64,000 nt of DNA from assembly GCA_017676145.1 (NCBI GenBank), contig GCA_017676145.1_3628.1; one strand, 5' to 3'. Source of the DNA: a phage. This document shows, piece by piece, positions 1 to 64,000 of the stretch; positions within the stretch are counted from its first letter, which is position 1; each line of letters opens with the position of its first letter. A model generated the notes under the pieces. The model saw only the letters and a program-made list of their open reading frames with translations. It did no database searches and had not been told where the DNA came from. A program made the translations under genes and the position numbers.

Positions 1-341
1 TCGGTATATAATCTCCAGTTCGGAGATTGTGAAGGATCTGCTGGCATCCTAACCGGGTTAGATTTTGATGCTGCTGGGGCGTACCACCACTGAGGGCCTG
101 TATCCCCTTTAAACTCATACAACTGGTTAAAAACTGTTGTGGATGCACCATACGCCCAAGGGATTGGTGGCGTTTTAAAATAAAGGGTGTCAAGCATGGC
201 TTTTCGTACCGTAGGGATGGTGGTCCCATCCTCTACGACAACTTCATCCACAGCGTTACCGTTGACAATCAGGTGCAAACGTTCAGAATCAACAATTACT
301 TGATCTACCGCCTGCTCAAAGCTTGTCATGTCTTGCGCCAT
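1..341 (-). CDS. hypothetical protein, N-terminal part only (gene runs past window start); tail-fibre module
   Basis: ATG at 339-341 (minus) preceded by AAGGAGAAA Shine-Dalgarno; frame stays open to position 1; translation begins MAQDMTSFEQAVDQ. Confidence 0.4.
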   Translation of the reverse strand, partial: MAQDMTSFEQAVDQVIVDSERLHLIVNGNAVDEVVVEDGTTIPTVRKAMLDTLYFKTPPIPWAYGASTTVFNQLYEFKGDTGPQWWYAPAASKSNPVRMPADPSQSPNWRLYT

Positions 342-350
342 GATTTCTCC

Positions 351-617
351 TTAAGCTTTTTGCTCTTCGTTTTTAACGTGGTCAGGGTGCTGGCAACCCC
401 ACCGGAGCGAGATGAATTTGCTAATAAGCTGGGGGCAAGCTACTGAAGGTGCGTATATCCACGCATACCATTCAGGAAGCGTATCATTGTACCCCATATG
501 AATAAACACCCCAGTCATCACTGCCATGCCTATGTTTGACCATAGCTTAGATTGGGACACTTTTGTAGGGTCATCAGATGCTGCAACCAGTCCCCATAAA
601 AACTGAGTTAATTTCAT
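351..617 (-). CDS. small membrane protein (2-3 hydrophobic segments); holin or exclusion candidate
   Basis: 88 aa ORF with hydrophobic stretches IGMAVMTGVFIHM and WYAWIYAPSVA; lies between tail-fibre genes. Confidence 0.35.
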   Translation of the reverse strand: MKLTQFLWGLVAASDDPTKVSQSKLWSNIGMAVMTGVFIHMGYNDTLPEWYAWIYAPSVACPQLISKFISLRWGCQHPDHVKNEEQKA

Positions 618-626
618 TTACCCTCT

Positions 627-1673
627 TTAAGCATAAGATATGGTGATCCATTGACCGTTTACAAATTTTTGAATGGCTCCAGTCCAATAGTCGCCCTGAT
701 ACGGGTGTTTATATGCGTAATTGCCGGAGCACATTACATGCCCAGGGTATACTCTTGATTCTCTGTAGGTGGTTCTGAAACGGTTTGCTATCCTTACATC
801 TTCAACACCTCTACTAGGCATAGGAATAGTAAGGTTACCACTACTGTCTGCGCTACTACCATTTACCCTGCGGACCACGTTTCTTCCACCAACTGTTGCA
901 TATTGACCCCTGGCGGTTTTATCGTTACAATCTACTCTTCCACCTATTTGAGCGCTGCCGCAGGATTGTTGCCCATTAACAGTGGATCTAGGTATCGTTA
1001 CCGCATTAGCATTTGCAGAGGAGCTTTTTGCATCATTGCATTCAAGATTTCCTTGGATAGCCAGTCTTGCACGGTTGGCAGTTATAGCATTGAGCTTCAT
1101 AGCCGAAAACACAGGCTGCCCACCAGAAGGTTGAAATCTCCAACGGAAACCGTCTATTTGGTGAGAGGGATCATCAAGGTCTGTGCCGTCAGCACCACCG
1201 ATGTTGTCCATAATCCAGAAATCCATCATCGTCTTGTCTGGAGTTATGGTGGTGTATATCGCCGCACTATCTGTTGACGCGGATGCAAACTCGATTCTTT
1301 GAAGACCTAAAGTTTGAGTCTGGATCATTGTGTCTCCAGCCTTGTCAACATAAAGGTCATCCATTTCTTCAGGCGAGTATACATTGAGAACTTGACGTGC
1401 AGCAGCTTTGTCTGGAACGTCTGCCAGATTATTAGTGACCCTTAAGAATCTATTATCCCATCCTGGGACAACATCTTCTGTTAAATGCTTTAGCCACGCA
1501 GAGAGCATGTGGAGTTCAAAGTTAACAACTTCACATGCTATCCTTTGTGTCATATCCCAACCTTTCAATCTCTCTTCTTTGTTCGGTTGAGATTTGTTCA
1601 ACTCTCCTGTATTTTCAAGCACAACATCCTGATTGGCCCAAATATCAAGAGGGATAACTGGTTTAGTCATCAC
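627..1673 (-). CDS. tail fibre protein (paralog B)
   Basis: 348 aa; paralog of 2686-3726 with shared N-terminus and C-terminal NGQWIT motif; GDTM motif typical of phage fibres. Confidence 0.6.
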   Translation of the reverse strand: MMTKPVIPLDIWANQDVVLENTGELNKSQPNKEERLKGWDMTQRIACEVVNFELHMLSAWLKHLTEDVVPGWDNRFLRVTNNLADVPDKAAARQVLNVYSPEEMDDLYVDKAGDTMIQTQTLGLQRIEFASASTDSAAIYTTITPDKTMMDFWIMDNIGGADGTDLDDPSHQIDGFRWRFQPSGGQPVFSAMKLNAITANRARLAIQGNLECNDAKSSSANANAVTIPRSTVNGQQSCGSAQIGGRVDCNDKTARGQYATVGGRNVVRRVNGSSADSSGNLTIPMPSRGVEDVRIANRFRTTYRESRVYPGHVMCSGNYAYKHPYQGDYWTGAIQKFVNGQWITISYA

Positions 1674-1760
1674 GTTCTCCTGAGAAAATTCCTTAAGGAC
1701 TATTTTAACACTTTAGAGAACAAAATGCAAGAACGGCATCCTTGCCGTTCTGACCTTTGT

Positions 1761-2075
1761 TTACCTTTTACTATGCTCTACAAGCATGTGTAAAATCTTT
1801 TGCACATCGGCTCTGATACCGGAGACATCTGTCCTGACATCTTGCTTAAGGTCGTTAATATCGGCCTCTAGCTTACTTAACCGGGTCTCAATAATGGAAT
1901 CAAGTCTATCTTTTGTAACCATGCTATTTTTCACTAAAATGAGGTCTTTCTCCAGCTCATCCAACCTCTTGGAAATGCCTTTCCATTTGGTGTGCCACTG
2001 GTTGAAAGCCCATACACAGATCGGGACAACGGTACCCATGCAGATACCGTACAATGCCGCCAAATCCAACTCCAC
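1761..2075 (-). CDS. membrane-anchored coiled-coil protein (holin, antiholin or exclusion candidate)
   Basis: 104 aa; N-terminal hydrophobic helix LAALYGICMGTVVPICVWAF followed by a charged heptad-like region. Confidence 0.35.
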   Translation of the reverse strand: MELDLAALYGICMGTVVPICVWAFNQWHTKWKGISKRLDELEKDLILVKNSMVTKDRLDSIIETRLSKLEADINDLKQDVRTDVSGIRADVQKILHMLVEHSKR

Positions 2076-2086
2076 AACACCTCCTC

Positions 2087-2671
2087 TTAGAGGGTAGGTC
2101 GTTCCGGGAAGAAAATGTCAGGGGCTTTAGATGTATCTATTTCAAGAAGTTTTACCCTGTACATTTTCAAATCTCTGATGTTGCGTTTTTGGTCATCAGT
2201 GAGATCGTATTCAAGGTCAATCATGTCTTGATAGGCACCAATTCTAGCAGTAGCCCAAGCAAGTTCTGTCTCTATGACACCCTCTGCCTGTTGAACAAAG
2301 AATTCATTGTCTGTGACAAATTCATCACCAACTAAACGCAAAGCGTCGTGGTGGAGCATAATGTTTTCTGGTACCTCTTCTTTTTTGGCGATAACCACAC
2401 GAAGACCTGGAGCAGGCCACAAGGCATCAGGTTCTTCTGTAGATGTCTTAAGAATACCCTTCTCGTCAACAAGTAGGAAGATACAGCCTGGATTTTCTTG
2501 TCGTAGTGTTCGTGATTGCACATACCAATCGCCATCATCATTACGTAAAAAATATCCAGTGTATGCCGTATAATCCTCAACCTCCTGAGGAGTCAGCTCC
2601 TTGGTACCTTTGTTGGTGTGGTATTCGCCAGATCCCGGTTGGTAAAGCTTAAACTCTTGAAGTATTTTCAT
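2087..2671 (-). CDS. tail fibre assembly protein (Tfa-like chaperone)
   Basis: 194 aa; C-terminal YRVKLLEIDTSKAPDIFFPERP matches the conserved Tfa C-terminus (YRVLLNRVDTSTAPDIEWP type); directly downstream of a fibre gene. Confidence 0.75.
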   Translation of the reverse strand: MKILQEFKLYQPGSGEYHTNKGTKELTPQEVEDYTAYTGYFLRNDDGDWYVQSRTLRQENPGCIFLLVDEKGILKTSTEEPDALWPAPGLRVVIAKKEEVPENIMLHHDALRLVGDEFVTDNEFFVQQAEGVIETELAWATARIGAYQDMIDLEYDLTDDQKRNIRDLKMYRVKLLEIDTSKAPDIFFPERPTL

Positions 2672-2685
2672 GCTAGTCCTCCGAT

Positions 2686-3726
2686 CTACGCATAATTAAC
2701 AGTGATCCATTGACCATTTACAAGTTTCTGTAAAGGCCCTGCCCAGTAGGTTGAACCACGCATCTCTTTTTTATCACCAAAATGCCAACCTGTGACAACG
2801 TAGCCGTTGCGAACTGGAGATTCAGAAACACCATCAACAAGTCTTGCGCCGATTCTGATATCCTGTACACCTGTCTGCGGGATGGTGATCGTTACATCCC
2901 CGTTGCCGTTAGCCGTCACTCCATTCACAGAGCGCACCACATTTCTGTTACCGACAACACAATGCTGGCTTCTTACAACCATACTGTCACAACTTGCACC
3001 GCCATTGACATATACTGACCCAGCCGTCAACTGACTAGCTACATTGCAGTTGGTGAATGTTGCTGTGCTGCTAATGGTGAGGTTATTACATCGCATGTTA
3101 TCAACAACTTCAACATTGCCCACCACTTTCAACAACGCACGATTAGCCGTGATTGCGTTCAGATACATCAAAGTGAACTCTGGGTTAATGTCAGGCTGAG
3201 TTGGCTGAAATCTCCAACGGAACGCATCTACTGTAGAGGTGCCACCATCATCAAACGCCCCAATATTATCACTTAACCCAAAGTCGAGAGTTGTCTTATC
3301 TGGGCCAATAGTTGTCTCTATCCAAGCCTTATCTGTCTCGGCAGCTTTAAAGTTGATACGTTGCAAACCCAATGGGCCTGTCATTGTATCACCTGTAACT
3401 TTCACATACCTGGCGTCTGCCTCTTCCTTAGTAATAATACCAAGGTTTCTACGGGCAACAGGGATGTTCAAAAGATCACTCAAGTTATTATCACGTACCA
3501 GATAACGGCCTTCTTGAGCGGGGATCTGCTCGTCAGCAATGTATTTTGCCCAAGTCCCGAGCATATTGAAAATATAGTTAAGTTCTTCACAGGATGGCTT
3601 TTGACCAAGATCCCAACCTTTTCTCCACAAATCATCAATCGGGCGTAGCCTGTTCTGTCTGTGGGTGTTAGGCAGAACCTGATCCTCCTCTGCCCAAATC
3701 TCTAATGGAAAACTAGGTTTTGACAT
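2686..3726 (-). CDS. tail fibre protein (paralog A)
   Basis: 346 aa; GDTMTGPL motif; C-terminal KLVNGQWITVNYA; paralog of 627-1673. Confidence 0.6.
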   Translation of the reverse strand: MSKPSFPLEIWAEEDQVLPNTHRQNRLRPIDDLWRKGWDLGQKPSCEELNYIFNMLGTWAKYIADEQIPAQEGRYLVRDNNLSDLLNIPVARRNLGIITKEEADARYVKVTGDTMTGPLGLQRINFKAAETDKAWIETTIGPDKTTLDFGLSDNIGAFDDGGTSTVDAFRWRFQPTQPDINPEFTLMYLNAITANRALLKVVGNVEVVDNMRCNNLTISSTATFTNCNVASQLTAGSVYVNGGASCDSMVVRSQHCVVGNRNVVRSVNGVTANGNGDVTITIPQTGVQDIRIGARLVDGVSESPVRNGYVVTGWHFGDKKEMRGSTYWAGPLQKLVNGQWITVNYA

Positions 3727-3738
3727 TTTATCTCCTGA

Positions 3739-5811
3739 TTATGAGAAGTCTGGCGGGACAACATCTTCTACATACCCTTTCAGAGCAACCTGCCCCATAT
3801 GGAGCACGGTAGAATCCCTAGCGGTAACAGTGATGCTGTCAGACATTACTTGCGGGTATGCCCACACATACTGTTTTACCTCAGGGTATCTATACTCTAT
3901 GGTTGCCATGTTCCCGCAGATACATCTCCATAAAAATTCTTGGTAATTCCTGGTTGGGTCGTAGCCATATACCGGAGCAAGCTCTTTGCTAGGAACGAAC
4001 CCTGCAAGGTATTGTATTTCAGACGGTTGCCAACCTAACTTAACGATAGGTATGTTTACAGACTCTTTTGCCTTTTCAATACCACCCTGCATCACCCAAT
4101 CGTAGCACTCAGTGCAGAAGAAATCAAGAGCACCTGCTTCCTTTTTATATTGGTCAGCAAGGTTCAGCTTTTGCGTAAGCTCGGTTTCCATAATGGTCGG
4201 GAAAAACAGCAAAGCTGTCATCTGAGCCGATGCAGCGTGTGCTTTTATTGCCTTTGAAATAGCTGCAATACGAGCGCCAAGCTTACCACGACAAAATGCT
4301 ACATACTTGTCATAAACACCGCCAGTTTTAGGATCGTCAATAGTCCCAATGTCTAGTGCATATTCACCAGTCTCATCATAAAACGCCTGTTTTGTAGGGT
4401 AGTCATAAATACAAGGCTTACGAGTATCGGTATTGAACCACCACCACGGTTCACCAATCTGCATAATTACTGGCAGGTTGTTTCTCATAGCGGCTGATGC
4501 AAAATTCTTAAATACTGCAGTAAGGAAATTCATACCCTCTTCAATGGTTGGAGACAAGAGGTAACTACAAGGCGTATAGCCTGTTTTAGCATAGTTATCG
4601 TTCCAATCTCTCTGGGTCCATTCCAACGGACAGGCATCGCTATAAAGCTCAAAGCTTACAGACTGCATAACGTCGAAGTCATGTCGCTTGGCATTATACA
4701 TAAAGTCATCGTGCCATTTATAAGCTGCAGCGTTTAGAGCCCCTGTCCTGTTTATAGACCATTGGGTTCCGGACCATGTGTAATCATAATAATGGCTCAT
4801 ACCAACATAATGGTTTATGGTTCCGGTATAGCCCAGACGCTTGATATTGCTCACCACCCTTAAAGGAGATACGTTCCACATATCGTCATATGCTGTGCAG
4901 ATCCCAACGTCGTGCTCTTTCACCTGGATATTGTTAAGTTGCATCATTTTCCAGCCTGTGTCTGGCTGAAGCAGATCTAGACGCAACTCACACTCTACAT
5001 TTTCCGTTCTTGGGTCTGTACTATTACTTACCCAATCTTTAGGCATAAGTGGTATTAGAATCCTTCTCACCTGTCGAGGATCAACACCCATCATGTTGTT
5101 GTTCTGGTCCATCCCGACGCAGTCCTCGAAATCAATATGAATTTCTGCAACATTCTTATCCTCTGAGATGCTGACAGCATATTGAGCTAAAGGAACATAG
5201 ATGATTGTGCCATCAACAAGGTCTACAGTCATAATCATCTTTTCAGGGGTGGAGAAGTTGCTGGCATTGGTTATTGACATTCTGAACCAAAGCTTGGTGT
5301 TTCTCATCTCGTAGTGATCATCAAATCCAATGCCGAAATGGTCATACTTGTCAACTGTTTCCCAAATGCACCCAGCCATGCCTCCATATGTTCTTGACAC
5401 TAAACGGTTAATACAGCAGTTATTATCTGCAACAATACAGGTGCTTTCAGTCTGCTGGGTAGTTGTAACCCAATATCTTGGGTGAAACATTCTCTCCTCA
5501 ACAGTATCCCAAGATATTCTGTCAAGATTCTCATCTGAAACTATTGTGCATTTCGCTCTTTGTGTTCCAATCATAACCCCTTGAGAGTTTGATGAAAACT
5601 CCATAAAGAAGCTTCTTGGCAACCTGTTTGGCAATTTGTCAACAATTTCTACAGGGATCTCAATACTGGTTGCCCCAACCGGGATAGTTACATCGCCCTC
5701 AACATGATCATAATCTCTACCTGGAACTGCAGTATCCTGAACTGTGCGGTAATGAAACCGTGCAGCCATCGTAGAGTAATCACGGTAAGGTTTAAAAACA
5801 GCTGTTGCCAT
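3739..5811 (-). CDS. tail-associated protein with N-terminal Calx-beta-like segment
   Basis: 690 aa; N-terminal DYDHVEGDVTIPVGATSIEIPVEIVDK resembles a Calx-beta repeat; position in fibre module. Confidence 0.4.
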   Translation of the reverse strand: MATAVFKPYRDYSTMAARFHYRTVQDTAVPGRDYDHVEGDVTIPVGATSIEIPVEIVDKLPNRLPRSFFMEFSSNSQGVMIGTQRAKCTIVSDENLDRISWDTVEERMFHPRYWVTTTQQTESTCIVADNNCCINRLVSRTYGGMAGCIWETVDKYDHFGIGFDDHYEMRNTKLWFRMSITNASNFSTPEKMIMTVDLVDGTIIYVPLAQYAVSISEDKNVAEIHIDFEDCVGMDQNNNMMGVDPRQVRRILIPLMPKDWVSNSTDPRTENVECELRLDLLQPDTGWKMMQLNNIQVKEHDVGICTAYDDMWNVSPLRVVSNIKRLGYTGTINHYVGMSHYYDYTWSGTQWSINRTGALNAAAYKWHDDFMYNAKRHDFDVMQSVSFELYSDACPLEWTQRDWNDNYAKTGYTPCSYLLSPTIEEGMNFLTAVFKNFASAAMRNNLPVIMQIGEPWWWFNTDTRKPCIYDYPTKQAFYDETGEYALDIGTIDDPKTGGVYDKYVAFCRGKLGARIAAISKAIKAHAASAQMTALLFFPTIMETELTQKLNLADQYKKEAGALDFFCTECYDWVMQGGIEKAKESVNIPIVKLGWQPSEIQYLAGFVPSKELAPVYGYDPTRNYQEFLWRCICGNMATIEYRYPEVKQYVWAYPQVMSDSITVTARDSTVLHMGQVALKGYVEDVVPPDFS

Positions 5812-6497
5812 TAACCCTCCTGTCTAGTTGCGTTTACTGTAATACTTTCACAATAAATAGTTGTGGTGTCCCAATCAGGTCTTACGTCAGGAACATATAG
5901 CAAAGTAGCCAACCCACCAACTCCGAACTGGTTTTCTTCCCACACCGATCCGAAGCCGAGAGCTGTAGAATCGCCTTCAAAACCAAAAGCTTGTCCTTGC
6001 GATTCTGTAAGACGCAAATGACAAGGCAGTGGTAGCATATCTAAGATCTGATCTATGGACTGTAATATGTCAAAGCAAGTTTTTCTAATGTTTATGTCAA
6101 ATCTAAAGTTGTCACCTTTCCACGTATCGAAATTGTCTCTTCCGAACAATTGTCGCAAGGTTGAGATGACATCTTCACGAGTCCCGCCCCTCGATGCTGC
6201 TGCCTGCTGAATAATCAGGGTAGCACGAAAATCAGCATCTGAAAGCCCATTCCGAAGAATACCGAGTTGATTACCAACTTCGTCAAGGTATCTTCCACTG
6301 GCATTGTTAAGCAATCTTCCTTCAGCCAAACCTACCAGCATCTTATCAACATTCTCCAACCTTTTAAGGTACACGGTTAAGAATGTGACTAAATTAACCT
6401 TCTCAGCCAGAAAATCTCCAGGCAGGTAGTCAAGACCCCCCTGAACAAAATCTGGCAGAGTGTGGATGTGGTTAACATCCGACTTAATCTCTGCCAT
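5811..6497 (-). CDS. hypothetical tail protein
   Basis: 228 aa ORF, start codon overlaps stop of upstream gene; operon position. Confidence 0.35.
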   Translation of the reverse strand: MAEIKSDVNHIHTLPDFVQGGLDYLPGDFLAEKVNLVTFLTVYLKRLENVDKMLVGLAEGRLLNNASGRYLDEVGNQLGILRNGLSDADFRATLIIQQAAASRGGTREDVISTLRQLFGRDNFDTWKGDNFRFDINIRKTCFDILQSIDQILDMLPLPCHLRLTESQGQAFGFEGDSTALGFGSVWEENQFGVGGLATLLYVPDVRPDWDTTTIYCESITVNATRQEG

Positions 6498-6509
6498 ATC
6501 CCCGCCGCC

Positions 6510-8000
6510 TTAAATAGTTTGTTGGAAAGTTATATTGCTTTCATCGAGGTCAAACACCTCGGTCATGTTCGCAACAACATCGTTTGTAGTGTAAGCTTCG
6601 TCAGAGGCTCCTACAGGTTTAACTTGAATTACCAATCTGTTAAATCTGCCTATCGACACAGCAGCCGATGCAGCACCTACCAATTGGATATTATACAACG
6701 TATCGGCAACATCTAAGCCGTTAACAACTTGCAAAAGAGCCTCTGTAATGGCATCTTTTTCGGTAGTAGAAAGCGCAGCACCTGAGTAGGTAATTCTCAT
6801 ATCCAGGCGGTAAGTGTTTGCCTTAGAATAATAAATCCTTTCAGTCTGACCGTCTGATGTGGTAATATCGTAGAAGATATTCCCATAAGTTCTATTTGTG
6901 CAAGCTATGGTTTGATACAGCGCCTGACAGATATCCTCTGTTGCACCACCGAACACCACCACTTGAAACTTATAAGGTGGTATACCTTTCGCATCCGTTT
7001 TATCGGTGTTGTTAGAGAACACTCTTACTTTCTCAACACCCTTCACCTCGCTTACAGCGCTAAGGATTGCAGGACGGGTAGCTTTAGATGTTAACTGTTT
7101 AGTGCTGGAAGCTCTTAAGCGATACTCTGAGTCCTTCTCAACATCCCTGCCCTCATTGAATCTTTCTCGGTTGGTAAGCTTGATAAATCCGCTGGGAGTA
7201 GGCGACATTGTTGTCACGGTTTCTGCCTCTCTTGACAGCTCACCAGCCTCGTTAGCTATAACATCTAAGGTGATAGTTCTTTCACCTACAATCGGGGATA
7301 CTCTGAAATCTACTCTGCTATTAAGACCAACTTGATCAAGATTCGAATTGTATCCTATCCACAACGTTCCTGTCAACATATCGATCTGAATCAAATCGTC
7401 GTTCAACAGGGTTGTATTATCTACAATGAATTGCTTAATCTCGCCGTAAAAGCTTGGTAAATCAGAAGAGTCCAGAGACTTATCGGTTAAAACCAGACTT
7501 TTTGTTTTGATACTTCCATCTGTCTGGTTGGTAATTTGAAAGTTGTATTTACCAATCCTTAGGTCTGGAGCATTTATTCTGTGAGCAATAAGATTCCCTG
7601 CTACTTGCACATCGTTGCTAAGAACAAAGTTGCCACTGTCCAGCGTATAAGTTTTGGAATCATAAATCATATTGTACGGCACAGTTGTGTTGATTGTCAA
7701 CTGGCAAGTACCCGATGATTTAGAACGGCCTCTTCGGTAAATACCCTGTCTTCCAAGAAGCTCATCCAGGTAAATACCTTCTGCCCCATACAGCGTCTGT
7801 GATGCGTATACAGATGCTGCCATAAGAATAAGTTGATACTCTCGCTCGTTGAAGATAGTGGTCAGCTTATCTGCAACGGAGTTACTCTGTACGTTGAAGT
7901 TTTCGCCAAAAGCACGGATCAGGCTTTGCTTAGTTTCAACGATTAGGTCATTTAGGGTTGGTATAACGAAACCAGCCTCTGTCAATCCATACTTAGCCAC
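6510..8000 (-). CDS. hypothetical tail or fibre-associated protein
   Basis: 496 aa ORF in tail module; no motif recognised. Confidence 0.35.
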   Translation of the reverse strand: MAKYGLTEAGFVIPTLNDLIVETKQSLIRAFGENFNVQSNSVADKLTTIFNEREYQLILMAASVYASQTLYGAEGIYLDELLGRQGIYRRGRSKSSGTCQLTINTTVPYNMIYDSKTYTLDSGNFVLSNDVQVAGNLIAHRINAPDLRIGKYNFQITNQTDGSIKTKSLVLTDKSLDSSDLPSFYGEIKQFIVDNTTLLNDDLIQIDMLTGTLWIGYNSNLDQVGLNSRVDFRVSPIVGERTITLDVIANEAGELSREAETVTTMSPTPSGFIKLTNRERFNEGRDVEKDSEYRLRASSTKQLTSKATRPAILSAVSEVKGVEKVRVFSNNTDKTDAKGIPPYKFQVVVFGGATEDICQALYQTIACTNRTYGNIFYDITTSDGQTERIYYSKANTYRLDMRITYSGAALSTTEKDAITEALLQVVNGLDVADTLYNIQLVGAASAAVSIGRFNRLVIQVKPVGASDEAYTTNDVVANMTEVFDLDESNITFQQTI

Positions 8001-8070
8001 GTCACTCCTCCGGTATGAAAATCTCTACAAGGTATTTTACCAAATTTTGTAACAATAGTCAATCTGAGCA

Positions 8071-8096
8071 TAAAAATAAACCCCGCCGAAGCGGGG
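8071..8096 (-). terminator. rho-independent terminator or attenuator after the J-like gene
   Basis: plus-strand CCCCGC-CGAA-GCGGGG hairpin preceded by an A-run, which reads as hairpin plus U-run on the minus strand. Confidence 0.5.
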
Positions 8097-8105
8097 CTTT
8101 AAAGG

Positions 8106-11100
8106 TTAGTCGTGAGACTCGTTCCAAGGTCCCTGGAAGCTTGAGTTAGAACGACTAACGATCACAGTGGGACAGGAGATTGTGACACCTGTCACGCTAG
8201 ACGTTGACCACGGTGTGTAAATCTCGATAACAATGTCTATAGTTTGTTCACCCAGACCTGTTATCCCTACCGCACACATGCCGTTGTTGTCGTTAAAATA
8301 CTTCTTGCCAGCAAGGATCTGATGACCAGCTATCCATGCATTCAGTTGGGAGCTGGCAAGAGTACCATTCAGTTTAAAGAAGAATGTTACGTTCTTACCC
8401 TGACCTGAAACGTTATCTACGTATCTCCACCTCCAACGGCAAACCCTTTGCTGGGAGTTATATACTGGAGCACAATCCCCGTAAGTCCTGTGTGCAACAA
8501 TTGCACCTTCGAACTGGTTAGCGCGGATAACAGAAGCTTCTACACGACCACGGAAGGTACCTCCGGTTGCATCTATGGTGCCTCTAAAGCTACCATTATT
8601 GGCATAAACATCCCCACGGAAGGTACCACTGGTGGCGTTAACTGCCCCTGTGAAGTTACCTGCACTAGCGTTGATGTTACCTTTCACCCACACATCCATA
8701 AACTGGGCGTGCCCGTTCTTGTTAATATACCAACCGTATTTGTGGTACCCGTTGCCATCGTAGTTGTTAGACGAAATTTCTTGTGCAATCTTGGCAGAAG
8801 AGATCGTCCCGTTCTCTATAAAGGCATCTTTCAAGAACGCTTGGTTGTTCTTAATTGCGAAAGCAAGGGTTGCTGTTCCATTCCCAGGGTTGTATACCGC
8901 AAAGTTGTTTGCACTAACCATGAAGTATGATTGAACTTGGCCTCCAGAACCTTCCATGCCCAATTGGATACCTGCCACATACTTATTCCCTGCGGAGTCT
9001 ACCTGTATTTTTGTGCCCCATTGAGCATTTACTTTGCCCTCTAAGTCGGTCACAGCCTTAGATGTTGTAGCCACTGCAGCTCTTAGCTCTGATACATCCC
9101 CAACATCATCAATGATCTCCTGCTTAGCAACAGCAAGTTCTTGACGAATAGCTGACGCTGTGCCGTTAATAAGATCCACAGTTGCTTTGTTGGTATCGGA
9201 GATTGTAGCGTCCAGTGCTGTTTTTGTGGAGGTCAGCTTACCATCCAAATCCGCAATCGCCTGTTTGTTGGTAGAAATCTCCCCACGTGCAGAAGTTATC
9301 TGCTCAGACAGTGCGGAGGTTTTCTGATTCAACAAATCTGTGGTGGCCTTGTTGGTATTGGCAATCAAGGTATTGAGATCAGTTTTTGCGGTAGTTATCT
9401 TACCATCAAGGGTGGCATAGTTCTTAGATACCGTCGCGTTTGTCTGACTGATCTTTTGATCCAGAGTTTCAGAGGTCCTGTTAAGAAGATCCACTGTCGC
9501 CTTATTGGTGCTCAAGATGCTTGCGTCAAGTTCTGTTCTCTGGGTATTGATCTTGCCATCCAGAGTTTTATCTCCGGCAAGGTATCCGCTCTCCACTCCA
9601 CCTATTTGTTCTACCAACTCCCCTTTGGCTGCAACCAATTTCTCGTCTAAAGCCTCTGTCTTTTTGTTCAGAAGATCAGTGGTTGCTTTATTGGTTGTCT
9701 CAATCAGGGATGCCAGTCTTCCACTTTCAGTGTTCAGATCGTTGGTGAACTTGTTCTGTGCAGCAACAAGTTTCTTATCCAGCGCTGTGATATTGCCATT
9801 GACATCCTCAAACTTCTGAGTTGTCTCTGTAACTACAGCACCTATCCTATCCCCAAGTTGTTGGAATGCCTCATCTACCCTTCCGTCCATGTACTTGTTA
9901 AGTTCTGTGACACGATTTTCAACCTCTTCAATAGAGGAATCTAAAGTGCTCATCAACTCTTTATAAGTTTCTGTCTTTTTAAATTCAGCATCTATCTGAG
10001 GCATCAAATCTTCAATGGAGGTATAGCAGCGTGCAGCACACTCTACAAACTGAGAACTACCAAAAGCATTTGTGGTTCGAATATACCAATAATAAATCTT
10101 ATCGTTCTGCAGACCTTCAGATGTCCAAGTTGAACCAACACCCATGCGGGTGGCTTTTGAAGTAACGGTTGCATCACTTGTGTCCGGCAACCTTGTCATA
10201 CCAGATGTCCAAAAGTCATACTGGGTGCTTACACTTGCCAAGTCCCTACTGTGTGGAATCAGGGTGATAGCAAAGTACCCCTGCTTAACTTCTACAGAAA
10301 CCGGAGCTTCAGGTGCCTGAATGTTAAACTCGCAGTACGCTTCTGGAGATACACCGCCTTTATAAGATGTTGCAACCACGGTTGCTGTGTATGACCCTTT
10401 GGTCAATCCTTCTACGCGGACAAACTGCTCGACTGTTTGTGCTGTCCAAATAATCTCTCCGTTCTTTCTTACCTGCACAATATTTTGAGCGTAAGTCCCA
10501 ACGTTGTCCCAAGCTAAAACACCGTGAGTTACTTCTCCAGCTTGGAGAACGGAATATCTGAAGTTTTGCGGTTGAGCTACACCAGATGGGGATATCGGAA
10601 TATCTACATCGCCAGAATCCGGAAGTTGCCCTGTGGCATCATTCCACTCTTTAGCATCTTGACGAAGTTTTACCTTGACACCGCCCTTTTTGGTGAACTC
10701 CCATTCAAGAACCCTCATTTCTTGGCCCACTATACCAATACTTGGGAGGTCCATTGTAACATAACGGCCAGGCTTAAATTTAAAACCTCGCATATTGCAG
10801 GTGACTTCAATAATCCTGCCAGCTCTAGCACGTCTTAAGAAGATTGCAGAAACACGTTGAGCTTGATAAGGACTGGTAACAAAGCGATAGTCTATATCGA
10901 TTATCTTTCTTTCTCCATCCTTCTCTATCCACTCTGGTACAAACACTGATGGGAAATCTGTTTCAGAATACCCTTTGGTCGGACTAGTGAATCTGCCAGT
11001 TATCGTGTTAGATCTTTTGTCAAATGAGGCTTCCGGATAGATCTTAACCTCACCACAGACACAGTCCTCACTCAATGTCATTGTTGCCGGACCATAGTAT

Positions 11101-11945
11101 GCACCAACCAGCAAACCATACTTACCAGCAACATAACTAAGGTCTGCACCGCAAGCTTTCAGCATTTCTGCCATAATACTTGCTGGGGCCTCATCCATGT
11201 CAAACTCACCGTTAATGGTGTAACGTCGCTCACTGGTGCCGTCAGCGTTTTTTACCGCCTCGTCGCATATGTTGGCAGCCTCCTTGAAGGACTCCCAGTT
11301 GATGGTTTCGTCAGGACATTTAAGGTACGTTCTTAAATAGTCTAGGATCACCAAGGCCGCGTTATTGGTATACACCTCTTTACTGGTGCGAGGATCATAA
11401 CATTTTTTACCAACCTTGATGAGTGTAACGTTTGGCAACCCAAAAGGAAACTTGTTAGGGTCAAACCTGAAGCTAACACGTAGCCAGCTGATCCCTCTAC
11501 CTATCATGTCCGGTGACCACGATGGGCAGTGTGTGCCCATGAAAGGATCAGAGGTTTTTCTGTCGTTATGTAGCTCCCACGATACCAAATCTCCATACGA
11601 AGAAATAGGATTACCGTCGATAAGTATATCTTCTATACCTTCTAGCGGGTGATTGGCAAGAACAATGGCACAATGGAGGGTTCTGTCTCTATCCTGCTCC
11701 AAAAACGCAAGCAATCCAGATGTGCGTGTCTTCCCATACACTACAGAGCAAGGTGCAGCAGAAGATCTGAGAAGCTTTTGTCTATCTTGCTGACTTCTGT
11801 AAGATTTGTTACCCTCGAAAATCTTATCCAGAGTTCTGGTGGTAACAGTGTTCAGACTGTCAGCCAGAGCTGCCTTGGATGCGTTCCAGTCATAGCTTGA
11901 AGATCTTGCAGAAGCAACGATGTTATCAATCATTGCAATTGGCAT
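8106..11945 (-). CDS. lambda J-like host specificity protein (central tail fibre)
   Basis: 1279 aa; fibronectin-III-like segment (IQAPEAPVSVEVKQGYFAITLIPHS) and C-terminal block KYVAGIQLGMEGSGGQVQSYFMVSANNFAV resembling lambda gpJ ([30 protein letters not shown], recalled from memory); central coiled-coil repeats. Confidence 0.65.
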   Translation of the reverse strand: MPIAMIDNIVASARSSSYDWNASKAALADSLNTVTTRTLDKIFEGNKSYRSQQDRQKLLRSSAAPCSVVYGKTRTSGLLAFLEQDRDRTLHCAIVLANHPLEGIEDILIDGNPISSYGDLVSWELHNDRKTSDPFMGTHCPSWSPDMIGRGISWLRVSFRFDPNKFPFGLPNVTLIKVGKKCYDPRTSKEVYTNNAALVILDYLRTYLKCPDETINWESFKEAANICDEAVKNADGTSERRYTINGEFDMDEAPASIMAEMLKACGADLSYVAGKYGLLVGAYYGPATMTLSEDCVCGEVKIYPEASFDKRSNTITGRFTSPTKGYSETDFPSVFVPEWIEKDGERKIIDIDYRFVTSPYQAQRVSAIFLRRARAGRIIEVTCNMRGFKFKPGRYVTMDLPSIGIVGQEMRVLEWEFTKKGGVKVKLRQDAKEWNDATGQLPDSGDVDIPISPSGVAQPQNFRYSVLQAGEVTHGVLAWDNVGTYAQNIVQVRKNGEIIWTAQTVEQFVRVEGLTKGSYTATVVATSYKGGVSPEAYCEFNIQAPEAPVSVEVKQGYFAITLIPHSRDLASVSTQYDFWTSGMTRLPDTSDATVTSKATRMGVGSTWTSEGLQNDKIYYWYIRTTNAFGSSQFVECAARCYTSIEDLMPQIDAEFKKTETYKELMSTLDSSIEEVENRVTELNKYMDGRVDEAFQQLGDRIGAVVTETTQKFEDVNGNITALDKKLVAAQNKFTNDLNTESGRLASLIETTNKATTDLLNKKTEALDEKLVAAKGELVEQIGGVESGYLAGDKTLDGKINTQRTELDASILSTNKATVDLLNRTSETLDQKISQTNATVSKNYATLDGKITTAKTDLNTLIANTNKATTDLLNQKTSALSEQITSARGEISTNKQAIADLDGKLTSTKTALDATISDTNKATVDLINGTASAIRQELAVAKQEIIDDVGDVSELRAAVATTSKAVTDLEGKVNAQWGTKIQVDSAGNKYVAGIQLGMEGSGGQVQSYFMVSANNFAVYNPGNGTATLAFAIKNNQAFLKDAFIENGTISSAKIAQEISSNNYDGNGYHKYGWYINKNGHAQFMDVWVKGNINASAGNFTGAVNATSGTFRGDVYANNGSFRGTIDATGGTFRGRVEASVIRANQFEGAIVAHRTYGDCAPVYNSQQRVCRWRWRYVDNVSGQGKNVTFFFKLNGTLASSQLNAWIAGHQILAGKKYFNDNNGMCAVGITGLGEQTIDIVIEIYTPWSTSSVTGVTISCPTVIVSRSNSSFQGPWNESHD
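9100..9800 (-). repeat. in-frame tandem repeats (about 100 nt units) inside the J-like gene
   Basis: protein shows repeated TNKATTDLLN / TNKATVDLLN / TNKATVDLIN units; matching DNA units such as tggccttgttggtattggcaatcaagg and ttgctttgttggtatcggagattgtag. Confidence 0.4.
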
Positions 11946-12382
11946 TAATACCTCCAGACATCAACAACGATAGAATCTTTCATATCGAACGTAAAGATCC
12001 CTTTATCACCTTTCGCCCAAATCTGGTTGTTCCAGAACACACCAGCGGTGAGGCCGTTCAGACCTTCGAAAATAACAATATCGCCACGCTGAACCTGTTT
12101 AGGAGTATCCAGTCTAGTCAAAAAGAGATCAAAAATAGTAGGCAGGTGTGTGGTTTTGAAACGGAGCATGCACCATCTCTTGCTTTCCAACTCTGTTTTA
12201 TACGTTCCTTCAAAGTTAGAAAGAAAATCTGTTCCGTATTGGGCATCAACACACTTAGCCGCAAAAGTGCAACAATCGTGGAATCCCCATTCAAACGGGA
12301 CGGTGGCTTCTTCGTCAAATACTTTCCACAATTTTTCTTGCCAGTCTACTAAACGAGGGTGTGTGCTCATTAAACCTCCCAA
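11945..12382 (-). CDS. tail assembly protein, possibly NlpC/P60-like (gpK-like)
   Basis: 145 aa; FHDCCTF motif; immediately upstream of the J-like gene. Confidence 0.3.
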   Translation of the reverse strand: MGGLMSTHPRLVDWQEKLWKVFDEEATVPFEWGFHDCCTFAAKCVDAQYGTDFLSNFEGTYKTELESKRWCMLRFKTTHLPTIFDLFLTRLDTPKQVQRGDIVIFEGLNGLTAGVFWNNQIWAKGDKGIFTFDMKDSIVVDVWRY

Positions 12383-12936
12383 ATGATCGGGCGGCTCGCC
12401 ACCTGATCCACATATTTAAAAAATCTGTCATTATCGTTTCTTGAGCTATGGCTTTCCTCTGTGTATCGGTAAGGAAAACCTCTTAACCAGCTGTTGAAGA
12501 TGGAAGAGATGGATATGGACAAAGCACTATTCTCCCCTGTCTGAATAGCCATGTCCGTTATAAGGCCGTCAAACAAGCCATTAGTTGTAACAGGCAAACC
12601 ATTCTCCATAGCGGTGATATACAACGTGGCACGGCAACCGGAATACTCAGTCTTCAGAAGATCACCTACATACTTGGGATCAAACCCGTTCAATGTTGCT
12701 ACCACAGATCCGAAGTTGGTGGCATCTTTCTCAGACACAGCAGTCAATGTTGCTGATCCACCTATCCCTATAAAATGTTGCCCCTCAATAACCACAACAC
12801 CAGTTCCTGAGCACACCCTGACAGTCCCTGTTGGCAGCTCTAGCTTTGCAGCAATTAAGATCTCAACACCATCAAGCTCTAGCTTTTCAAGAAATAAATT
12901 ATCTAATGGCGCTCTTATCATCTTAGAAATCCTCAA
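12370..12936 (-). CDS. minor tail protein (hypothetical)
   Basis: 188 aa ORF overlapping neighbours; operon position. Confidence 0.3.
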   Translation of the reverse strand: MRISKMIRAPLDNLFLEKLELDGVEILIAAKLELPTGTVRVCSGTGVVVIEGQHFIGIGGSATLTAVSEKDATNFGSVVATLNGFDPKYVGDLLKTEYSGCRATLYITAMENGLPVTTNGLFDGLITDMAIQTGENSALSISISSIFNSWLRGFPYRYTEESHSSRNDNDRFFKYVDQVASRPIIWEV

Positions 12937-13513
12937 AGAAGTTGATAACTATATTGTCACCTTTCTGCATAGCATCAACCTTTTGCTTAATTTTATAAAG
13001 ATCTCGGATATGAAATCTACCCTTCGGAGATTGAGTTATTATTTTCATGGTATCCCCTGCGGCAATGGGTTTCCTAAGTCTTGGGGATATGTTTATAACA
13101 GCGGCCCCAACACCATCACTTCGTACTGAGGCTGTCACCACTTTCAACTCATCATTGACAGATATTTTATCTCCAGCTCTGGCTATATCCCTGTTAGGCT
13201 CCCAACCAACCGTCTTCAAAAAATCGTCGTTACCAGTCGGTCCTAGAGCGATTGGCTCATTGGAGGTCACTGAATGCCCATAAGCCTTGATAAGAAAAAT
13301 GTTTCCATCTTTGTAAACCTGATCAACAAAACTTTTAAGCTCTAACAACTGAGACTCGCTGATATTGGAAACCGTCAAAGTGCCTTTCCAATTAGGTGTG
13401 GCATAGGTTACTTTTTGCGTTTTACCTGTAAACGGGCTTTTAAACGTAACAATATCTGCCAACAACTCCAATCTAATGTCTGGAAGGTATCTAGGCCTTT
13501 CCCATAAAAACAT
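12923..13513 (-). CDS. minor tail protein (hypothetical)
   Basis: 196 aa ORF; operon position. Confidence 0.3.
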   Translation of the reverse strand: MFLWERPRYLPDIRLELLADIVTFKSPFTGKTQKVTYATPNWKGTLTVSNISESQLLELKSFVDQVYKDGNIFLIKAYGHSVTSNEPIALGPTGNDDFLKTVGWEPNRDIARAGDKISVNDELKVVTASVRSDGVGAAVINISPRLRKPIAAGDTMKIITQSPKGRFHIRDLYKIKQKVDAMQKGDNIVINFFEDF

Positions 13514-13570
13514 TGTGCCTCCAGGTTAAACAATCATGATAATTATTTTACCAGATTTTAAGTTAATACG

Positions 13571-13603
13571 CAATATAAACAAAAAGCCCCCGCCGAAGCG
13601 AGG
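13571..13603 (-). terminator. rho-independent terminator after the large fibre gene
   Basis: CCCCCGC-CGAA-GCGAGGG hairpin with flanking A-run (U-run on minus strand). Confidence 0.5.
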
Positions 13604-13612
13604 GCAAAACAG

Positions 13613-16600
13613 TTACTTCAATTTTCCTTGTAACTCGGTGACAACCTCTGTCAATTTTTTAACCTGTTCCTCAAGGGAGGTTATTCTATCATCTTGTTCT
13701 CTGCAAACCTGAACAAGCAATCCTGTTACAGCAGCATAGTCAACATTATAGAATCTTTCCTCGGTCATCAGAGGAATACCATCTTGAGTAGGACCAGGAA
13801 CCTCTTTCCTTTTCACGAAAGAACCAACCGCTTCAGGTAATGCTTCCATAACCTCTTGAGCAATTACCCCCGCGTGAGGCATACCATTCTCTTTTAGAGT
13901 GTAGGTATAGCCTTTCATCTTACGGATAGCTTCCAGCGCGTTAGGAATAACCTCTATGTTATCCTTCAGGTCACGGTCAGAGCTCTGGCTGACAGCAGTG
14001 CACTCTACTACGCCGTTAACAGCAAGGTACCTTGACTTGGCCTCATCTGTCTTAGCACCACAATGCCATACCCAACTGGCAGATGTAGCGTTGTCGTTTA
14101 TCTGGAACTCAAGCACGTTCTTCCTGTCTGCGCCATTACCCCAGTAGTACATTCTGCCTGTATTAGAAGGCATGTTGGAAGTGTTGGTAACATCAGTCCC
14201 ACCACCTGTATGTATCATGAACTCCGGGTCAAGATTGGAGCCTGCGGTTTTAAGAGTAATTCCCTTACCACCAAGCTGCTGCCAAGGTCCCCATGTGAAA
14301 ACACTACCTATTGTTGTTCCATAACGCAGGAATTTTTCCCCAAGATATGATATATACTCCTGTACGCAACTCTCTGGAACATTGGCGTAGTTCCTGTACA
14401 CTATAAGCGTACCTGCTCGGGAGCATGGGTAGTTTCTATCAGGTGTGGCTTGAGCATTGGCCTCCTGATGATAAAAACCTTCCCTATCCCCTTTATAGTC
14501 GTTAAGGTCATTAACCCCCAGACCTTGCCCTCTGTGTTGTATGACCTTGTTCCACGCTCTATGGTTACCACCCTCGATAGACCTGGTGTATAACTGATCA
14601 AGGCGACCAGCCATTTGGAAAGCATAGTTCCCAGAAAAAGCCACAGACAGTCCACCAACAACCATCGAACCTTCTGGTCCGTTGACGTTGCCAGCCATTA
14701 TTTTGGACGGGTTATTAGGCCCAAACTGGTTGTTCCAGTCTGCACCAGTGTGGCATACAAAACCACCAGGAGCTGAGAAAGTGCCATCTTTGTTGAAGTT
14801 GTAGAATCTGTGAGCAGAACCTACAACATCACGAACAATAACTTGACCAGCCTCTGGAGTAGATCTGAACTCTGCCTGTCCTTGCAGTCTTGCGCCATTA
14901 CCGCATTTAGAGGTAAAGGTATTGTTGATCAGATCCTCTGTTCCTTCCGATGCAGCTTGGAACCCTGCGTTAGAGAACAGTGCTTTTCTAGTGGTTTGGC
15001 TACCCGGGCAAATGTAGTTAAGACCGTTGTACCACATCTCTACAGGGGGCATTTCTGTCTTACTCATCAGAACCATTCGGTCAGGTGTGCCTATATAGTG
15101 CCGATCTGTACTACCGCCTGTATAGAACCCAGGTGTTCCCTTGAACTCCGCAAGAGTCCTAGTGTTTGTTACATCATCACCTTTAATTGCAAGGCTTAAA
15201 TTATCCGACGCAAGAGGGGCGCAAAACTTGACACCATCTTGGTTATTAGTAACATTTCCTACCTGCCAGTCATTTTCTCTGGTAAATACCTCAAGAACGT
15301 TTCTGCTTGTGTAGACACTGACAGGGAAAGCACGCGACTCAACATAGAATGCAACATACTCCTGCTTTCCTCTGGTTGGGGATACACATCCAAGAATTGC
15401 TTTCTCGTTTTGGTAGAAATTAATAACCCCTTGGAAAGAATCCCCTCTGTCTGTCCACCCACCGGTTCTATAGTGACACTGTAAGGTCGCACAGTTCATA
15501 GGGTCACTGCCAGATGACGATCTGGTAACTATAGTAATATCAGTACCAGTTGTGGGCGCATAGTATGGATCTGTTCTAACGATGATTGGGTAGTATTTCC
15601 CATCTTCCATTCCTGCAGTTCTTGGCAGTGTTAAGAAATCTTTTACGCCTGCCGCTACAGGAACTTTGAACAGATTCTGAGCATCTGCTAAAGTTGTAGC
15701 TCCAGTGCCACCTGCGGCCTGAGGTAAAGGTTCCCACTTGGCCTTCCGGTTGTTATAAACACCCCATTCCAGAGTACCATTACCGGACTCATCCATCCCT
15801 CCATCCCAGACGACCATCTTGGCGGCTTTCTTGGAACCCCAGAATCCTCTTTCTGCCCCTGAACTACGAATCCATTCTCCAAGTCCCCAGTTTGTCAGCT
15901 GACCAGTGAGATCCCCGACCTGCATGTACTTAGGACAATCTAATACACCATCTTCACGGAATCCTAAATACCGATGAGTTTCAGATCCTTTTGCGCCTTT
16001 GTGCAGGTGGACTGTTAACCAAGTCTTATTGTCGTTTCTTACCTCGGAGTAGATCCTATACCCATGCTCAAGGACACCGTCAGCACTGTATTTGTCCCCG
16101 TTAACAATACCTGATGCCGACTTAACATCAGCAGAGCTTTGAGACAGGTAAAGGTGCCCGAAGGTAGGGGAATTTCTAGACCCAAGACCGATGTGCGATC
16201 TAAAAGTATCATCGTTACGAGGTCTGACCATTGGCTGCCATGCAGTCCACTGGTTTGTGTTGGCCTGATAGGTTCTTAAATACCAAACATCTACGTTAGA
16301 GAATGGATAGTATTCCTGACGACAGCCAGTGCCACCGTTAGCATTGTTCTGCCAAACAATCAAGTGACCAGCACCAGAACCTGCAGGATAACCATTTGCC
16401 TCAGTTGCATTAGCTGTCATCGGCTGGTAGTATATGCCGTCCTGATTACCAGTCAAGTTATTGATATTGAAATTTGCCTCAAGGGCTGCACGTTGCTTAT
16501 AGAAAGCACCGATATTGATACGGACTCCAGCGGCATCTCTGGCTCCTGTACCGCCTTGCTCTATAGCAAGAGGTTGCCACGAGGCTGTTTGCTGGTTCCA

Positions 16601-17419
16601 CATACCCCAACGGCCTGTTGCATCAAGCTGCAAGTACCCTGCCGTGTTTAAATCATCTCCAGCACGGATAACTGTTCTTGTTGGGTTGTTTGCCTCCAGG
16701 CGTTTAAATTCATCACGAAGTGCTATTCTTTTTGTTGTTGCTACACCGTTGGTTACTGCAATGGTATACATGGCTCCAGAGGTAGCGCCACGGAAAATAC
16801 CATCAACAGTCGTAGTATCACGACGAGATACCACACCGTTCAAAAATTTTTCACCAGCTGCTTCAGAGGGGTAGTTAGTAGTTCTTCCCTCTTCAATAAC
16901 TGCAGGACCAACAAAGTTGACAAGGTGAATAACATCGCCTACAGTATGCACTGTACCAAAATCTACCCGCTGTGCAAGTGCTTTAGCATCGTTGGCTGTC
17001 TGAACCGTAACATCCATTACATCCTGGACAGACTGCCCTTCGGCTGTCATGATCATAGATGCGCCAATGGTAGACTCCAACTCCTCCCTTAAGGACGGGT
17101 CTGTATATACCATCCATGCAGCATCAGTAATCCCACCATCAGAGTACGGTGAAGACAGTGCAGGCACAGTGTGTGGAAATTCGCCTTTCCAACGCAGGTA
17201 GAGGTCTTCCTCTTCGAAGTAGGCAAAATCCATTGGGCCGTTTAACTTACCACCTTCCTTAAAGGAGATTACATGAGAAACAGTCCCATCCACATGGACA
17301 ACATCGCCAATTTTTACACGACGGGTCAGGTCTGGTTGTTGAACAACCAGGTAATCATCCTCTGTCACTGCGGTAGTGGCAGGAAGAGATTCAATTCTGA
17401 CAACTTTAATATCAGCCAT
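13613..17419 (-). CDS. tail fibre or tailspike with C-terminal intramolecular chaperone (peptidase S74-type) domain
   Basis: 1268 aa; C-terminus SSDRDLKDNIEVIPNALEAIRKMKGYTYTL matches the autocleaving chaperone signature; N-terminus shares an anchor motif with 20054-20722; internal duplicated segment. Confidence 0.6.
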   Translation of the reverse strand: MADIKVVRIESLPATTAVTEDDYLVVQQPDLTRRVKIGDVVHVDGTVSHVISFKEGGKLNGPMDFAYFEEEDLYLRWKGEFPHTVPALSSPYSDGGITDAAWMVYTDPSLREELESTIGASMIMTAEGQSVQDVMDVTVQTANDAKALAQRVDFGTVHTVGDVIHLVNFVGPAVIEEGRTTNYPSEAAGEKFLNGVVSRRDTTTVDGIFRGATSGAMYTIAVTNGVATTKRIALRDEFKRLEANNPTRTVIRAGDDLNTAGYLQLDATGRWGMWNQQTASWQPLAIEQGGTGARDAAGVRINIGAFYKQRAALEANFNINNLTGNQDGIYYQPMTANATEANGYPAGSGAGHLIVWQNNANGGTGCRQEYYPFSNVDVWYLRTYQANTNQWTAWQPMVRPRNDDTFRSHIGLGSRNSPTFGHLYLSQSSADVKSASGIVNGDKYSADGVLEHGYRIYSEVRNDNKTWLTVHLHKGAKGSETHRYLGFREDGVLDCPKYMQVGDLTGQLTNWGLGEWIRSSGAERGFWGSKKAAKMVVWDGGMDESGNGTLEWGVYNNRKAKWEPLPQAAGGTGATTLADAQNLFKVPVAAGVKDFLTLPRTAGMEDGKYYPIIVRTDPYYAPTTGTDITIVTRSSSGSDPMNCATLQCHYRTGGWTDRGDSFQGVINFYQNEKAILGCVSPTRGKQEYVAFYVESRAFPVSVYTSRNVLEVFTRENDWQVGNVTNNQDGVKFCAPLASDNLSLAIKGDDVTNTRTLAEFKGTPGFYTGGSTDRHYIGTPDRMVLMSKTEMPPVEMWYNGLNYICPGSQTTRKALFSNAGFQAASEGTEDLINNTFTSKCGNGARLQGQAEFRSTPEAGQVIVRDVVGSAHRFYNFNKDGTFSAPGGFVCHTGADWNNQFGPNNPSKIMAGNVNGPEGSMVVGGLSVAFSGNYAFQMAGRLDQLYTRSIEGGNHRAWNKVIQHRGQGLGVNDLNDYKGDREGFYHQEANAQATPDRNYPCSRAGTLIVYRNYANVPESCVQEYISYLGEKFLRYGTTIGSVFTWGPWQQLGGKGITLKTAGSNLDPEFMIHTGGGTDVTNTSNMPSNTGRMYYWGNGADRKNVLEFQINDNATSASWVWHCGAKTDEAKSRYLAVNGVVECTAVSQSSDRDLKDNIEVIPNALEAIRKMKGYTYTLKENGMPHAGVIAQEVMEALPEAVGSFVKRKEVPGPTQDGIPLMTEERFYNVDYAAVTGLLVQVCREQDDRITSLEEQVKKLTEVVTELQGKLK

Positions 17420-17454
17420 TCTTTCTCCTGAAAGGGGGCAAACAGCCCCCTATG

Positions 17455-20052
17455 TTAAAGGTACAATCCACGGTATTGAGCATAAAGTCCCAGACCGCGA
17501 AGGATTTCGCCAGAGTGATAGCCTACCGGATCAGAAACTGCCCAGCAGCCGTTTAAAACATTATCCCCGTTAATGAAGTGGTGCTTTTGCAGTAACTTCA
17601 CACAGGCTTCTACAACAATATCTATTTGAGGTATTGTCTCTGAATACCCGCAAAGACCTAGCCAGCAGCAACCTGCAAGCCATTCACCTACCACCCACAT
17701 CCTGTCACCTCTGTCTTGATAAGAATATCCTCCTGAGGTGTTAAAGTCTGTAGGGAGATTTCCGGAATGAGATGACTGGAATCTGTTGAGGAACCATGCC
17801 CATTTCTGGCAGAACAGGAACAGTCTTTCGTCAACAGGTTCTTTATGTTTCTTAAGCTCATATAGTGTGCGGCACGCAGCAACAAAGGCTCTTGATTGGA
17901 GTTTAGAGTTATCTACCATCTCCCACCAACCAGTCAACCCTTCATTACCCCTCTGCCATACGTAGCGGGATGCAACTGGTCCTTCTGTTTTAAATGTGTT
18001 ATTATACCAAACTTGGGAGTCGTACATAAATCCAATTGTATTTGCCAATCTTTGACGATCTATGTTTTCCGCACCCATACAGTAGACTACCGGATATTGC
18101 ATTCCGGGATAGGGCCAATTTGGCCTTTCCTCTAGAAGATAATTTTCCTTATCTATCACCTTTCCGGCAGGGAACACACCTGGAGTGTGTCTGTATGCGC
18201 CTTGCTTGTAGTTTCTGACATAGCAATCACCAACCTTGGCGGTTGATTCTGTCTTGCTTGCCATCCATACACTAAACCAGATCAGATAAGCATCCCTATC
18301 TGCAACATAAAATTGCGGCAGCGTGTTGACGCAATACAGATCGAACAAGCCATTACCTATCTGCCTGTCGCTCAGACTGAAATCTACAGAGGTAATTCCT
18401 TTAGGGTTGGCAAAGAAAGGTTTAATCTCATCTTCTGTGTGATGAGGTTGTGTTGGATCTAGTTTAAAATCACCTAGGGTAAGAGTTTCTGTTATCCATT
18501 GTCCGTTAGTGGCATATAGATCAGCATACCATAACCAACGGTCTTTGTCAAGAAATTTGACCCTTACCATCTCATCATCTGATCGATAAGTTACTGAATT
18601 TAAAGAAATCTCTCTTCCAAAATTGAAAGTTACTTTGCCTCTTACTATGTTGCAACGGGTGAAGTTGTCGGAGTGGTTGTAAATGTCGGTATCATACTGC
18701 ATACTAACACTAGCGCCACCGCTTACGGCAATGTTTTCCTCTTTTGGCAAGAGATACGGGTTACCGTCTTTACCAACCACCTCTACGAAATCAGTAACTT
18801 TGGCAACTGTCTCTGTTACTTCTGACCCTCCAAAAGGGACCCCTATCCTATACTGTTTTTTGTTATTGTTGCCATCATTAAGGATGAAATGTGGCTGGAA
18901 CAGAACCCCCTCTCCTCCGAAATTCATAACAATTTCAGCATCTCTGCCTATCTTGTATGTAGTCCCTTTTTGGATTATTTCGCAAGGCTGGCGTGCGTTC
19001 ATTCTAAAATTGATATACCCGTCGCTGTCCCTACTCATGACAGGAACTGTTCCTGCAACGAGACAAGTACCATCTGTGAACGGTGCCTTAATCAACGTGG
19101 TCTTTCTAAACAACTTGTCGTAGGCATTTATATCACTGAAATTAAGCAACTTGTTGTAAGACTGTTTAAACGCGGTGTAATACTTTTCCTCGCCTGTCAA
19201 AGTGTAGAGTTGATAACAAGCGTCACACCACATTTCTTCCCCGTCCAACTCTGGGGCTTGATTGTCTGCAACCACATTTATAGGGTTTACAATTACAGGG
19301 GATCCAGCAGGTATCACCGATCCACCCTGCTCTTGTGGCAATCTCACACAGTAGGTTACCTTGTGGCTGCCTGTAACACCCTTATCCTGCAGTTGGATTG
19401 TGCCGAACTCTGCAGACGTATGACCACTGTCGGCTATGCTACCGTTGGCCCAATAGCGGTTACCATCCCATGCTATATACCACTCAACCCACCAACTTAA
19501 TCCAGATGTTGTCCAATTTGGGTTAGCATCCGTGCCGCCGTAAACATCAGAGTCTACAGTGTTTCTTCCTAGCACACCGTTATACGCTTGAAATGCCTTG
19601 TCTAGGTATTCACCCCATGTCGGAGATCCAGCTGGGATTTTTCCTCTACCATTGGTAAAAGACACCACTACATCTTTAAACCCACCATGTGATGGGACCC
19701 CGTCTGTAGATAATGGGTAGTGGGACAATCTTTGCATTTTACTTTCTACTGCATATGCACCCAGAAGATGACTGTTGTAGGCTTCCCAGGCTTCTTTGGC
19801 CCTATCTAGATAAAAATCGCTTTTCGATGCCCTGTATGCTTCAATGTATCCCAGAATCAACACAGCCTGAGCTTCATGCATTGCCCAATCATTATTTATC
19901 TTACTCCCTGACCAACCTGACGCTATAAGTCCATCCTGGTTTACCAGCTTGTTCTGCGTGGAGAGATTGGTAATGCCTGTGTTATTATCGAGGCACTTCC
20001 TGTGCCCCTCAATCATCTGAAATACGTTATCAATGTTGTGTTGAATACGCAT
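17455..20052 (-). CDS. putative polysaccharide-degrading enzyme (depolymerase-like tail protein)
   Basis: 865 aa; no N-terminal anchor; Trp/Tyr-rich segments; follows a short anchor-bearing protein. Confidence 0.4.
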   Translation of the reverse strand: MRIQHNIDNVFQMIEGHRKCLDNNTGITNLSTQNKLVNQDGLIASGWSGSKINNDWAMHEAQAVLILGYIEAYRASKSDFYLDRAKEAWEAYNSHLLGAYAVESKMQRLSHYPLSTDGVPSHGGFKDVVVSFTNGRGKIPAGSPTWGEYLDKAFQAYNGVLGRNTVDSDVYGGTDANPNWTTSGLSWWVEWYIAWDGNRYWANGSIADSGHTSAEFGTIQLQDKGVTGSHKVTYCVRLPQEQGGSVIPAGSPVIVNPINVVADNQAPELDGEEMWCDACYQLYTLTGEEKYYTAFKQSYNKLLNFSDINAYDKLFRKTTLIKAPFTDGTCLVAGTVPVMSRDSDGYINFRMNARQPCEIIQKGTTYKIGRDAEIVMNFGGEGVLFQPHFILNDGNNNKKQYRIGVPFGGSEVTETVAKVTDFVEVVGKDGNPYLLPKEENIAVSGGASVSMQYDTDIYNHSDNFTRCNIVRGKVTFNFGREISLNSVTYRSDDEMVRVKFLDKDRWLWYADLYATNGQWITETLTLGDFKLDPTQPHHTEDEIKPFFANPKGITSVDFSLSDRQIGNGLFDLYCVNTLPQFYVADRDAYLIWFSVWMASKTESTAKVGDCYVRNYKQGAYRHTPGVFPAGKVIDKENYLLEERPNWPYPGMQYPVVYCMGAENIDRQRLANTIGFMYDSQVWYNNTFKTEGPVASRYVWQRGNEGLTGWWEMVDNSKLQSRAFVAACRTLYELKKHKEPVDERLFLFCQKWAWFLNRFQSSHSGNLPTDFNTSGGYSYQDRGDRMWVVGEWLAGCCWLGLCGYSETIPQIDIVVEACVKLLQKHHFINGDNVLNGCWAVSDPVGYHSGEILRGLGLYAQYRGLYL

Positions 20053-20053
20053 C

Positions 20054-20722
20054 TTAGATAGCTCCTGCTATAATCAGTGCCCCGTACCAAGTTAACCCGT
20101 TGTCGTAGGTTTCTAACTTGAAAATATCTGTTGCACCAGCTGTAAATGTTAGGATAGGATCTCTTCCGTATGCCCATTTAACATTATCAGGCCAATAGAC
20201 TTTGTTACCGCCAGAGGTCTGAGTAATGCATACGGTTATAGTTCTCGCTACCCCTTCAAGACCTTCTGTCTGATTTTCAAAAGAGATTGTGGTATTTGAA
20301 GTTAGTCGAACTTTAAAAGTGTCCGCAACTTCAAGATCCATATCAAGCTGACCACCAATAGATCCGTAATCAACTATTCTGCCAGAAGAAGTTGCAGCAA
20401 GCTCCCCAAAAACAGACCAGGCTTTTGCAGACACACCCCCAGCACCCTCTACAGTAGAGTCTGGGAGGATTATTTTAGGATAATCCCCGTTCCACGTGTA
20501 GTAGCGCTTAGTTTCTGGATCATAAGCAAAGTCCTTCTTGCTCTTAAGATAACCACCCTCTGTGAAATAGACTATCTTAGTAATGCTAAGATCGTTGACA
20601 ACATCGTCAATCTTAGCCTTTCTTGTCCCATCAGTCTGGTTGACAACCAAGAAGTCATCACTCAGGACTGTTTCTGCATCTTCAAGATCTGGAATTGGTA
20701 TTGTAGGATAAGCTACAGCCAT
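20054..20722 (-). CDS. tail fibre adaptor with conserved N-terminal anchor domain
   Basis: 222 aa; N-terminus DFLVVNQTDGTRKAKIDDVVN parallels DYLVVQQPDLTRRVKIGDVVH of 13613-17419. Confidence 0.45.
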   Translation of the reverse strand: MAVAYPTIPIPDLEDAETVLSDDFLVVNQTDGTRKAKIDDVVNDLSITKIVYFTEGGYLKSKKDFAYDPETKRYYTWNGDYPKIILPDSTVEGAGGVSAKAWSVFGELAATSSGRIVDYGSIGGQLDMDLEVADTFKVRLTSNTTISFENQTEGLEGVARTITVCITQTSGGNKVYWPDNVKWAYGRDPILTFTAGATDIFKLETYDNGLTWYGALIIAGAI

Positions 20723-20731
20723 GATTTCTCC

Positions 20732-21448
20732 TTAGTTAACATCAATAGCACGACCAGACTGGTTGGCAATAGCCTCATCATTAGAGGTAGCAATAACACC
20801 AGAGTATTCGCGCTCATCTGGAGCAAGCGTCCAGGTATTGCGGTTAATGGTTTGTTCTGCCTCGGTCATCAGTAGATCTTTATCCTGAGTCAACAGAGAG
20901 CCTACAGGGATTGGGTTTTCCATCTCAGGACCAGCATACTGGTTCCACCATGTGGCATCCCCGGTTCTAGGCAACCTGAAGTTGATCAGGTAGTACAGCT
21001 TATTAGCCCACTTAATCCAGCCTTCATCATCACAGAGAGAAGTTGTCCCAGCATCAGGTTGTGGATAGGTAAACTGATCAAGACCTACGAAAGCAAGTCT
21101 TACAATCTCGTTCTCCTTGGTAACAACCTCGAAGAACGCTTGATATGTTCTCGATCTTCGATCCATGGTAGATTGGAAGTTTATGATGTTTAGCACATCC
21201 GGCTCTTGTCTTGCCACTTCCATAATCTTGTTATCAAGAACAGTCTTCATGACCTTCTTGCTAAGAAAGTCCATATAAGGGAAGCCAAACAATTCGTCAA
21301 AGTACCAGCTCCCTTTCCAGGTATTAAACCTCATCCACAGGCGCTGGCGCAGACTTACCTGGTTTGAGTCTATCAACTCAAGACCTTTGTCTATCGCCAA
21401 ATCGCCTGTCTGTGGGTCCATCAATATATCACTATAAAGCGTAGCCAT
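20732..21448 (-). CDS. baseplate protein (hypothetical)
   Basis: 238 aa ORF in baseplate region. Confidence 0.3.
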   Translation of the reverse strand: MATLYSDILMDPQTGDLAIDKGLELIDSNQVSLRQRLWMRFNTWKGSWYFDELFGFPYMDFLSKKVMKTVLDNKIMEVARQEPDVLNIINFQSTMDRRSRTYQAFFEVVTKENEIVRLAFVGLDQFTYPQPDAGTTSLCDDEGWIKWANKLYYLINFRLPRTGDATWWNQYAGPEMENPIPVGSLLTQDKDLLMTEAEQTINRNTWTLAPDEREYSGVIATSNDEAIANQSGRAIDVN

Positions 21449-21460
21449 GCAAGCCCTCTA

Positions 21461-22138
21461 TTAGTGCGGTCCACTTGTCTCACCATCAGGGCAAGAGTGG
21501 GTATGACCTTTATATTCTGCATAGAATGAGTCCAAATCCACACCAGCAGCAGTTATGATTCTACCCGATGGGTCTATTGTGGCACCATTCATTCTAATAT
21601 TTCCATCCACAGCAGCTCGTAAATTGGCAGCTCCGTTGGTGAAAGAAAACTCCCCGCTACTGTCGCACCGTAATGTCCCACCAGGTGTTTGAAGCTCAAA
21701 ATCACCAGAAGGTGTCAGCTTAAAATAAACCCTATCATTCCATAACTCTACATTATCAGGATCGATCTGCAGAGCATTAGAGTCTGAATGAACAGAGGTT
21801 ATTGCCCACCCCGGAAACAGGCCGTGAGTTTGTTGATCATCGTTATTGTTTTCATTTCTCTCTGAAAACTGCAACCCTACAACATCTCCAGCCTTAATAG
21901 GGAGTGTTAACCTTGCCTTCCCACTGTTTGCAGACATCACCTGGATTGGCACATCATAGATAAGAGGGTATCTCTCAACATCTCCGTCATCAAACGTGGT
22001 TTCAGCTATTGGCTGCACGGCTGCGGAAGGGATACTGTAATCTACGCTGACAACTCTAGCCCTGATACTGGTGTGGTAGTCCCTCATTATTTTTTCTATA
22101 AAGGATCTTACGGCAGCATCTTTCCTATTTATTGCCAT
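21461..22138 (-). CDS. baseplate protein (hypothetical, spike or hub-sized)
   Basis: 225 aa ORF; position. Confidence 0.3.
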   Translation of the reverse strand: MAINRKDAAVRSFIEKIMRDYHTSIRARVVSVDYSIPSAAVQPIAETTFDDGDVERYPLIYDVPIQVMSANSGKARLTLPIKAGDVVGLQFSERNENNNDDQQTHGLFPGWAITSVHSDSNALQIDPDNVELWNDRVYFKLTPSGDFELQTPGGTLRCDSSGEFSFTNGAANLRAAVDGNIRMNGATIDPSGRIITAAGVDLDSFYAEYKGHTHSCPDGETSGPH

Positions 22139-23136
22139 TATACCTCCTCAGTTTTGTCAACAACTCCACCTATTGTTTCCCCAAGGCCAAGCTCTGTAGT
22201 GTAATCACCGCCCTCTATGGTGCCCTTATGGTGCACCGTGATCACCTTATAGAAGCCTGTGTATTGCCTGCTTTTAAGATAAATGGTGGACTCTGGGAGG
22301 ATAGCTCCGTTAAGGCATGTTGTTACAGTAAGACCAACATCCTCTCTCGGGTTTTTCTTTTTCTTACTTGTGCCACCCTTCGCAGCAGCTTTAGCTTTTC
22401 GTTTTTTAGCAGGTTCTGGGTTTTTAGGGGTAGGTGATCCGTGCATCCCAGACTCTGCACTTATTTCAAACACAGAGTCCTTGAACCTTTTTCCAACCTT
22501 GGTCCAATACAAAGCCCCATCCTGAACGCTAAACGTCGAGTTGGTCAGCCTTGCAAACCTGCGGAGGTTCTCTGCAGTGTTTCCAGAGAAAGCCATGGAG
22601 TATTGCAGAGTCTGGTTTCCAAAACCAACAACCCTACCTTTTGGCAAGTTCATATCCTTCAGCAGGTCATTAAGCACAGAGTTCAGAGGTGTGCCTTTCT
22701 GATAAGATCTTGTGCTTTGGCACTTAATGATGTTCTCAGTGCCATCACCAAAGATGAACTTAGTTTTTCTGGTCGGGCCTTCCCATCTGTCCTCAACAAA
22801 CTCTACAGTTCCGGAGAATATCAACTGGTTCTCATTATCATAGCCAGCCTCAAACATAACTGCAAGAGCATCAGCTTGATGCATATCTAGATAGTTGACT
22901 GTATCGTCAGACAGATTGTAAACTGTCACATAGCCTTTGTTTGGCTCTTTAGTATTGTCCTTTTGTATGTCAAACTCTATATTGGCAGCACCAGTGTCCG
23001 AGCTAATCTCATAAACTCCGGAATCACTCTCTCCTTTCTTTTCAACAGATTTTGGGATATTGGTTTTTGATTTACCGCCATGCTCTACAGGGCGACCAAA
23101 CAACAGTCGCCATGTTCTACGTCTGTACTCTGCCAT
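22138..23136 (-). CDS. baseplate or tail protein with lysine-rich linker
   Basis: 332 aa; PAKKRKAKAAAKGGTSKKKK low-complexity basic segment. Confidence 0.3.
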   Translation of the reverse strand: MAEYRRRTWRLLFGRPVEHGGKSKTNIPKSVEKKGESDSGVYEISSDTGAANIEFDIQKDNTKEPNKGYVTVYNLSDDTVNYLDMHQADALAVMFEAGYDNENQLIFSGTVEFVEDRWEGPTRKTKFIFGDGTENIIKCQSTRSYQKGTPLNSVLNDLLKDMNLPKGRVVGFGNQTLQYSMAFSGNTAENLRRFARLTNSTFSVQDGALYWTKVGKRFKDSVFEISAESGMHGSPTPKNPEPAKKRKAKAAAKGGTSKKKKNPREDVGLTVTTCLNGAILPESTIYLKSRQYTGFYKVITVHHKGTIEGGDYTTELGLGETIGGVVDKTEEV

Positions 23137-23516
23137 TATTCTAACCCTTGCTGTTCCTTGTAAAGATCAACTGGGGTACCGTATACAAGTTGCAGCTCAG
23201 ATCTTGCTCCAAGGTTGTATCTTCCAACCCGTCCCCAATATTGATCGTCTTTAAACGACAGCACCATCAATCTACCTTTCGGTAAGTCGTCTCTGTAATG
23301 CAGTCCGTCTAGAATATCTTGACAAGCTGTTACTTTTCTGGTTACTAAAGGGCTGTCACCTACCGGACCAAGAGATAACCACCAGGACTCATCCCTCTCA
23401 TTCCATTGCATACGCATTTCATACGTCTCATTGTCTAAAACAACACGCATGGTTTGATCAGGAAAGCCGTCAATGTCCCACACAAAGGTGATTATGCACC
23501 AATCTTTAAGCTCCAT
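23136..23516 (-). CDS. hypothetical tail protein
   Basis: 126 aa ORF. Confidence 0.3.
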   Translation of the reverse strand: MELKDWCIITFVWDIDGFPDQTMRVVLDNETYEMRMQWNERDESWWLSLGPVGDSPLVTRKVTACQDILDGLHYRDDLPKGRLMVLSFKDDQYWGRVGRYNLGARSELQLVYGTPVDLYKEQQGLE

Positions 23517-23528
23517 TACACGCTCCCC

Positions 23529-24440
23529 TTATTTTCCGTTAACTTTGTTGTAGTTTCCCTGTTCAGATGGGACTATGGTAGAAGGTCTTCCATATTCCTG
23601 ATAATACCAATCCGCAGCAGATTGGGTAACACCGTTTTCATCCGTCCACATCATAGATTTGTATGGCTGCCACTCTTCTGCAGCATTTGTGGATGCAGTG
23701 TCTGCAAATGCCCCTGTGTCCCTCTTGTTACCTACGTTACTGCCATTCTTACAATCGTTGACAGCACCTTTTTGCTGGGTCTTGCCTACTTTCTTAGGGT
23801 TGCTGTATACAGTTGCATTAACAACCTTGTTCAAGTAGAATGTGCGGAACTCTGTGAGTTCTACATCAAACACCATCGCAGCGCCTTCACCAACAGACTT
23901 GTTGGCAGAAAGACTGGTTATGATGTAGTTCTCAAGGAGTCTCTCCTCGGTAACCAAAGAAACCAATTGGCGCTTATTAATGATCTCAGTCAAAGCCTCC
24001 AGTGCAGCGCCCGGTCGCATAGATGCTGCAGGGTTTTTAGAGTCAGTATTCCTGTCAATGTAGTTTTGCTCATAGATTATATGTGGTGATGTATTTACCC
24101 TACCAGTAAAAGAAAATACACCATCTTTAATTACAGCGTGGTCTGACAGGGTAGATTTATCTTCCACCGCAAAATCAGTCTTATCAACAGAATGTTTGAA
24201 AGAGTAATTCTCAACCTGATCGAAGATAATGGCAAGATCGTTAGTAAAGTTTTTACCCTTCATCTCCGTATTGCGACCACCATAGTTAAGACCGCTGACA
24301 AACATAGTGTATTTTACATCACTTTCAGTTTGCTGCTCTGCCTTTTCAGCCTTTGGAGATTTAACCTCTTGAGGCTTGTACAGGTCTTTTTCATCAACTA
24401 TATTGCTTGGCATAACCTCTCCAGGACACTCCGATACCAT
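23529..24440 (-). CDS. hypothetical tail protein downstream of tape measure
   Basis: 303 aa ORF. Confidence 0.3.
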   Translation of the reverse strand: MVSECPGEVMPSNIVDEKDLYKPQEVKSPKAEKAEQQTESDVKYTMFVSGLNYGGRNTEMKGKNFTNDLAIIFDQVENYSFKHSVDKTDFAVEDKSTLSDHAVIKDGVFSFTGRVNTSPHIIYEQNYIDRNTDSKNPAASMRPGAALEALTEIINKRQLVSLVTEERLLENYIITSLSANKSVGEGAAMVFDVELTEFRTFYLNKVVNATVYSNPKKVGKTQQKGAVNDCKNGSNVGNKRDTGAFADTASTNAAEEWQPYKSMMWTDENGVTQSAADWYYQEYGRPSTIVPSEQGNYNKVNGK

Positions 24441-24480
24441 CTAAATATTGTATCATAAAATAGCCGTTTTTACAACACCG

Positions 24481-24510
24481 ATAAAATAAAGGGGGCCGGA
24501 GCCCCCGTTT
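24481..24510. terminator. bidirectional hairpin terminator between tape measure and downstream tail genes
   Basis: GGGGGC-CGGA-GCCCCC hairpin flanked by A-run and T-run. Confidence 0.45.
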
Positions 24511-24511
24511 A

Positions 24512-26851
24512 TTACCAAAGGTCGGTAGACATGAAGTTGATATCTTTATTGTTCTCCCACTCAAGTTTTGCATCAAACATTTTGTTAAACTCACCCTCAT
24601 CTATTGAAATCGTGATTTTCCCATCACTGATCTCTAAAGGTAGCATTTCCATAGTTCTTAATTGAGAAGCAAAACCAGGGCCACCTGGCAACGGAAGAGT
24701 ACCGCCCGGTAAGGTATCCAAAGGATCAACAAACCCGTTACCTCCCGATATGATATCTTTGCGAATCATATCGCTGATAGTATCCAGTTGCTGATTTCTC
24801 TCACTCAGTGGGTTGAAACGGTCATTAAATAACTCCCCGGCACTTAATATTGTACCGATAATACCAAGCTTACCAAGCAGGCCAACTTTACCACCAGGTG
24901 TCTTGAGGCCACCTCCTCCTTTTCCTGCTGCACCCCCACCAGAACCTTCTGTGGTAGCTGCACCCGCTGCTGCTGCTCCAGCTGCACCTCTTATAGAGCT
25001 AAGGAATTTGAAGGTTTTTACAAGCATAGATGCCATGACAAAACCTTTTGTCAGGGCGTTGACTACCAGCATGATGGCAGCAGCAAACCCTGCCCATCTA
25101 GCATAGCTAAAGGTGTCATGAAGCTCTTCAGAGTATTCCTTCGTCTTAGCTGTTATGAATCCCCATTTAATCCCCCATTCAAGGAAAAACATGCGGATCT
25201 TGACTATAGTGTTGTTTAGTTCACCAACTACCCAGTTAAGGCCTCTCACAAACCCGCTAACAAAATCACCAGAGGCATCCCACACAAATTGCAGAGTCTC
25301 ACCAGTGCGGATTAGTGTATAATAGAACTCTGTTAGTTCGTCAGACCAACGGGTGAATAGTTTCTGACGAGTCAGTTCGATGAAGGTTTTCAGTCTGTTT
25401 TCTGCCAGCACGTTAGACTTCTGCATTCTTTCATAACCAGCTGCAGATGCCTCGTTCATGTACTTAGCCACATACTTCATGATCTTGGCTGTTTTAACCT
25501 CACCTTTCTTCATCATATCCATGAACTGATCCATGGAGAGTTCAGAAAGACCAAAAGCCTCTTTGGTGGCCTTGATAAAAGGTTCGTATGCACCAGGCAA
25601 TGCTTCAGCAAGTTGTTGCTTCAGTTCTTCGGACATTACTTGTCCTTTACCGAGCATCTGTTGGATTGCCATGATACCACGCTGGTATTTTACCTCATCG
25701 GCACCATAAGCAGCAGCATACTGGGAGTATGCAGAAAACAGCTCATGCACTTCCTGATTTGTCATCTGGTTTTTGGCGTTTACCGACATCTGGGCGTAAC
25801 CTTGAAGACCAGATTTGAGATCAAAACCAAGACGCATAGCCTCTTGCTGGACAAACGCAACCTCACTGTTGGCTTTGTTTGGATCTCCAGTAACAGCAGT
25901 AAGAGCAGCACTTGCCCCCTCCATCATGTGACCGGATCTGTTAACCGCAGCAAATCCAGAAAAAGCTGTATACGCAGCTGTTGCATTAATAACAGATCTA
26001 CGTAAGTCTCTCATGGCATCGCCTAGTGTAAGCGTTTGGCTGGTGGCGCTTTTAAACCCGGACTGCAGCGCTGACAGGTGGGCGTTAAAGGTTGACTTCT
26101 TCATCTCCCCGCGAGCAAACCTGGACTCTAACTCTGAGTATCCTGGCAAGCTTCCACGGAATCCGGCCCCATACTTGGCAGAAAGTCTTATCGCGGAGTT
26201 GTAGAGGTGGGTTCTCCTTGCCTCACGATCCGACATAAGCTTATTATCCATACCAGCTTTACTGTCTCTTCTTAGCTGTCTATGATAACGATTCATAGCG
26301 GCTGTCTGAGCTTTCACAAGGTTAGGGTCGGAAGCCACACCACCCATATTAGGGTTACCTGGGATATACTTGAAAGATTTAGCATTAGCCAAAACTCTTG
26401 CCTTGGGTGCCTTATAGCCGCCGTAAGACACTGGTGCAGATTTGGCAGCCTTTTTGGCCTCTTTAGCTTGCTGCTGGTAGAACTTACGCATCCTGGCCAT
26501 TTCTGGATTTTTAGCGGTAAGATTACCTACAGCCTGTTTACGTCTTGCGTTCTCCCTACGTTCTATTGCAGCCCTTACTGCAGCCTCTTTCTTGGCTTGT
26601 GCTACGCTCTCCCTGTGAAGTTTAGCATTTGCCTGAGATTGCTGTCTGGCAACCCGCTGCATTGTTTGCTGAGTTTTAACAGCCACTGCTTGCCATCTAC
26701 TCATTGGGTTGGCTGAGTTAAAATCCTCGCCCAGTTTCCTGAACTCCCTCCCAATACTGCGAATTTTCTCTACAGCTTTTTTGTAGGAGGAGTTCTCTAT
26801 CTCAAAGCCAATCTTGTTGACTGTTGTGGCAACTATTTTGTTTGTAGCCAT
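24512..26851 (-). CDS. tail tape measure protein
   Basis: 779 aa; helical N-terminal half; Gly/Ala-rich segment GAGAAAAGAATTEGSGGGAAGKGGGG; immediately after the chaperone pair. Confidence 0.7.
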   Translation of the reverse strand: MATNKIVATTVNKIGFEIENSSYKKAVEKIRSIGREFRKLGEDFNSANPMSRWQAVAVKTQQTMQRVARQQSQANAKLHRESVAQAKKEAAVRAAIERRENARRKQAVGNLTAKNPEMARMRKFYQQQAKEAKKAAKSAPVSYGGYKAPKARVLANAKSFKYIPGNPNMGGVASDPNLVKAQTAAMNRYHRQLRRDSKAGMDNKLMSDREARRTHLYNSAIRLSAKYGAGFRGSLPGYSELESRFARGEMKKSTFNAHLSALQSGFKSATSQTLTLGDAMRDLRRSVINATAAYTAFSGFAAVNRSGHMMEGASAALTAVTGDPNKANSEVAFVQQEAMRLGFDLKSGLQGYAQMSVNAKNQMTNQEVHELFSAYSQYAAAYGADEVKYQRGIMAIQQMLGKGQVMSEELKQQLAEALPGAYEPFIKATKEAFGLSELSMDQFMDMMKKGEVKTAKIMKYVAKYMNEASAAGYERMQKSNVLAENRLKTFIELTRQKLFTRWSDELTEFYYTLIRTGETLQFVWDASGDFVSGFVRGLNWVVGELNNTIVKIRMFFLEWGIKWGFITAKTKEYSEELHDTFSYARWAGFAAAIMLVVNALTKGFVMASMLVKTFKFLSSIRGAAGAAAAGAATTEGSGGGAAGKGGGGLKTPGGKVGLLGKLGIIGTILSAGELFNDRFNPLSERNQQLDTISDMIRKDIISGGNGFVDPLDTLPGGTLPLPGGPGFASQLRTMEMLPLEISDGKITISIDEGEFNKMFDAKLEWENNKDINFMSTDLW

Positions 26852-26906
26852 GCTTTCCTCATAATAAAAAAGGGCCAGATCCCAGAAAAGGAATCCGGCC
26901 CTTAGA

Positions 26907-27155
26907 TTATCCTCTCCTGCGCTTAGCTTTCGCAGCAGCTGCGGCAGCCTTCTGCTCCCGCTCCATTTCTCTGTTTTGGACGGTATCTAGGAATTCTTCG
27001 ATATCAAGATACTCACAGAGCTTCAGGAAATACGCCATATCTGCAAGATTTAGCGATTCAAAATTTTCCCCTTTGAAATTCTTGAGCACCCTGCACCAAA
27101 GAAAGTCGAACCAGTTAAGTGAACTGTTCTTGGCTGCCCACTCACTGGCCCTCAC
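26907..27155 (-). CDS. tail assembly chaperone, -1 frame extension (GT-like fusion)
   Basis: ORF in the -1 frame relative to 27167-27640; frame is open upstream back to the slippery site at 27266-27272. Confidence 0.5.
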   Translation of the reverse strand: MRASEWAAKNSSLNWFDFLWCRVLKNFKGENFESLNLADMAYFLKLCEYLDIEEFLDTVQNREMEREQKAAAAAAKAKRRRG

Positions 27156-27166
27156 AACAACCTTGC

Positions 27167-27640
27167 TTATTCCTGCTCTTCCGGAGTCTGATCCAGATTG
27201 TTCACCTGCTGGATCATACCCATCTGCTGTAACATCTCCAGAAGGCTTCCTAAACCGTCTTGTGTGAAAAAACAGCCGTAGTTAACCTCCAGAACCTTAC
27301 CTGCCAGCTTAATCATCTCCAGCAGATGCCCTGCAAACACAACATCAGGGTTAAGCTTATCCACACCATCCACGGTAATATCTTCGAACAAGATTTTAAA
27401 TAACTCTTCGATAGAGTTATCATCAAGTTCTTGGAACAGGTAAGCCAGGGCTGTAGGAAGGACCTCTGCCATATTCTGACCGCCTGAGAGAATAGATCCA
27501 CCGATAGCACCTAGCGGGACAGCTACAATCTTACCGATTTTAGGCATGTTTTTCATTGCTTTCATCGGTCCCCAGTGGGTGATCACAAAGTTGTGCCCTG
27601 CTAAATCAATCTCTGTTGTAGGTCTAAAGTTTATAGCCAT
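27167..27640 (-). CDS. tail assembly chaperone (G-like)
   Basis: 157 aa; located between tube candidate and tape measure; contains slippery heptamer near its 3' end. Confidence 0.55.
   Translation of the reverse strand: MAINFRPTTEIDLAGHNFVITHWGPMKAMKNMPKIGKIVAVPLGAIGGSILSGGQNMAEVLPTALAYLFQELDDNSIEELFKILFEDITVDGVDKLNPDVVFAGHLLEMIKLAGKVLEVNYGCFFTQDGLGSLLEMLQQMGMIQQVNNLDQTPEEQE
27266..27272 (-). other. candidate -1 programmed ribosomal frameshift site (U UUU UUC)
   Basis: minus-strand TTTTTTC within codons TGT TTT TTC of the G-like ORF; -1 frame has no stop from here through 26907. Confidence 0.45.
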
Positions 27641-27750
27641 TTTATAGCATCCTTATTAGTCATGTTGTGCACCATATTTGTGTATTTTACCATGATTATG
27701 GTGCATTGTCAATTTAACCTTTCAAGCAATTCAAGAACGTGTGTCAAAAC

Positions 27751-27783
27751 CATAAAAGCAAAAAGCCCCACCCGAAGGTGAGG
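27751..27783 (-). terminator. rho-independent terminator after tube gene
   Basis: CCCCACC-CGAA-GGTGAGG hairpin with A-run (U-run on minus strand). Confidence 0.45.
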
Positions 27784-27802
27784 CCTATGCTAAAGTGTGC
27801 CC

Positions 27803-28276
27803 TTAGATAATACCTGCAAGACCTGCGAGGCCAGTGAGAGCACCAGTGATGTTGTCACGGTTGAGCCATGCATCCAGAATACCGATATCCCAGTCCAGTT
27901 GACCTACTTCGGTTCCGTAAGTCAGGTCAGGCTGCTTCTGAATCCAACCGATTGTGGAAATACCAGGACCCTGGCTGCCCTCCAGCAGAACTGGGAAGAA
28001 TACCAGACCAGTAATCGATGCCTGTTTCTGCCAGTCAGAGAGGTAAGCGTTCCATACAGAAGTGTTCTGCAAAGACACAGTCATAACACCTGATTGGTTA
28101 CGAGACAGTGCCGCAGACATTTCGCCATCCACACCAACATGAGGGTAGATGTTGTCTTCGTTTCTTGAAACAACGATCTTGGTGTCAGCAGCGAAGCCAG
28201 TGACACGCTGCTGCATCAGATACAGTTTGACCTTTTTAGGGTCATACGCATAAGGAGTTAAAATTTGAGTTTCCAT
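27803..28276 (-). CDS. tail tube protein candidate
   Basis: 157 aa; sits between sheath-sized gene and the chaperone pair, the usual sheath-tube-chaperone-tape measure order in contractile-tail phages. Confidence 0.45.
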   Translation of the reverse strand: METQILTPYAYDPKKVKLYLMQQRVTGFAADTKIVVSRNEDNIYPHVGVDGEMSAALSRNQSGVMTVSLQNTSVWNAYLSDWQKQASITGLVFFPVLLEGSQGPGISTIGWIQKQPDLTYGTEVGQLDWDIGILDAWLNRDNITGALTGLAGLAGII

Positions 28277-28286
28277 CTAGGCTTCC

Positions 28287-29663
28287 TTATTCAGTCATTG
28301 CAACAGCATTGGTGGATTTAGAACCAACTTTGTCCAGAAGGACGTTGATCCGGATACGAACGAAGTGCAGGGCGTTGTTATACACCAGTTCTACTTTCAC
28401 ACCTTCCAGAACACGAGCAGCCAACTGATTGGTTGGGATCTCTGCACGTTTAGGAACTGTGATGATCGGGTCGTAGAACACATTGTTGTCTTCGTCAAAA
28501 CCTGTCAGGATCGCGCCATTCTTAATGCCAGTATTGATCGGGTTGTTCATCAGAACAGACTTGATAACCGGAAGATCATCATCAGACATCTTCATGCTTA
28601 AACCCATATTGGAGCGGCGATGCATGTACCCGAACATGGATTCTTCAGATCTGAACTTGATCCAGTGTGCAAAACGAATAGCGTCTGCATACTGACCTGA
28701 AGCACACTTACCTTCCCAGAAAGCGCCAACACCGTTAATCATTCTATAGAAGTTAACGTGGTTTTCCCAAATCGCCATGCGCTGAGTTAAAGTCAGAGAT
28801 GGTGCAATCACACCCGGCATCTGTTTTAAGTGCAAGCTGTCACCGTAAGACGGATCGTTGGATGCCATAGCGCCTACGATACCACCCTCTGGAAAATCTT
28901 TATCAGCACGAGGATCGTACATGCCGACACTGTCATACTGTGCAGCCATCAGTTTGGTGGCGATGTTATTATCTTTGCCAGTCACATCTTCTGCAGTAGA
29001 GTAGACATGCAGCTTGTAGTTAGCCTGAGCCCACTTGGCACATGCTTCAATGTCGGTGTGGTCTTCATGGCACAGGAAGTACCAATTGTCACGCTCAGCA
29101 TTGATCTTATCAACTACTGTAGAAGGTTTTTCAGCATTGGCGATATTTTTGATTGTGTAGTTACCAGTATGATAACCAACAGTGCAGTTACCAGTGATGG
29201 TGAGAACACCTTCAGCAGCCTCTACAGTGATATCGTTCAAGCTATCATCTGCTTCAATTTTAGTCTTCATTGACTCTGCAATCTGAGTTGCACCTGTTCC
29301 ACCAGAGATAGGCACTATCAAAGAAGTATTGTAGCTACCTTTTGCAATAGTCATTACAACATCGGTATCAGCTGCGGCAGCAATACCTTTAAAATCTACA
29401 GTGGTCTTTTCTTTGGCCTGTCTGCCGATCATAACGTATTGTGGAGGGAATACACCACCAAAAGCTTTTGCTGCAAACTCATACGCTGCAGAGCCTTGTG
29501 CGAAACCATCTTCCACCATCTGATCCAGCTCTGCATATACGCGAGCTCGCTCAGTAAAGTTGTTGTGGATAGCGATGAACAGGGGAGTTTCGAAACCTAC
29601 AGTGTCAATAGGCTGGGTTCCGAGGTTAACTGTAACATCTACCACTTTATCTAAATATGGCAT
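28287..29663 (-). CDS. tail sheath protein candidate
   Basis: 458 aa; position directly upstream of tube candidate; assigned by size and order only. Confidence 0.45.
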   Translation of the reverse strand: MPYLDKVVDVTVNLGTQPIDTVGFETPLFIAIHNNFTERARVYAELDQMVEDGFAQGSAAYEFAAKAFGGVFPPQYVMIGRQAKEKTTVDFKGIAAAADTDVVMTIAKGSYNTSLIVPISGGTGATQIAESMKTKIEADDSLNDITVEAAEGVLTITGNCTVGYHTGNYTIKNIANAEKPSTVVDKINAERDNWYFLCHEDHTDIEACAKWAQANYKLHVYSTAEDVTGKDNNIATKLMAAQYDSVGMYDPRADKDFPEGGIVGAMASNDPSYGDSLHLKQMPGVIAPSLTLTQRMAIWENHVNFYRMINGVGAFWEGKCASGQYADAIRFAHWIKFRSEESMFGYMHRRSNMGLSMKMSDDDLPVIKSVLMNNPINTGIKNGAILTGFDEDNNVFYDPIITVPKRAEIPTNQLAARVLEGVKVELVYNNALHFVRIRINVLLDKVGSKSTNAVAMTE

Positions 29664-29703
29664 TTGTTTCCTCTTAATATCTGTGCACGGATATCAAACA
29701 CGC

Positions 29704-29720
29704 AGTGTAATCATTACACT
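29704..29720. promoter_or_regulatory. perfect 17 bp palindrome upstream of the sheath gene
   Basis: AGTGTAATCATTACACT reads identically on both strands; intergenic. Confidence 0.3.
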
Positions 29721-29735
29721 ACACAATTATAACGA

Positions 29736-30287
29736 TTACTGACCACTGTCTGTAACCGCTTTACCAGAATTGGGTGAAGGGAAGTGTGTGGTTATTTCAG
29801 CCTTAATTCCCTGAAGATCCTCAAAAGCCCCAATGTCTGTCTCAACAAACCTTACGTTAAATGTCAGCATCACAGTGGCTCTATTTTCATACGTCTGCTT
29901 ATTCAACGGCACTCTTTGAGGTGAGATTGTTGAATTGTTAGAGTAGGCAAAGCACGATCCCAGAGGGAAATACTTGTCATAAAACATTGGAAGATTTATT
30001 GCTTGCAATACTCTGCTAAGTGCAGCATATGCCCTGCCACGATAAGCTGTTAGCAGATAGGTAACAGTATAGCTGTGGGTGACGTAAGCATTACCCTCCG
30101 CATCTTGAAACTCATTATCTTCCCAAGTGGTAGGATTGATCGCCAAGGTTTGTAAAAGTACAAACTCACCTTCCGGCTTCGGTATGGTAGAGCTTTCTGC
30201 CAGAACTACAGTTCTTCCTGTGGCAACCTTGACAAGCTTAGCAATGGTTGTTTCAAGATCAGAAAAAACTTTTTCGAAAGCTTCCAT
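29736..30287 (-). CDS. head-tail joining or tail completion protein (hypothetical)
   Basis: 183 aa ORF between head and tail modules. Confidence 0.3.
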   Translation of the reverse strand: MEAFEKVFSDLETTIAKLVKVATGRTVVLAESSTIPKPEGEFVLLQTLAINPTTWEDNEFQDAEGNAYVTHSYTVTYLLTAYRGRAYAALSRVLQAINLPMFYDKYFPLGSCFAYSNNSTISPQRVPLNKQTYENRATVMLTFNVRFVETDIGAFEDLQGIKAEITTHFPSPNSGKAVTDSGQ

Positions 30288-30712
30288 TAGTTTTCTCCTT
30301 CAGGCTCTTCTACCACAAAAAATCTATATCTCCCACCACCAGAGGTAACATATGCATCGCATTTTAAAACGGTAAACCATTTCAAGTCACCACGGATGTC
30401 AGGAAGTTGAATTTGATCAGCCATTGCGTATGTTCCTTCATCCGGACTATACAACTTGGTTGAGGAGTAAACTGTAAAAGCCTCGTACTGTCTGTCACCT
30501 TCAGGGTTTATTTGAGAGGAATAATCTTTAGCCGCCCTTCCTGTCAACGGCTGCACAACACACTCTAAGACATCAAACTCTTCATACTCAAGTTCTAACC
30601 CCTCGTTGGCAAAAGGGCCACCAACTGTTTTGTTATACACTCTGTGGCGACCTTTGAATGTTTTACGAGGTATTAGTCTGTTCTTTCCTATCAGCTTATA
30701 ACCTGCTGCCAC
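30287..30712 (-). CDS. head-tail joining protein (hypothetical)
   Basis: 141 aa ORF; start overlaps upstream stop. Confidence 0.3.
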   Translation of the reverse strand: MAAGYKLIGKNRLIPRKTFKGRHRVYNKTVGGPFANEGLELEYEEFDVLECVVQPLTGRAAKDYSSQINPEGDRQYEAFTVYSSTKLYSPDEGTYAMADQIQLPDIRGDLKWFTVLKCDAYVTSGGGRYRFFVVEEPEGEN

Positions 30713-30727
30713 TCAACCCCCTTATTT

Positions 30728-31198
30728 TTACTGTCCGATTTTAAAGGTTGCAGATTCAAGCAGCACATCGTAATGCCGCATAGCCTCGTTGAAGCCTTTC
30801 TCTTGTGCCCACTGCTCGCTAACAGTAGGATTACTAAACTGCCCAGCCTCAATAACAAACTGGATAGCTTTGGCCCCTGTGTCCCCCATCTGCTTAAGAA
30901 TAGCCTCTGCACTTGATCCTCTAGCCATAGCTCTCAACAATTTTTCTGTCAAGGTCTGTAGTTGAGTGCTGTGAAATGCAAAGGCTGTCTCCATGAAATT
31001 GCGAACAGGCAGCCCGTTCCAACCGAAGTTGTGAATGGCTGCCAATGTTGCCATATTTAAGCCTGACGGGTGAGGTTCGTCATAAAAGCCGTAGGTTATT
31101 GTTTTACTTTCAAGTCTCACAAGTTCTTTGTAGAAGCGATCTAAACGCTTTAGGTTGAACCTTGTTTGACATTTAACCTTTAGCATTATATCCCTCAC
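30728..31198 (-). CDS. head-tail joining protein (hypothetical)
   Basis: 156 aa ORF. Confidence 0.3.
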   Translation of the reverse strand: MRDIMLKVKCQTRFNLKRLDRFYKELVRLESKTITYGFYDEPHPSGLNMATLAAIHNFGWNGLPVRNFMETAFAFHSTQLQTLTEKLLRAMARGSSAEAILKQMGDTGAKAIQFVIEAGQFSNPTVSEQWAQEKGFNEAMRHYDVLLESATFKIGQ

Positions 31199-31239
31199 TA
31201 ATGTATTTTACCACAAAGATACATCAAAAGCAACAATTT

Positions 31240-31860
31240 TTAAAAACTGCGTTTGCGTCTTGGGTGGCGAGGAGGTTGGTTATTTAGACCACTGATAGGT
31301 GTAATCCCCTGGACATCGAACGGTCCGTTGCTGTTTTCATTAAATTTAACCCGAATTCCTTCGTCTACACGAACACCACCAATGATAATCATTCTGCTGT
31401 AAGCATCTAACTCAGAATCTACATAGTCTGGGTGTGCCAGCAGCCAATCAAGGAAATCTTTCCATTGGGCGTAGGAAGATCCACCACGAATCTCTATGGT
31501 CTCATCACCTATTTTTTCCAGACGGGAAGTTATACTTGCATTACCGCTGGACACTTCCTGCATCATCAGCCACCGCACAAGCTGCACAAGCACATTGTAC
31601 TTAAGCAGAGGCAGCTTATCAGGATCTGCCGGATAATTTAGTTTCAACTTCTCCATGTCAAGGAATGTTTTAATTACCTCGTCAGGGAGGGTTTCCTCAT
31701 CAACATTGCCAAGCAACAACCTCATAATATTAATAAGAGGTTGGTCTGGATCAGGTTCCGGAGGTACAGGATCTTCTTTTGGTGGTTCTTCTGGGGTATC
31801 TACTGCACCATCATGGTTAGGCGGGGACGGGATAATCTCTTCATCTTCATACCATGCCAT
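31240..31860 (-). CDS. hypothetical head or connector protein with acidic proline-rich N-terminus
   Basis: 206 aa; EEPPKEDPVPPEPDPD segment. Confidence 0.3.
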   Translation of the reverse strand: MAWYEDEEIIPSPPNHDGAVDTPEEPPKEDPVPPEPDPDQPLINIMRLLLGNVDEETLPDEVIKTFLDMEKLKLNYPADPDKLPLLKYNVLVQLVRWLMMQEVSSGNASITSRLEKIGDETIEIRGGSSYAQWKDFLDWLLAHPDYVDSELDAYSRMIIIGGVRVDEGIRVKFNENSNGPFDVQGITPISGLNNQPPRHPRRKRSF

Positions 31861-31872
31861 TTGAAAATACCT

Positions 31873-31909
31873 CGTAAAAATAAAGCCCCATTCCTAATTT
31901 GGAAGGGGC
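31873..31909 (-). terminator. hairpin terminator or attenuator
   Basis: GCCCC...GGGGC stem with A-run on plus (U-run on minus). Confidence 0.4.
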
Positions 31910-31919
31910 CTTAACAAAA

Positions 31920-32762
31920 TTATGCCAGTGCAGCCTCAAAATCTTTCATCATATTTTGGAAAGTTTTTGCCTTACTTAAGGTAACACCGTGCTCTTTGGC
32001 GAAGGTTTGGAGTGCATCTTTTGAACCACTTTTGTCATCTTCGTTGTTAAGAGCTGCGGCCTGCTGTAGTAGGGCATCAACATCACTGCGAGAAGATCTT
32101 GATTCTTGTGCCTGTTCAGGATCCTGCTCAGTGCCTCCCTCCGGTACAGTCGGACCTTGGGATTCTTCACCACCAGGTTCAGTAGGACCTACAGGCGGCT
32201 CCGGCTCTGGTTGAGGCGGTGGAGCTATCGTAGAGACCAGCCCAAGATTTACAACCTGAGAACGTTTCTTAGGCCACTCAATGGTGAAAGTTTGGGTATC
32301 TTCTTCATAAACAACGTTGCATTGCTCATCGTTTATGGTCACCTTTTTAGGCATCCCTACAGGGTCCCATAGATGGCCCTCTGCCACTGAAACTTGGAAA
32401 GCCGCATCTACCTCTTTAAACACTGACGGGGTGAGTGTGATATTGACATCCCCACTTTGCAGTGTTAAAGTGCTTTCATCAAGGTTCTCTGTGAAGAACA
32501 GAAGAATAACACCCATACGGATAGTTGAAATACCAGTATCAATTGGCAGGCCTGTGTGTTTTGCAATCTTCTGGAAGAAGTCTACAATCGTTCTGCATGG
32601 ATAGTGCACACTGCCAATAACGAATTCTGTTGGCGGCAGCAGGGCTGATAAACCAACATTGATTTCTGGGTTATATTGTGCTAAAAATTGATAAAAACTT
32701 AACTGATTGTTGAAAACTCTTAATAGAGGATCATACTCGACTGGGTAGACGGTTCGCTTCAC
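31920..32762 (-). CDS. hypothetical structural protein with proline-rich linker
   Basis: 280 aa; PPPQPEPEPPVGPTEPGGEE linker. Confidence 0.3.
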   Translation of the reverse strand: MKRTVYPVEYDPLLRVFNNQLSFYQFLAQYNPEINVGLSALLPPTEFVIGSVHYPCRTIVDFFQKIAKHTGLPIDTGISTIRMGVILLFFTENLDESTLTLQSGDVNITLTPSVFKEVDAAFQVSVAEGHLWDPVGMPKKVTINDEQCNVVYEEDTQTFTIEWPKKRSQVVNLGLVSTIAPPPQPEPEPPVGPTEPGGEESQGPTVPEGGTEQDPEQAQESRSSRSDVDALLQQAAALNNEDDKSGSKDALQTFAKEHGVTLSKAKTFQNMMKDFEAALA

Positions 32763-32784
32763 GGGACACTCCTGTTAAACCCTA

Positions 32785-32820
32785 ATAAATAAAAAGGGGA
32801 GGGGGAGAACCCCCTCCCCA
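32785..32820 (-). terminator. strong rho-independent terminator after major capsid gene
   Basis: perfect 10 bp stem GGGGAGGGGG / CCCCCTCCCC with A-run upstream on plus (U-run on minus). Confidence 0.6.
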
Positions 32821-32843
32821 TATGGGATGAATCACATCAGTGA

Positions 32844-33854
32844 TTAGCCACCGTTTTTCAGAGTTACTTTAACAACCAGCTCTGGACGGGTGTTAACTGC
32901 CAGCATGGAAGTTTCAGATTCAATCTTCTCTTCACGCAGGTATGCAGAGTGTTTATACCACATGTACAGTTCCTGGGCTGGGGTATTTGCTTCGTTAACA
33001 TCATCTGCTGGAGCAAAGTGCAGCTGGAACATCTGATCAATACCCATAGGCAGAATGCGAGCTTCTTTCTTCGGAATATTGCCAGAGATATCTTCGATAA
33101 AGGTGATACCTTTATGCTCAAACACACGGTATACGCTGTCTTGACCGCCAGCACCCAGACGGCGACGCAGAGGTTCCTGAGCAGAGCCGTAATATGTGTA
33201 TGCCAGTTCTACCAGAGGGTGATGGGTAATAGCACTGAAGAACTCTGGTGAGCACAGGGCTACGATGCGATAGCCAGCTGCATTATCGCCAGCTTGCAGT
33301 GCGATGTGCAGACGAGCTTCTTCCAGAACCTCCATAGGATCCTGATCTGCTTTTGCAGGGTCGATCTCAACAGATTTCTGAGACACACCCCACAGAGTGT
33401 AGTAATCATACTGGCAGGTAGCGTCACCAGGTGCATAGGATTTACCCAGAATAGCCTGGAACAGAGCTTTCTCACGCAGTGCTTCATGAGAAACACGGAT
33501 ACGACGAACAACGCGGGTTACTACGTCCTGAACAGTTTTCGGAGCATCAGGAGTGAAGTAACGACGGAAGTTCTGAACATCTGCGGCAGTGATGCCTTTG
33601 TCCAGAGGGAAGAACGGGATGTTCAGGTTTTTAACCTGAGCACGTTCACTACCAACATAGTTACGTTCACCACCACGACGGCGTGCCGGAATGTCGGTTA
33701 CAACTTCATCAACACGCTCGATCTGAGCAATTGTTGAGGTGCCGAGACGGGTTTCGAACAGATCCATACCGGTGATCAGTCGGAATTGGCGCGGAACAAG
33801 GTCCAGAGTAGCACCTAAATCGACAATGCCAAATTCATCTTTACGAGTAATCAT
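32844..33854 (-). CDS. major capsid protein candidate
   Basis: 336 aa; follows scaffold-like and small head protein genes; followed by strong terminator. Confidence 0.6.
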   Translation of the reverse strand: MITRKDEFGIVDLGATLDLVPRQFRLITGMDLFETRLGTSTIAQIERVDEVVTDIPARRRGGERNYVGSERAQVKNLNIPFFPLDKGITAADVQNFRRYFTPDAPKTVQDVVTRVVRRIRVSHEALREKALFQAILGKSYAPGDATCQYDYYTLWGVSQKSVEIDPAKADQDPMEVLEEARLHIALQAGDNAAGYRIVALCSPEFFSAITHHPLVELAYTYYGSAQEPLRRRLGAGGQDSVYRVFEHKGITFIEDISGNIPKKEARILPMGIDQMFQLHFAPADDVNEANTPAQELYMWYKHSAYLREEKIESETSMLAVNTRPELVVKVTLKNGG

Positions 33855-33905
33855 TTATTTCTCCAAAGTAAAACTTAAATATTTTCCCGAACAATTTAGG
33901 GCTTA

Positions 33906-34292
33906 TTATTCACCAAGAGTCTGGACGTGAACTTTGTTACCTAAAGCTTCCAACTTATCCAGAATTCTTTGGTCTGCTTTAGCTCCATCTGCACCTAACA
34001 GCATATCTTTTGCAAAGGTAACACCATGGACGGCAACAACCAGGTTATAGGATTGACCTACTTCTAAAGGTTTTGCAAGATGAACCGTACCAGCATCTTT
34101 GACAAGAGCACGGTCAACAATAACGCCGTACACATCAGAACCGTCTGCGTTAGCGATGGTACCTGTTTTTGTTACAACAGTACCAGCGTGGTGATGCTCT
34201 GTCAGTGTTACCTTAATCTCTTTAAAATTGTAGCCAGCATCGCTAGAATCAACTTTGCCGAGCACGATATCAGAATATTGAGCGGTAATCAT
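33906..34292 (-). CDS. small head protein (decoration-like candidate)
   Basis: 128 aa; between scaffold and capsid genes. Confidence 0.3.
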   Translation of the reverse strand: MITAQYSDIVLGKVDSSDAGYNFKEIKVTLTEHHHAGTVVTKTGTIANADGSDVYGVIVDRALVKDAGTVHLAKPLEVGQSYNLVVAVHGVTFAKDMLLGADGAKADQRILDKLEALGNKVHVQTLGE

Positions 34293-34312
34293 TTATTTCC
34301 CCCGTTAATGTC

Positions 34313-35290
34313 TTATTTGTTAGATTCTGCACGTGCACGAGCAAGTGCTTTTGCAACGTTTTCAGCAAGAATTTCTTCTGCGGATTTTGCAATATCATCC
34401 ACAACAGGTTCGCCATCATTACCATGTTCAGTGGTGGCAAACTCTTCTTTAGTTTTATGCACCTCTGCTTCCAGCTCTTCAATTTTTGCTTGAGCTTTCT
34501 CCAGCATAGCTACGATAGGTTCGTTAGCTTTCTCCAGCATGAAGTCAACCAGGGTTGCGTGATCTTCTTCACCAACAAAGCTTAAAGCTTGAGCCTTAGT
34601 CAGCATTTTAGCTTTTTCAACTTCAACCTGGGCCTTGATGATTTCTTCAGCTTTACTCTGGGTTGCTTTCAGCTCTTCTACTTGCTTCAGCAGATCCAGA
34701 TACTCTTTAGTTTTGGTTACGTCCACCGGATTCTCCTCGGTATTTGCGGATTTTGCAACATCATCCACCTCGGTAGTTTTATCCACCTCAGTAGGTTCCT
34801 GTACCGCCTTGATCAGGTTCCCTTCTTTATCGAAGAGATCAGCGGTTACTTGTTCAAAAATCTGTTGTGTTTTTAGCAGGCTGTACTGATCTACCACACT
34901 AAGCTGCTTGCCTTCTTTTGCAGCTTTATGAATGGTCACGTTATCACAACGCTCTTCCAGCCATGAAATACAAGACTCTGCGTCAGCTTGCGCCCATTCC
35001 CAATCAGGATGCTCTTTAGCCCAAGCTTCCTCTTCAATCTCAAAACCAAGCATGTGTGCAAGTGCTTTGGCATCATCATACCACATATCGAAGAAACGAC
35101 GCAGGTATTCTTCAAAACTAAGCTCCACAGTAACTTGGCGAAGTGCCTTAACAATATCTTCTGTTAACTGCTCAGGCTGAAGATCACTCTTCATCAAAAG
35201 AGATACAGGTCTGTTGTTAGCGCTATAGCCTTGAGCCTTATGGCACAGGGCAATCCCCTTCTCTTTAATAGTAATCGTTTTTTCAGACAT
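34313..35290 (-). CDS. scaffolding protein candidate
   Basis: 325 aa; acidic with long coiled-coil-like stretches (EELKATQSKAEEIIKAQVEVEKAK). Confidence 0.5.
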   Translation of the reverse strand: MSEKTITIKEKGIALCHKAQGYSANNRPVSLLMKSDLQPEQLTEDIVKALRQVTVELSFEEYLRRFFDMWYDDAKALAHMLGFEIEEEAWAKEHPDWEWAQADAESCISWLEERCDNVTIHKAAKEGKQLSVVDQYSLLKTQQIFEQVTADLFDKEGNLIKAVQEPTEVDKTTEVDDVAKSANTEENPVDVTKTKEYLDLLKQVEELKATQSKAEEIIKAQVEVEKAKMLTKAQALSFVGEEDHATLVDFMLEKANEPIVAMLEKAQAKIEELEAEVHKTKEEFATTEHGNDGEPVVDDIAKSAEEILAENVAKALARARAESNK

Positions 35291-35721
35291 TATTCATTGC
35301 CCTCTTCTACAACACTGATCCCGAAGTTTACGTTGGTAATTTCACCAGTCTCTTCATCAACATTACCTGTTGCCTGAATGCTTAGGCCACCAACAATGCC
35401 AGCCTTCTTAGCTTCCCATAATTCAGGATTATTGTATTTAACTTTAGCAACCCAAGAGCCAGCCTTGATGACCTGCTCAGTGCCAATCACTACAACATCA
35501 AACTCTTCTTGAATCCACGTCTTTTCAATGGTGAAAGCATCTGTAGAGGTCAAGTGAAAAAGGTTTTCAGAAACTAGGCCTGCGGCGTATGCTGCGTCCC
35601 AGTTATCTTTAGCCTTTTTGATGGTGTCTTTACTCATCCACTCGCCGTGAGCATCTTTAGTGTCAGGTTCGTAGATGATTTCGTAGGAAATCATTTCTTC
35701 CTGTGGCATCTTATTCCCCAT
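35290..35721 (-). CDS. prohead-associated protein (XkdF-type pattern)
   Basis: ORF 35290-35865 overlaps portal; likely start at internal Met (35721 or 35709); motif YEIIYEPDTKDAHGEWMS recalls XkdF-family proteins; between portal and scaffold. Confidence 0.4.
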   Translation of the reverse strand: MGNKMPQEEMISYEIIYEPDTKDAHGEWMSKDTIKKAKDNWDAAYAAGLVSENLFHLTSTDAFTIEKTWIQEEFDVVVIGTEQVIKAGSWVAKVKYNNPELWEAKKAGIVGGLSIQATGNVDEETGEITNVNFGISVVEEGNE

Positions 35722-35776
35722 GTGGATTATTTTATCACGCCAAAGGAGGTTTTGCAACCCCCTGTGTTGATAATTT

Positions 35777-37333
35777 TTAATTTTCCATGTTAGATATGGA
35801 GTTATCTCTGGTTGATGACATCTTAGAAGTGCCGTTGCCAGTGGATCCTGCAGCCATTCCATCACCAGCTCTACTGATGTCCTGGCCCAAGAGCTTCATT
35901 AGCTCTTCCTGATCCATGTCCTCGTCAAATCTTTCATCAAACCCGCCTACTTCAAGAATCTTATTAATTACTGCAGGAGTTTTTGGCAAGTAACCTACAG
36001 CACCGATCCTCTGGACAAACTTGGAGAAGCTCTCCATGTCCACTTCTTCAATCAGACCAGGTTTCAGTTTAGGCATATCATCATCTTCAAGGATGATACC
36101 ATTCAATGCCAGAAGCTGTGGAATAAGATCTTTATTGAAGGCCTCAGTGATAATATCTATATCACGCTGAACAAAATGACCATGGATAGATTGTTTTGAC
36201 TCAGACAGCGAGAAAGATCCAACGTTATCGTTACCGAGGTTAATAAAGCCAGCACCGAAACGGTCAAGAATCGCCTTCTTACGGGCATCAATCAAATCTT
36301 TAGTGGAATACTGCTTACCCATGCCGTCAACCCCCTTCAGGGTCATGGAGTAAAGCTCTTTACCAGACTTATCTCTATCAGACGGAAGTATAAAGAAACT
36401 TTGCTCCCCGCTATGGGCATTTGCTGCGTCAAGCATAAGATCTGCAACCATTCTCCCTTCCATTGAATTCGGGTCAATGCTGGCCTTGTTCAGAATATTG
36501 GAAGGAATTTTCAGCTCAAGCACACCACCAAGGTCTTTGGAGCAGCCAACAACCTCAAGGTTTTCAATCAGAACTTTCTCACGGAAAGATCTGTAGCAAC
36601 CTATCATTGGTGACACACCTGCAGGGTTAGATTCTGTTCCTGACAGGGTCATAAGCATAAGCTTTTTAGCAGGGATGAAAATTTCAGGCTCATTAAAGCC
36701 TTTTGAAGGCATTGCAGCAAGAGGTCCAGCCCAGCGTGCATTCTGCGTGTTTAGAAATGCATTAGGTGATTGATAAATACCTGTCAGTGTTCTACTATTC
36801 TTGTCAAAGACAAACGGCTCTGATCTTGACAAACTGGCCTGAGGTCGAAATGCAATTTTATCAATAAGAAGCATCCCGGCGTATTTACCTTCTTTCTCTC
36901 TGCGGTATACTTTCTCAAACAGTGAAAAACCATACTCGTTAAAGGTAGCTGCGCTTCTTGCAATATCTCGAAGAGTTTGTTGGTTTGCCAAATTACGTAA
37001 AGAATACTCTATAAGCTCGGCAGCTTTCTTAGAGTCTTCACTTTTAACATTATAAAGGATCTTAAAATCATTGAATGCTTTCGTGATGAAAACATATTTT
37101 GTATCTAAGGCAGTAGCAACTGTGGAATCACATTTCATAGTCTCCACTGTAGCAATCAGCTGAGGCCAACGCAATTCCTCAACCATCATAGATTGTGATT
37201 CTGCCATAATTTGGGAAAGTGCGCCAGAACCGATCTCACTCATACGAACATTATGAGTTGGTGCGCCTGCGTTCCCAGATTTATTCACAGTTTTGGCTGT
37301 GGCGTTGTGTTTCCTGCGGTTCTTTTTGGACAC
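35777..37333 (-). CDS. portal protein
   Basis: 518 aa; directly downstream of terminase large subunit; size and position. Confidence 0.65.
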   Translation of the reverse strand: MSKKNRRKHNATAKTVNKSGNAGAPTHNVRMSEIGSGALSQIMAESQSMMVEELRWPQLIATVETMKCDSTVATALDTKYVFITKAFNDFKILYNVKSEDSKKAAELIEYSLRNLANQQTLRDIARSAATFNEYGFSLFEKVYRREKEGKYAGMLLIDKIAFRPQASLSRSEPFVFDKNSRTLTGIYQSPNAFLNTQNARWAGPLAAMPSKGFNEPEIFIPAKKLMLMTLSGTESNPAGVSPMIGCYRSFREKVLIENLEVVGCSKDLGGVLELKIPSNILNKASIDPNSMEGRMVADLMLDAANAHSGEQSFFILPSDRDKSGKELYSMTLKGVDGMGKQYSTKDLIDARKKAILDRFGAGFINLGNDNVGSFSLSESKQSIHGHFVQRDIDIITEAFNKDLIPQLLALNGIILEDDDMPKLKPGLIEEVDMESFSKFVQRIGAVGYLPKTPAVINKILEVGGFDERFDEDMDQEELMKLLGQDISRAGDGMAAGSTGNGTSKMSSTRDNSISNMEN

Positions 37334-37435
37334 AAGCTTTACCCCTCAAAACAGTATAACAAAATAGCCCTCGTGTTAGAGGGCTAGTATCTCCGATTAC
37401 TCTATTCTACCACATCTAATTAAGATTGGCAACAC

Positions 37436-38214
37436 TTAGATAAAACGCTTGAACATAGAAGGTGATGAGATTGATGGAATCACACAAGGAAGTGCTACCT
37501 CCTCTTTCTCCAGGAAATTAATCGCAGAAGCCACACAGTCGGCCCAGTCGTCTTTTCTGTTAAATGTTGATCTTTCCCCGTTGAATTTTTCAAGTTCAGT
37601 CAGAAATGCTTCCAGAGTATCAGGATGGAAACTGGATTTTACAATCCTCACCATTCCTTGTTGGGCAAGATTGGCAAAAGGTGAGAACCTTGTTAGTTTA
37701 GATTTGTTGGAAGGCATTGGATCTTCTTCAACCCTAAACCCTTCGGCGAGTAAGGATCTGGAGGAGGTTAAGAACTCACTCTTACCTGCCTGACCTGGGT
37801 CCACAGAGAATACGATTATACAATCATCACCATCAAACTGCGCCTGTTTCCTGATGATCACATCTCGTTCACCAGCCTTTTTACAGAACTTACCTTCCAG
37901 ACCTGTGGAATATCTCCCGTCATCCACGTTCTCAGGACAATAATCACCGGACAGGTAATAAAAGCCGTCGCTATCTTTACTTACCTTAACACTGGCGGTA
38001 AAGTCAGGAAATTTATTACCGGAAGTTCTCTCGGTTCCTGCCTTATCCCATGCCCTACAAGATACTGATCCAAGGGGTACTCTATCGGCATCACGAAGGA
38101 AAGATCTTTGAAAATAGTTTGCACCCTCAGGCTTTGCAAACCAGTTACCATGAAGAAGCTGAGCTTTTTCCAGTTCCGGCAGACCTTCAAGGAAAGCAAG
38201 GTATTCGGGGTTGT
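37436..38214 (-). CDS. terL: terminase large subunit, exon 3 (nuclease domain)
   Basis: reading frame is open upstream of the annotated GTG start back to about 38242 with no start codon; translation NPEYLAFLEGLPELEKAQLLHGNWF...DDWADCVA matches terminase C-terminal pattern. Confidence 0.6.
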
Positions 38215-39214
38215 CTCTTAAGCAGACAGGATTATCGAATCCTTATATTCAAAGGTGGTCGCAACACCACCTTCCGCACCTTTACGTGCTGCTGCATGTT
38301 ACCATGCAGAGTAGACTATATCACCACCCATCTCAGGGTGCTTCGCTTTTCGAGCGCCATAAGCTTGCGCCCTACTCCCTCTCGGGATAGTCGTTGAACT
38401 ACATTACCAATCGTAATTGTTTGAAATATAGGTGTAAGTCTTACGATCTTTTATTCCTTTAACAACACTAAAACTTACTCCCCACTTCTTAGCTATTTTA
38501 TTTACACACAAAACCCTGTCGCTAAGATCCTCGCAGATACCTATTATCTTGTGCTCACTTATCCTATTAGAGGTTGGCACTTTTCTAAAGTTAAACTCTT
38601 TAGAAATATCTGGGTATACTGAGCCATTCTTTATACCACTTACAAGTGGTTGATTGACACCAAACATTTCACAAATGTCTTTTACCCTTGCACCTTGCTC
38701 TAACAGCCTACATATTTCAAGAGCAGTGGCATCATCTAGGGACCTGTATCTATTGATATAGTCCTTTTTAAGTCCCATTTCATGAGCGTGATGTGTGTTT
38801 TCCTCAGGCGTTGTCCACTCAAGGTTCCATGCGGCGTTATTCAACTTATTACCATCCAGGTGGTTTACTTGAGTTTTCACGCTGGGATTATCATTATCAA
38901 CAAAAGTCATAGCAATCACTCTGTGGACTAGCACTTGGAACTTTTTACCGCCCTCGCACAAAGTTACCATAGCATAGCCAGTCTTTTTCTGCACATTAGG
39001 ATGGAGGAATTTATTAGAATACAGACTGTAAATTCTTCCATCGTATGTAGCACAATAATGATTGTAACCTAAAAAGCCTAAATTTTTCATTTCAAACATC
39101 TCCCTACTACAGGTTCGGAAGGGTAATTATAGCTGCTGATTGTCCGTTTAGCAATCGGATTTTCCAGCAATTAACGAAGTTATTCGACGTGCATTTCTGC
39201 ACGAAGCCACTATC
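38215..39214 (-). mobile_element. group I intron carrying an HNH homing endonuclease ORF
   Basis: minus-strand conserved elements P-like AATTGCTGGAAAATCCG (39156-39172), R GTTCAACGACTATCC (38384-38399), S GATATAGTCTAC (38311-38322); interrupts the terminase frame; boundaries approximate to a few nt. Confidence 0.65.
38404..39099 (-). CDS. HNH homing endonuclease (intron-encoded)
   Basis: 231 aa; HHLDGNKLNNAAWNLEWTTPEEN HNH motif; lies entirely within the intron. Confidence 0.75.
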   Translation of the reverse strand: MFEMKNLGFLGYNHYCATYDGRIYSLYSNKFLHPNVQKKTGYAMVTLCEGGKKFQVLVHRVIAMTFVDNDNPSVKTQVNHLDGNKLNNAAWNLEWTTPEENTHHAHEMGLKKDYINRYRSLDDATALEICRLLEQGARVKDICEMFGVNQPLVSGIKNGSVYPDISKEFNFRKVPTSNRISEHKIIGICEDLSDRVLCVNKIAKKWGVSFSVVKGIKDRKTYTYISNNYDW

Positions 39215-39536
39215 ATTTAATGGTTGCGCCTATAAACGAGAATGACAACGGTCTTGGCTTAATCTCCACACCTAGTCCGTTAACCGTGGTGTATTTCTCT
39301 ATTAACTCCTCTTTAGAGTCTCCCCAGATAAATTCACCGTCGCGCCGGATAAAATATCTTTTCTTACCACATTTCTCCGGATCTGGATACCCTTCATCGT
39401 CCAACCACCACCTAACCAGTTTGGCAAGCATGTGTTCTGAGTCGGGGTTACAGCTGATAACCATTCTTGATGGATACTTTGACTGAGATCGCAGACGAGA
39501 CATTAGATAGTCTATCTGCTCCCATTCGAATTGCGT
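39215..39536 (-). CDS. terL: terminase large subunit, exon 2
   Basis: frame open from 39539 to the stop at 39213-39215; translation TQFEWEQIDYLMSRLRS...VISCNPD...IGATIK; boundaries approximate. Confidence 0.55.
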
Positions 39537-39855
39537 CGTTTATGTTCAGGCAAGGTCGCTAGTCTTGCCCCGCCATTTTCAGGCAGCTGCATGTCTCCAT
39601 GCAGACCAGACTATATCTTATAAGCTATAACAACAGCTTACCCTCCCGTTTCGAATCGCTTGATTCTACGTCTTTCGACTAGTCGTTGAACGTTCATCCT
39701 CTCGGATGCTTCGCTGCGGATTATCTAAATCAACACTCTGTTACCATACCTTCGATCTCTCTTCGAAGCCTCTATTATGTTACCATAACAGGTTGGTGGT
39801 GTTAATAATAAAGATTTCCCCGCAATTAGGGAGGTTTTACGAGAGCTACAAATTA
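39537..39855 (-). mobile_element. group I intron (no ORF)
   Basis: minus-strand P AATTGCGGGGAAATC (39813-39827), Q TAATCCGCAGCGAAGC (39708-39723), R GTTCAACGACTAGTCG (39676-39691), S AAGATATAGTCTGG (39606-39619) in canonical order; candidate guide sequence GCTCTC pairs with exon end GAGGGU; stops in all frames. Confidence 0.7.
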
Positions 39856-40281
39856 ACCCTCATCGAAGCAAACCATGGTGTACTCAAGCCCTTGATGGTT
39901 AAGCTTATCTTGGACATACTCCATGTGGCAGTATTTTACAACGGCCCCTTTTTTGCTCCTGTCCCACTTGCCAGTGCTCGGATCAAACCGTGGAAAAATA
40001 AACTTATGATCCTTCTCTCTGAACTTTGGTTTAATGTTTTCAGGCAGATCACTGTAAATAGCTACTGCTTTAGGCCATAGACCTCCTTCACCCTCCAGCT
40101 GCGGGGTTGTTCTTCGGAACATAACCACAGAGCTGTGTGGGTCATCAATAATTTTAAGTGGCATTAGCTGCAAGAGGAACGACTTGCCAGAACCGGCTGC
40201 ACCTCCGATCACCAAAATATCTGCATCGTTCTCAAGGATCATCTTCTGCTTTTCAGAACACGGTCCGTAAATCTTAGACAT
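39856..40281 (-). CDS. terL: terminase large subunit, exon 1 (ATPase N-terminus)
   Basis: Walker A GGAAGSGKS and Walker B MVCFDE in translation; ORF ends at a stop that lies inside the intron. Confidence 0.75.
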
Positions 40282-40568
40282 TAACCTCTCTCCTTTGGAA
40301 ACAGTGTTCTTATATAGTCTTGCAAAATGATCAATTTAGCTCTATCATTACTACAAGACAGGTTATTATCCCTCATAATGCCAGAATTCACCGCATCTGG
40401 CGCACCTTTCTTCAAAGGGATAGCTTTAGCAGGTGGTTTCATAGCACCCTCGGGAGGTTTAACAATCAACCTTCCTACATCCGGAGGGTCAATCTTATAT
40501 TCTTTTTCGACACTTGTCGCACATCCGCACAGCAGTAAGCAAGCAACTAACAATACGGTGGCTCTCAT
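40281..40568 (-). CDS. o-spanin (Rz1-like outer-membrane lipoprotein)
   Basis: 95 aa; signal peptide with LLCGC lipobox; proline-rich body; overlaps i-spanin gene. Confidence 0.65.
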   Translation of the reverse strand: MRATVLLVACLLLCGCATSVEKEYKIDPPDVGRLIVKPPEGAMKPPAKAIPLKKGAPDAVNSGIMRDNNLSCSNDRAKLIILQDYIRTLFPKERG

Positions 40569-40963
40569 CTACCCTCCTGATTAATGCTCTCGTTATAGAT
40601 ATCTATAAGCTGGTCAGGTAGTGTTGACTTCTTACCTTCAGGTGATTGGAGGTAGATAATCTGCTTTTCTTTACCTGCCTTCTCAGCCATATTTAATTTA
40701 TCCTGTAAGTCAGAAAGAGATTTTTCAAGGTTTTTAACCTCCTCTGCGTGGCCCATTTTAATTTTGTCGGCCTGCTTTTGTTGTTGGTCAAGGATCCGTT
40801 CCCACTTTAACTCTGTTGCTGACACACCTTCCTGATAAGCATCATTGAGCTTAGAGTTAAACCAATACACGGCCCCAAGATAAGTCATGCCTATAGCCGC
40901 TGCAAAAACTAAACCTTTTATGATCCCTCTGTATTTACTCATCAATGTTAAAACTGAAATCAT
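40565..40963 (-). CDS. i-spanin (Rz-like)
   Basis: 132 aa; N-terminal transmembrane helix then coiled-coil periplasmic domain; 4 nt overlap with o-spanin. Confidence 0.65.
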   Translation of the reverse strand: MISVLTLMSKYRGIIKGLVFAAAIGMTYLGAVYWFNSKLNDAYQEGVSATELKWERILDQQQKQADKIKMGHAEEVKNLEKSLSDLQDKLNMAEKAGKEKQIIYLQSPEGKKSTLPDQLIDIYNESINQEGR

Positions 40964-40985
40964 TTTAAGGCTCCAGAAACGAAAA

Positions 40986-41012
40986 AACCCCGCAGCTATG
41001 CAGCTAACGGGG
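40986..41012 (-). terminator. hairpin terminator
   Basis: CCCCG...CGGGG stem with run of A on plus (U-run on minus) downstream of 41069-41338. Confidence 0.4.
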
Positions 41013-41068
41013 CGGGTTAAAATTGAGTAACCTAAATAGATCGAAACTAACTAAAAGGAGACTAATAC

Positions 41069-41338
41069 TTATCGAGGCACTCGGTGGATGATTCTGACAG
41101 TAACTGCATTCTCATTCATCAAGTATGCATCCACATCTCTGTAAATATAAAACTTCTGCTCGCTATCAACAACACAAGCCACTGCCCCTTCAGAGTTGTC
41201 TTCAAAGAAGACCACAACTGCATCGCAGCTTAGTTCATGATACGACTCTCGAAGATTTACAGCAAGAGGGTTGAAATCGTCACGAAAATCTACAGTATGG
41301 GTTGGATTTACACGTTCTACAATTTTAAGTGTATACAT
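41069..41338 (-). CDS. hypothetical protein
   Basis: 89 aa ORF. Confidence 0.3.
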   Translation of the reverse strand: MYTLKIVERVNPTHTVDFRDDFNPLAVNLRESYHELSCDAVVVFFEDNSEGAVACVVDSEQKFYIYRDVDAYLMNENAVTVRIIHRVPR

Positions 41339-41384
41339 TTTAAAGGTTCCTTTTGTGTGTATATATTTAAAGTATAACTAAAGG

Positions 41385-41461
41385 TGGTCTCCACGGAGTG
41401 ATTCGAACACTCGACCTCCTGATCCCAAATCAGGCGCTCTACCAAGCTGAGCTACGCGGAG
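41385..41461 (-). tRNA. tRNA-Pro (anticodon UGG)
   Basis: hand-folded cloverleaf: acceptor CTCCGCG/CGTGGAG, anticodon loop TTTGGGA, T-loop TTCGAAT, 3' CCA encoded. Confidence 0.7.
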
Positions 41462-41472
41462 TATTTATAATT

Positions 41473-41547
41473 TGGTGGCCCTGGGTGGAATTGAACCACC
41501 GTCTGGCGATTATGAGTCGCTTGCTTGAACCTTCCAGCTACAGGGCC
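41473..41547 (-). tRNA. tRNA-Met (anticodon CAU; could be Ile2 if lysidinylated)
   Basis: acceptor GGCCCTG/CAGGGCC, anticodon loop CTCATAA, T-arm GGTGG-TTCAATT-CCACC, CCA encoded. Confidence 0.65.
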
Positions 41548-41548
41548 A

Positions 41549-41624
41549 TGGTGCTGATGGCAGGACTTGAACCTGCAACCTATTGATTACAAATCAATTG
41601 CACTACCGATTGTGCTACATCAGC
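41549..41624 (-). tRNA. tRNA-Thr (anticodon UGU)
   Basis: acceptor GCTGATG/CATCAGC, anticodon arm ATTGA-TTTGTAA-TCAAT, T-loop TTCAAGT, CCA encoded. Confidence 0.7.
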
Positions 41625-41629
41625 AAAAA

Positions 41630-41728
41630 GGTGCTAGGTGATGGAATCGAACCACCTATGTATTCAACGACTACCTCGTCTATTTTCAGGATTAAAAATC
41701 CTCGCCCTTGCCAAAGGGCTTACCTAGC
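41630..41728 (-). tRNA. atypical tRNA-like gene, anticodon UUU (Lys) candidate, with about 30 nt variable region
   Basis: perfect 7 bp acceptor GCTAGGT/ACCTAGC, D-arm GCCC-TTTGGCAA-GGGC, anticodon arm GAGGA-TTTTTAA-TCCTG, T-arm GGTGG-TTCGATT-CCATC; extra hairpin GACGA-GGTAG-TCGTT in variable region. Confidence 0.45.
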
Positions 41729-41826
41729 GCAATATGTTGACCATGTGGCTAGTCGGCGATGACGACTGTAACATTTGATAATCCGGTTCTGCTTCCGGCT
41801 TTCGCTTAATTACAAGGTCAACAATG

Positions 41827-41917
41827 TGGCGGAGAGTAATGGAATCGAACCATCATCGAGTCATCCTCAACGGGACGGTTTTCAAGACCGCTTGAGCACC
41901 ATTGCTCCCTACCCTCC
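41827..41917 (-). tRNA. tRNA-Ser (anticodon UGA), long variable arm
   Basis: acceptor GGAGGGT/ACTCTCC, anticodon arm GCGGT-CTTGAAA-ACCGT, T-loop TTCGATT, CCA encoded. Confidence 0.65.
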
Positions 41918-42031
41918 TTTATAAATTACACTGATAATGACACTGATTTTCGAGCAGTTAGTGACTAGTATAAACGACGATAAATATCAATGCCATTATC
42001 TGTATGATTTATGCATTTAAAAATATAAATT

Positions 42032-42119
42032 TGGTGGTGAGTGATGGAGTCGAACCACCCGAATCGCAATGATAACAGATTTACAGTCTGCCCCGCTACC
42101 CCTACGGAATTAACTCACC
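42032..42119 (-). tRNA. tRNA-Tyr (anticodon GUA), long variable arm
   Basis: acceptor GGTGAGT/ACTCACC, anticodon arm GCAGA-CTGTAAA-TCTGT, T-loop TTCGACT, CCA encoded. Confidence 0.65.
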
Positions 42120-42249
42120 TAAATACTAATATTTAAATTCTTTTTAAAATAGCTAGTGTTCTCACCACTAACTATGAGGTATCGGTAAAGTGGTTACCGC
42201 CACTTGCCGAAGATTTACTCTGCTAAAGTAAGCTACATTAAAAAGAACT

Positions 42250-42324
42250 TGGCACCCCGTACTGGACTCGAACCAGTGTCAACGGCTTAGAAGGCCGCTG
42301 CTTTATCCACTAAGCTAACAGGGC
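42250..42324 (-). tRNA. tRNA-Arg (anticodon UCU)
   Basis: acceptor GCCCTGT/ACGGGGT (two G-U pairs), D-arm GCTT-AGTGGATA-AAGC, anticodon loop CTTCTAA, T-loop TTCGAGT, CCA encoded. Confidence 0.65.
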
Positions 42325-42420
42325 ACTGGGTGGCTTTCTTTTACACCTGAGCCGCCAGAAAAGGTGGGAGACCATGTTTACAATATTACACTGTTAAGCA
42401 AAGTTTGTCAAGAAAATATT

Positions 42421-42759
42421 TTAACTATTGCCAACAGGCTGTATCTCTGTGGTAAATGGCATAAAAGGTGCTGGTTTTTCAGCCTCTTCTACTACCACCT
42501 CTTCCTCTTCACCAAACATCTCATCATATTCTTCCTGCATTCGGTCTGCCTTATCAAGGACATACTCTGCAATGCTTTGACGAATATTTTGCTTGGTTTT
42601 CGGATCCAACATCAGCTCTCTTAAAACTTTGTGAGCTTCTGGAACCATCGCTATAAAAGATTCCTTCATATCAAGAATGTTCTTCTCTAGCTGAATGGCG
42701 TTGGACTCCTCTTTCAGAGGTCTGCCTCTACGGCGACGCTTTTTAGTTGTATCCGCCAT
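42421..42759 (-). CDS. small DNA-binding protein with AT-hook-like motif
   Basis: start at internal ATG 42759 with GGAGGAAAC Shine-Dalgarno; KKRRRRGRPLKE basic motif; acidic C-terminus. Confidence 0.4.
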   Translation of the reverse strand: MADTTKKRRRRGRPLKEESNAIQLEKNILDMKESFIAMVPEAHKVLRELMLDPKTKQNIRQSIAEYVLDKADRMQEEYDEMFGEEEEVVVEEAEKPAPFMPFTTEIQPVGNS

Positions 42760-42770
42760 GTTTCCTCCAT

Positions 42771-42800
42771 TATCACGTGATAGGTGGATTTTATCACGGC
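42771..42800. promoter_or_regulatory. operator-like palindrome TATCACGTGATA plus TATCACGGC half-site
   Basis: 12 bp perfect palindrome at 42771-42782 and a repeat of the TATCAC half-site at 42792-42800, just upstream of 42421-42759. Confidence 0.25.
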
Positions 42801-43104
42801 AAATACTGATTGTCAAGTTCGCCGCAGGGTGGTATTCCCTGCGACTTGCCCAGCGTCCTGGACCAGAAAGACCCAACAAGTGGGTTACCAGAGACCCATT
42901 ACCGCGCTTTGGCTCGACCTTATTACAGGTTGGCTGGGGTCACATCGTCATGTGCTGGCTGCCCCTACCATTTTAAGTGTGGTGCACTATCAAGCCCTCT
43001 AAGGGGAACTCAGCATTCTCCGAACCCTGTTTCAAAGCATCCGGAGATAAAGCCATCAAACTCATCTTTAAATTGGATATTCATCATGATACACGAAAAC
43101 AACC

Positions 43105-43347
43105 TCATTGTAAAGCACAAATAAATAAAACATACTTAATTTGTTTGTTATCGGGCTCAGGGTAGAAGTAGAAGATCTTGCTATCACCAATCTGAACACC
43201 ACCATCCCAACAACATAAACCATAACCCGTATTCATACAAGCTAAGTCGTTGGCAAAATCTATTGCATCATCTAGTGCACGAAATTCACCTTCATCTTCT
43301 AAATAATCCTCATTCATGGAACGGAAAACGAGCTTAACCTTAAACAT
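43105..43347 (-). CDS. hypothetical protein
   Basis: 80 aa ORF. Confidence 0.3.
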   Translation of the reverse strand: MFKVKLVFRSMNEDYLEDEGEFRALDDAIDFANDLACMNTGYGLCCWDGGVQIGDSKIFYFYPEPDNKQIKYVLFICALQ

Positions 43348-43423
43348 AGCATTACCTGTAGACCTCGTAAGTTAAAATTGTATCACATCATATTGCAGAT
43401 CTTATCAGGTAACATTATTTTTG

Positions 43424-43612
43424 TCAACAGATTCCGGCCTTATCCCTCCTGTCTGCGTATTCTTTAATCGCAACCTCACCTGCATTGGTAACCAGATCTT
43501 CAAAGTAATTCTCAAGCTCCTCGTCAATGTCCGGTGACCAGCTCTTTTTCCTGTCAGTGTGAATTGCAGACTTGTTGAACTTATTACAGTTCTTTGCTAC
43601 CGGATTGTTCAT
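43424..43612 (-). CDS. hypothetical protein
   Basis: 62 aa ORF. Confidence 0.25.
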   Translation of the reverse strand: MNNPVAKNCNKFNKSAIHTDRKKSWSPDIDEELENYFEDLVTNAGEVAIKEYADRRDKAGIC

Positions 43613-43622
43613 TAAGCTCTCC

Positions 43623-44201
43623 TCAACGTTCGTAGTAAATCTTATTCAACATTACCTCATCGTTTGCAGAAAGGATATCAAGATATGCATCACCAAATCT
43701 GCCTGCAACAACCTCTGCATGATACATCACTTCGTCAACATCGTCAAGAGTGATAACCGGATGACCATATCTTTCTGAATATTGCCTCAGGGTGCGATGT
43801 AACGAGTCGTCATCATATGCAGACTTTTTAATATCACAAACACGACGAATGGCCTTGATGTCGAAAAAACCTGTGCGATACCACCCAAGAAAAAAGTTCC
43901 GTGTGGTGTCAACATCTACATCAATACCATCAAGAACTTTATCTACAAGATAGCTGTCATCCTTTGGACCAGCGTCCTTAGTGCGAATGTAGTTGCCATC
44001 TTTTCCAGGCGATAGCTCCTTCTCATCACCAACCTGCATGCCATCATTTGGCGGTGTTAGCCACTTATCCGGATGCTTACGATCACGAGCGTTAGAATGA
44101 TTACGCTGGAAACCTGGCTTCCACTTGAAAGTTTTCTCCATCTGTTCTTCATTCTGATAACGTTTTGCAATCTTTTCGCGGTCATCTTTGCGTGAACTCA
44201 T
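43623..44201 (-). CDS. hypothetical protein
   Basis: 192 aa ORF with GAGGAGG Shine-Dalgarno upstream of ATG at 44201. Confidence 0.4.
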   Translation of the reverse strand: MSSRKDDREKIAKRYQNEEQMEKTFKWKPGFQRNHSNARDRKHPDKWLTPPNDGMQVGDEKELSPGKDGNYIRTKDAGPKDDSYLVDKVLDGIDVDVDTTRNFFLGWYRTGFFDIKAIRRVCDIKKSAYDDDSLHRTLRQYSERYGHPVITLDDVDEVMYHAEVVAGRFGDAYLDILSANDEVMLNKIYYER

Positions 44202-44706
44202 AACTGCCTCCTCTTCAAGTTATAGAAAAACTCACTGTATCGCTTTGTAACGAGCTTTTCTATCAAACTGGTGCGATTGCCTTACTTGGTATAGTTTACG
44301 CAGCTGTGTGGCGATTTAGGGGCCTTCCTGTCCGTTTCCACACATAAACTTTAACTAAACTCGCGCGGGAGGCTCTCAACCGACTCCTTACGGCGCTGGC
44401 AAGCTTTCGTCGGTGGTCCACATTAGTGCTCGGCCTTTGGCCTGCGCTATCGCTTCGCTCCCACACATGTTAACAGTCCTGCATGTATGCACTCCTGTCA
44501 TTGTGTGCACTATGGAGGCCCGGCATCTCGCCCCTCGTAGGCGAGTGCCAATGAAGGGCCGACACTACCAATAGTAAGTAATAAATTTAAAACATGGTAC
44601 TTAGGATCTAGTATATTCTACATAAGTTAAGTATATGTACTTTAGTACCATAAGTACTAGATCTTTTATTTTTTATTATTTAGTTATTTTAGTTATATTC
44701 TTTATG

Positions 44707-44787
44707 TGTCCGTATTGCGGACAGTTAGTGTCCGTATTACGGGCAGATGTGTCCGCGTGACGGACAGTAGTGTCCGTATCACGGACA
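44707..44787. repeat. iteron array: four 17 bp dyad-symmetric repeats at 21-22 bp spacing (origin or operator candidate)
   Basis: TGTCCGTATTGCGGACA (44707-44723), TGTCCGTATTACGGGCA (44729-44745), TGTCCGCGTGACGGACA (44750-44766), TGTCCGTATCACGGACA (44771-44787); adjacent AT-rich tract 44600-44700. Confidence 0.6.
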
Positions 44788-44862
44788 GTTACTACCCTCT
44801 GCTCTTGGATGGACATAAAACATACGAATCCTTATAGTGCAGATATTTAAGTTTTCACTGGT

Positions 44863-45213
44863 CTAACCAGTTGTTGACATTCGAATAACCTCTTCTGGTG
44901 GCAAAACTTTGGAAAATGTGCATCTTTTACCTCTCCCTTGTGTGGATATTTCAACCACTCCTGCACATTCTAAAGTTTTAACGCACGCTGCTGCTTTTGT
45001 TTTCTTTATCCCAACATCTGCTGCAATTTTCCTTGTGCTGGGTGTGAAGCGTGAATTTCCTCCAAGCTTATACCAGTTGTGCAGGTAGCAGTATACGATC
45101 TTGTCATACAAGTCAAGAACAACAACCTCCCCGGTTGTGTCATTCAAAACTTTTGACATAGACAGTATTTCAAGGGGGACTTTAAGATATAGCAGCTTAT
45201 CCCCATCTTTCAT
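44863..45213 (-). CDS. helix-turn-helix DNA-binding protein (candidate iteron-binding or replication initiator)
   Basis: 116 aa; PSTRKIAADVGIKKTKAAACVKTLECAGVVE has helix-turn-helix character; gene ends about 75 bp from the iteron array. Confidence 0.4.
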   Translation of the reverse strand: MKDGDKLLYLKVPLEILSMSKVLNDTTGEVVVLDLYDKIVYCYLHNWYKLGGNSRFTPSTRKIAADVGIKKTKAAACVKTLECAGVVEISTQGRGKRCTFSKVLPPEEVIRMSTTG

Positions 45214-45260
45214 ATCTCCTGATTCTCCTTGTGTGGCAATTTTCTTTAAAATAGCAGGGA

Positions 45261-45815
45261 TTACTCCCCGCTGTCAATAGCAAGACTCATTGCAATACGG
45301 TATGCCTCTTCTAATGGTAAGAGTCTCCCCCACACATCCCAACCGACATCAAACTGCCTGCCAAACAACTGTTGCGTGGTTCCGTGAGCATGACCGAACA
45401 GTTGGACTGATCCGTGATGCTTTCTGTTCCACGTTGCAAACTGGTAATGACTCATACAGATCAAATTCTTGTTGTGGCGAAACTCGTAATAATCTACAAC
45501 CTCATGATAGAACTCTTTCATAATTCTGACAGTCGTCCTTGTGTCATGGTTGCCACGAACAAGAATAATATGTCCGTTCAACATATTTAGAATATCTGGA
45601 AGTAAGTTGTTGATATTCTTATCATTAGTGCACGCAATATCCCCCAAGTGGAACACAGTGTCTGCAGGTGACACAACAGAGTTCCACTCGGTGATGATTC
45701 CAGCATTCATACTGTCAAGATTGTGATCATACTGAGATCTGTGTTTTTGACACGAGTCAAACTCCATGACCCGCTGGTGGAGAAAGTGTGTGTCACTTGT
45801 TACAAAGTATTTCAT
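45261..45815 (-). CDS. calcineurin-like metallophosphoesterase (candidate RNA 3' end-healing phosphatase)
   Basis: start at internal ATG 45815 with GAGGAA Shine-Dalgarno; motifs SDTHF, LGDIACTND, RGNHD, GHAH. Confidence 0.6.
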   Translation of the reverse strand: MKYFVTSDTHFLHQRVMEFDSCQKHRSQYDHNLDSMNAGIITEWNSVVSPADTVFHLGDIACTNDKNINNLLPDILNMLNGHIILVRGNHDTRTTVRIMKEFYHEVVDYYEFRHNKNLICMSHYQFATWNRKHHGSVQLFGHAHGTTQQLFGRQFDVGWDVWGRLLPLEEAYRIAMSLAIDSGE

Positions 45816-45822
45816 ACATTCC

Positions 45823-46233
45823 TCATTTAAGTTTAATGCAGTTTTTAAGCTGGCGTTCCATACGATCCACGACCATGTCTGGAACATCATGAATGCTTTT
45901 ATTACCGTGGCGGTTTTCAACCACGATTACGGTATAACTATACCCATGACTGATTGCCATGTCAACATATTCTTGCACATGTTTTTCTTTTGTAAACGTA
46001 TTACTTACCACGATACGGTCGTATCCCATACGCATCATATCTTCTACGTTATCTTTGCACCATTTTGCTGCAAGTGTTACTTTACTTGCATCCCAGTTGT
46101 AATTGCCGTCATCGTCGTACCAGAACATGTCGTTCTCAAAATGTGGATACAGACCTTCTAAAGATAGCGCATTTGCCAGTGTTGATTTGCCAGACCCTGG
46201 TAGACCACGCACGATATATAGCATTTTAGACAT
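45823..46233 (-). CDS. polynucleotide 5'-kinase (T4 Pnk kinase-domain-like)
   Basis: start at internal ATG 46233 with GGAGG Shine-Dalgarno; P-loop GLPGSGKST; IVVSNTFTK and VPDMVVDRMERQL parallel T4 Pnk kinase motifs. Confidence 0.7.
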   Translation of the reverse strand: MSKMLYIVRGLPGSGKSTLANALSLEGLYPHFENDMFWYDDDGNYNWDASKVTLAAKWCKDNVEDMMRMGYDRIVVSNTFTKEKHVQEYVDMAISHGYSYTVIVVENRHGNKSIHDVPDMVVDRMERQLKNCIKLK

Positions 46234-46351
46234 AGCGGCCCTCCGTTTTAATTTTAATGATAGTATAGCGTGCTCTTTTGAACATTTCAAGTGTTGACAT
46301 GATGCTGTTTGTGTGGGAAGATTGTGGAACAAAATGACAAATGAGGAACGT

Positions 46352-47269
46352 ATGATGAAGTATTTTAATGCAGACGACCTAGTTGACAAAGGTCTTGTAA
46401 CCAGCAGATATTACCCAGATCTTGGATTAAAGATCTATAAATATGCCAGAAAAGTATTTTACAACAATTTATGGCATTTGTCTCCTCGTTTGCTGGAGTG
46501 CCGGGGAATTGTTGTCGGTAATGAAGGAAATGTTGTGGCATGGCCCTTCACAAAAGTGTTTAACTTGGGAGAAAACTCCACCAACCTGCCTGACAATAAG
46601 CTTGTGACGGCGGTAGAGAAAAAGAACGGATTCCTTGGTGTGGTATCATCTCATAAAGGTGAACTATTGTTCTCAACAACCGGATCTCTTGATTCTCCAT
46701 ATTGTAACCTCGCAAAGGAAACCATCCAGGAGCAATGTGGTAATTTAGATCTTATCAAGAAGGTTATGGGCAAAGAAAACATGACATTCATGTTTGAAAT
46801 TTGTCACCCTTCAGATCCGCATATTGTTCAGGAAGATCATGGCGCATATTTGATAGGCTGCAGATATAATGATTCTGGAATAATGCTACCAGAAGCAGCT
46901 TTAGATGGGATTGCCAAACACCTTGGTGCAAAACGTCCTCACACTGTGCGTGAAATTCCGTTCAGCTATGCAAAAGAATTAGCTGCAGAAACAAGAGGTG
47001 AAGGGTATATGATTCGTAAGCCTTACTACCCTTATGACCTGCAGCTGAAGATCAAGTCTCCATACTATCTGGCACGGAAGGCCGTAATGAGGGGTAAGGC
47101 TTGGAAGATTTGGGATGATGATATCTTTAAACGTATTGACGAAGAGTTTTACGGCATGGTAAACTTCATTCGTAGCAATTACACAGAGGATGTGTGGAAC
47201 TGCCTCCTGGAGCAGGAACGCCGTGAGATACTTGATTGCTATTTCCACAACGAGGACTATATGCAATGA
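46352..47269 (+). CDS. RNA ligase (Rnl2-like nucleotidyltransferase)
   Basis: motif I-like EKKNG, motif IV-like EGYMIRKP, motif V-like KIKSPYY; start chosen at ATG 46352 after GAGGAA. Confidence 0.55.
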   Translation: MMKYFNADDLVDKGLVTSRYYPDLGLKIYKYARKVFYNNLWHLSPRLLECRGIVVGNEGNVVAWPFTKVFNLGENSTNLPDNKLVTAVEKKNGFLGVVSSHKGELLFSTTGSLDSPYCNLAKETIQEQCGNLDLIKKVMGKENMTFMFEICHPSDPHIVQEDHGAYLIGCRYNDSGIMLPEAALDGIAKHLGAKRPHTVREIPFSYAKELAAETRGEGYMIRKPYYPYDLQLKIKSPYYLARKAVMRGKAWKIWDDDIFKRIDEEFYGMVNFIRSNYTEDVWNCLLEQERREILDCYFHNEDYMQ

Positions 47270-47616
47270 AGAAGTTGATTGTGTGGCTTGATGATTTTAG
47301 AGATCCGTCAGATTATGGACTCCCAGACGCTCTGTGGCTAAAGAATTCTTCTGAGTTTATGGATTTCATCGATGACAAGGGAAAGCTATATAGACGCGTT
47401 TCTGAGTGGCATTTTGACAGCGACTTGGGAGAAATTTTTGAAGGATACGATTGCTTCTGCATACTAGAGGAAAAATTTGTATTTGGTAAGCCTCCTGTAG
47501 TTGACAACGTGAAGATTTTCGTGCATACTTCTAACCCATCAGCGGCTCGTAAATTCATGCTTGCTGCTGACTCGTTTAAAAAGTTTGGAATAGAGATTAA
47601 ACAAAACATCTACTGA
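47266..47616 (+). CDS. hypothetical protein, adjacent partner of SIR2 gene
   Basis: 116 aa from ATG overlapping upstream stop (ATGA); begins MKKLIVWLDDFRDPSD; single HTS motif; no family recognised. Confidence 0.4.
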   Translation: MKKLIVWLDDFRDPSDYGLPDALWLKNSSEFMDFIDDKGKLYRRVSEWHFDSDLGEIFEGYDCFCILEEKFVFGKPPVVDNVKIFVHTSNPSAARKFMLAADSFKKFGIEIKQNIY

Positions 47617-47624
47617 GGACACTT

Positions 47625-48386
47625 ATGCGACGACTGATCATTATCTCCGGCGCTGGTTTGAGCGCTGAATCTGGTATCCCAACTTTCCGATCTGGTTGCA
47701 CTGCAATGTGGGAGAATTTCAGCATCGATGAGGTGTGTAACATCCACACCTTTGCCAAGAACTACTATAAGGTGCATGACTTTTACAATGCACGGCGTGT
47801 AGCTCTGGGCAGTGTTGATCCTAACATTGCACATCTCCGGATCGCTGAGTGGTATTCCCGCTGGTCTGGTCGTGTGATCAACCTGACCACCAATGTAGAT
47901 GATTTGCTGGAGCGTGCTGGTGTAAAACATGAAGATATTTTACATGTCCACGGATATTTGCCAGAAATAGTCTATGAGGATGATGAAGGGAGTGACGTCA
48001 TTAAAGACATTGGATACTCTGAGGTAGATGCAAGCGAGTATACTTGGGTCAAGCCTAATGTGGTGTTCTTCGGAGAAGTAGCTCCGAAGTATACAGACAT
48101 GTATGACCTGTTGACTTCTCTTACGAGTAATGATATGGTTATCCTTGTAGGGTGTTCCAACACAGTTATCAATTTTAACTGGGAGCTATTCCCTGCCTGC
48201 AATAAGGGAACCAAACTGCTGATCGTTAACAAATACGACTCACAGCAGCTAGGGGAGAATGGTATTTCACGTAGTGATATTTACCAATATGAGGATCGCG
48301 GCATCCCAGTTTGGTTTAACGGGGCGGTTGATGCTTTCTCTGATAAAACATTCATTGAGACCGTAGAAAACTTTATGGAACTTTAA
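47625..48386 (+). CDS. SIR2-family NAD-dependent protein (sirtuin-like)
   Basis: GAGLSAESGIPTFRSG Rossmann motif and HVHG catalytic His motif; 253 aa. Confidence 0.7.
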   Translation: MRRLIIISGAGLSAESGIPTFRSGCTAMWENFSIDEVCNIHTFAKNYYKVHDFYNARRVALGSVDPNIAHLRIAEWYSRWSGRVINLTTNVDDLLERAGVKHEDILHVHGYLPEIVYEDDEGSDVIKDIGYSEVDASEYTWVKPNVVFFGEVAPKYTDMYDLLTSLTSNDMVILVGCSNTVINFNWELFPACNKGTKLLIVNKYDSQQLGENGISRSDIYQYEDRGIPVWFNGAVDAFSDKTFIETVENFMEL

Positions 48387-48399
48387 AAGGAGACCTTTA

Positions 48400-49113
48400 A
48401 TGCTGAATACCAAATTAATTGACAACCTGGAAAAACTGTCCCAACCTGAAAACTACCTTTGGTCTGCCAACTGGGTGGAAAACTGGAACCGTGTGGCAGC
48501 TAAAGTGAAAAAATCATACACACCATTCGAATTACAGCTTAGCTTCATTGAGGAAGAGTTCAATGAAGTTTTGGAAGAGCTGGAGAAAGGTGATGGCGGA
48601 GATCACCTGCTAAAAGAGGCCTGCGATCTTCACGTTGTCACAAGTTATGCCGCTTATCTTGTTAATGATAATCACGAAAAGTGGTCAAACCTGTTTGATA
48701 ATCCACAGGGTCTTAAGTTCAAGATCGGTGAGTTCTATGATACACTGATCGCTGCGAAAAACACCTCTAAGCAAAAAGCGTCCGCTTACCGCTTAGCAGA
48801 GTTGTCAACAGCTTTGCTGTTCCAGCTTCGCGGCGATGTGTGCGGGATGATGCGTAAGGTTCTCAAATCGAATGACAGCAAGTTTGCACGAGTCAACCAT
48901 CTACGGTATTCACACGGTGCCAGTGCAGATATGCCTGCTGAACAACTCATCGAGTTGGAGATTAAAGATCTTGAGCGACGCTTTGATGGTCGATATGAAG
49001 GTTTTGTTGCTAAGGAAGAATTCTACAACGGAAATAAAGTTATCATATTCCTCGACAGTAAAGGTAAGATTATGAAGCCTTCAAGCTTCAAGGATGTAAC
49101 AGAATATATTTAA
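48400..49113 (+). CDS. MazG-like nucleotide pyrophosphohydrolase
   Basis: EEEFNEVLEELEKGD and LLKEACDL acidic helix motifs. Confidence 0.45.
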   Translation: MLNTKLIDNLEKLSQPENYLWSANWVENWNRVAAKVKKSYTPFELQLSFIEEEFNEVLEELEKGDGGDHLLKEACDLHVVTSYAAYLVNDNHEKWSNLFDNPQGLKFKIGEFYDTLIAAKNTSKQKASAYRLAELSTALLFQLRGDVCGMMRKVLKSNDSKFARVNHLRYSHGASADMPAEQLIELEIKDLERRFDGRYEGFVAKEEFYNGNKVIIFLDSKGKIMKPSSFKDVTEYI

Positions 49114-49119
49114 CAACAT

Positions 49120-49147
49120 AGCCGGGGCGATCCCGGCTTTACTTGTT
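49120..49147 (+). terminator. rho-independent terminator
   Basis: GCCGGG-GCGAT-CCCGGC hairpin followed by TTTACTTGTTT. Confidence 0.5.
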
Positions 49148-49177
49148 TCGGAAAGTATGCAAGTGAGGTAGAAAGTT

Positions 49178-49486
49178 ATGTACAAGCACTCCAGAGACCT
49201 TGAAAACGATGCTGTGTTTGGAGATCAGATGAAAGAATTGGTTAAACTTATAGGTAGGATAGAGGATAAGTTTGACACTAAGATCTACATCGACAGCAAA
49301 GTATTCAACCACAAAATATGGACAAATCTGTGTGTTGGACTACATGGAGATAAGGATGTGGTAAATTTAGTTGTAATTAAGTTCATAGTGTGGCAGAATA
49401 GAACCATAAGTTATTACGATCCGCACCTACTTGTTTACCCGATAAAAGATCTATTAGAGAAGGAGGACTGCAATGCCGTTATTTAA
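49178..49486 (+). CDS. hypothetical protein
   Basis: 102 aa ORF. Confidence 0.3.
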   Translation: MYKHSRDLENDAVFGDQMKELVKLIGRIEDKFDTKIYIDSKVFNHKIWTNLCVGLHGDKDVVNLVVIKFIVWQNRTISYYDPHLLVYPIKDLLEKEDCNAVI

Positions 49487-49742
49487 TCTTGCTAAACCTG
49501 TAGAAGCACACCAGTTTGATGGAAGCTCTTCATCAGTATCTGATCTGCAACGGTGGATTGATACAGGTGTGTTTACATCGTCACCTGTTCGAACCAGAGA
49601 TATTCTTCGCATGTGTGAGCTTGTCGAGCCGTTTGGTAACCTTGTCTTGTACCAAGGGGATTGGTTAGTTGACTTTATGGGAGACTGGTTGGTAATGAGC
49701 AAAGAAGAGATGTTTAAAATTTTTAAGGAAGAGGCTGAGTAA
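49473..49742 (+). CDS. hypothetical protein
   Basis: 89 aa ORF, overlaps neighbours. Confidence 0.3.
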   Translation: MPLFNLAKPVEAHQFDGSSSSVSDLQRWIDTGVFTSSPVRTRDILRMCELVEPFGNLVLYQGDWLVDFMGDWLVMSKEEMFKIFKEEAE

Positions 49743-51025
49743 TGCATCAGATCAAAACAACACTGTACGCACTGAACAAAGATGGCAGCTACCAACAGTG
49801 GAAAGTATTCACGGATGGTGATAAGGTTATCGTAGAGTTTGGCAAGCTTGATGGTAAACTGCAATACAAAGAGACGATCTGCACACCTAAGAACGTTGGT
49901 CGTGCCAATGAAACTACAGCTGAGCAACAGGCTGAGCTGGAAGCGATCAGTAAGTGGGAAAAACAAGTCCGTCTGGGGTATGTTGAAAATATGGAAGATT
50001 GCGAGCAGGGTGTTGACCTTTTACCCATGCTGGTGCATGACTACCTGAAGCGTGGAAAGGCACTTAAATTACCTTGCTGGATCTTGCGTAAGTTAGATGG
50101 CCTTCGTCTACTTGTTGTTTTCCAAAATGGTGAGCCTAAATTTATTTCCCGTGGTAATAAGTCCTACCCTATTCAAGGAAAGCTTCTGGAGCAACTTCGT
50201 TCTTTCCACTTCACCACCGGGATTAAACAGCTCGACGGAGAGATCTATATTCATGGCCTGCCTCTGCAGAAAATAGTGTCTCTTGCTAAACGGTGGCGCA
50301 CACAGGAAGAGATTCAGGCCGAGATCGATAAAGACTACGAGGCAGATAAAAAACGCCGTCATGCCGCAATTAAGGCAGGCTTATCAACATACAAAAACTT
50401 CAACAAGGTAGATATTCCTGTTGATGTTGAGCCTGTTCGTGATGATTTGCGTTACGGTGGGTACTGTAGCTACGATCTAGAGTATCACATTTTTGATATT
50501 CCTAGTGACAAGGTGTGGTGGGATCCAGAAACAGAATCTGGACGCTGCAAGGATCTTATGGATGTAGAAGATACCATTACCACTCTGATGCTTGACCATA
50601 TCAAGGTTGTTGACGCAGAGCTTGCGTACACAGTTGATCATTGCGAAGAATCTGTCGGTGTATTCATGTCCGAAGGGTATGAAGGTACTATCATGCGTAA
50701 CTTCTGTGGTAAATACGAATACGGTCAGCGAACATCTGAAGCATTGAAATGGAAAAAGTTCAACGATGCTGAGGTGAAAGTTATTGACGTTGAGAAAGAT
50801 AAGAATGATGAAGGTGTTCTTATCTGTGTTGACAAGGAAGGTATTGTTGTTAAAATGAAGATGAAAGGTACGCACGAGGAGCGTAGCTATGACAGGATGC
50901 AGGAAATGATCGGCAAGTTTGTCACCTTCAAATATCAAGCAAGGACAGAAGACAACAACTACCAATTCCCTGTCGGTATCTGCGTCCGAAATGTTAACCC
51001 AGACACTTGGGAGGTGCTGGAATAA
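49742..51025 (+). CDS. ATP-dependent DNA ligase
   Basis: motif I KLDGLR, motif III LDGEIYIHG, motif V-like LKWKKF. Confidence 0.65.
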   Translation: MHQIKTTLYALNKDGSYQQWKVFTDGDKVIVEFGKLDGKLQYKETICTPKNVGRANETTAEQQAELEAISKWEKQVRLGYVENMEDCEQGVDLLPMLVHDYLKRGKALKLPCWILRKLDGLRLLVVFQNGEPKFISRGNKSYPIQGKLLEQLRSFHFTTGIKQLDGEIYIHGLPLQKIVSLAKRWRTQEEIQAEIDKDYEADKKRRHAAIKAGLSTYKNFNKVDIPVDVEPVRDDLRYGGYCSYDLEYHIFDIPSDKVWWDPETESGRCKDLMDVEDTITTLMLDHIKVVDAELAYTVDHCEESVGVFMSEGYEGTIMRNFCGKYEYGQRTSEALKWKKFNDAEVKVIDVEKDKNDEGVLICVDKEGIVVKMKMKGTHEERSYDRMQEMIGKFVTFKYQARTEDNNYQFPVGICVRNVNPDTWEVLE

Positions 51026-51166
51026 TTTAGGTATGTTTAGTAGATAACGGTAGCCAATTGAATGAGTGTTTTCAATTGGCACCTACATATGCCCTGATGT
51101 ATGCACTGTGCAACCTAGCCACGTGCTGATCAGGGCTCGTTATGAGTGAACTGGAGAGTATGAAAA

Positions 51167-51637
51167 ATGAAACTTGATAAAAATGTTCAACGAAAAGCTT
51201 TCTTGGATATGATCGCATATTCAGAAGGTACAGATAATGGTAGACAACCTACCAAGGATCGGGGCTACGATGTCATAGTCGGGGGCAAGCTGTTTAGCGA
51301 TTACAGTAAGCATCCAGGTGTTTACGTTAAACTAAATGCTAAACTTACCTCCTCTGCTGCTGGGCGTTACCAGATTCTGGAGAAGTTTGCTAAACACTAT
51401 ATGAAACAGTTAGGATTACCAGATTTTGGCCCTACCAGTCAGGACAAGATTGCGTTGCAACTGATCCGTGAGTGTAAGGCGCTCGATGATATTGATGAAG
51501 GTCGTATTCACCAGGCCATCCATCTTTGCAGATCCCGATGGGCAAGCCTTCCAGGTGCAGGGTACGGTCAGCACGAACAGAAGATCGAAAAGTTGATCGA
51601 GGTGTTTAAAAAGTCAGGCGGCGTTGTCCTGGATTAA
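51167..51637 (+). CDS. endolysin, lambda R-like lytic transglycosylase
   Basis: RKAFLDMIAYSEGTDNGRQ, GYDVIVGG, AAGRYQIL, WASLPGAGYGQ blocks closely parallel lambda R (recalled from memory). Confidence 0.85.
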   Translation: MKLDKNVQRKAFLDMIAYSEGTDNGRQPTKDRGYDVIVGGKLFSDYSKHPGVYVKLNAKLTSSAAGRYQILEKFAKHYMKQLGLPDFGPTSQDKIALQLIRECKALDDIDEGRIHQAIHLCRSRWASLPGAGYGQHEQKIEKLIEVFKKSGGVVLD

Positions 51638-51640
51638 TCA

Positions 51641-51669
51641 TTGACATAACCATACGGATGTGGTATTGT
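51641..51669 (+). promoter_or_regulatory. sigma70-like promoter candidate
   Basis: TTGACA (51641-51646), 17 nt spacer, TATTGT (51664-51669). Confidence 0.3.
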
Positions 51670-51700
51670 TGCCTCATAGAATGTTCAGGAGGGTTTAACC

Positions 51701-51907
51701 ATGAAAGATTTTCTGTTGGCAATTTTGTTCATGGCAGCATGCCTTGTCTGTGGTGTCGTGTTTGCAGGTGAGACAGCGTACCTTGTAGATGTATATCGGG
51801 ACAATGGTAAACGTATTTGCCTTTATGAGACAAGCCAAGGTGAGCTATATGAGCTTGTGAAACAAGGTGAGGCAGGTTCCTGCCCTCGCACCCATTTCTT
51901 TGAATGA
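51701..51907 (+). CDS. small membrane protein next to endolysin (holin candidate)
   Basis: 68 aa; N-terminal hydrophobic segment FLLAILFMAACLVCGVVFAG; no classical lipobox. Confidence 0.3.
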   Translation: MKDFLLAILFMAACLVCGVVFAGETAYLVDVYRDNGKRICLYETSQGELYELVKQGEAGSCPRTHFFE

Positions 51908-51916
51908 GGAGGATAC

Positions 51917-52381
51917 GTGGAAGACGGACGTTTAATGAAGTCTGAACGCAGGCTTATTGTGCAACTGATCCCAGAAACAGCTTGGTATAATAACCTCCGA
52001 AACGCTGTGAAGAAGAGTGAGTGGGATAAGATCCGTAAGAAGTGCTACAGAGAAGCCAACTACACTTGCGAGGTGTGTGGTGGCAAAGGTAGCAAACACC
52101 CTGTGGAGTGTCATGAACTTTACACCTTCGAAGAGGGGGTGATCCGGCTTGTCGGACTGATAGCCCTGTGCCCAGATTGTCACACATCGGTGCATCCTGG
52201 GTTAGCAAATATCCGTGGGAAATATGCTCAGGCAGTTAATCAGTTGGCTAAGGTAAATAAGATCACTAAGGGCATGGCTGAAGCTTATTACCGAGACTGC
52301 TTTGCAGAGTGGCGGGAGCTTAGTAAAGTTCCGGAATGGAAGACCGACTTTTCGTGGATAGAGGGTTACCTTGATGGCTAA
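51917..52381 (+). CDS. zinc-finger protein, possible HNH-type nuclease
   Basis: CEVCGG...ECHELYT...CPDCHTSVH cysteine/histidine pattern. Confidence 0.35.
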   Translation: MEDGRLMKSERRLIVQLIPETAWYNNLRNAVKKSEWDKIRKKCYREANYTCEVCGGKGSKHPVECHELYTFEEGVIRLVGLIALCPDCHTSVHPGLANIRGKYAQAVNQLAKVNKITKGMAEAYYRDCFAEWRELSKVPEWKTDFSWIEGYLDG

Positions 52382-52664
52382 GAAACCTGTAAAAGAAAAA
52401 TTTGATAAGACAGCTTTTGTATTCGATACACCTCTGGACGACATTATTAGAGGTATGCAATCATTGTACCGGAAGGCTGAATCTGATCAGTTGTCTGAAT
52501 CAGAACTTTACTGGCTTGGTTGGTGGGAGCTAAACCTTCCTAAAGCTGAAAGTTCTTGTCTGAGAACTGTTAAAACGTGCGCCCAAGAAAACGCTGCACT
52601 TGGAATCTACCACAAAAGGAAAAGATCAACAAAAAGCTCTCCAAGGAAGACTAAAAAGTCTTGA
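52371..52664 (+). CDS. hypothetical protein with basic C-terminus
   Basis: 97 aa ORF. Confidence 0.3.
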   Translation: MMAKKPVKEKFDKTAFVFDTPLDDIIRGMQSLYRKAESDQLSESELYWLGWWELNLPKAESSCLRTVKTCAQENAALGIYHKRKRSTKSSPRKTKKS

Positions 52665-52690
52665 CAAAAGTGTTATTAATCTGATATTAT
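52661..52690 (+). promoter_or_regulatory. sigma70-like promoter candidate
   Basis: TTGACA (52661-52666), 18 nt spacer, TATTAT (52685-52690); AGGAG and ATG at 52724 downstream. Confidence 0.45.
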
Positions 52691-52723
52691 CATTCAGATA
52701 TTTATAAACCAGGAGAACTAGAT

Positions 52724-53032
52724 ATGCTTAAAATTTTTATTGTTGAAGATAAAGATATTGTCCAGTTGTATGCAAACGAGAATCATAAAGGTATGATCCT
52801 GAAGAAGGCAAGCAACCTTCATGAAAACACCATTCAACCTGGCGATGTAATTAAGATCTGTGGCTATCTGATACCAGACTCCTTGATGAAAATAACCCAC
52901 CACTGGGGGTCTAATCCGTTCCTTTTTGAAAAATATTGGGATGTTGAGTCGCTTATTGCAGAGAGTGATGATGCATTCCATTACAGCATCCAACCATCTT
53001 GCAGAGTAACTAACAGGAGGGTCTTTGAGTAG
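52724..53032 (+). CDS. hypothetical protein
   Basis: 102 aa ORF with AGGAG Shine-Dalgarno. Confidence 0.3.
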   Translation: MLKIFIVEDKDIVQLYANENHKGMILKKASNLHENTIQPGDVIKICGYLIPDSLMKITHHWGSNPFLFEKYWDVESLIAESDDAFHYSIQPSCRVTNRRVFE

Positions 53033-54164
53033 AGAATATCCACTTATTGAGTCCATAGATTGTCTAGCTAATCTTCTTGAACCTGACGCTATAGTTTATT
53101 ATGACTTCGATCAGGTTGCATATCAAGCTGCAGCAAGTTGCGAAAAAAGGACAATTGAGGTAACACACAAAGCCTCCGGACGTAAGAAGATGTTTAAAAC
53201 ACGAACAGAGTTCTGGGGGCGGCAGAAGAACACAGTTGGTGGTTGGTTAAAAGCTGAGAATACCAACCGTGAAGCTGCATGTAAAAAGGCTGGCAAGGAG
53301 TTTATTCCGTGGACACGAGAAGATTTCGATGTCTTGGATATCCAAACCCCTGATCCTGTAGAGAACTGCTTGCACACAATTAAGTGTAAAGCTAATGCAG
53401 TCCTTAATTATCTCGGTATTCCGGAAGATCGGTGCGTGGGGGTACTTGGAGGCACAGGTAATTTCAGACTAGATCTTCCCATGCCGGAAAGATATAAAGC
53501 CAACCGTAACAACACTCTTCGACCACTGCTGCTTGGAGATGCAAGACAGTATCTCCAAAAGCAGTATAATGCTCAAGTGATCAACGGTATCGAGGCTGAC
53601 GACTGGTTAGCTATCCAGCAATTTGAAGGTTGGAACCACTACCAAAAAACAGGTAAGTTCAACAAGTTTATTATCTCTATTGATAAGGACCAAAGAACAC
53701 TACCGGGGCTTGTGTTCGATCCCATGCGAAACGATAAGGGAGATTTTGTAAGGGAAACCCCTATGCTGATCGATAACGGTATGGGGAACATCTTCATGAA
53801 GCCTAATGGAGAGGTTGGTGGTTACGGGATGCTGTTCTTCGGATACCAAATGCTGTGTGGTGACTCTGCTGACAATATCAAGCCGTATCAAGGACTTATC
53901 GGTAAGGGTAAGTTCGGGGATGCCTCAGCATTCTACCTACTGTCTCAGTGCAGCACTCCAAAGGAGATGTGGGTGGCTATTATTGATCAGTACAAGAAGT
54001 GGTTCCCGAAAGGTGTTGTTAAGTATACTGACTTCAATGGTATTGATCGCAGAATTTCCGTAGGTCAATGGATGAGTATAATTTTTGACTGTTTGTATAT
54101 GAAGCGAACATTCAATGATCAAACAAAACTTGTTAACGTTCTTAGAAATGTTGGAGCAATTTGA
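53025..54164 (+). CDS. flap endonuclease / 5'-3' exonuclease
   Basis: LCGDSADNIKPYQGLIGKGKFGDASAFYLL matches the H3TH motif of FEN-family nucleases. Confidence 0.7.
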   Translation: MSREYPLIESIDCLANLLEPDAIVYYDFDQVAYQAAASCEKRTIEVTHKASGRKKMFKTRTEFWGRQKNTVGGWLKAENTNREAACKKAGKEFIPWTREDFDVLDIQTPDPVENCLHTIKCKANAVLNYLGIPEDRCVGVLGGTGNFRLDLPMPERYKANRNNTLRPLLLGDARQYLQKQYNAQVINGIEADDWLAIQQFEGWNHYQKTGKFNKFIISIDKDQRTLPGLVFDPMRNDKGDFVRETPMLIDNGMGNIFMKPNGEVGGYGMLFFGYQMLCGDSADNIKPYQGLIGKGKFGDASAFYLLSQCSTPKEMWVAIIDQYKKWFPKGVVKYTDFNGIDRRISVGQWMSIIFDCLYMKRTFNDQTKLVNVLRNVGAI

Positions 54165-54496
54165 TGACTAAAAATGCTGTAGATAACGCAATTATGGAAG
54201 CTGTTTTTGAGGATGATCATACAACAGGGACACTTAAAACAAAAAACACATTCGTTGTTGCCACAGGTGTGTGGCGGTTGTATGAAGATGACACCATTTC
54301 ATACATCCTGTACACTGATGATTACGCAGATGACCGTGTATGGTCTGCTGTTTTAAAAGAGGATTGTGAGCTGATTGAGGGCGAGCGGTTATGCATGTTC
54401 ACCAGTGTGGAAACAGATGTTAAGCTTTGCTCTCTCGTCTTGTTCAAAGATAAGGCTTATGCTCCTGATGAAGGAGAGGAGGATGAGGAAGCATGA
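54161..54496 (+). CDS. hypothetical protein
   Basis: 111 aa ORF. Confidence 0.3.
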   Translation: MMTKNAVDNAIMEAVFEDDHTTGTLKTKNTFVVATGVWRLYEDDTISYILYTDDYADDRVWSAVLKEDCELIEGERLCMFTSVETDVKLCSLVLFKDKAYAPDEGEEDEEA

Positions 54497-55122
54497 GAGA
54501 GCGTCTATTATCCATAGACCAGTCGTTGACACACACAGCTTGCGTTGTATGGGACGATGGAAAGCCTGTTCATAAGGTTGTGTTACGAACTCAAAGCTCA
54601 TCTGCAAAAGAGAAGAAACCAGGGACGGTTTCTTTTGCAACAGCTGCTGAGCGTATTGACTGGATCTGCAAACAGGTTAGATATTATATCCACACGCACG
54701 GCGTTGACACCGTGGTAATGGAAGGGCTCTCCTTCGGATCGCGAGGGGATGCTACACGTGAACTGGCTGGGTTGTTTTACGGTCTTGAAGTTATGTTATG
54801 GGATGCTTTAGCGGATTGTGAAAATGACGGCCTGTTTAAGGTCCACACAGTGACACCTACAACTGCCAAAAAGTTTGCTCGTAGTCATCTACCTGAAGAA
54901 CTTGCTTTTGAGGAGAAGAAAAAGCTTGACAAAAAGACAGGTAAAGAGCATACTGTGAAGAAACCTGTTACGATGGATAAAAAGTTGATGGTCAAGGCCT
55001 GCGAAGTATCTGAACCGGGGTTCCTAGATGGGATCAATTTAGTACAAGGTAAGGCCGATCTTGCAGATGCTTATTGGATAGGCAGGGCGCATCTGGAGGG
55101 ATTATCGCAAAGCGTAAAATAA
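54493..55122 (+). CDS. RuvC-like resolvase candidate
   Basis: LSIDQSLTHTACVV and VVMEGLSFGSRG resemble RuvC-fold catalytic strands. Confidence 0.4.
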   Translation: MRERLLSIDQSLTHTACVVWDDGKPVHKVVLRTQSSSAKEKKPGTVSFATAAERIDWICKQVRYYIHTHGVDTVVMEGLSFGSRGDATRELAGLFYGLEVMLWDALADCENDGLFKVHTVTPTTAKKFARSHLPEELAFEEKKKLDKKTGKEHTVKKPVTMDKKLMVKACEVSEPGFLDGINLVQGKADLADAYWIGRAHLEGLSQSVK

Positions 55123-55679
55123 GAAAGAAAGCTGTCAAAGCCCCCGTTCATAGCGGGTGGCTAAAAGATTCTAAAGATATAGCTAACTTTCGGAAAGAAT
55201 TGTCAGAAGAGCAGGATGGTCTTGATCCGATCTTGTGCGAACCACTTCGTAAGCCTTGTTTAGATCACGATCATCTGACTGGTCGTTGTAGAGGTGTTTT
55301 GTCCCAATGCACTAATACCTTTGAGGGGTATGTGCTTAAATACTGGATGAAATACTGTAACGAGTATACAGATTGCAGTTTATCAGAGGCGTTGCGCCGG
55401 ATGGCTGACTATCTGGAGAAAGACTACAGCGACTTCCCGCTCCACAAAAACTACAGAGATGATATGACAAAGTTCTTGAGGAGATGCTCTAAGGCTACGA
55501 TTATTGCACGGGCAGAATCGGATCTCGATCTTGTCATTAATTCAGAGTACACCAAGCATGAGGCTATTGAGGCATACATGCAGGAGTTTATAAAGAAAAC
55601 TGAGGAGAGAGATTTCTATGGGGATGAAAAAGGTATTCAATCCTTGCGATTCAGTTCTGATCAGAATGAAATACCGTAA
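55074..55679 (+). CDS. endonuclease VII-like junction resolvase (T4 gp49-like)
   Basis: CLDHDHLTGRCRGVLSQCTNTFEG parallels T4 endo VII zinc/His-Me finger region; true start may be downstream of 55074. Confidence 0.65.
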   Translation: MDRQGASGGIIAKRKIRKKAVKAPVHSGWLKDSKDIANFRKELSEEQDGLDPILCEPLRKPCLDHDHLTGRCRGVLSQCTNTFEGYVLKYWMKYCNEYTDCSLSEALRRMADYLEKDYSDFPLHKNYRDDMTKFLRRCSKATIIARAESDLDLVINSEYTKHEAIEAYMQEFIKKTEERDFYGDEKGIQSLRFSSDQNEIP

Positions 55680-55839
55680 CTGGAAAGGTGTTGTTGCAGA
55701 TCGCTGCGTTACTGAGCCTAGTTTATGGTTTGGATCTACAGAGTATCATAAAGAAGAGCAGTGGTTGATGCATGCATTTGATGTAGACAAGGGCGAATAT
55801 CGTGACTTCGCTTTAAAAGACATTCTTCAGTTTTACTAA
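55618..55839 (+). CDS. hypothetical protein
   Basis: 73 aa ORF. Confidence 0.25.
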   Translation: MGMKKVFNPCDSVLIRMKYRNWKGVVADRCVTEPSLWFGSTEYHKEEQWLMHAFDVDKGEYRDFALKDILQFY

Positions 55840-55851
55840 GGAATCTTAACG

Positions 55852-56835
55852 ATGATGACAAAGTTAACTCTTGAGCAAATTTTAACACTGAAGCAACAGG
55901 GATACACTAATAGACAAATTGCTCGTGAATTTTTAGGTCGTGAGTCACGTGAGAGCTGGATCCGGCTACAGCTTAAACGTGCACAAGAGAATATGTCAGA
56001 GATTGTAGGAGAGGCAACGGAGCGCTTCCTTGAAGAACACAAAGGTGCTAAAGTTTGGGTGTATGATACAGAAACATCCCCAACAAACGGCTGGTTCTTT
56101 GGGCATTATAAGACCAACATTCAAACCTGCGGTATTGAAATTATGCCCTATATGCTAACTTTCGCAGGTAAATGGTTAGACAGCCCTAGCGTGGTTGACT
56201 GTGCTCTCCCTGATTACAAAATGTGGGGCGAGGATATCCACAACGATCTTGAGCTGATTCAAGATTTGTGGTATTATTTGGATAAATGTGATGTCGCAGT
56301 AGCACACAACTCTGGTTTTGACTGTGGGTGGGCCAACCAACGATTTGCATTTCACGGTTTGCCGCCAACAAGCCCCTACAAAGAGGTTGACACCCTCAAG
56401 ATGATTAAAAAGGCATTCCGTTTGAATGCAAACACGTTAGAGTATGCATGTAAATACTTCCAACTGGCCCGACAGAAACTAATTGACCACACATTTGAAA
56501 TGTGGATCAAGTGCGTTCATGGTGATCTTGAGGCGTTTAAACAGATGCGGGAGTATAATGTTGGGGACATCTTGTCTCTGGAAGGCCTGTATTTGCTGGC
56601 GCGTCCGTTTGCTAAGCAGCACCCCAACATGTCGTTGTACTACCAAGATGAGGAGTCAAAAGTTCGTTGCCCACGTTGTGGTGGAGAACACCTTCACGAG
56701 GAAGAGGCTTTGGCGTATACTCAACTGAGTGCATTTAAAACCTACCGCTGCGAAGGTTGTGGATCTGTTGTTCGTGATCGTAACAACATCCGTACCCGAG
56801 AAGAGATGAAAAACACCCTGATTCAGATAATCTGA
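55852..56835 (+). CDS. DEDDh 3'-5' exonuclease with N-terminal helix-turn-helix and C-terminal zinc ribbon
   Basis: Exo I VWVYDTETS, Exo II VAHNSGFD; N-terminal LTLEQILTLKQQGYTNRQIAREFL; C-terminal CPRCGG...CEGCG. Confidence 0.6.
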   Translation: MMTKLTLEQILTLKQQGYTNRQIAREFLGRESRESWIRLQLKRAQENMSEIVGEATERFLEEHKGAKVWVYDTETSPTNGWFFGHYKTNIQTCGIEIMPYMLTFAGKWLDSPSVVDCALPDYKMWGEDIHNDLELIQDLWYYLDKCDVAVAHNSGFDCGWANQRFAFHGLPPTSPYKEVDTLKMIKKAFRLNANTLEYACKYFQLARQKLIDHTFEMWIKCVHGDLEAFKQMREYNVGDILSLEGLYLLARPFAKQHPNMSLYYQDEESKVRCPRCGGEHLHEEEALAYTQLSAFKTYRCEGCGSVVRDRNNIRTREEMKNTLIQII

Positions 56836-56843
56836 CAAGTAGA

Positions 56844-56872
56844 GGGAGGCTTGCGCCTCCCCTTTTCATTTT
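56844..56872 (+). terminator. rho-independent terminator
   Basis: GGGAGGC-TTGC-GCCTCCC hairpin followed by CTTTTCATTTT. Confidence 0.6.
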
Positions 56873-56881
56873 GGAGGCACC

Positions 56882-57688
56882 TTGAGCAAGAAAGAGTCCA
56901 ACGACAAATATTACACAGACCCTGAGTATGCAGAATATCTTGTTGGTAAAGTAAAAGCTAGGTATGGGAATTGTGCATACGTTGAGCCTTCTGCTGGAAA
57001 GGGTTCTTTTTCAAAACTATTTTCAGAGATACTGTCGTACGATTTGGTACCAGATCCTGAATTTGAAGGCCCAACACCGTGTATTAAGGCAAACTTCTTA
57101 GAGGTGTACCCTAAGGCTGATGTCTTCATAGGTAATCCTCCATTCGGCAAAAATTCGTCTTTAGCTTGCAAGTTCTTTAACCACTGTGCATCATTGCTAG
57201 AGCCTGGCGGGGCTATAGCCTTCATCTTGCCACGGACATTTGAAAAAATATTTTTTGCAAACAAGCTGGACATGTCAATGCACCTTATCTACAGCGAAAG
57301 GTGCCCCAAGAACTCGTTTTTACTTAACGACAAACCTTATGACGTGCCATGTGTTTTCCAAATTTGGGAGAAAAAGGTGTGCAATAGGGATCCTGTAGAG
57401 ATTGGAGAGAATAAGCTATTTTCTTTTAGCACACCGGATGACTACGACTTCTGCATAAGACGTGTTGGATATAATGCTGGAAAAGTATTGGGAGATGATG
57501 ACCCAAAATCTGAAGAATCAACATATTTCATAAAATCTTTAGTTGATGGTGTTGACAGAGTGTTTGCTGAATGCTATTCTTCTTTTCAAGAAGAAGCAGG
57601 TAAGACTGCTGGAATGAAGAGTATAGGCAAGAAAGAACTACAATACATTTTGGAGACTAGGTATGATCAAAAGTATAGACTTGACTAA
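56882..57688 (+). CDS. DNA N6-adenine methyltransferase (putative)
   Basis: TTG start after GGAGG; AdoMet motif VEPSAGKGSF and catalytic NPPF motif FIGNPPFG. Confidence 0.6.
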   Translation: MSKKESNDKYYTDPEYAEYLVGKVKARYGNCAYVEPSAGKGSFSKLFSEILSYDLVPDPEFEGPTPCIKANFLEVYPKADVFIGNPPFGKNSSLACKFFNHCASLLEPGGAIAFILPRTFEKIFFANKLDMSMHLIYSERCPKNSFLLNDKPYDVPCVFQIWEKKVCNRDPVEIGENKLFSFSTPDDYDFCIRRVGYNAGKVLGDDDPKSEESTYFIKSLVDGVDRVFAECYSSFQEEAGKTAGMKSIGKKELQYILETRYDQKYRLD

Positions 57689-58121
57689 AGAGCTTACTGA
57701 TGCAAAAGCTTTTGGTGAGACAGCCGTGCAAAGGGGGCAGGCTATGGGGCTGGCACTACCTTTTGTCTTAAAAGAGCATTTTACAGATTTTCAGCTTATC
57801 CGGGGCGAAAAGGGAATGCTTATTCTGGAACATAAGCTGAGTAAGAAACGTTATAAAGTTGTTTTTAATTCTAAAGCTCCAACAAAACTTGGATTCAGAA
57901 CTTACAATCTCAACCCTTCTTATACTAAGGGTGTTGGAAGAGTGGAGCAGCAGCATCTCAGTGCTAGAGCTTCTTTGGCCCCTTTGATGCTAAATTTCTC
58001 AGGCGTGGCTTTGGGATACCTGGATAAGAAAAGAGTTCTTCATGTTCGTTTTACAGACTTTGTAACGCTTTTAGCTAACAACGAAGTAGATGAAAAGGGA
58101 CGTGTAAAAACAAACTTCTAA
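57663..58121 (+). CDS. hypothetical protein overlapping methyltransferase 3' end
   Basis: 152 aa ORF; no motif recognised. Confidence 0.3.
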   Translation: MIKSIDLTKELTDAKAFGETAVQRGQAMGLALPFVLKEHFTDFQLIRGEKGMLILEHKLSKKRYKVVFNSKAPTKLGFRTYNLNPSYTKGVGRVEQQHLSARASLAPLMLNFSGVALGYLDKKRVLHVRFTDFVTLLANNEVDEKGRVKTNF

Positions 58122-58136
58122 TAACGTGCAGTATGA

Positions 58137-58340
58137 TTGGAGACCGCAATGACACCAGAGTTAACAATTCCAGACAGCTTTTCAGAAAGCTTTATCCCAG
58201 AAATGATGAATAAGATGCGATCATTGCTTGATCAGATTGAGGAGGCTGTTTGGGAAGACGATGCCGTAGTAGCTAACGAACTGGTAGATAAGTGTAAAAG
58301 TATTATTGATGCAGTTGAAGAATACCACGGAGGTTTTTAA
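58137..58340 (+). CDS. hypothetical small acidic protein
   Basis: 67 aa ORF. Confidence 0.3.
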   Translation: METAMTPELTIPDSFSESFIPEMMNKMRSLLDQIEEAVWEDDAVVANELVDKCKSIIDAVEEYHGGF

Positions 58341-58942
58341 TGGATATTATTGTTCTTAATGCTCCACCAAGTTCTGGAAAAGACCATATCGCAGATCTTT
58401 TGTTGGAAGCCATTCCAAACTCGCATCACCGCGAGGTAAAGGAAATGCTATTCAGTGTGGCAATTAAGGCAGCTGGTATTTCACCACAGTTGTGGAATGC
58501 ACTCTATGATCGCCGCTACAAAGAAGAACCGTGCCCGTTCTTAATGATAGACGGCAAGCATGTTTCTCCGCGAGAATGGATGATCCATTGTAGTGAAAAT
58601 CTGATCAAACCTATCTTTGGTGAAGATGCTTTCGGTAAGGCCGCAGTCGCATCCTTGAAGAAAGATTTCCCTGAAGGTAAAGGGGTTGTTGTTTACTCCG
58701 ATGGTGGCTTCAAAGAGGAGCTGGCATGCCTTGGCGAGTACGCATCCATCACAGGTGGCGATCTTCTACTGTTCCGTATCCACCGTGCAGGATATGATTG
58801 GGGAAATGATTCCAGAACTTACCTTAGCCTAGAGAAGAACGGGATAAAAGGTATTGAGTTTGATGTTGTTAACCCCGAGGGAGCTCCTTGGGAGTGCGCA
58901 TCTGAGATTGTGTGCAAGTATATTGATGCTAAAGAGGGCTGA
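58340..58942 (+). CDS. deoxynucleoside monophosphate kinase (T4 gp1-like)
   Basis: N-terminus MDIIVLNAPPSSGKDHIADLL parallels T4 gp1 LIFLSGVKRSGKDTTADFI. Confidence 0.55.
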   Translation: MDIIVLNAPPSSGKDHIADLLLEAIPNSHHREVKEMLFSVAIKAAGISPQLWNALYDRRYKEEPCPFLMIDGKHVSPREWMIHCSENLIKPIFGEDAFGKAAVASLKKDFPEGKGVVVYSDGGFKEELACLGEYASITGGDLLLFRIHRAGYDWGNDSRTYLSLEKNGIKGIEFDVVNPEGAPWECASEIVCKYIDAKEG

Positions 58943-58947
58943 GAACA

Positions 58948-59541
58948 ATGCTGATCGGAATTGATGTAGATTTAACACTGGTAGACTCAGGAACAGCATG
59001 GTGGGAGTGGCTAGAGCGTTTATATGGTCCAGCCAGCAAGACAGTCGCTAAACCTTCTAACGGACTGATGTATTACGATCTGTCAAAGTATTGGCCTGAT
59101 CGCCCCAAAGAAAACATCATAGGGCCTTTTGATTTCTGGAGTGACCCGTTCCTCTACGACTTTCTTAAGCCTGAAGAGGGGGCTATTGAGGTTATGAAAG
59201 ATTTGGTGGCTCGTGGTCACAAGCTTGCGTTTATCTCTGTATGCAAGAAAGGTCACCTTGCATCTAAATCAAGGTTCTTAAAGCGTTGGACCAGCGATTT
59301 TATGGATCTTGACGATCACACCCAGGGTCACGGCTTCTACGCCACACATTTCAAAGGTAATGTGGCTGTAGATGTTATAATTGACGACAGGCATGAATAC
59401 CTGAACCAATTCGCTTCACGCCCTGAAGTTATTAAAATCTTAAAAGACACTCCTTATGAACAATTCGAGGAGTTGAAGGTTAGTGTTGACTATACCGCTA
59501 ACAGCTGGTATAAAATAGGGAAGTTTTTAGAAGGTATTTGA
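58948..59541 (+). CDS. HAD-superfamily phosphatase (nucleotidase candidate)
   Basis: N-terminal IGIDVDLTLVD (DxD motif). Confidence 0.45.
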   Translation: MLIGIDVDLTLVDSGTAWWEWLERLYGPASKTVAKPSNGLMYYDLSKYWPDRPKENIIGPFDFWSDPFLYDFLKPEEGAIEVMKDLVARGHKLAFISVCKKGHLASKSRFLKRWTSDFMDLDDHTQGHGFYATHFKGNVAVDVIIDDRHEYLNQFASRPEVIKILKDTPYEQFEELKVSVDYTANSWYKIGKFLEGI

Positions 59542-59542
59542 A

Positions 59543-59743
59543 ATGGGCAGATGTTCTAAAGGTGGCGATCCTGTAGTCAGATACGGTGACTGGCTAGAGG
59601 TGTATGATCTGGGTGGTAAGCTGGTGTACGCCTCTAGGATCACCCAAGATATGTGCTCCGATATGTTTAACAGATACCTTGCATTTAAGGCCAACATAAA
59701 CCCAGACGAAATTTCCAAAATTAAAACAAGGAGAGCTAAATAA
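59543..59743 (+). CDS. hypothetical protein
   Basis: 66 aa ORF. Confidence 0.3.
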   Translation: MGRCSKGGDPVVRYGDWLEVYDLGGKLVYASRITQDMCSDMFNRYLAFKANINPDEISKIKTRRAK

Positions 59744-60726
59744 TGCTAAAACTGTGCACTGCAAAGATTATTGCCGACAGCATTTCCGAGAAAGGTAAGC
59801 GTATCACTACTTTTGAGCTAGAATATCCTCGAATTATTCACTCAGAGCTTATGACACATCGAATGTTCAGCCGAAACGCTATGTCTTCTCGTGCAGTACC
59901 TGTCAGCAAGATGCTGCAGCAAATTGTGGAGAATCCGGCAATGCCAGTTCGCTTCGGTGTAAATAAGCGAGGAATGGAAGATGGAGGGGAACACGATCAA
60001 AAGATCCGTGTAGAATACACTGACATGGAGATGACCCCTGAAGAGTTTTGGAAAGAAGCTGCAAAAAACGCCGCTTGGCATGCAGAGAAGTTCGCCCTTG
60101 CTGGTTACCATAAGCAAGTATGTAACCGCTTAGTAGAGCCGTTCCAGCGCATGAAAACAGTTGTAACAAGCACAGAGTGGAATAATTTTTTCCACCTGCG
60201 TTGCTGGCACGATGCGGATCCTACGATTCAGATGTTGGCTAATTGCATGCAGGATGCTATTATGAATAGCACTCCTGAAATCCTTAAACCGGGTCAATGG
60301 CACACCCCATATGTAGAGCATGTTTATTTGGACGGAGAGTTTAACTACGCTGTACGTGACACAGAAGGAAAGCTCTGCATTCTCGATACTAAAGAAGCTC
60401 TGTCTATTAGTGCTAGTTGCTGTGCACAAGTATCTTATCGAAATATTGACAGCACGTTTGAAAAGGCAGACAGTGTTGCTAAAAAATTGATTGGTGGGGA
60501 TCGTATTCATGCAAGCCCTTACGAGCACCAGGCAACACCTATGGATCACGATAACGCAATGGAACGTTTAAACTACTACCTGTCTTCATGTGAAATCACA
60601 CAGGACAGCTGTGTTTGGCAGGAAGGTGTAACCCATCAAGACCGCGACGGTAAATTCTGGTCTGCCAACTTTTGTGGGTGGGTTCAGCACAGACAGCTGC
60701 TTAATAACCACTTCATGAAAGGTTAA
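59743..60726 (+). CDS. thyX: flavin-dependent thymidylate synthase
   Basis: ThyX-type motif THRMFSRNAMSSR (RHR...S...R pattern). Confidence 0.7.
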   Translation: MLKLCTAKIIADSISEKGKRITTFELEYPRIIHSELMTHRMFSRNAMSSRAVPVSKMLQQIVENPAMPVRFGVNKRGMEDGGEHDQKIRVEYTDMEMTPEEFWKEAAKNAAWHAEKFALAGYHKQVCNRLVEPFQRMKTVVTSTEWNNFFHLRCWHDADPTIQMLANCMQDAIMNSTPEILKPGQWHTPYVEHVYLDGEFNYAVRDTEGKLCILDTKEALSISASCCAQVSYRNIDSTFEKADSVAKKLIGGDRIHASPYEHQATPMDHDNAMERLNYYLSSCEITQDSCVWQEGVTHQDRDGKFWSANFCGWVQHRQLLNNHFMKG

Positions 60727-60727
60727 T

Positions 60728-60755
60728 CCTATCGCAGCGATAGGTAACTTTTGTG
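60728..60755 (+). terminator. hairpin terminator after thyX
   Basis: palindrome CCTATCGC-A-GCGATAGG followed by TAACTTTTGTGTT. Confidence 0.45.
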
Positions 60756-60784
60756 TTGACTAATAGTATTAGATAATCTATAAT
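60756..60784 (+). promoter_or_regulatory. sigma70-like promoter
   Basis: TTGACT (60756-60761), 17 nt spacer, TATAAT (60779-60784). Confidence 0.5.
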
Positions 60785-60824
60785 AATGGCTCACTTTGTT
60801 GGTGAGCCAGAAATGGAGACAGAT

Positions 60825-61286
60825 ATGAGTAATGTTATGATTCCTAAAAAGACATTTATTTCAGTTACTTTAGATTTCCTATCTACTGTTCCCGGGTTTA
60901 ACGTTCGCACACGAAACGGTCTCCGAGCTGCACTCTTTGCTGTAGGGTTTGATTTAAAAAATATTGATGTTCTTCGTGGAAAAAACGTTCGATGCAAAAA
61001 TAAGCCAACCCATTATCGAAAGGCAGATGTATTTGCTGGTGTCATGCGTGCAGACTTTAGATACCCGCAGATGTATAACGGTGTAGATATTTTAGATGTA
61101 GATAAAGCACCCTGTGAGGCAATGCTTGTTCAAGATCTTCCGTATGATATCCCAGTAGAAGATCGTGTTAATGTGAGAAAGTATACAAAACAATCTGAAA
61201 AGGCTGAAGATATTCATATTGTTGATGAACCTTTCAATTTTGAAGATCTGCATCGCCTGGAAAAATTATTCGGTATTGAAAGCTAA
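60825..61286 (+). CDS. hypothetical protein
   Basis: ORF 60786-61286 trimmed to ATG at 60825 (GGAG upstream); the 60786 ATG overlaps the -10 box. Confidence 0.35.
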   Translation: MSNVMIPKKTFISVTLDFLSTVPGFNVRTRNGLRAALFAVGFDLKNIDVLRGKNVRCKNKPTHYRKADVFAGVMRADFRYPQMYNGVDILDVDKAPCEAMLVQDLPYDIPVEDRVNVRKYTKQSEKAEDIHIVDEPFNFEDLHRLEKLFGIES

Positions 61287-61296
61287 GGTGGTGAAG

Positions 61297-61527
61297 ATGA
61301 GTCATAACTCCAAGTGGAAGGATCTTGGTTTTGCAAGTCGGGCAGAGTATGTTGGTTGGCTTTGGTTCAACGGTCTGACAAACGATATTAAAATGTATGA
61401 TGATGTTTATTATGATGAGTATACAGGTAAAATTATAAATATCTCTGTAGAAGAGGATACTTTTATCCAACAAGACACTGATACCTGCCTTGATAAATAC
61501 GTTGATGAAGTGGAGGAAGCAAATTGA
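61297..61527 (+). CDS. hypothetical small acidic protein
   Basis: ATG at 61297 after AAGGTGGTG; 76 aa. Confidence 0.3.
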   Translation: MSHNSKWKDLGFASRAEYVGWLWFNGLTNDIKMYDDVYYDEYTGKIINISVEEDTFIQQDTDTCLDKYVDEVEEAN

Positions 61528-63839
61528 TCACCAAGGTAATTAAAAGCAACGGATGTGAAGTGGCATTCGATCCAGAACGTTTAAATAAGGCAGCTATTTT
61601 CGGTGACGACGGTAACGGCAATTGGTCACATATTGCACTTGATGCATACAAACGGCTGTATGATGGGTGTACAACCAAAGAAGTTAACCAAGCTATCATA
61701 GACTCCTGTGTTAGCCGTAAAGACGAAGCTCATTCTCGTATGGCTGGTCGTGTTCTTATCGGTCAGATTTATAAAGAGGCTTTTGGAGGATTTACAAAGA
61801 TCCCTTCCTTACCCTCATTTTACAATACCATGGTTGATAAAGGGTATTGGGAGGATATGGGTTATAGCTTTACCGAGTTAAACACTTTAGACGCTGTTAT
61901 TGATCACAGTAAAGATCTCGGTTATGGCTATGCAGTCCTTAAACAGTTTCGCGACAAATACGGGATCAAGGATACTCTTAAAGACACCCTGTTTGAATCT
62001 CCCCAGATGATGTTTATGGGGATAGCAATGGCTGTCATGAAGAATATGCCGAAAGAACGTCGTATCAACGATGTTGTAAAATTATACACTTATCTGTCGG
62101 ACTTGAAGATTAATGCCCCGACACCGTACTTAAACGGTCTACGCACAGGTAAGACAGGGTATGCATCTTGTTGCGTAATAAAAGCGGACGATACAGCAAA
62201 ATCTATTGGTGTGGCACGTGAAGTTGCGTACACAATGACGGTTAACCAAGCAGGTATTGGCTACTATCTATCATCAAGATCTGCAGGTGATGGTGTTCGT
62301 GGTAACACTATTAAACATATGGGTAAGCTTCCATATTATCGAGGCATTGATGCTGGGGTTAAGGAGAATAGACAACAATCACGCGGAGGTTCGGCAACGG
62401 TATCATTCCTTGCGCTAGATCCACAGATTGATGAACTGATCCGTTTGAGAAACCCTATGACTGTTGCTTCAAAAAGAATCAACACCATGGACTACTCTAT
62501 AGGTATTAATAGATCATTTATCAACCGTGTGGCTAAGAATTTAGATTGGATGCTTGTTTCTTATAAGCACGCACCTCAACTGCACGAGGGTATCTTCACC
62601 ATGTCTATGGAGGAGTTTGATGCAGAGGTTGATCGTATCGCTAAAGATGACAGCATTCCTAAAACATGGATCCGTGCTAGAGACCTTGCCGTTGAACTGA
62701 TCACGCAGCGTACCGAGGTAGGCAGGCTGTATGTGTACTGGACAGATGAGATGAATAGACATACACCTTTTAAAGATGTAATCTATTCAAGTAATCTGTG
62801 TGCAGAGATAGCTCTTCCGACAAAAGGCTATTCAGATATGCGTAATATCTTCAAGTACGATGCTGATGATGGTGAGGTTGCATTGTGCTTCCTATCATCT
62901 CTTGTAGCTGGAAGGGTTACTCCAGAGGAGTATGAGGATGTTGCATACTACACTGTGCTTATGATTGACAATGTTATGGAAATTATGACATATCCGTATG
63001 AAAATATGGAGAGCACTGTTAAAAAACGCAGATCCATCGGGGTTGGCCTTACCAATGTTGCACATTTTATTGCCAGCCACAAGGTTGCTTACGGATCTCC
63101 TGAAAGTAAACAGCTTGTTCACGATCTTGCAGAGCTCCACAGCTACAGCTTGCATAAGGCAAGTTTACGATTGGCAAAAGAGCGCGGTGTCTGCGAGTGG
63201 ATGCATAAAACAAAATACCCAGATGGTTGGTTACCAATCGACACTTATAACAAAGAGGTCGATAGTGTGGTGAAAGATCCTTCTCTTAAGCAGGATTGGG
63301 AAGGGTTACGTAAAGAAATTATTGAAAACGGTGGACTACGTAATAGCGTTCTTGAAGCATACATGCCTAATGAAAGCTCTTCGTTGGCAACAAACACCAC
63401 TAACGGGGTTTATCCTGTCCGTGAACACATTATCTTTAAAAAGTCACCACAAGGGCAGGTGCTGTTTATCGTTCCTGACTATGATGAGTTGAAAGAGTAT
63501 TACACCTCGGCTTGGGACGTTGATACTAACGACATGATCGATATGTATGCTGTAATTCAAAAATTCACAGGTCAGGCAATCAGCGCGGATTTATACATAG
63601 ACTACACCAAGTTGAAAGATGGTAAAATTTCAATGAAGGAGCAGTTAGGGTACCTTATCCGTGCCACTAAATTCGGGATGAAGACATGGTATTATTTAAA
63701 CTCTAGGGTTGGTGCTGGTGACTCCTTGGCAGAGGAACTTCATGCCAAGAAACAGGCTGAAGATGAAACCAGAAAGAACTATCCTTTGATTGCAGATAGT
63801 TCAGTTGAAGATCCGTATTGCGAAAGCTGTGCACTATAA
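61524..63839 (+). CDS. nrdA: ribonucleotide reductase class I large subunit
   Basis: N-terminal ATP-cone-like MITKVIKSNGCEVAFDPERLNKA; active-site NLCAEI; C-terminal CESC tail; 771 aa. Confidence 0.85.
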   Translation: MITKVIKSNGCEVAFDPERLNKAAIFGDDGNGNWSHIALDAYKRLYDGCTTKEVNQAIIDSCVSRKDEAHSRMAGRVLIGQIYKEAFGGFTKIPSLPSFYNTMVDKGYWEDMGYSFTELNTLDAVIDHSKDLGYGYAVLKQFRDKYGIKDTLKDTLFESPQMMFMGIAMAVMKNMPKERRINDVVKLYTYLSDLKINAPTPYLNGLRTGKTGYASCCVIKADDTAKSIGVAREVAYTMTVNQAGIGYYLSSRSAGDGVRGNTIKHMGKLPYYRGIDAGVKENRQQSRGGSATVSFLALDPQIDELIRLRNPMTVASKRINTMDYSIGINRSFINRVAKNLDWMLVSYKHAPQLHEGIFTMSMEEFDAEVDRIAKDDSIPKTWIRARDLAVELITQRTEVGRLYVYWTDEMNRHTPFKDVIYSSNLCAEIALPTKGYSDMRNIFKYDADDGEVALCFLSSLVAGRVTPEEYEDVAYYTVLMIDNVMEIMTYPYENMESTVKKRRSIGVGLTNVAHFIASHKVAYGSPESKQLVHDLAELHSYSLHKASLRLAKERGVCEWMHKTKYPDGWLPIDTYNKEVDSVVKDPSLKQDWEGLRKEIIENGGLRNSVLEAYMPNESSSLATNTTNGVYPVREHIIFKKSPQGQVLFIVPDYDELKEYYTSAWDVDTNDMIDMYAVIQKFTGQAISADLYIDYTKLKDGKISMKEQLGYLIRATKFGMKTWYYLNSRVGAGDSLAEELHAKKQAEDETRKNYPLIADSSVEDPYCESCAL

Positions 63840-63846
63840 TTTTAAA

Positions 63847-63868
63847 GGGGCTTCGGCCCCATTTTAGA
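63847..63868 (+). terminator. hairpin attenuator between nrdA and nrdB
   Basis: GGGGC-TTCG-GCCCC hairpin followed by ATTTTAG. Confidence 0.35.
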
Positions 63869-63877
63869 GGTAGAATA

Positions 63878-64000
63878 ATGGCTGTATTTAATGCTGAGAA
63901 CACCGCTCATAAAACTGGTGACTATCCGCTGTTTCTGGGACAGCAAATGGGTATGTACGACTCTATCAACAAAAAATATCCACAACTGTTTGAACTATAC
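63878..64000 (+). CDS. nrdB: ribonucleotide reductase small subunit, N-terminal part (runs past window end)
   Basis: ATG at 63878 after AGAGG; PLFLGQQMGMYDSINKKYPQLFEL parallels NrdB N-terminus (PMFFG...YD...F.EL). Confidence 0.65.
   Translation, partial: MAVFNAENTAHKTGDYPLFLGQQMGMYDSINKKYPQLFELY

Follow-up and report, generated by a model that had tools for sequence, protein, structure and literature searches.

The locus analysed here raises two questions: how the lysis genes of this phage are arranged, and whether the small gene that follows its endolysin gene encodes the holin. The window, that is, the whole stretch of 64,000 nucleotides, very probably carries the standard rV5/FV3 lysis set distributed over separate transcription units; the holin is probably not the 68-aa ORF (rather an exported mini-protein), and its likeliest candidate is ORF129, beyond the window.

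Source phage and distribution of the lysis genes

The whole 64-kb window was compared with many Vequintavirus genomes and showed 94-96.6% DNA identity to them, with approximately 96% to FV3, SYGMH1, and NHEP1. On this sequence identity, the source phage is an rV5/FV3-type E. coli phage (Vequintavirus). The group to which it belongs also encodes rIIA and rIIB homologues and a tail lysozyme.

Every ORF named in an earlier, sequence-only reading of this DNA was present where that reading had placed it. Its proposal that the lysis functions are dispersed was borne out, because the spanin genes on the minus strand and the endolysin gene on the plus strand are 10.2 kb apart. This scattered layout is already published for rV5/FV3-type phages (Kropinski 2013; Kongari 2018; LL12 announcement; Buttimer 2020); it is ordinary and resembles that of T4. 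In the published description, the spanin genes adjoin TerL and are not part of a lysis cassette, and the genes for the rV5 lysin (gp89) and the putative holin (gp129) are said to be "separated as in T4". The spanins and endolysin of such phages are already annotated in public records. The arrangement itself is thus of little consequence, since it is textbook for large virulent myoviruses and already published for this group. A motif search found no late-promoter-like motif upstream of the spanin genes, the endolysin gene, or the 68-aa ORF.

The spanin pair is coupled to the terminase gene

The features of the spanin region are as follows.

40565-40963, minus strand: i-spanin, 132 aa, with an N-terminal TMD (approximately residues 14-36) and then a charged C-terminal domain, presumed periplasmic
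40281-40568, minus strand: o-spanin, 95 aa, with a lipoprotein signal that contains a lipobox-like L13-C14-G15/C16 (the slash marks the predicted cleavage point, here and below) and has Ala in the +2 position; the mature part is rich in proline
39856-40281, minus strand: TerL exon 1, whose start codon overlaps the o-spanin stop codon (TAATG)
39219-39536 and 37436-38239, minus strand: further TerL exons, delimited as tblastn blocks
40990-41003, minus strand: terminator-like GC hairpin with a T-run, located approximately 20 nt 5' of the i-spanin ATG

The 132-aa protein matched PHROG 4297, "Rz-like spanin", over residues 1-130 of the 130-position profile (E = 2.8e-48). Its TMD has a mean hydrophobicity of 1.81, and the predicted topology places a charged domain of approximately 95 residues after it. 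In FV3, NHEP1, and AlexBoehm, the protein carries the annotation i-spanin or Rz-like spanin, and it is included in the rV5 i-spanin family (Kongari 2018). The 95-aa protein matched PHROG 1267, likewise "Rz-like spanin" (E = 4.3e-22). Its lipobox region, read directly from the sequence, is MRATVLLVACLLLCG/C16-A17, and the lack of Asp at +2 is consistent with outer-membrane sorting; nine of the 80 mature residues are proline. The i-spanin TMD, the lipobox and proline-rich part of the o-spanin, and the adjacency of the two genes on the same strand are those of a two-component spanin system, and on these sequence features the two genes are an i-spanin/o-spanin pair. The pair and its location upstream of the terminase gene, as previously proposed, were confirmed, whereas the proposed overlap amounts only to a 4-nt ATGA stop/start junction at 40565-40568. 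The rV5 spanin genes have been assigned to the "separated" architecture class (Kongari 2018).

Using the intronless FV3 TerL as a tblastn query yielded three blocks of 99-100% identity; TerL has been reported in three segments for rV5, and an intron has been reported for LL12. The ATGA and TAATG junctions show directly that the spanin genes are coupled in translation, both with one another and with TerL. No promoter-like site was found between the hairpin and the i-spanin ATG. In this reading, the spanin genes stand at the head of the late operon of packaging and structural genes, in translational coupling with the large terminase gene; when infection ends, the spanins would connect the two membranes of the cell and break down the outer one.

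The endolysin requires a holin

Two features were identified around the endolysin gene.

51167-51637, plus strand: endolysin, 156 aa, a lambda R-type lytic transglycosylase (PHROG 90; PDB 1AM7/3D3D)
51053-51080, plus strand: perfect 10-bp inverted repeat inside the 142-nt gap upstream of the endolysin gene

The proposal that 51167-51637 encodes a lambda R-like endolysin was upheld by matches to PHROG 90, "endolysin" (E = 6e-55), and to lambda lysozyme 1AM7, with residues 4-154 aligned to 3-153 (E = 2.2e-56); the match to 3D3D was of similar strength (E of approximately 2e-56). The catalytic Glu motif SEGTD aligns with WSEGTD of lambda. On this alignment, the protein is a full-length lambda R homologue. 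The region 51026-51190 gave a folding z-score of -3.2.

The endolysin N-terminus, MKLDKNVQRKAFLD, is hydrophilic, and scans of the protein revealed no signal peptide, SAR domain, or TM segment. Because it lacks an export signal, the endolysin stays in the cytoplasm and needs a holin to reach the cell wall. The soluble transglycosylase would be supplied from a DNA-metabolism gene region, on the other strand and 10 kb from the spanin genes, and a holin hole would give it access to the wall.

The 68-aa ORF next to the endolysin gene is probably not the holin

The sequence-only reading had suggested that a 68-aa single-helix membrane protein encoded after the endolysin gene may be the holin. The relevant features are as follows.

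51701-51907, plus strand: 68-aa ORF, with a predicted Sec signal peptide at residues 1-22 (VFA/GE) and a 46-residue two-cysteine beta domain
51641-51669, plus strand: near-consensus sigma-70 promoter (TTGACA, 17 nt, TG-n-TATTGT, an extended -10) serving the 68-aa ORF

The suggested hydrophobic N-terminal segment is present. The N-terminus of the window's copy is very hydrophobic (19-residue Kyte-Doolittle mean of 2.86), enough to span a membrane, and with so long a core this copy could stay anchored and uncleaved. The protein is small, public records label it "putative membrane protein", and the ORF lies immediately 3' of the endolysin gene throughout Vequintavirus and in relatives 61-75% identical, an adjacency that hints at some link to lysis. 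The helix might thus remain in the inner membrane, oligomerise, and release the adjacent endolysin in the manner of a one-TMD holin. We regard this as highly improbable, since the family as a whole points elsewhere. In the alignment of homologues, only 3 of the 22 N-terminal positions are invariant, compared with 31 of the remaining 46, so that the hydrophobic segment, the part a holin would be expected to conserve, is the least conserved region of the protein. Across the family, the 19-residue mean falls from 2.86 to 1.23, and the segment is replaced in homologues by short, weakly hydrophobic, signal-peptide-like sequences with A-x-A-type ends. The C-terminal part is a predicted conserved beta domain of approximately 45 residues with two invariant cysteines, not the charged hydrophilic tail of a holin, and the protein matched no holin family in PHROG or Pfam. 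Moreover, a near-consensus sigma-70 promoter of its own precedes the gene, not a late-promoter motif, and the homologue in Serratia phage ChuuTotoro is not beside the endolysin gene. The holin assignment is therefore not supported by the sequence comparisons and the structural model, and a holin role is unlikely.

The N-termini fit Sec signal peptides instead: K2 is invariant in the family, and the basic n-region and hydrophobic h-region of such peptides are present, as are small residues in the -3 and -1 positions. By inspection against the -3/-1 rule, the predicted sites in 15 homologues are VFA/G, TFA/G, VRS/G, AWS/G, AWA/G, ASA/S, AQA/S, AEA/A, AEA/S, ARA/T, and SYA/G; with flanking residues they include SAWA/GD, KASA/SQ, and AQA/SQ. 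All five remote homologues examined, and the Serratia phage homologue, have signal peptides with A-x-A-type sites. The h-region of the window's copy is unusually long at 19 residues.

The AlphaFold model, a prediction, comprises a helix at residues 2-17 and four strands, with block-mean pLDDT values of 81-94 over residues 21-68. The protein matched PHROG 4641, of unknown function, and no Pfam family. A word-index search and a HMMER profile search of 1.84 billion proteins retrieved only small uncharacterised phage proteins as family members; spurious repeat matches in large proteins were also obtained. With Foldseek, the best PDB match of the model was not significant (E = 0.02), and all BFVD matches were uncharacterised.

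The promoter corresponds to "P090" in Table S4 of the rV5 paper. It is kept directly upstream of the 68-aa ORF in FV3 despite an HNH gene inserted there, and it occupies the same position in divergent relatives. Because the gene has its own host-type promoter, it is probably expressed early. The P0010 protein (61% identical) was considered as a paralogous second copy and rejected; it is the orthologue of a sister lineage, in the same position after the endolysin gene.

Three results obtained directly, namely how conservation is distributed along the protein, the promoter, and the predicted fold, together suggest that the 68-aa ORF most likely encodes a small Sec-exported periplasmic protein of approximately 45 residues, and that the mature protein is probably disulfide-bonded. 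From them we infer cleavage of the signal peptide, location in the periplasm, and early timing.

Such a protein could be a periplasmic lysis regulator or superinfection-exclusion factor, by analogy with the T4 antiholin RI or T4 Spackle, the latter of which blocks incoming tail lysozyme. This role would explain the position beside the endolysin gene, and it accords with the predicted export, the compact two-cysteine domain, the host-type promoter suggestive of early expression, and the rIIA/rIIB homologues and tail lysozyme of the phage group. Nevertheless, the protein resembles neither RI nor Spackle, nor any other characterised protein, in sequence or fold, and the linkage to the endolysin gene is lost in ChuuTotoro; we consider the analogy unlikely to hold. 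It is similarly a tentative, low-probability idea that the ORF may found an undescribed family of tiny, early, Sec-exported, disulfide-bonded proteins whose targets in the periplasm would be the lysis machinery or incoming phage. If so, the protein could bind the transglycosylase, a tail lysozyme, or the holin from its periplasmic side, and so affect lysis timing or block superinfection, as a functional analogue of RI or Spackle with an unrelated fold.

Candidates for the holin within and beyond the window

The holin was not recognisable by homology and would probably not be the 68-aa ORF. None of 14 small membrane or lysis candidates, drawn from the window and a complete relative genome, matched a holin family in PHROG or Pfam. 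When the entire window, including intergenic gaps down to 22 aa, was scanned for additional small membrane ORFs, no credible candidate emerged beyond the following genes of the fibre module.

1761-2075, minus strand: 104-aa protein, rV5 gp31, with an N-terminal TMD, basic residues, and a charged, helical or coiled-coil-like C-terminal domain
351-617, minus strand: 88-aa protein, rV5 gp29; its two conserved helices are weakly hydrophobic, its RWG motif is invariant, and its acidic tail varies
1701-1710, minus strand: late-promoter-like motif TGTTAAAATA that precedes the short fibre gene and the 88-aa ORF

Both had been listed as small membrane proteins in the sequence-only reading. This description holds for the 104-aa protein, which has a TMD; the 88-aa protein is just weakly hydrophobic, with no segment above the TM thresholds. 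The entry for gp31 in Table S3 of the rV5 paper likewise reads "membrane protein, 1 TMD", and TMHMM and Phobius gave no TMD for gp29, the rV5 homologue of the 88-aa protein. The 104-aa protein belongs to PHROG 5345, of unknown function, and was found in 224 phage records across Vequintavirinae. The 88-aa protein matched PHROG 1322, "membrane protein" (E = 2.7e-32), and occurred in 369 phage records, including Stephanstirmvirinae, always within the fibre cluster. The motif at 1701-1710 corresponds to the putative late promoter P030 of the rV5 paper.

In T4, gene t, which encodes the holin, immediately follows tail-fibre genes 37 and 38. A parallel arrangement, with the 104-aa or the 88-aa protein as the holin, would agree with the small size of both proteins, with their place in a late structural operon near late-promoter-like motifs, and with their constant position across genera with differing endolysins. 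The 104-aa protein moreover combines a clear N-terminal TMD, adjoining basic residues, and a very charged C-terminal domain, and neither protein is flagged "MS evidence" in the rV5 gene table. However, neither matched a holin family, and the C-terminal tail of the 88-aa protein, itself below the TM thresholds, has a net acidic character in each of the four genera compared. The strict synteny with fibre and fibre-assembly genes equally fits a role in fibre assembly or superinfection exclusion, and some records call these proteins structural or tail proteins. A holin in the fibre module therefore appears doubtful, although with an appreciable chance. The two genes are conserved late genes and the fallback holin candidates inside the window, and the 104-aa protein is a possible holin or lysis factor. 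Separately, the two were examined as a coupled pair in Phapecoctavirus, and this was rejected on account of the poor alignment (20% identity, with many gaps) between the 104-aa protein and the product of the upstream gene in that genus.

The sequence-only reading had named a canonical holin outside the window as evidence that would tell against it. What was found goes halfway: a published, class-II-like candidate, ORF129, is absent from the window and lies approximately 10 kb beyond its right edge. In rV5, ORF129 (78 aa, two TMDs) is the published putative holin (Kropinski 2013), and a TM scan of a complete relative genome independently recovered a 78-aa protein with two TMDs that was identified as ORF129. 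Both TMDs are strong and the C-terminal tail is K/R-rich; the loop between the TMDs is RRR.K, and no holin family was matched. By the positive-inside rule, this loop would place the charged tail outside the cell, opposite to the N-in/C-in topology of class II holins. ORF129 is surrounded by small early-type ORFs. Published accounts differ: the authors of LL12 and Gotham named no holin, and the BASEL annotators picked a different ORF. We infer that an ORF129-type protein, outside the window, is the likeliest candidate for the holin.

ORF128, labelled "putative glycosidase" in BASEL, was considered together with ORF129 as a second endolysin-holin cassette. The label was unsupported; ORF128 matched no Pfam family, its PHROG is of unknown function, and its best PDB match had an E-value of approximately 1.

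Phages of the rV5 type are common components of biocontrol and phage-therapy cocktails and have no experimentally confirmed holin, and three publications either disagree on it or give up. The present analysis removes one tempting candidate, the ORF adjoining the endolysin gene, and leaves a directly testable shortlist: ORF129-like and bas56_0110-like proteins and the 104-aa and 88-aa fibre-module proteins.

Comparison with known systems

The layout resembles that of T4 (e, t, pseT.3/pseT.2, rI, sp), another large virulent myovirus, in that separate transcription units hold the genes for endolysin, spanins, and (presumably) holin, the spanin architecture is "separated", and the group of the source phage has rIIA/rIIB homologues. 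It differs in that homologues of the T holin, RI, and Sp were not found, the endolysin is a lambda R-type transglycosylase rather than a T4 E-type lysozyme, and the spanin genes are fused to the terminase operon.

As in lambda Rz/Rz1, the spanins are an inner-membrane protein with an N-terminal TMD and a small proline-rich outer-membrane lipoprotein encoded by adjacent genes. Unlike the lambda genes, those of the source phage are separated, with a 4-nt junction, rather than embedded, and there is no detectable sequence similarity beyond the PHROG family level. The i-spanin has no cysteine, and apart from the lipidated residue, the mature o-spanin has a single cysteine; the disulfide pattern must therefore differ from that of lambda. 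The endolysin resembles lambda R (1AM7, 3D3D) over its full length (E of approximately 2e-56) and in its catalytic Glu motif, its size, and its lack of an export signal, but its gene lies outside any S-R-Rz cassette; it has DNA ligase and HNH genes as neighbours and is preceded by a structured leader of 142 nt.

ORF129 shares with class II holins, such as S21 of phage 21, its small size (78 aa), two TMDs, and a Lys/Arg-rich C-terminus. It departs from them in its strongly basic loop (RRR.K), for which the opposite topology is predicted, in its distance from the endolysin gene, and in the lack of a family match.

Compared with FV3, the window has two TerL introns, as do rV5 and LL12, whereas FV3 TerL is intronless, and it lacks the HNH gene that separates the endolysin gene from the 68-aa ORF in FV3. 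Otherwise, the window carries the same genes as rV5/FV3, in the same order and on the same strands, with 94-97% identical DNA in the region: i-spanin (gp67) and o-spanin (gp66) genes immediately upstream of TerL, the lysin gene (gp89) after the DNA ligase gene, and then the 68-aa "putative membrane protein".

Genomic context of the lysis genes

The region 40000-52500 of the window matched many Escherichia phages of the genus Vequintavirus (SYGMH1, NHEP1, FV3, and other rV5-like phages) over its full length at 94-96.6% identity, and the fibre region (1-2700) was up to 99.4% identical to that of relatives. Structural and packaging genes occupy the minus strand from 1 to approximately 46 kb, near which the GC skew changes sign, and DNA-metabolism genes occupy the plus strand beyond. 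All ORFs named in the sequence-only reading were recovered at the same positions. The dispersal of lysis functions that it described is real. It was already in the literature, and large virulent myoviruses typically have such an arrangement. Public records label these genes 'Rz-like spanin' (twice) or 'i-spanin' and 'o-spanin', together with 'endolysin' and 'putative membrane protein'. The rV5 genome paper named gp89 as the lysin, and Buttimer et al. reported that the spanin pair of CB7, rV5, and PVP-SE1 adjoins the large terminase gene, outside any lysis cassette (PMC7344957). The dispersed arrangement had thus been established by these annotations and papers. The holin is the exception: the Gotham announcement (PMC7471380), like that of LL12, does not name it.

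Spanin pair and large terminase gene

The spanin genes lie on the minus strand, immediately upstream of the large terminase gene (TerL).

Spanin genes
40565-40963, minus strand: i-spanin, 132 aa; PHROG 4297 'Rz-like spanin', E = 2.8e-48 over the entire profile; one N-terminal transmembrane domain (TMD)
40281-40568, minus strand: o-spanin, 95 aa; PHROG 1267 'Rz-like spanin', E = 4.3e-22

At its N-terminus, the o-spanin reads MRATVLLVACLLLCG and then CA, which marks a lipoprotein signal (Ala at position +2), and prolines are abundant in the mature part. The two profile matches, the TMD, and the lipoprotein signal confirmed the assignment of the pair. The genes do overlap, as had been claimed, but by only 4 nt, because the i-spanin stop and the o-spanin start meet in ATGA; Kongari et al. 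classed the rV5 and FV3 spanins under the 'separated' architecture. The o-spanin stop and the TerL start meet in TAATG, and through these two junctions i-spanin, o-spanin, and TerL are translationally coupled. A terminator-like GC hairpin with a T-run (40990-41003, minus strand) lies approximately 20 nt 5' of the i-spanin start codon, and no recognisable promoter was found between the two. Transcription of the spanin-TerL operon must thus rely either on read-through or on a promoter that escaped recognition.

The TerL gene (37436-40281, minus strand) comprises three exons (40281-39856, 39536-39219, and 38239-37436), unlike that of FV3, which is uninterrupted; a split TerL gene was previously reported for rV5 and LL12. 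Intron 1 (approximately 320 nt) contains no ORF, and intron 2 (approximately 979 nt) carries a 231-aa HNH homing endonuclease ORF (38404-39099). A tRNA cluster (Pro, Met, Thr, Ser, and Arg) is located at 41385-42324 on the minus strand and includes a 99-nt tRNA-like gene (41630-41728) to which ARAGORN assigns a four-base anticodon. This stretch is variable, and relatives carry other annotated tRNAs (Tyr, Lys).

Endolysin and its expression

51167-51637, plus strand: endolysin, 156 aa; end-to-end alignment with the lysozyme of phage lambda (PDB 1AM7 and 3D3D; E approximately 2e-56)

This alignment and the conserved catalytic SEGTD motif bore out the assignment as a lambda R-like endolysin. The N-terminus is hydrophilic, and the enzyme is predicted from its sequence to be soluble, cytoplasmic, and holin-dependent. 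Between the DNA ligase and endolysin genes is a 142-nt gap (51026-51166, plus strand) with unusually strong predicted folding (-47.8 kcal/mol; z-score, -3.2); within it lies a hairpin with a perfect 10-bp stem (51053-51080; GCCAATTGAA...TTCAATTGGC), behind which there is no T-run. Endolysin expression could be regulated, or its transcript processed, through this leader structure.

The late-promoter-like motif TGGTAAAATA occurred 20 times in the window against 6.2 expected, a count that no shuffle reached, and almost all sites precede minus-strand structural genes.

Examples of the late-promoter-like motif
1701-1710, minus strand
8033-8042, minus strand
13544-13553, minus strand
27683-27692, minus strand
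31204-31213, minus strand

In the scan of the window, neither the spanin genes nor the endolysin gene nor the 68-aa ORF that follows the endolysin had such a motif just 5' of it. Given this lack, the hairpin before the i-spanin, and the structured endolysin leader, the sequence gives no plain indication of the mode or timing of spanin and endolysin transcription.

Beyond the window, the complete relative AlexBoehm has a gene for a second muralytic enzyme (57749-58249; 7749-8249 in our extract L004). This 166-aa SleB-like cell-wall hydrolase (PF07486, E = 2e-19) has an N-terminal Sec signal peptide, and its gene lies immediately 5' of rIIA/rIIB homologues.

The 68-aa ORF: an improbable holin

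51701-51907, plus strand: 68-aa ORF with one strongly hydrophobic N-terminal segment
51641-51669, plus strand: near-consensus sigma-70 promoter with an extended -10 (TTGACA, 17 nt, TG-n-TATTGT), in the gap that separates the 68-aa ORF from the endolysin stop codon

The only novel element of the sequence-only reading was the proposal that this ORF encodes the holin. As a caveat to what follows, the window copy has an h-region of sufficient length to serve as a membrane anchor. The family has few members (11 clusters among 5.8 billion database proteins; 124 phage records), and its alignment revealed that positions 1-22 are invariant only at M1, K2, and L5 and that 31 of the 46 positions after residue 22 are invariant, including C40 and C61. 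With predicted cleavage marked by a slash, the N-terminus reads MKDFLLAILFMAACLVCGVVFA/GE in the window copy, MKTLWAVFISAMMFASGSAWS/GD and ...SAWA/GD in relatives, and ...AAGKASA/SQ in the homologue of Serratia phage ChuuTotoro; those of remote homologues from a full HMMER profile search end in ...AQA/SQ, ...AEA/A, ...AEA/S, ...ARA/T, and ...SYA/G. Every one satisfies the -3/-1 rule for signal peptidase I, and judged by sequence the N-termini are interchangeable and signal-peptide-like. The 19-residue mean hydrophobicity ranged from 2.86 (window copy) down to 1.23 (P0010, a 61%-identical orthologue from a sister lineage), the low end falling within or below the range of reference signal peptides and SAR sequences (OmpA, 1.84; T4 Sp, 1.66; T4 RI, 1.75; P1 Lyz, 2.07). 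AlphaFold predicted a helix (residues 2-17) and a four-stranded beta domain (block-mean pLDDT 81-94 over residues 21-68), for which a Foldseek search returned no characterised relative.

The promoter corresponds to 'P090' of the rV5 paper. In FV3, it remains with the 68-aa ORF (15224-15252 of the FV3 stretch L001) despite an intervening HNH gene insertion, and relatives 61-75% identical have an equally good, sequence-divergent promoter at the same place (e.g., 3945-3973 of L006). This retention therefore suggests that the 68-aa ORF is an independent unit read by host RNA polymerase. In ChuuTotoro, the homologous gene is located 3' of a terminator and adjoins no endolysin gene.

The variable N-terminus, its signal-peptide character, the hydrophobicity, the beta domain, and the separate promoter argue against a holin; the proposal is probably wrong, and we consider it very improbable that this ORF is the holin. 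The conserved export signal and two-Cys domain, the host-type promoter, and the lack of a charged tail would be expected of a small secreted periplasmic protein rather than of a pore former.

HNH endonuclease genes cluster near the endolysin and 68-aa genes: directly 3' of the 68-aa ORF in the window (51917-52381, plus strand), additionally between the two genes in FV3 (L001, 14534-15217), and 5' of the endolysin gene in some metagenomic relatives. The neighbourhood looks like a homing endonuclease insertion hotspot.

Candidate holins

A systematic scan of the whole window, which in the intergenic gaps took in ORFs as short as 22 aa, identified no further credible membrane protein, and the earlier list of in-window membrane candidates was thus complete. 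This list included two small proteins of the fibre module. In the 104-aa protein (1761-2075, minus strand; rV5 gp31 homologue), an N-terminal TMD is followed by a basic juxtamembrane stretch and a charged C-terminal domain, and the description of this protein as a membrane protein stands. That of the 88-aa protein is less secure: its two conserved helices are weakly hydrophobic, and TMHMM and Phobius gave no TMD for its homologue, rV5 gp29. It also has an acidic tail, an invariant RWG motif, and invariant aromatic residues. Both genes are conserved in the late operon, within the fibre module, throughout Vequintavirinae. The 88-aa protein (PHROG 1322) is 35-53% identical across Vequintavirinae genera and Stephanstirmvirinae, always within the tail-fibre cluster.

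Loci of the 88-aa protein
351-617, minus strand: window
3001-3264: relative's fibre locus L011
2989-3258: relative's fibre locus L012
3001-3243: relative's fibre locus L013

In phage T4, the holin gene t is located after genes 37 and 38. By this analogy, one of the two fibre-module proteins may be the holin; however, their position would be just as consistent with proteins that act in fibre assembly or exclusion, and we regard this identity as unlikely.

In a TM scan of AlexBoehm (135 kb), a 78-aa protein stood out independently; it carries two strong TMDs, its tail reads YYKNIRKEKKEGRDGDRT, and it is ORF129, the published rV5 candidate. It is absent from the window (best tblastn E-value, 2.6) and is expected approximately 10 kb past its right end by synteny with FV3. 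All 116 phage records are from Vequintavirus, and the protein diverges fast (FV3 copy, 54.5% identical). ORF129 is not a clean holin: no family match was found, the inter-TMD loop (RRR.K) would by the positive-inside rule place the charged tail outside the cell, and the surroundings are a block of small, early-type ORFs. Nothing was found in support of the 'glycosidase' label of its 5' neighbour, ORF128. Near ORF129 lies rV5 gp133 (AlexBoehm 101836-102291; L005, 1836-2291), reported as an abundant virion protein, with a predicted C-terminal transmembrane helix. The 'putative holin' of the BASEL annotators is another ORF, bas56_0110 (123 aa, two TMDs).

As a rough ranking, an ORF129-like protein is a possible but doubtful holin and heads the named candidates, followed by the fibre-module proteins; a bas56_0110-like protein, likewise outside the window, is improbable, and the remaining probability falls to something else. 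The 68-aa protein may possibly act in lysis timing or superinfection exclusion, by analogy with RI and Sp of T4.

Follow-up and report, generated by a model that had tools for sequence, protein, structure and literature searches.

The region between nt 41385 and 42324 of the 64,000 nt stretch of phage DNA analysed here (the window) carries a compact cluster of seven tRNA genes, one of them atypical, and raises the question of what that seventh gene does. The source genome is a Vequintavirus, an rV5-like coliphage; across the locus it shares 99% identity with phage NHEP1, and the cluster recurs in more than 110 records. The corresponding cluster of rV5 was described in 2013 by Kropinski et al. 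as six tRNAs (PMC3606486), and agrees with that of the window in genus, locus, the six tRNAs and the codon-usage argument made for them. It differs in that the CAU gene, of Ile2 type in the window, was named Met, and in that the UUU gene was not mentioned. There is nothing unusual in the cluster as such, which has been published; the comparative picture of its seventh gene is new.

The cluster and its six ordinary tRNA genes

The first-pass annotation placed seven genes on the minus strand, with the anticodons UGG (Pro), CAU (Met or Ile2), UGU (Thr), UUU, UGA (Ser), GUA (Tyr) and UCU (Arg). Each was found by at least one predictor and no rival standard anticodon emerged, but neither ARAGORN nor the Rfam tRNA model (RF00005) recovered all seven. 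The Pro, CAU, Thr and Arg genes were matched by ARAGORN and, at gathering score, by the Rfam model (60–79.5 bits). Recovery was partial for the other three: the Ser gene was matched by ARAGORN and missed by the Rfam model, the Tyr gene was missed by ARAGORN and scored 39 bits (nt 42035–42119), and the UUU gene (nt 41630–41728) was labelled 'tRNA-???(atcc)' by ARAGORN and reached 35.5 bits (nt 41632–41728) against a gathering score of 29. By the yardstick of the first-pass annotation itself, failure of automated predictors, these three genes count partly against it. The first four genes are as tightly spaced as described, with gaps of 11 nt (Pro to CAU), 1 nt (CAU to Thr) and 5 nt (Thr to the UUU gene); the remaining neighbours lie 98, 114 and 130 nt apart. 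The 3′ CCA, thought to be encoded by all seven, is present in six, the UUU gene encoding only CC.

Three of the ordinary genes need little comment: tRNA-Pro(UGG) (nt 41385–41461; 66.4 bits), tRNA-Thr(UGU) (nt 41549–41624; 79.5 bits; anticodon arm U36AAUC-A41) and tRNA-Arg(UCU) (nt 42250–42324; 67.8 bits). The CAU gene (nt 41473–41547) is of the Ile2 (AUA) type and not Met. Over its full length it is 81.6% identical to genes of E. coli that are annotated as tRNA-Ile, the anticodon arm being the same, and its GCGACTCATAATCGCCAG stretch is identical to E. coli tRNA-Ile genes, indicating an ileX-type and not a Met body. The CAU gene of BASEL phages is annotated 'tRNA-Ile, codon ATA', and the anticodon is expected to be lysidine-modified to read AUA.

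The Tyr gene (nt 42032–42119; CCA at nt 42034–42032) has additional nucleotides separating the acceptor from the D stem, and occurs in Vequintavirus as two alleles, set apart by compensatory changes in the stems of the acceptor and the anticodon arm. The Ser gene (nt 41827–41917) has G73, scores 41.5 bits on the Rfam tRNA-Sec model, below the gathering score of 47, and shares about 90% identity with a Ser(UGA) gene of phage P7 that lacks annotation. It can be drawn with an 8/4 branch (A8-U65 pair, normal 2 nt linker) or a 7/5 branch (G49-U65); A8, G49 and U65 are unchanged in GAP31 and P7, giving no covariation between the two.

The first-pass placement of the cluster, with structural genes on one side and early genes on the other, holds approximately. 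On the same strand, downstream lie an ORF of no known function, two Rz-like spanins and the terminase large subunit, and upstream are small ORFs of no known function with consensus-like sigma-70 promoters. One such promoter (nt 42383–42411, minus strand; TTGACA-17 nt-TAATAT, 10/12 consensus matches) is kept in all aligned Vequintavirus relatives and should drive the whole array. The array would then be an early operon, read leftward into one precursor that host tRNA-processing enzymes would cut into single RNAs. A search for RNA-seq or tRNA-seq data for Vequintavirus found none.

For codon usage, 69 long ORFs of the window were set against 65 annotated genes of E. coli K-12. The excess in the phage is greatest for AGA (7.7-fold), AGG (5.7-fold) and AUA (3.3-fold), followed by ACA (3.2-fold), GGA (2.9-fold) and CCU (2.3-fold). 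Four of the top six are served by Arg(UCU), Ile2(CAU) and Thr(UGU), and CCU is served by Pro(UGG); CCA is enriched 1.4-fold. For Tyr and Ser codons the enrichment is only 1.5–1.9-fold; of the Lys codons, AAG is used 1.6-fold more often than in E. coli and AAA less often (0.87-fold). The proposal that the set compensates for codon usage, made in the same form for rV5 (PMC3606486), is borne out for part of the set (Arg, Ile2, Thr and Pro), and does not account for the UUU gene, as AAA is under-used. The six decoders would mainly supply codons that are far commoner in the AT-richer phage than in E. coli.

Structured RNAs in the long spacers

The three long 'spacers' are structured RNAs, two of them common to unrelated phages. 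A four-helix element (nt 42137–42248, minus strand; fold z = −3.4) lies directly 5′ of tRNA-Tyr, within a 130 nt insertion (nt 42120–42249) that is absent from many close relatives and whose presence or absence is linked to a distinct Tyr allele. Its 35 pairs are 99.4% paired among five sequences, with four compensatory pairs. Homologues, present in 178 phage records and in each case located within a tRNA array, extend to T5-like phages, Phapecoctavirus and a Pseudomonas phage. The element has no match in Rfam, and a literature search for T5 small stable RNAs corresponding to it gave nothing usable.

Between the Tyr and Ser genes is a long imperfect hairpin of about 30 bp (nt 41921–42012, minus strand; z = −4.5), found only in 114 Vequintavirus records, with one compensatory change (C-G to U-A) in L020; in phage nomo it is annotated as 'repeat_region'. 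The third element (nt 41735–41823, minus strand) is closed by a 7 bp stem (GTTGACC/GGTCAAC) that stays paired via three compensatory changes in L020 and L048. Its 68 nt core (nt 41744–41812) is 85–89% identical in the late leader of lambda and in the tRNA region of P7, a P1-group phage, and one of its hairpins carries a compensatory change in this comparison. The operon is a mosaic, in which the Tyr and Ser genes move with unannotated structured RNAs common to T5-like phages, P7 and lambda.

The seventh gene and its relatives

The UUU gene (nt 41630–41728, minus strand) has a 7 bp acceptor stem, A8, a D arm and a 4 bp stem with the loop UUUUUAA, followed by a 30 nt variable region holding a 5 bp hairpin, a canonical T arm and A73. 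The acceptor strand ACCTAGC (nt 41639–41633) is followed by A (nt 41632), CC and T (nt 41629), so that CCA is not encoded. With its 7 bp acceptor stem, 5 bp T stem, T loop of the form UUCRAnY and an elbow between G18/G19 and the T loop, the predicted RNA is tRNA-like. It departs from tRNA in lacking a 5 bp anticodon stem (17 nt arm), U8, and either a variable region of 4–5 nt or a briefly flanked class II arm. The hairpin in the anticodon position (hairpin A) is 15 nt (4 bp and 7 nt) between an invariant G and G, and the variable hairpin has single-stranded flanks of 7 and 9–10 nt. The loop in the window is nevertheless that of a canonical anticodon arm (U33, UUU, A37, A38). The identity set of E. 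coli LysRS is U34, U35, U36 and A73, all present in the UUU gene; position 41 is C and U39 is kept. The phage has no further Lys tRNA. Relatives have this gene annotated as Lys, OTHER, TERM or ???, or not at all, and in BASEL records tRNAscan-SE labels it tRNA-Lys. The four-base anticodon 'atcc' of ARAGORN was rejected, as it requires an all-A/U stem and would destroy hairpin A, for which there is covariation support.

To call this gene an atypical tRNA undersells it, as it is a member of a conserved non-canonical family found across Vequintavirinae. Among 27 distinct sequences, all cells of 22 pairs are paired and 11 pairs have changed on both sides, while sliding the partners reduced pairing to 34–50%. 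By sequence comparison, the tRNA fold of the family is proven by covariation. The elbow pair G19:C56 becomes U19:A56 in nine of the 27, and the unconstrained minimum free energy structure of each member is the same five-arm cloverleaf. In all of 33 sequences hairpin A is 14–16 nt long, compared with 17 in canonical tRNA, with its 4 bp stem fully paired (four pair types at one position), and the acceptor and T stems divide their branch 7/5. All members have A at position 8, and the 2-71 pair is invariantly C-G. Two additional D-stem pairs, U14-A21 and U15-A20, are also invariant and so carry no covariation signal. The single-stranded segments GAAAA and AAUACAUA are invariant among BLAST-derived members; a search of the window for an antisense target of AAUACAUA matched only the UUU gene itself.

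Other parts of the molecule vary. The variable-region hairpin is exchanged between members, and the loops include UUUUUAA, UUUAUAA, CCNNCCAG (NN = AU, UU, CA, CG, AG or CU), CAUCAAA/UAUCAAA and GUGAUA. The anticodon is not conserved among orthologues, being UUU, UAU, NCC (in 8 nt loops) or UCA with A33, and a 6 nt loop also occurs. In a group of otherwise near-identical 109 nt genes, three alleles are seen at positions 33 and 34 and at no other site; strict hypervariability of the two was rejected when a further five Mydovirus genes proved to carry the majority AU, and the claim is softened accordingly. Two further scans of IMG/VR for new loop variants gave only loci already known. Wherever a lineage has a non-canonical loop, U73 and CCA are retained without exception; they are lost (A-CCU, A-CAU, U-ACA, C-ACA) in exactly the two lineages of E. 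coli phages with canonical-looking loops, the sister lineage having UAU, U73 or C73 and an 'ACA' 3′ end. That the UAU version is the sole AUA decoder of Avunavirus was rejected, as those phages also have an ileX-like CAU gene. In the Vequintavirus alignment the UUU gene is better conserved than its flanks, but phage V18 has lost it, showing that it is dispensable under at least some conditions. The family is confined to phage-sized contigs. A bacterial origin was rejected after a scan of 185,579 genomes, in which the one match (Sporosarcina) lacked the rest of the gene and was due to chance.

The family was compared with other unusual tRNAs and tRNA operons. The T4 tRNA operon is polycistronic, with CCA-less genes and the co-transcribed stable RNAs C and D, which have no known function. 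The window likewise has a polycistronic array that includes a gene without encoded CCA and extra RNAs, but RNAs C and D are not known to be five-arm tRNA shapes. Bacterial tRNA-Sec (RF01852) resembles the family in its long variable arm and a possible D arm of 6 bp and 4 nt, and differs in its 8/5 branch, G73 and 6 bp anticodon stem, against 7/5, U73 or A73 and a short stem. Relatives of the Henunavirus type, with the loop CAUCAAA (CUUCAAA in tRNA-Sec), score best on the Sec model, at 39–42 bits against a gathering score of 47. Membership was rejected for the UUU gene, which is unmatched by RF01852 and has UUU in place of UCA and A73 in place of G73.

The allo-tRNAs and other irregular, tRNA-Sec-like tRNAs (Mukai et al. 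2017, PMC5389517) resemble the family in a long variable arm, a possible long D stem with tetraloop, mostly U73, widely varying anticodons (UAU being common) and, for many, doubtful use in translation. The discriminator, G73 or U73 in allo-tRNAs, is U73 in most relatives and A73 in the window gene. They are defined, however, by a 12 bp acceptor branch split 8/4 or 9/3, which was rejected for the UUU gene, where the branch is 7/5 as in the rest of the family and A8 cannot pair with C65. In the family the anticodon arm is shorter and not longer, and the variable hairpin has long conserved single-stranded flanks. Unlike allo-tRNAs, the family is phage-borne and restricted to Vequintavirinae. Among coliphages, T5 offers two parallels. 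Its tRNA-Lys(UUU), active against PARIS, is likewise a UUU RNA of a tRNA array, and the window gene has C41 as in the resistant T5 tRNA. The tRNAs of T5 are canonical cloverleaves and act by decoding, and its tRNA-Lys has A39 where the window has U39; the window RNA has in addition an extra arm, a short stem and no encoded CCA. The second is T5 tRNA-Tyr, active against retron-Eco7, as the Tyr gene and its 5′ element are common to the window and T5-like phages.

Possible roles of the cluster and of the seventh RNA

Several tRNAs of this set have counterparts among the targets of defence nucleases. tRNA-Lys(UUU) is the target of PrrC, of PARIS AriB and of the bacterial Schlafen RorSlfn5; AriB also targets Thr(UGU), retron-Eco7 targets Tyr, and ApeA targets Pro, Thr, Met, Ser, Tyr and Gly tRNAs. 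The reading favoured here, at a probability of about 0.5, is that the region is an early tRNA operon of six decoders and a seventh, tRNA-Lys-like RNA, in a mosaic with structured RNAs. The seventh RNA would be a tRNA-Lys look-alike or spare, and no standard decoder, active in the conflict over host tRNA-Lys, which is cut by several E. coli defence nucleases. We infer the link to defence from these targets. The RNA would more probably be a decoy, competing as substrate or binder, than an efficient decoder. Inhibition of AriB by viral tRNAs through competition has been suggested by the authors of the AriB work, but we know of no phage tRNA mimic with demonstrated decoy activity against a nuclease. 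Several observations stand against a non-decoding role, namely the canonical loop, A73 and the tRNAscan-SE call of Lys in the window gene, and a 3′ end (CC followed by a U-run) that could be repaired by exonuclease trimming and the host CCA enzyme. CCA-less phage tRNA genes can work, as do some T4 tRNAs after CCA addition. Odd-shaped allo-tRNAs also translate in E. coli (PMC5389517), and phage V18 has lost the gene.

The strongest competitor, which has a substantial chance of being correct even if the odds are against it, is that the seventh gene encodes a genuine, divergent tRNA-Lys(UUU), charged by LysRS and decoding AAA and AAG as a spare that withstands, or outnumbers, the cutting of host tRNA-Lys, as the T5 tRNA-Lys does against PARIS. 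It would be released by RNase P cleavage, trimmed at its 3′ end to ...A-C-C and given its terminal A by the host CCA enzyme. The 7 nt loop with U33 and A37, the UUU anticodon, A73, the Rfam score of 35.5 against 29, the tRNAscan-SE call, the 7/5 branch and the intact elbow all agree with this. So do the 1.6-fold enrichment of AAG, the lack of another phage Lys tRNA, and the precedent of T5 and T1/T7, where tRNA-Lys supplementation acts against PARIS and PrrC; moreover, C41 is the 'Mut2' change, which substantially inhibits AriB cleavage. A true decoder is harder to reconcile with a 4 bp anticodon stem flanked by G and G, A8, a 30 nt variable region, AAA that is not enriched, and a CCA that is missing here and encoded by all six neighbours. 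It also sits poorly with the relatives, as the sister lineage has UAU, U73/C73 and an 'ACA' end, and the rest of the family has 6 to 8 nt loops or A33, which are not decoder-like despite strong selection on the body.

That the cluster replaces host tRNAs depleted by nucleases, as the first-pass annotation had suggested besides codon compensation, is plausible. That this replacement, and not codon supply, is the main selective value of the whole cluster appears doubtful, though it would be compatible with the favoured explanation. The gene set does overlap the known targets of PARIS, PrrC, Schlafen, retron-Eco7 and ApeA, and the Tyr gene with its 5′ element is common to T5-like phages, whose Tyr gene defeats retron-Eco7. 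Three of the genes, however, serve precisely the four most enriched phage codons, the AriB site U36AAUC|A41 is intact in the Thr(UGU) gene of the window, and sensitivity to Ec2ApeA has been reported for Vequintavirus phages.

A broader and more speculative idea, on balance unlikely, is that the seventh gene belongs to a retargetable family of tRNA mimics, in which a constant L scaffold would offer a fast-evolving anticodon-like loop and an exchangeable second hairpin to host enzymes directed at tRNA, serving as a decoy or inhibitor of anticodon nucleases and not as a decoder. Unrelated coliphages would also swap, between their tRNA arrays, cassettes of a tRNA gene and a dedicated structured RNA not described before. 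The coliphages concerned are rV5-like, T5-like and phAPEC8-like phages, P7 and lambda.

It is improbable that the gene is a decaying pseudo-tRNA, retained as a structural 'punctuation mark' for processing of the precursor by RNase P and RNase E. Loss of CCA, the variable discriminator and loop, the loss in V18 and the inconsistent predictor calls might suggest decay, but from genus to genus pairing in all four stems holds at 100%, with numerous compensatory changes, the elbow pair has been kept, BLAST-derived members share invariant GAAAA and AAUACAUA segments, and the gene is better conserved than its flanks; nor would punctuation need a five-arm body.

Least credible of all is a missense tRNA of the allo-tRNA type. 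Its charging would not depend on the anticodon, which could then drift freely (SerRS, for instance, might recognise the long variable arm), and it would insert the wrong residue at Lys codons. The identity rule of E. coli tRNA-Ser includes G2-C71, where the family has invariant C-G, and the branch is 7/5, not 8/4 or 9/3, with A73 in the window gene; the variable hairpin, held by single strands of 7 and 9–10 nt, would be oriented unlike that of tRNA-Ser, and proteome-wide Lys-to-Ser errors would hurt the phage itself. These points outweigh the shared long variable arm, the possible 6 bp D arm with tetraloop, the diverse anticodons including UAU, the U73 of most relatives, and the finding that in E. 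coli allo-tRNAs can accept Ser and take part in translation (PMC5389517).

Whether it is a look-alike or a divergent tRNA-Lys, the seventh RNA represents a tRNA-shaped molecule whose structure is strongly selected in all genera of a large subfamily of phages, and in which the anticodon arm, the part that defines a tRNA, is too short and carries a loop that changes between lineages. In more than 100 GenBank genomes the gene appears under five annotation styles or none, and the three conserved structured RNAs of the operon are unannotated everywhere. If RNAs of this family are decoys or nuclease-proof spares, they would provide an RNA-only counter-defence against PrrC, PARIS, retron-Eco7, Schlafen and ApeA, an idea that is directly testable in phages Bas48–59 of the BASEL collection.

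Composition and codon supply of the tRNA array

The seven tRNA-shaped genes placed on the minus strand by the first-pass annotation, with their anticodons, are real by the combined evidence of ARAGORN and Rfam. Each is found by at least one predictor, but three of the seven (Tyr, Ser and the UUU gene) cause predictors trouble. ARAGORN recovers Pro(UGG) (41385-41461), the CAU gene (41473-41547), Thr(UGU) (41549-41624), Ser(UGA) (41827-41917) and Arg(UCU) (42250-42324) at the coordinates first assigned, labels 41630-41728, the UUU gene, as 'tRNA-???(atcc)', and misses Tyr(GUA) (42032-42119) in its scan of the window. The Rfam tRNA model at its gathering score recovers six genes in the window, including Tyr (42035-42119, minus strand, 39 bits) and the UUU gene (41632-41728, minus strand, 35.5 bits); Ser is absent from these matches, and on the tRNA-Sec model reaches 41.5 bits, under that model's threshold of 47. 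An 8-bp acceptor stem together with a 4-bp T stem is one way of drawing the Ser gene, a form reported in some tRNA-Ser genes of phages. Phage P7 has a Ser(UGA) gene (locus L066, 791-877), left without annotation in its reference record, that shares about 90% identity with the Ser gene of the window.

The spacing of the last four genes (gaps of 11, 1 and 5 nt) was confirmed from the sequence, and the original observation was essentially right, save for two corrections. Encoded 3′ CCA, claimed for all seven genes, is present in six, the UUU gene carrying CC only (3′ end ...ACCTAGC-A-C-C-T). The CAU gene, given as Met/Ile2, is judged by its sequence to be of the Ile2 type and not Met: its body is 81.6% identical over the full length to E. 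coli genes annotated as tRNA-Ile, its anticodon arm is the same as in a prophage ileZ-type gene, it does not resemble the Lys(CUU) genes that relatives carry, and BASEL phage records annotate it as 'tRNA-Ile, codon ATA'.

A 2-kb query around the cluster matched 730 phage records, the best being Escherichia phage NHEP1 (99.0% identity over the entire query length). At least 80% of the query was covered in 116 records, nearly all of them Vequintavirus (rV5-like E. coli myoviruses). The cluster itself is already known, as the founding paper on rV5, from 2013, described six tRNAs (Arg, Tyr, Thr, Met, Pro, Ser) and explained them by codon usage (PMC3606486). Some 18-19 records carry the name 'Campylobacter phage' (host C. 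jejuni) yet share 97-98% identity with these E. coli phages at the cluster, which suggests contaminant or mislabelled genomes.

Codon usage was compared between 69 long ORFs of the window (43.8% G+C) and 65 annotated E. coli K-12 genes. Phage/host ratios were 7.7 for AGA and 5.7 for AGG (both decoded by Arg(UCU)), 3.3 for AUA (Ile2(CAU)), 3.2 for ACA (Thr(UGU)), 2.3 for CCU (Pro(UGG)), 1.5-1.9 for the Tyr and UCA/UCU codons (Tyr(GUA), Ser(UGA)), and 1.6 for AAG and 0.87 for AAA (both assigned to the UUU gene); GGA, at 2.9, has no decoder in the cluster. By these ratios codon supply accounts for four genes well and two weakly, leaving the UUU gene unexplained, so that codon-usage compensation, one of the two interpretations first proposed, is partly supported.

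A sigma-70-like promoter (TTGACA, 17 nt, TAATAT) is predicted 58 nt upstream of Arg, and no strong terminator was seen in the window sequence downstream of Pro; the whole array would therefore most simply be a single transcript made by the host polymerase. A second, stronger sigma-70-like promoter (42788-42816, minus strand; TTGACA-17-TAAAAT with TG, 11/12 matches) precedes an unknown ORF (42421-42759) upstream of the array. Elsewhere in the window, a group I intron (39587-39865, minus strand; Rfam, 85.2 bits) splits the terminase large-subunit gene. The ORFs flanking it match consecutive parts of the TerL profile, and an HNH endonuclease ORF comes after them (ORFs at 39853-40281, 39213-39503 and 38404-39099).

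The five-armed tRNA-like gene and its family

The UUU gene (41630-41728, minus strand), here called the five-arm gene, begins with a 7-bp acceptor stem (GCUAGGU) followed by A8 and A9, and a D arm (GCCC-UUUGGCAA-GGGC) followed by G. Its anticodon-like arm, hairpin A (stem AGGA, loop UUUUUAA, stem UCCU), is also followed by G, and leads into a variable region made of AAAAUA, a hairpin (GACGA-GGUAG-UCGUU) and GAAUACAUA. The T arm (GGUGG-UUCGAUU-CCAUC) and the acceptor strand ACCUAGC, then A and CC, complete the molecule. The T arm and acceptor (41635-41658), together with a T-run (TTTTT, 41625-41629), were flagged as terminator-like.

By BLAST, about 125 Vequintavirus and Avunavirus records carry the gene at 92% identity or more, and phages of Seunavirus, Mydovirus and Henunavirus, infecting Salmonella, Cronobacter, Klebsiella, Enterobacter, Proteus, Raoultella, Erwinia and E. 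coli, carry it at 71-89%. When public collections were scanned for its motif, 12 viral and about 25 metagenomic contigs, mostly of 135-150 kb, proved to carry it, while the same scan of 185,579 bacterial genomes gave a chance match only. It has been annotated as tRNA-Lys, tRNA-OTHER, tRNA-TERM, tRNA-sup(tca) or tRNA-???, overlaid by a small ORF, or passed over altogether. In phage V18 (locus L006, about 1450-1547) the five-arm gene survives only as its 3′ part, joined by a natural deletion to the 5′ half of tRNA-Tyr. Pro, Ser and both structured elements are gone from the annotated set, while Arg, Thr and the CAU gene remain. This shows that the phage can, under some conditions, do without the five-arm gene.

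On comparative grounds, the predicted tRNA-like fold of the family can be regarded as proven. Over 27 distinct sequences, the acceptor, D, hairpin A and T stems comprise 22 pairs, with pairing in 100% of cells, and 11 of the 22 show changes on both sides. When partners were moved by 1-3 columns, pairing fell to 34-50% with 0-2 such pairs, and none of 500 shuffles reached the observed score. One and the same five-arm cloverleaf is also the unconstrained minimum-energy structure of every family member. The elbow pair between D-loop and T-loop, G19:C56, becomes U19:A56 in nine of the 27 sequences without exception, a covariation which shows that the RNA folds into a real L shape.

The five-arm RNA departs from a normal tRNA. 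Hairpin A spans 14-16 nt between two invariant G residues in all 33 sequences, against 17 nt in a canonical anticodon arm, and forms at best 4 bp with a 7-nt loop. All members have A at position 8. The variable region, 30-40 nt in length, comprises GAAAA and AAUACAUA, both invariant, on either side of a hairpin; the hairpin sequence has been swapped wholesale among members, even inside one genus (Mydo and DP phages differ, the latter resembling Erwinia phage Hena1). Henunavirus-type genes score best on the Rfam Sec model, at 39-42 bits, below its threshold.

No portion of the molecule is less conserved than the loop of hairpin A. This loop is UUUUUAA in Vequintavirus, UUUAUAA in Avunavirus, CCNNCCAG in Seunavirus/Mydovirus (NN being AU in the majority, or UU, CA, CG, AG or CU), CAUCAAA or UAUCAAA in Henunavirus and metagenomes, and GUGAUA in one metagenomic contig; most of these types are without U33. 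Among 109-nt genes otherwise identical or 1-3 sites apart, positions 33 and 34 are the sole sites with three alleles. Lineages whose loop is non-canonical all retain U73 and, after it, an encoded CCA; this ending is lost in the two E. coli-phage lineages with canonical-looking loops (A-CCU/A-CAU and U-ACA/C-ACA).

Other unusual tRNAs occur in these phages. Just 5′ of the five-arm RNA, other Vequintavirinae genera have an odd 75-nt tRNA gene (L004, 2419-2494; L008, 2430-2505; L010, 2432-2505; L011 and L013, 2431-2505) with U1-A72, loops ACGAUUC, AAGAUUC, ACGAUA or a GCG anticodon, no U33 and a pyrimidine at 37, annotated variously as Ile, Arg, Ser or '???'. In Cronobacter phage GAP31 (L010), the D loop of a tRNA-Lys(UUU) at 4762-4848 is greatly enlarged, and an 89-nt tRNA-Asn(GUU) at 5018-5106 combines G73 with a long variable arm; phage Schickermooser (L067, 625-710) carries an 86-nt tRNA-Asn. 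The targets of PARIS include Lys and Asn tRNAs.

Structured elements between the genes

The three 'spacers' of the array hold structured RNAs, and the operon as a whole is mosaic. At 42120-42249 (core 42137-42248, minus strand), directly 5′ of tRNA-Tyr, lies a four-helix element about 115 nt long, with an 11-bp closing stem (z = -3.4). This segment is an insertion that many relatives are without (e.g., nomo, EduardKellenberger), and it is linked to its own Tyr allele, with compensatory changes relative to the Tyr of insertion-less relatives. There are 178 phage records with homologues, among them T5-like phages, Phapecoctavirus, Justusliebigvirus and a Pseudomonas phage; every copy lies within a tRNA array, and most have tRNA-Tyr as their immediate 3′ neighbour. 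Covariation supports the proposed fold (35 pairs, 99.4% paired, four compensatory pairs among five sequences only); the element has no Rfam match and no annotation in any record. There may be overlap between it and the 'strong tRNA-Tyr promoter' fragment that the retron-Eco7 study of T5-like phages employed.

A covarying 7-bp stem closes the element at 41735-41823 (minus strand); pairing in this stem is kept through three compensatory changes in metagenomic relatives. The 68-nt core of the element (41744-41812), which has two hairpins, is 85-89% identical to a stretch of the lambda late-gene leader, between Q/orf64 and S (L065, 901-969), and to one in the P7 tRNA region (L066, 901-968), where it follows a Ser(UGA) gene as in the window. 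The P7 copy adjoins a near-threshold match to the STnc100 sRNA (43 bits, gathering score 47). Between Tyr and Ser, a long imperfect hairpin of about 30 bp (41921-42012, minus strand; z = -4.5, one compensatory change), restricted to Vequintavirus (114 records), could be an RNase III site or processing signal.

Possible roles of the five-arm RNA

A mimic or decoy was favoured over a spare decoder, with a probability of roughly 45%. Between the window RNA and E. coli tRNA-Lys, 10 of the 11 nucleotides at positions 30-40 (GAUUUUUAAUC in the window RNA) agree, so the five-arm RNA would display a tRNA-Lys-like anticodon arm on a tRNA-shaped body. The leaning comes from this arm together with the nucleases PrrC, PARIS AriB and a bacterial Schlafen, all of which cut tRNA-Lys(UUU), and the suggestion by the AriB authors that competition by viral tRNAs possibly inhibits AriB.

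That the gene encodes a real tRNA-Lys, acting as a spare decoder, is somewhat less probable. The short anticodon arm, A8 and oversized variable region all speak against it, even though tRNAscan-SE calls the gene Lys, its C41 is the change that inhibits PARIS AriB, and tRNA-Lys lets T5, T1 and T7 escape PARIS or PrrC. Its U33, UUU, A37 and A73 fit the LysRS identity set, and CCA-less phage tRNAs are known from T4, both of which count for tRNA-Lys; however, CCA decay falls precisely on the lineages with the most tRNA-like loop, AAA codons are not enriched in the phage, and strong selection acts on the entire family despite loops unable to decode normally. A processing remnant is improbable, and an allo-tRNA-like missense tRNA even more so.

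Among the known kinds of non-canonical tRNA-like RNAs, the five-arm gene and the structured elements surrounding it are what is new here, and they are worth experimental follow-up.

Follow-up and report, generated by a model that had tools for sequence, protein, structure and literature searches.

A tRNA-like RNA, here called X, lies among the clustered tRNA genes of a Vequintavirus, an rV5-like coliphage, part of whose genome forms the window analysed (the whole stretch of DNA, 64,000 nucleotides), and by sequence comparison X belongs to an undescribed and inconsistently annotated family of phage tRNA-like RNAs. The reading that we prefer, at a probability of about 45%, is that X is a non-decoding tRNA mimic: it would be processed much as a tRNA is, and its loop would act as bait or competitor for host enzymes that target tRNAs, most plausibly immune tRNases. 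Because the UUU of the loop is confined to one genus, and the anticodon-like arm is short in all lineages, a tRNA mimic appears likelier than an ordinary lysine tRNA.

The first-pass annotation had placed the gene at 41630-41728 and left out its strand; the coordinates hold, and the strand is minus. The cluster runs, in order, Arg(UCU), Tyr(GUA), Ser(UGA), X, Thr(UGU), Met/Ile2(CAU), Pro(UGG), its tRNA-Tyr being detected by Rfam only, not by ARAGORN. A sigma-70-like promoter situated ~60 nt upstream of the cluster's first tRNA probably drives all seven genes, from Arg to Pro and including X, as a single transcript. The features are as follows.

42383..42411, minus strand: sigma-70-like promoter (TTGACA, 17 nt, TAATAT; consensus scan, 10/12 matches)
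41385..42324, minus strand: tRNA cluster holding X (ARAGORN and Rfam; annotated in related genomes)
41630..41728, minus strand: X, the whole tRNA-like RNA, 99 nt including A73 and CC (ARAGORN, Rfam, family model R1)
41722..41728, minus strand: acceptor stem, 5' strand GCUAGGU, pairing with 41633-41639 (7/7 pairs standard in 29/29 sequences)
41704..41719, minus strand: D arm, GCCC-UUUGGCAA-GGGC (3/4 D-stem pairs covary)
41687..41703, minus strand: anticodon-like arm, G26, AGGA, UUUUUAA, UCCU, G44 (stem covaries at 3 pairs)
41694-41696, minus strand: UUU in the anticodon position (from the sequence)
41681..41686, minus strand: 5' flank of the variable region, single-stranded, AAAAUA (G-AAAA invariant or nearly so across genera)
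41666..41680, minus strand: variable-arm hairpin, GACGA-GGUAG-UCGUU (a hairpin in the same place in every lineage)
41657..41665, minus strand: 3' flank of the variable region, single-stranded, GAAUACAUA (AUACAUA invariant in 29/29 aligned sequences)
41640..41656, minus strand: T arm, GGUGG-UUCGAUU-CCAUC (5/5 pairs standard in all sequences; 51:63 covaries)
41633..41639, minus strand: acceptor stem, 3' strand ACCUAGC (pairing across the alignment)
41630..41632, minus strand: discriminator A73 with C74 and C75 (from the sequence)

Read 5' to 3', X is GCUAGGU AA GCCC UUUGGCAA GGGC G AGGA UUUUUAA UCCU G AAAAUA GACGA GGUAG UCGUU GAAUACAUA GGUGG UUCGAUU CCAUC ACCUAGC A CC, with A8 and A9 at 41720-41721; the base after C75 is U, so that CCA is incompletely encoded.

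Over the 1.1-kb tRNA region the window is 97-99% identical to many deposited genomes, and the same 99 nt recur in ~90 phage records, where they are labelled tRNA-Lys (BASEL phages), tRNA-OTHER, tRNA-???(atcc) or tRNA-TERM, or are unannotated; the copy of BASEL phage Bas49 (EmilHeitz) is 100% identical to X. Across more than 200 deposited genomes the X gene is called tRNA-Lys, tRNA-OTHER, tRNA-TERM, "hypothetical protein" or nothing, an inconsistency that distorts tRNA and codon-usage analyses of phages considered for therapy. The rV5 genome paper lists six tRNAs and leaves X out (PMC3606486), and a search of the literature for X, for tRNA-like RNAs of Vequintavirinae and for long variable arms in tRNAs of phages found nothing relevant.

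Much of what had been described at the outset is seen in the sequence: the perfect 7-bp acceptor stem; the loop UUUUUAA with UUU in the anticodon position; a G-G mismatch, which proves to be an opposition of G26 and G44 flanking the anticodon stem; and an insertion of ~30 nt with the hairpin GACGA-GGUAG-UCGUU, which is a 31-nt stretch from G42 to A72. The "normal D and T arms" are normal in the T arm (5 bp, UUCGAUU loop) and in the 4-bp D stem, but the D arm has A8 and U14, both invariant in the X family, where tRNAs usually have U8 and A14. The D stem can be extended to 6 bp with a 4-nt loop (GCCCUU-UGGC-AAGGGC), and since the two extra U-A pairs never vary, covariation is uninformative about them. 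The view that this is a genuine tRNA-shaped gene and not a chance fold is borne out: the Rfam tRNA model, RF00005, scores X at 35.5 bits, above its gathering score of 29 (E = 4.5e-5), with UUU aligned as the anticodon and one anticodon-stem position deleted; the minimum free energy is -34.2 kcal/mol (z = -3.66), with 0/200 shuffles as stable; and paired positions covary. ARAGORN, too, calls a tRNA at the locus, of undetermined type (tRNA-???), and finds no tmRNA in the window. The fold that ARAGORN proposes for X (AUUUU/AAAAU stem, 8-nt loop, 4-base "atcc") was rejected, because the U run is absent outside Vequinta- and Avunavirus and four bases are left unpaired after the D stem.

Similarity and pattern searches, together with a covariance model, brought to light more than 30 distinct homologues in six phage genera: Vequinta-, Avuna-, Seuna-, Mydo- and Henunavirus phages, along with metagenomic contigs, and Justusliebigvirus (phi92-like, of a different subfamily), whose copy matches the covariance model built from X sequences at 73.9 bits and is present in 31 records, annotated as a tRNA in 0/31. 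A loose D-arm pattern scan gave mainly chance matches and one new member, L111. The family model R1 scores X itself at 105.5 bits and finds no other full copy within the window. In an alignment of 29 sequences (24 pairs, 696 pair cells), 99.6% of the pair cells are standard and both sides have changed in 10/24 pairs, among them acceptor pairs 3:70 and 4:69; compensatory changes are found in all four stems and in the tertiary pair. The covariation score reaches 0.417; column shuffles give 0.152 (0/500 reach 0.417) and slid partners at most 0.083. The elbow pair 19:56 joins G19 of the D loop to C56 of the T loop; 17 sequences have G-C there, 12 have U-A and 0 are mismatched, and this swap without any mismatch argues for a true L-shaped fold.

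Conservation extends well beyond the stems. Mydovirus copies are identical at 107/109 nt in genomes whose flanking tRNAs and spacers have diverged beyond reliable alignment, and across 18 Seuna- and Mydovirus sequences the unpaired positions outside the variable hairpin vary only at R9, at loop positions 2-3 and, by one change, at loop position 5. Purifying selection on X, over six genera, is extreme. Three copies (NDO71, K54lambda, L042) differ from their nearest relative, L038, at loop positions 2-3 only; positive selection on these positions was considered and set aside, since the diverged flanks make lack of constraint an equally good explanation. Phage V18 retains only the 3' 42 nt of X, and the family covariance model finds X neither in phAPEC8 nor in a T5-like phage; on these grounds X is accessory and dispensable, as anti-defence genes often are. 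No similarity to X was detected in 5,426 E. coli genomes, even at E = 10, and its T-arm signature has 0 matches in 185,579 bacterial and archaeal genomes; on these searches a recent capture of X from the host was rejected.

The variable region, 31 nt between the anticodon stem and the T stem (flanking G counted), is built alike in all members: a conserved 5' flank, G-AAAA(UA), a hairpin, and a conserved 3' flank ending in AUACAUA. The hairpin keeps its position while its sequences are unrelated among lineages and its length ranges from 3 to 10 bp; in Avunavirus its pair A53-U59 has become G-C. A long variable arm with a stem-loop, as in class II tRNAs (Leu, Ser, Tyr), is thus present in every lineage, but there is neither a Leu, Ser or Tyr anticodon nor a short flank: in class II tRNAs the variable stem is flanked by only 1-2 unpaired nt, whereas the flanks of X are 7 and 9 nt, and long conserved flanks of this kind are not typical of class II variable arms. 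A decoy role does not explain these 16 conserved single-stranded nt, which may point to a different, specific partner. Pairing between the two flanks was dismissed, AUGUG/UACAU being possible in Hena1 and its complement missing in other lineages; so was an antisense regulator acting through them, sites complementary to either flank being no more frequent than by chance in the 64-kb window.

It is in the anticodon-like arm that X departs most from working tRNAs. G26 and G44 are invariant across the family, yet the nucleotides between them number 15 in Vequinta-, Avuna-, Henuna- and Justusliebigvirus, 16 in Seuna- and Mydovirus and 14 in the metagenomic copy L043, where the canonical spacing is 17 (host lysT, the phage tRNA-Asn with the same G26/G44 anchors, other working tRNAs). 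No lineage has the canonical arm of 5 bp and a 7-nt loop, which would also carry U33 and a purine at 37, and U33 is found only in the Vequinta- and Avunavirus copies; the arm of X in the window is either 4 bp with a 7-nt loop or, in the minimum-energy fold, 6 bp with a UUU triloop. By lineage, stems and loops are:

Vequintavirus: stem 4 bp, loop UUUUUAA
Avunavirus: stem 4 bp, loop UUUAUAA
Henunavirus, Justusliebigvirus: stem 4 bp, loop CAUCAAA
L033 (metagenome): stem 4 bp, loop AAUCAAG
L043 (metagenome): stem 4 bp, loop GUGAUA
Seuna-, Mydovirus: stem 5 bp, 6-nt loop C-N-N-C-C-A (CAUCCA, CAGCCA, CCACCA, CCGCCA, CUUCCA, CCUCCA; CCUCAA in one)

The triplet in the anticodon position among orthologues is accordingly UUU (Vequintavirus only), UAU, UCA, or N-C-C within the 6-nt loop, and the UCA copies (Henuna- and Justusliebigvirus) have A33 in place of U33. 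The discriminator is A73 in Vequintavirus and U73, with encoded CCA, in Seuna-, Mydo- and Henunavirus; the Avunavirus copies combine UAU with U73 or C73 and do not encode CCA. Since loop and arm length differ among genera, UUU is a derived, genus-specific state confined to Vequintavirus, and the conserved function of the scaffold cannot, on this evidence, be lysine decoding. Two features of the loops fit the mimic poorly. The CAUCAAA loop is common to Erwinia phages and E. coli phi92-like phages, a misfit with a bait matched to the local host; and discriminator and loop co-vary as expected from the identity rules of aminoacyl-tRNA synthetases (A73 with UUU for Lys, U73 with NCC for Gly), a hint that charging may matter.

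The loops also resemble host tRNAs. Over the lower stem and loop, X (GAUUUUUAAUC) matches host lysT (GACUUUUAAUC) at 10/11 positions, and the sole difference, C32 to U, also separates the phage tRNA-Thr(UGU) from host thrU; in Mydovirus, C-CUUCCA-G is host glyT C-CUUCCAA-G with one A fewer, and both have U73. Cleavage of tRNA is a major bacterial antiviral strategy (PrrC, PARIS, retrons Eco7 and Eco2, ApeA, Schlafens), and the only RNA counter-measure to it that we know to be documented is a phage tRNA with a few protective substitutions. The substrates of the PARIS nuclease AriB include tRNA-Lys(UUU), Thr(UGU) and Asn(GUU), which it cuts between positions 40 and 41; it reads C40-A41 and, in the D loop, which it contacts, U16-U17. 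T5 escapes PARIS with variant tRNAs (PMC12409363, PMC11464382), and the AriB study itself raises the possibility of viral tRNAs as competitive inhibitors (PMC12409363). A bacterial Schlafen also cuts Lys(UUU). The neighbours of X in the cluster include further reported targets: Thr(UGU) and Pro(UGG) are AriB substrates (PMC12409363), Tyr is the target of retron Eco7, and, matched by isotype and not by anticodon, Pro, Thr, Met and Ser are targets of ApeA (10.64898/2026.01.26.701840, PMC12673091).

How a mimic might work can be set out as follows. We infer that X is transcribed with the tRNA cluster as a stable RNA of ~97 nt, and that host tRNA-processing enzymes presumably excise it, since it retains an authentic acceptor/T-arm stack, the elbow and an N73-CC(A) end. 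It does not seem built for decoding, its arm being 1-3 nt shorter than those of working tRNAs and its loop varying in length and sequence while the remainder is nearly frozen. Mature X would occupy, or compete for, proteins that read tRNA shape and the anticodon stem-loop, host immune tRNases being the leading candidates. The loop would be an exchangeable "bait". In Vequintavirus this bait would copy the stem-loop that carries the anticodon of host tRNA-Lys(UUU), which nucleases of this kind (PrrC, PARIS AriB, a bacterial Schlafen) target most often. The decoy role already raised in the first-pass annotation is plausible. Any protection would not be general, since Vequintavirus phages are reported to be sensitive to some tRNA-cleaving systems (retron Eco2, Ec2ApeA). 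A broader proposal, that the X family constitutes new phage RNA anti-defence elements across Vequintavirinae and phi92-like phages, with a rigid RNase P-compatible scaffold and an exchangeable bait loop retuned along with host nucleases, is tentative and rather doubtful; in it X would be a pure decoy or competitive inhibitor because it could not decode. Were mimicry rather than replacement the case, it would be a second, different RNA solution to tRNA cleavage, one in which elbow and acceptor end are exact and only the loop varies; X is a candidate RNA mimic against immunity that targets tRNAs, and one open to direct test.

The alternative closest to the original annotation, which we consider unlikely, is that the Vequintavirus X is a working, nuclease-proof replacement for host tRNA-Lys(UUU), charged by LysRS through U34-U36 and A73 and decoding AAA/AAG; its large variable region, its altered D arm and C40-C41 in place of C40-A41 would block binding or cutting by an immune tRNase. 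The 7-nt loop with U33, UUU and A37-A38 is what such a tRNA would need, as is A73, the lysine identity base and, with UUU, a LysRS identity element; the 10/11 match to lysT points the same way, as does the departure of X at position 41 from the C40-A41 that AriB reads. The BASEL annotators, reporting tRNAscan-SE, label X a tRNA-Lys reading AAA, and rV5-type phages have no further tRNA-Lys (PMC3606486); phi92-like phages set a canonical tRNA-Lys(UUU) side by side with Tyr, an 85-nt tRNA-Asn and Thr(UGU). There is also a precedent in a class I isoacceptor, a phage tRNA-Asn(GUU) of 83-86 nt into whose variable region a hairpin has been inserted. It occurs in 651 phage records, T4-like Klebsiella phages and T5-like, phAPEC8-like and phi92-like phages among them, so X is not alone in joining a class I anticodon to a body that has an additional arm. 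T5 tRNA-Asn helps to rescue PARIS toxicity (PMC12409363), the insert being known here from T5-like phages and not from T5 itself.

Set against this, the anticodon helix of X is 1 bp shorter than that of lysT or of the insert-bearing tRNA-Asn, which should misplace the anticodon relative to the acceptor end, and the minimum-energy fold narrows the loop to a UUU triloop. The body is not that of a class I tRNA, whose variable loop has 4-5 nt, and the 31-nt region with its hairpin may, we infer, clash with LysRS, a class II enzyme. Nor is the anticodon kept among orthologues: in the sister genus the triplet is UAU, the discriminator is U73 or C73 and CCA is not encoded, and other genera carry 6-nt loops or A33 on the same scaffold. 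The RF00005 gathering score is reached by X of the window, while the homologues of Av-05, PVP-SE1, BIS47 and Hena1 fall below it. As in a canonical tRNA, X has a 7-bp acceptor stem and a 5-bp T stem, all of whose pairs are standard in 29/29 sequences, a UUCRANY-type T loop and the elbow contacts (G18-U55, G19-C56). The lysine identity first assigned to X hence survives in part, in the likeness to lysT and the A73 of Vequintavirus, and fails in that UUU is not conserved, the arm is never canonical and U33 is mostly missing. With UUU in Vequintavirus only and a canonical arm nowhere, a "type II tRNA-Lys" that decodes AAA would, in our view, be the less likely option.

Less probable again, in our judgement, is that X is recognised in a sequence-specific way by a partner (a protein of phage or host, or an RNA) that reads the elbow together with G-AAAA and AUACAUA and has nothing to do with immune nucleases; the anticodon-like hairpin would then be a mere strut whose loop drifts, and X might for example regulate or sequester a factor that binds tRNAs, or carry an aminoacyl group to a non-ribosomal reaction. 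The invariance of the variable-region flanks, the D loop and the T loop over genera in which the neighbouring tRNAs have strongly diverged would be well accounted for, as would loop positions 2-3, which behave as if unconstrained, and the presence of one scaffold with different loops in two phage subfamilies. No candidate partner was found; flank-complementary sites in the 64-kb window do not exceed chance; and C..CCA is conserved in Seuna- and Mydovirus at 4/6 loop positions; the loop is therefore not simply free.

That X is a recoding tRNA, ancestrally an opal (UGA) suppressor like tRNA-Sec and later retargeted, including to quadruplet GGNN by an 8-nt reading of the Seuna- and Mydovirus loop, is very improbable. 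The idea draws on UCA in the 7-nt loop of Henunavirus and Justusliebigvirus (the Hena1 record labels its copy tRNA-sup(tca)), on the capacity of all copies to form a 6-bp D stem with a 4-nt loop beside a long variable arm, and on tRNA-Sec (RF01852) being the best Rfam model for the non-Vequintavirus homologues, at 23-39 bits; but every one of these scores is below the cut-off of 47 (best 39.0, Hena1). The acceptor/T architecture, moreover, is 7/5 and not 8/5, on which grounds, with the sub-threshold scores, tRNA-Sec identity was rejected; it is 7/5 in all sequences, as against the 8/4 or 9/3 of allo-tRNAs. The discriminator is U73 where G73 would be expected, and the UCA copies combine A33 with an anticodon stem of 4 bp. 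X of the window has UUU and A73, and misreading of the abundant AAA codon would harm the phage. A decaying tRNA pseudogene, the other possibility allowed for at first, or a functionless processing spacer is scarcely credible: the loss of X in V18, its absence from phAPEC8 and its inconsistent labels (tRNA-Lys, tRNA-OTHER, tRNA-TERM, ??? or none) could be so explained, but compensatory changes in four stems and the tertiary pair, near-identical copies where flanks have diverged past alignment, invariant unpaired segments and very strong purifying selection over six genera speak against it.

The non-decoding mimic that we prefer has partial parallels among known RNAs. The stable RNA species I and II of T4 come from the tRNA gene region of that phage (PMC2330249) and, like X, are small non-tRNA RNAs within a tRNA cluster, presumably co-processed with it. 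X differs from them in being a full five-arm cloverleaf with an elbow, and there is no evident sequence relationship. X resembles tRNA-Sec and the allo-tRNAs in that its variable arm is long and its D stem could reach 6 bp around a 4-nt loop, and some of its lineages share UCA with tRNA-Sec; it differs in its 7/5 architecture (not 8/5, 8/4 or 9/3), its U73 or A73, its shortened anticodon arm and its Sec scores below cut-off. The pseudo-ToxI of phage phiTE offers a precedent, from this wider group of phages, for a non-coding RNA look-alike that defeats a host system, though what it mimics is an antitoxin repeat, not a tRNA.

The insert-bearing phage tRNA-Asn(GUU) shares with X a class I anticodon joined to an extra variable hairpin, the G26/G44 anchors, and a place in a cluster beside Tyr, Lys and Thr. 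It has, however, an arm of 5 bp and 7 nt with U33, a GAAA-capped hairpin of 3-4 bp with short flanks, and G73-CCA, whereas in X the arm is shortened, the single-stranded flanks are long and conserved, and the "anticodon" changes. The PARIS-resistant tRNA-Lys(UUU) of T5 (PMC11464382, PMC12409363) is likewise phage-encoded within a tRNA cluster, has a near-host UUU loop with changes near the AriB cleavage and contact sites, and belongs to an E. coli phage that faces tRNA-Lys-targeting immunity. It is a canonical class I tRNA of 76-79 nt whose anticodon stem has 5 bp and whose variable loop has 5 nt (Spc35 copy), and experiments have found that it stays uncut and rescues infection; X, known here from its sequence, has instead a 4-bp stem, a 31-nt variable region and A8/U14.

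The tRNA cluster that holds X, the 99-nt tRNA-like RNA with UUU in the anticodon position, includes the following features of the window:

42120-42249, minus strand: 130-nt spacer directly 5' of tRNA-Tyr, characterised by folding and by similarity to phage records
42035-42119, minus strand: tRNA-Tyr(GUA), scoring 39.0 bits with Rfam and annotated in related genomes
41729-41826, minus strand: 98-nt spacer between tRNA-Ser and X, folding at z = -2.2
41473-41547, minus strand: tRNA with a CAU anticodon, called tRNA-Met by ARAGORN and in most records

The 130-nt spacer forms a multi-branch fold with an 11-bp closing stem (z = -3.4); an Rfam scan found no match to it. Missing from most Vequintavirus genomes, it recurs in phages of unrelated groups, with 177 records containing it: identity reaches 98.6% in Phapecoctavirus and is about 80% in T5-like phages, and Justusliebigvirus also has the element. 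It again lies directly 5' of tRNA-Tyr in phages phAPEC8 and Spc35, and in PaulScherrer the order is spacer element, tRNA-Lys, tRNA-Tyr. This pattern suggests a non-coding element, conserved or mobile, that moves within such tRNA clusters. The spacer between tRNA-Ser and X has a long-range closing stem, UGUUGACC/GGUCAACA, with hairpins inside; other contigs of Vequintavirus conserve its 3' part, likewise upstream of X.

ARAGORN, run on the window, did not call tRNA-Tyr(GUA). For the CAU tRNA, the annotation of the BASEL collection of E. coli phages gives a tRNA-Ile reading ATA, a label which implies a lysidine-modified tRNA-Ile2.

Phage V18 (L011, 677-743) has lost tRNA-Tyr, tRNA-Ser and 57 nt from the 5' end of X through a deletion; what remains of X is a 3' remnant of 42 nt that abuts tRNA-Thr. 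V18 is a natural X knock-out, usable for phenotyping. The related phage 241Ecol014PP (OR062943.1) has an HNH endonuclease gene inside the same cluster. About 18 records labelled "Campylobacter phage" (MG0656xx), which over the window's tRNA region match Vequintavirus genomes of E. coli at 99-100% identity, probably bear the wrong name or are assemblies of a contaminant.

The X-bearing clusters of Seuna- and Mydovirus include, besides X, another tRNA-like gene whose anticodon loop is remodelled. It is located just upstream of X in these sequences:

L005:619-694, L006:618-694, L008:551-626 and L009:551-625: tRNA with a GAU core in the anticodon loop

The loop varies in length between 6, 7 and 8 nt (ACGAUUC, AAGAUUC, ACAGAUCC, ACGAUA), keeps GAU and has neither U33 nor a purine at position 37; ARAGORN reports some copies as tRNA-???(agat) or (ga).

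A variable-hairpin insert is also found in another phage tRNA:

L129:3722-3807, L130:6166-6248 and L131:1071-1155: tRNA-Asn(GUU) with a variable-hairpin insert

These genes are 83-86 nt long, with GAAA capping the inserted hairpin, and occur in 651 phage records, which include T5-like, phAPEC8- and phi92-like phages, T4-like Klebsiella phages and jumbo phages of Pseudomonas. tRNA-Asn(GUU) is a reported target of the bacterial immune system PARIS (PMC12409363).
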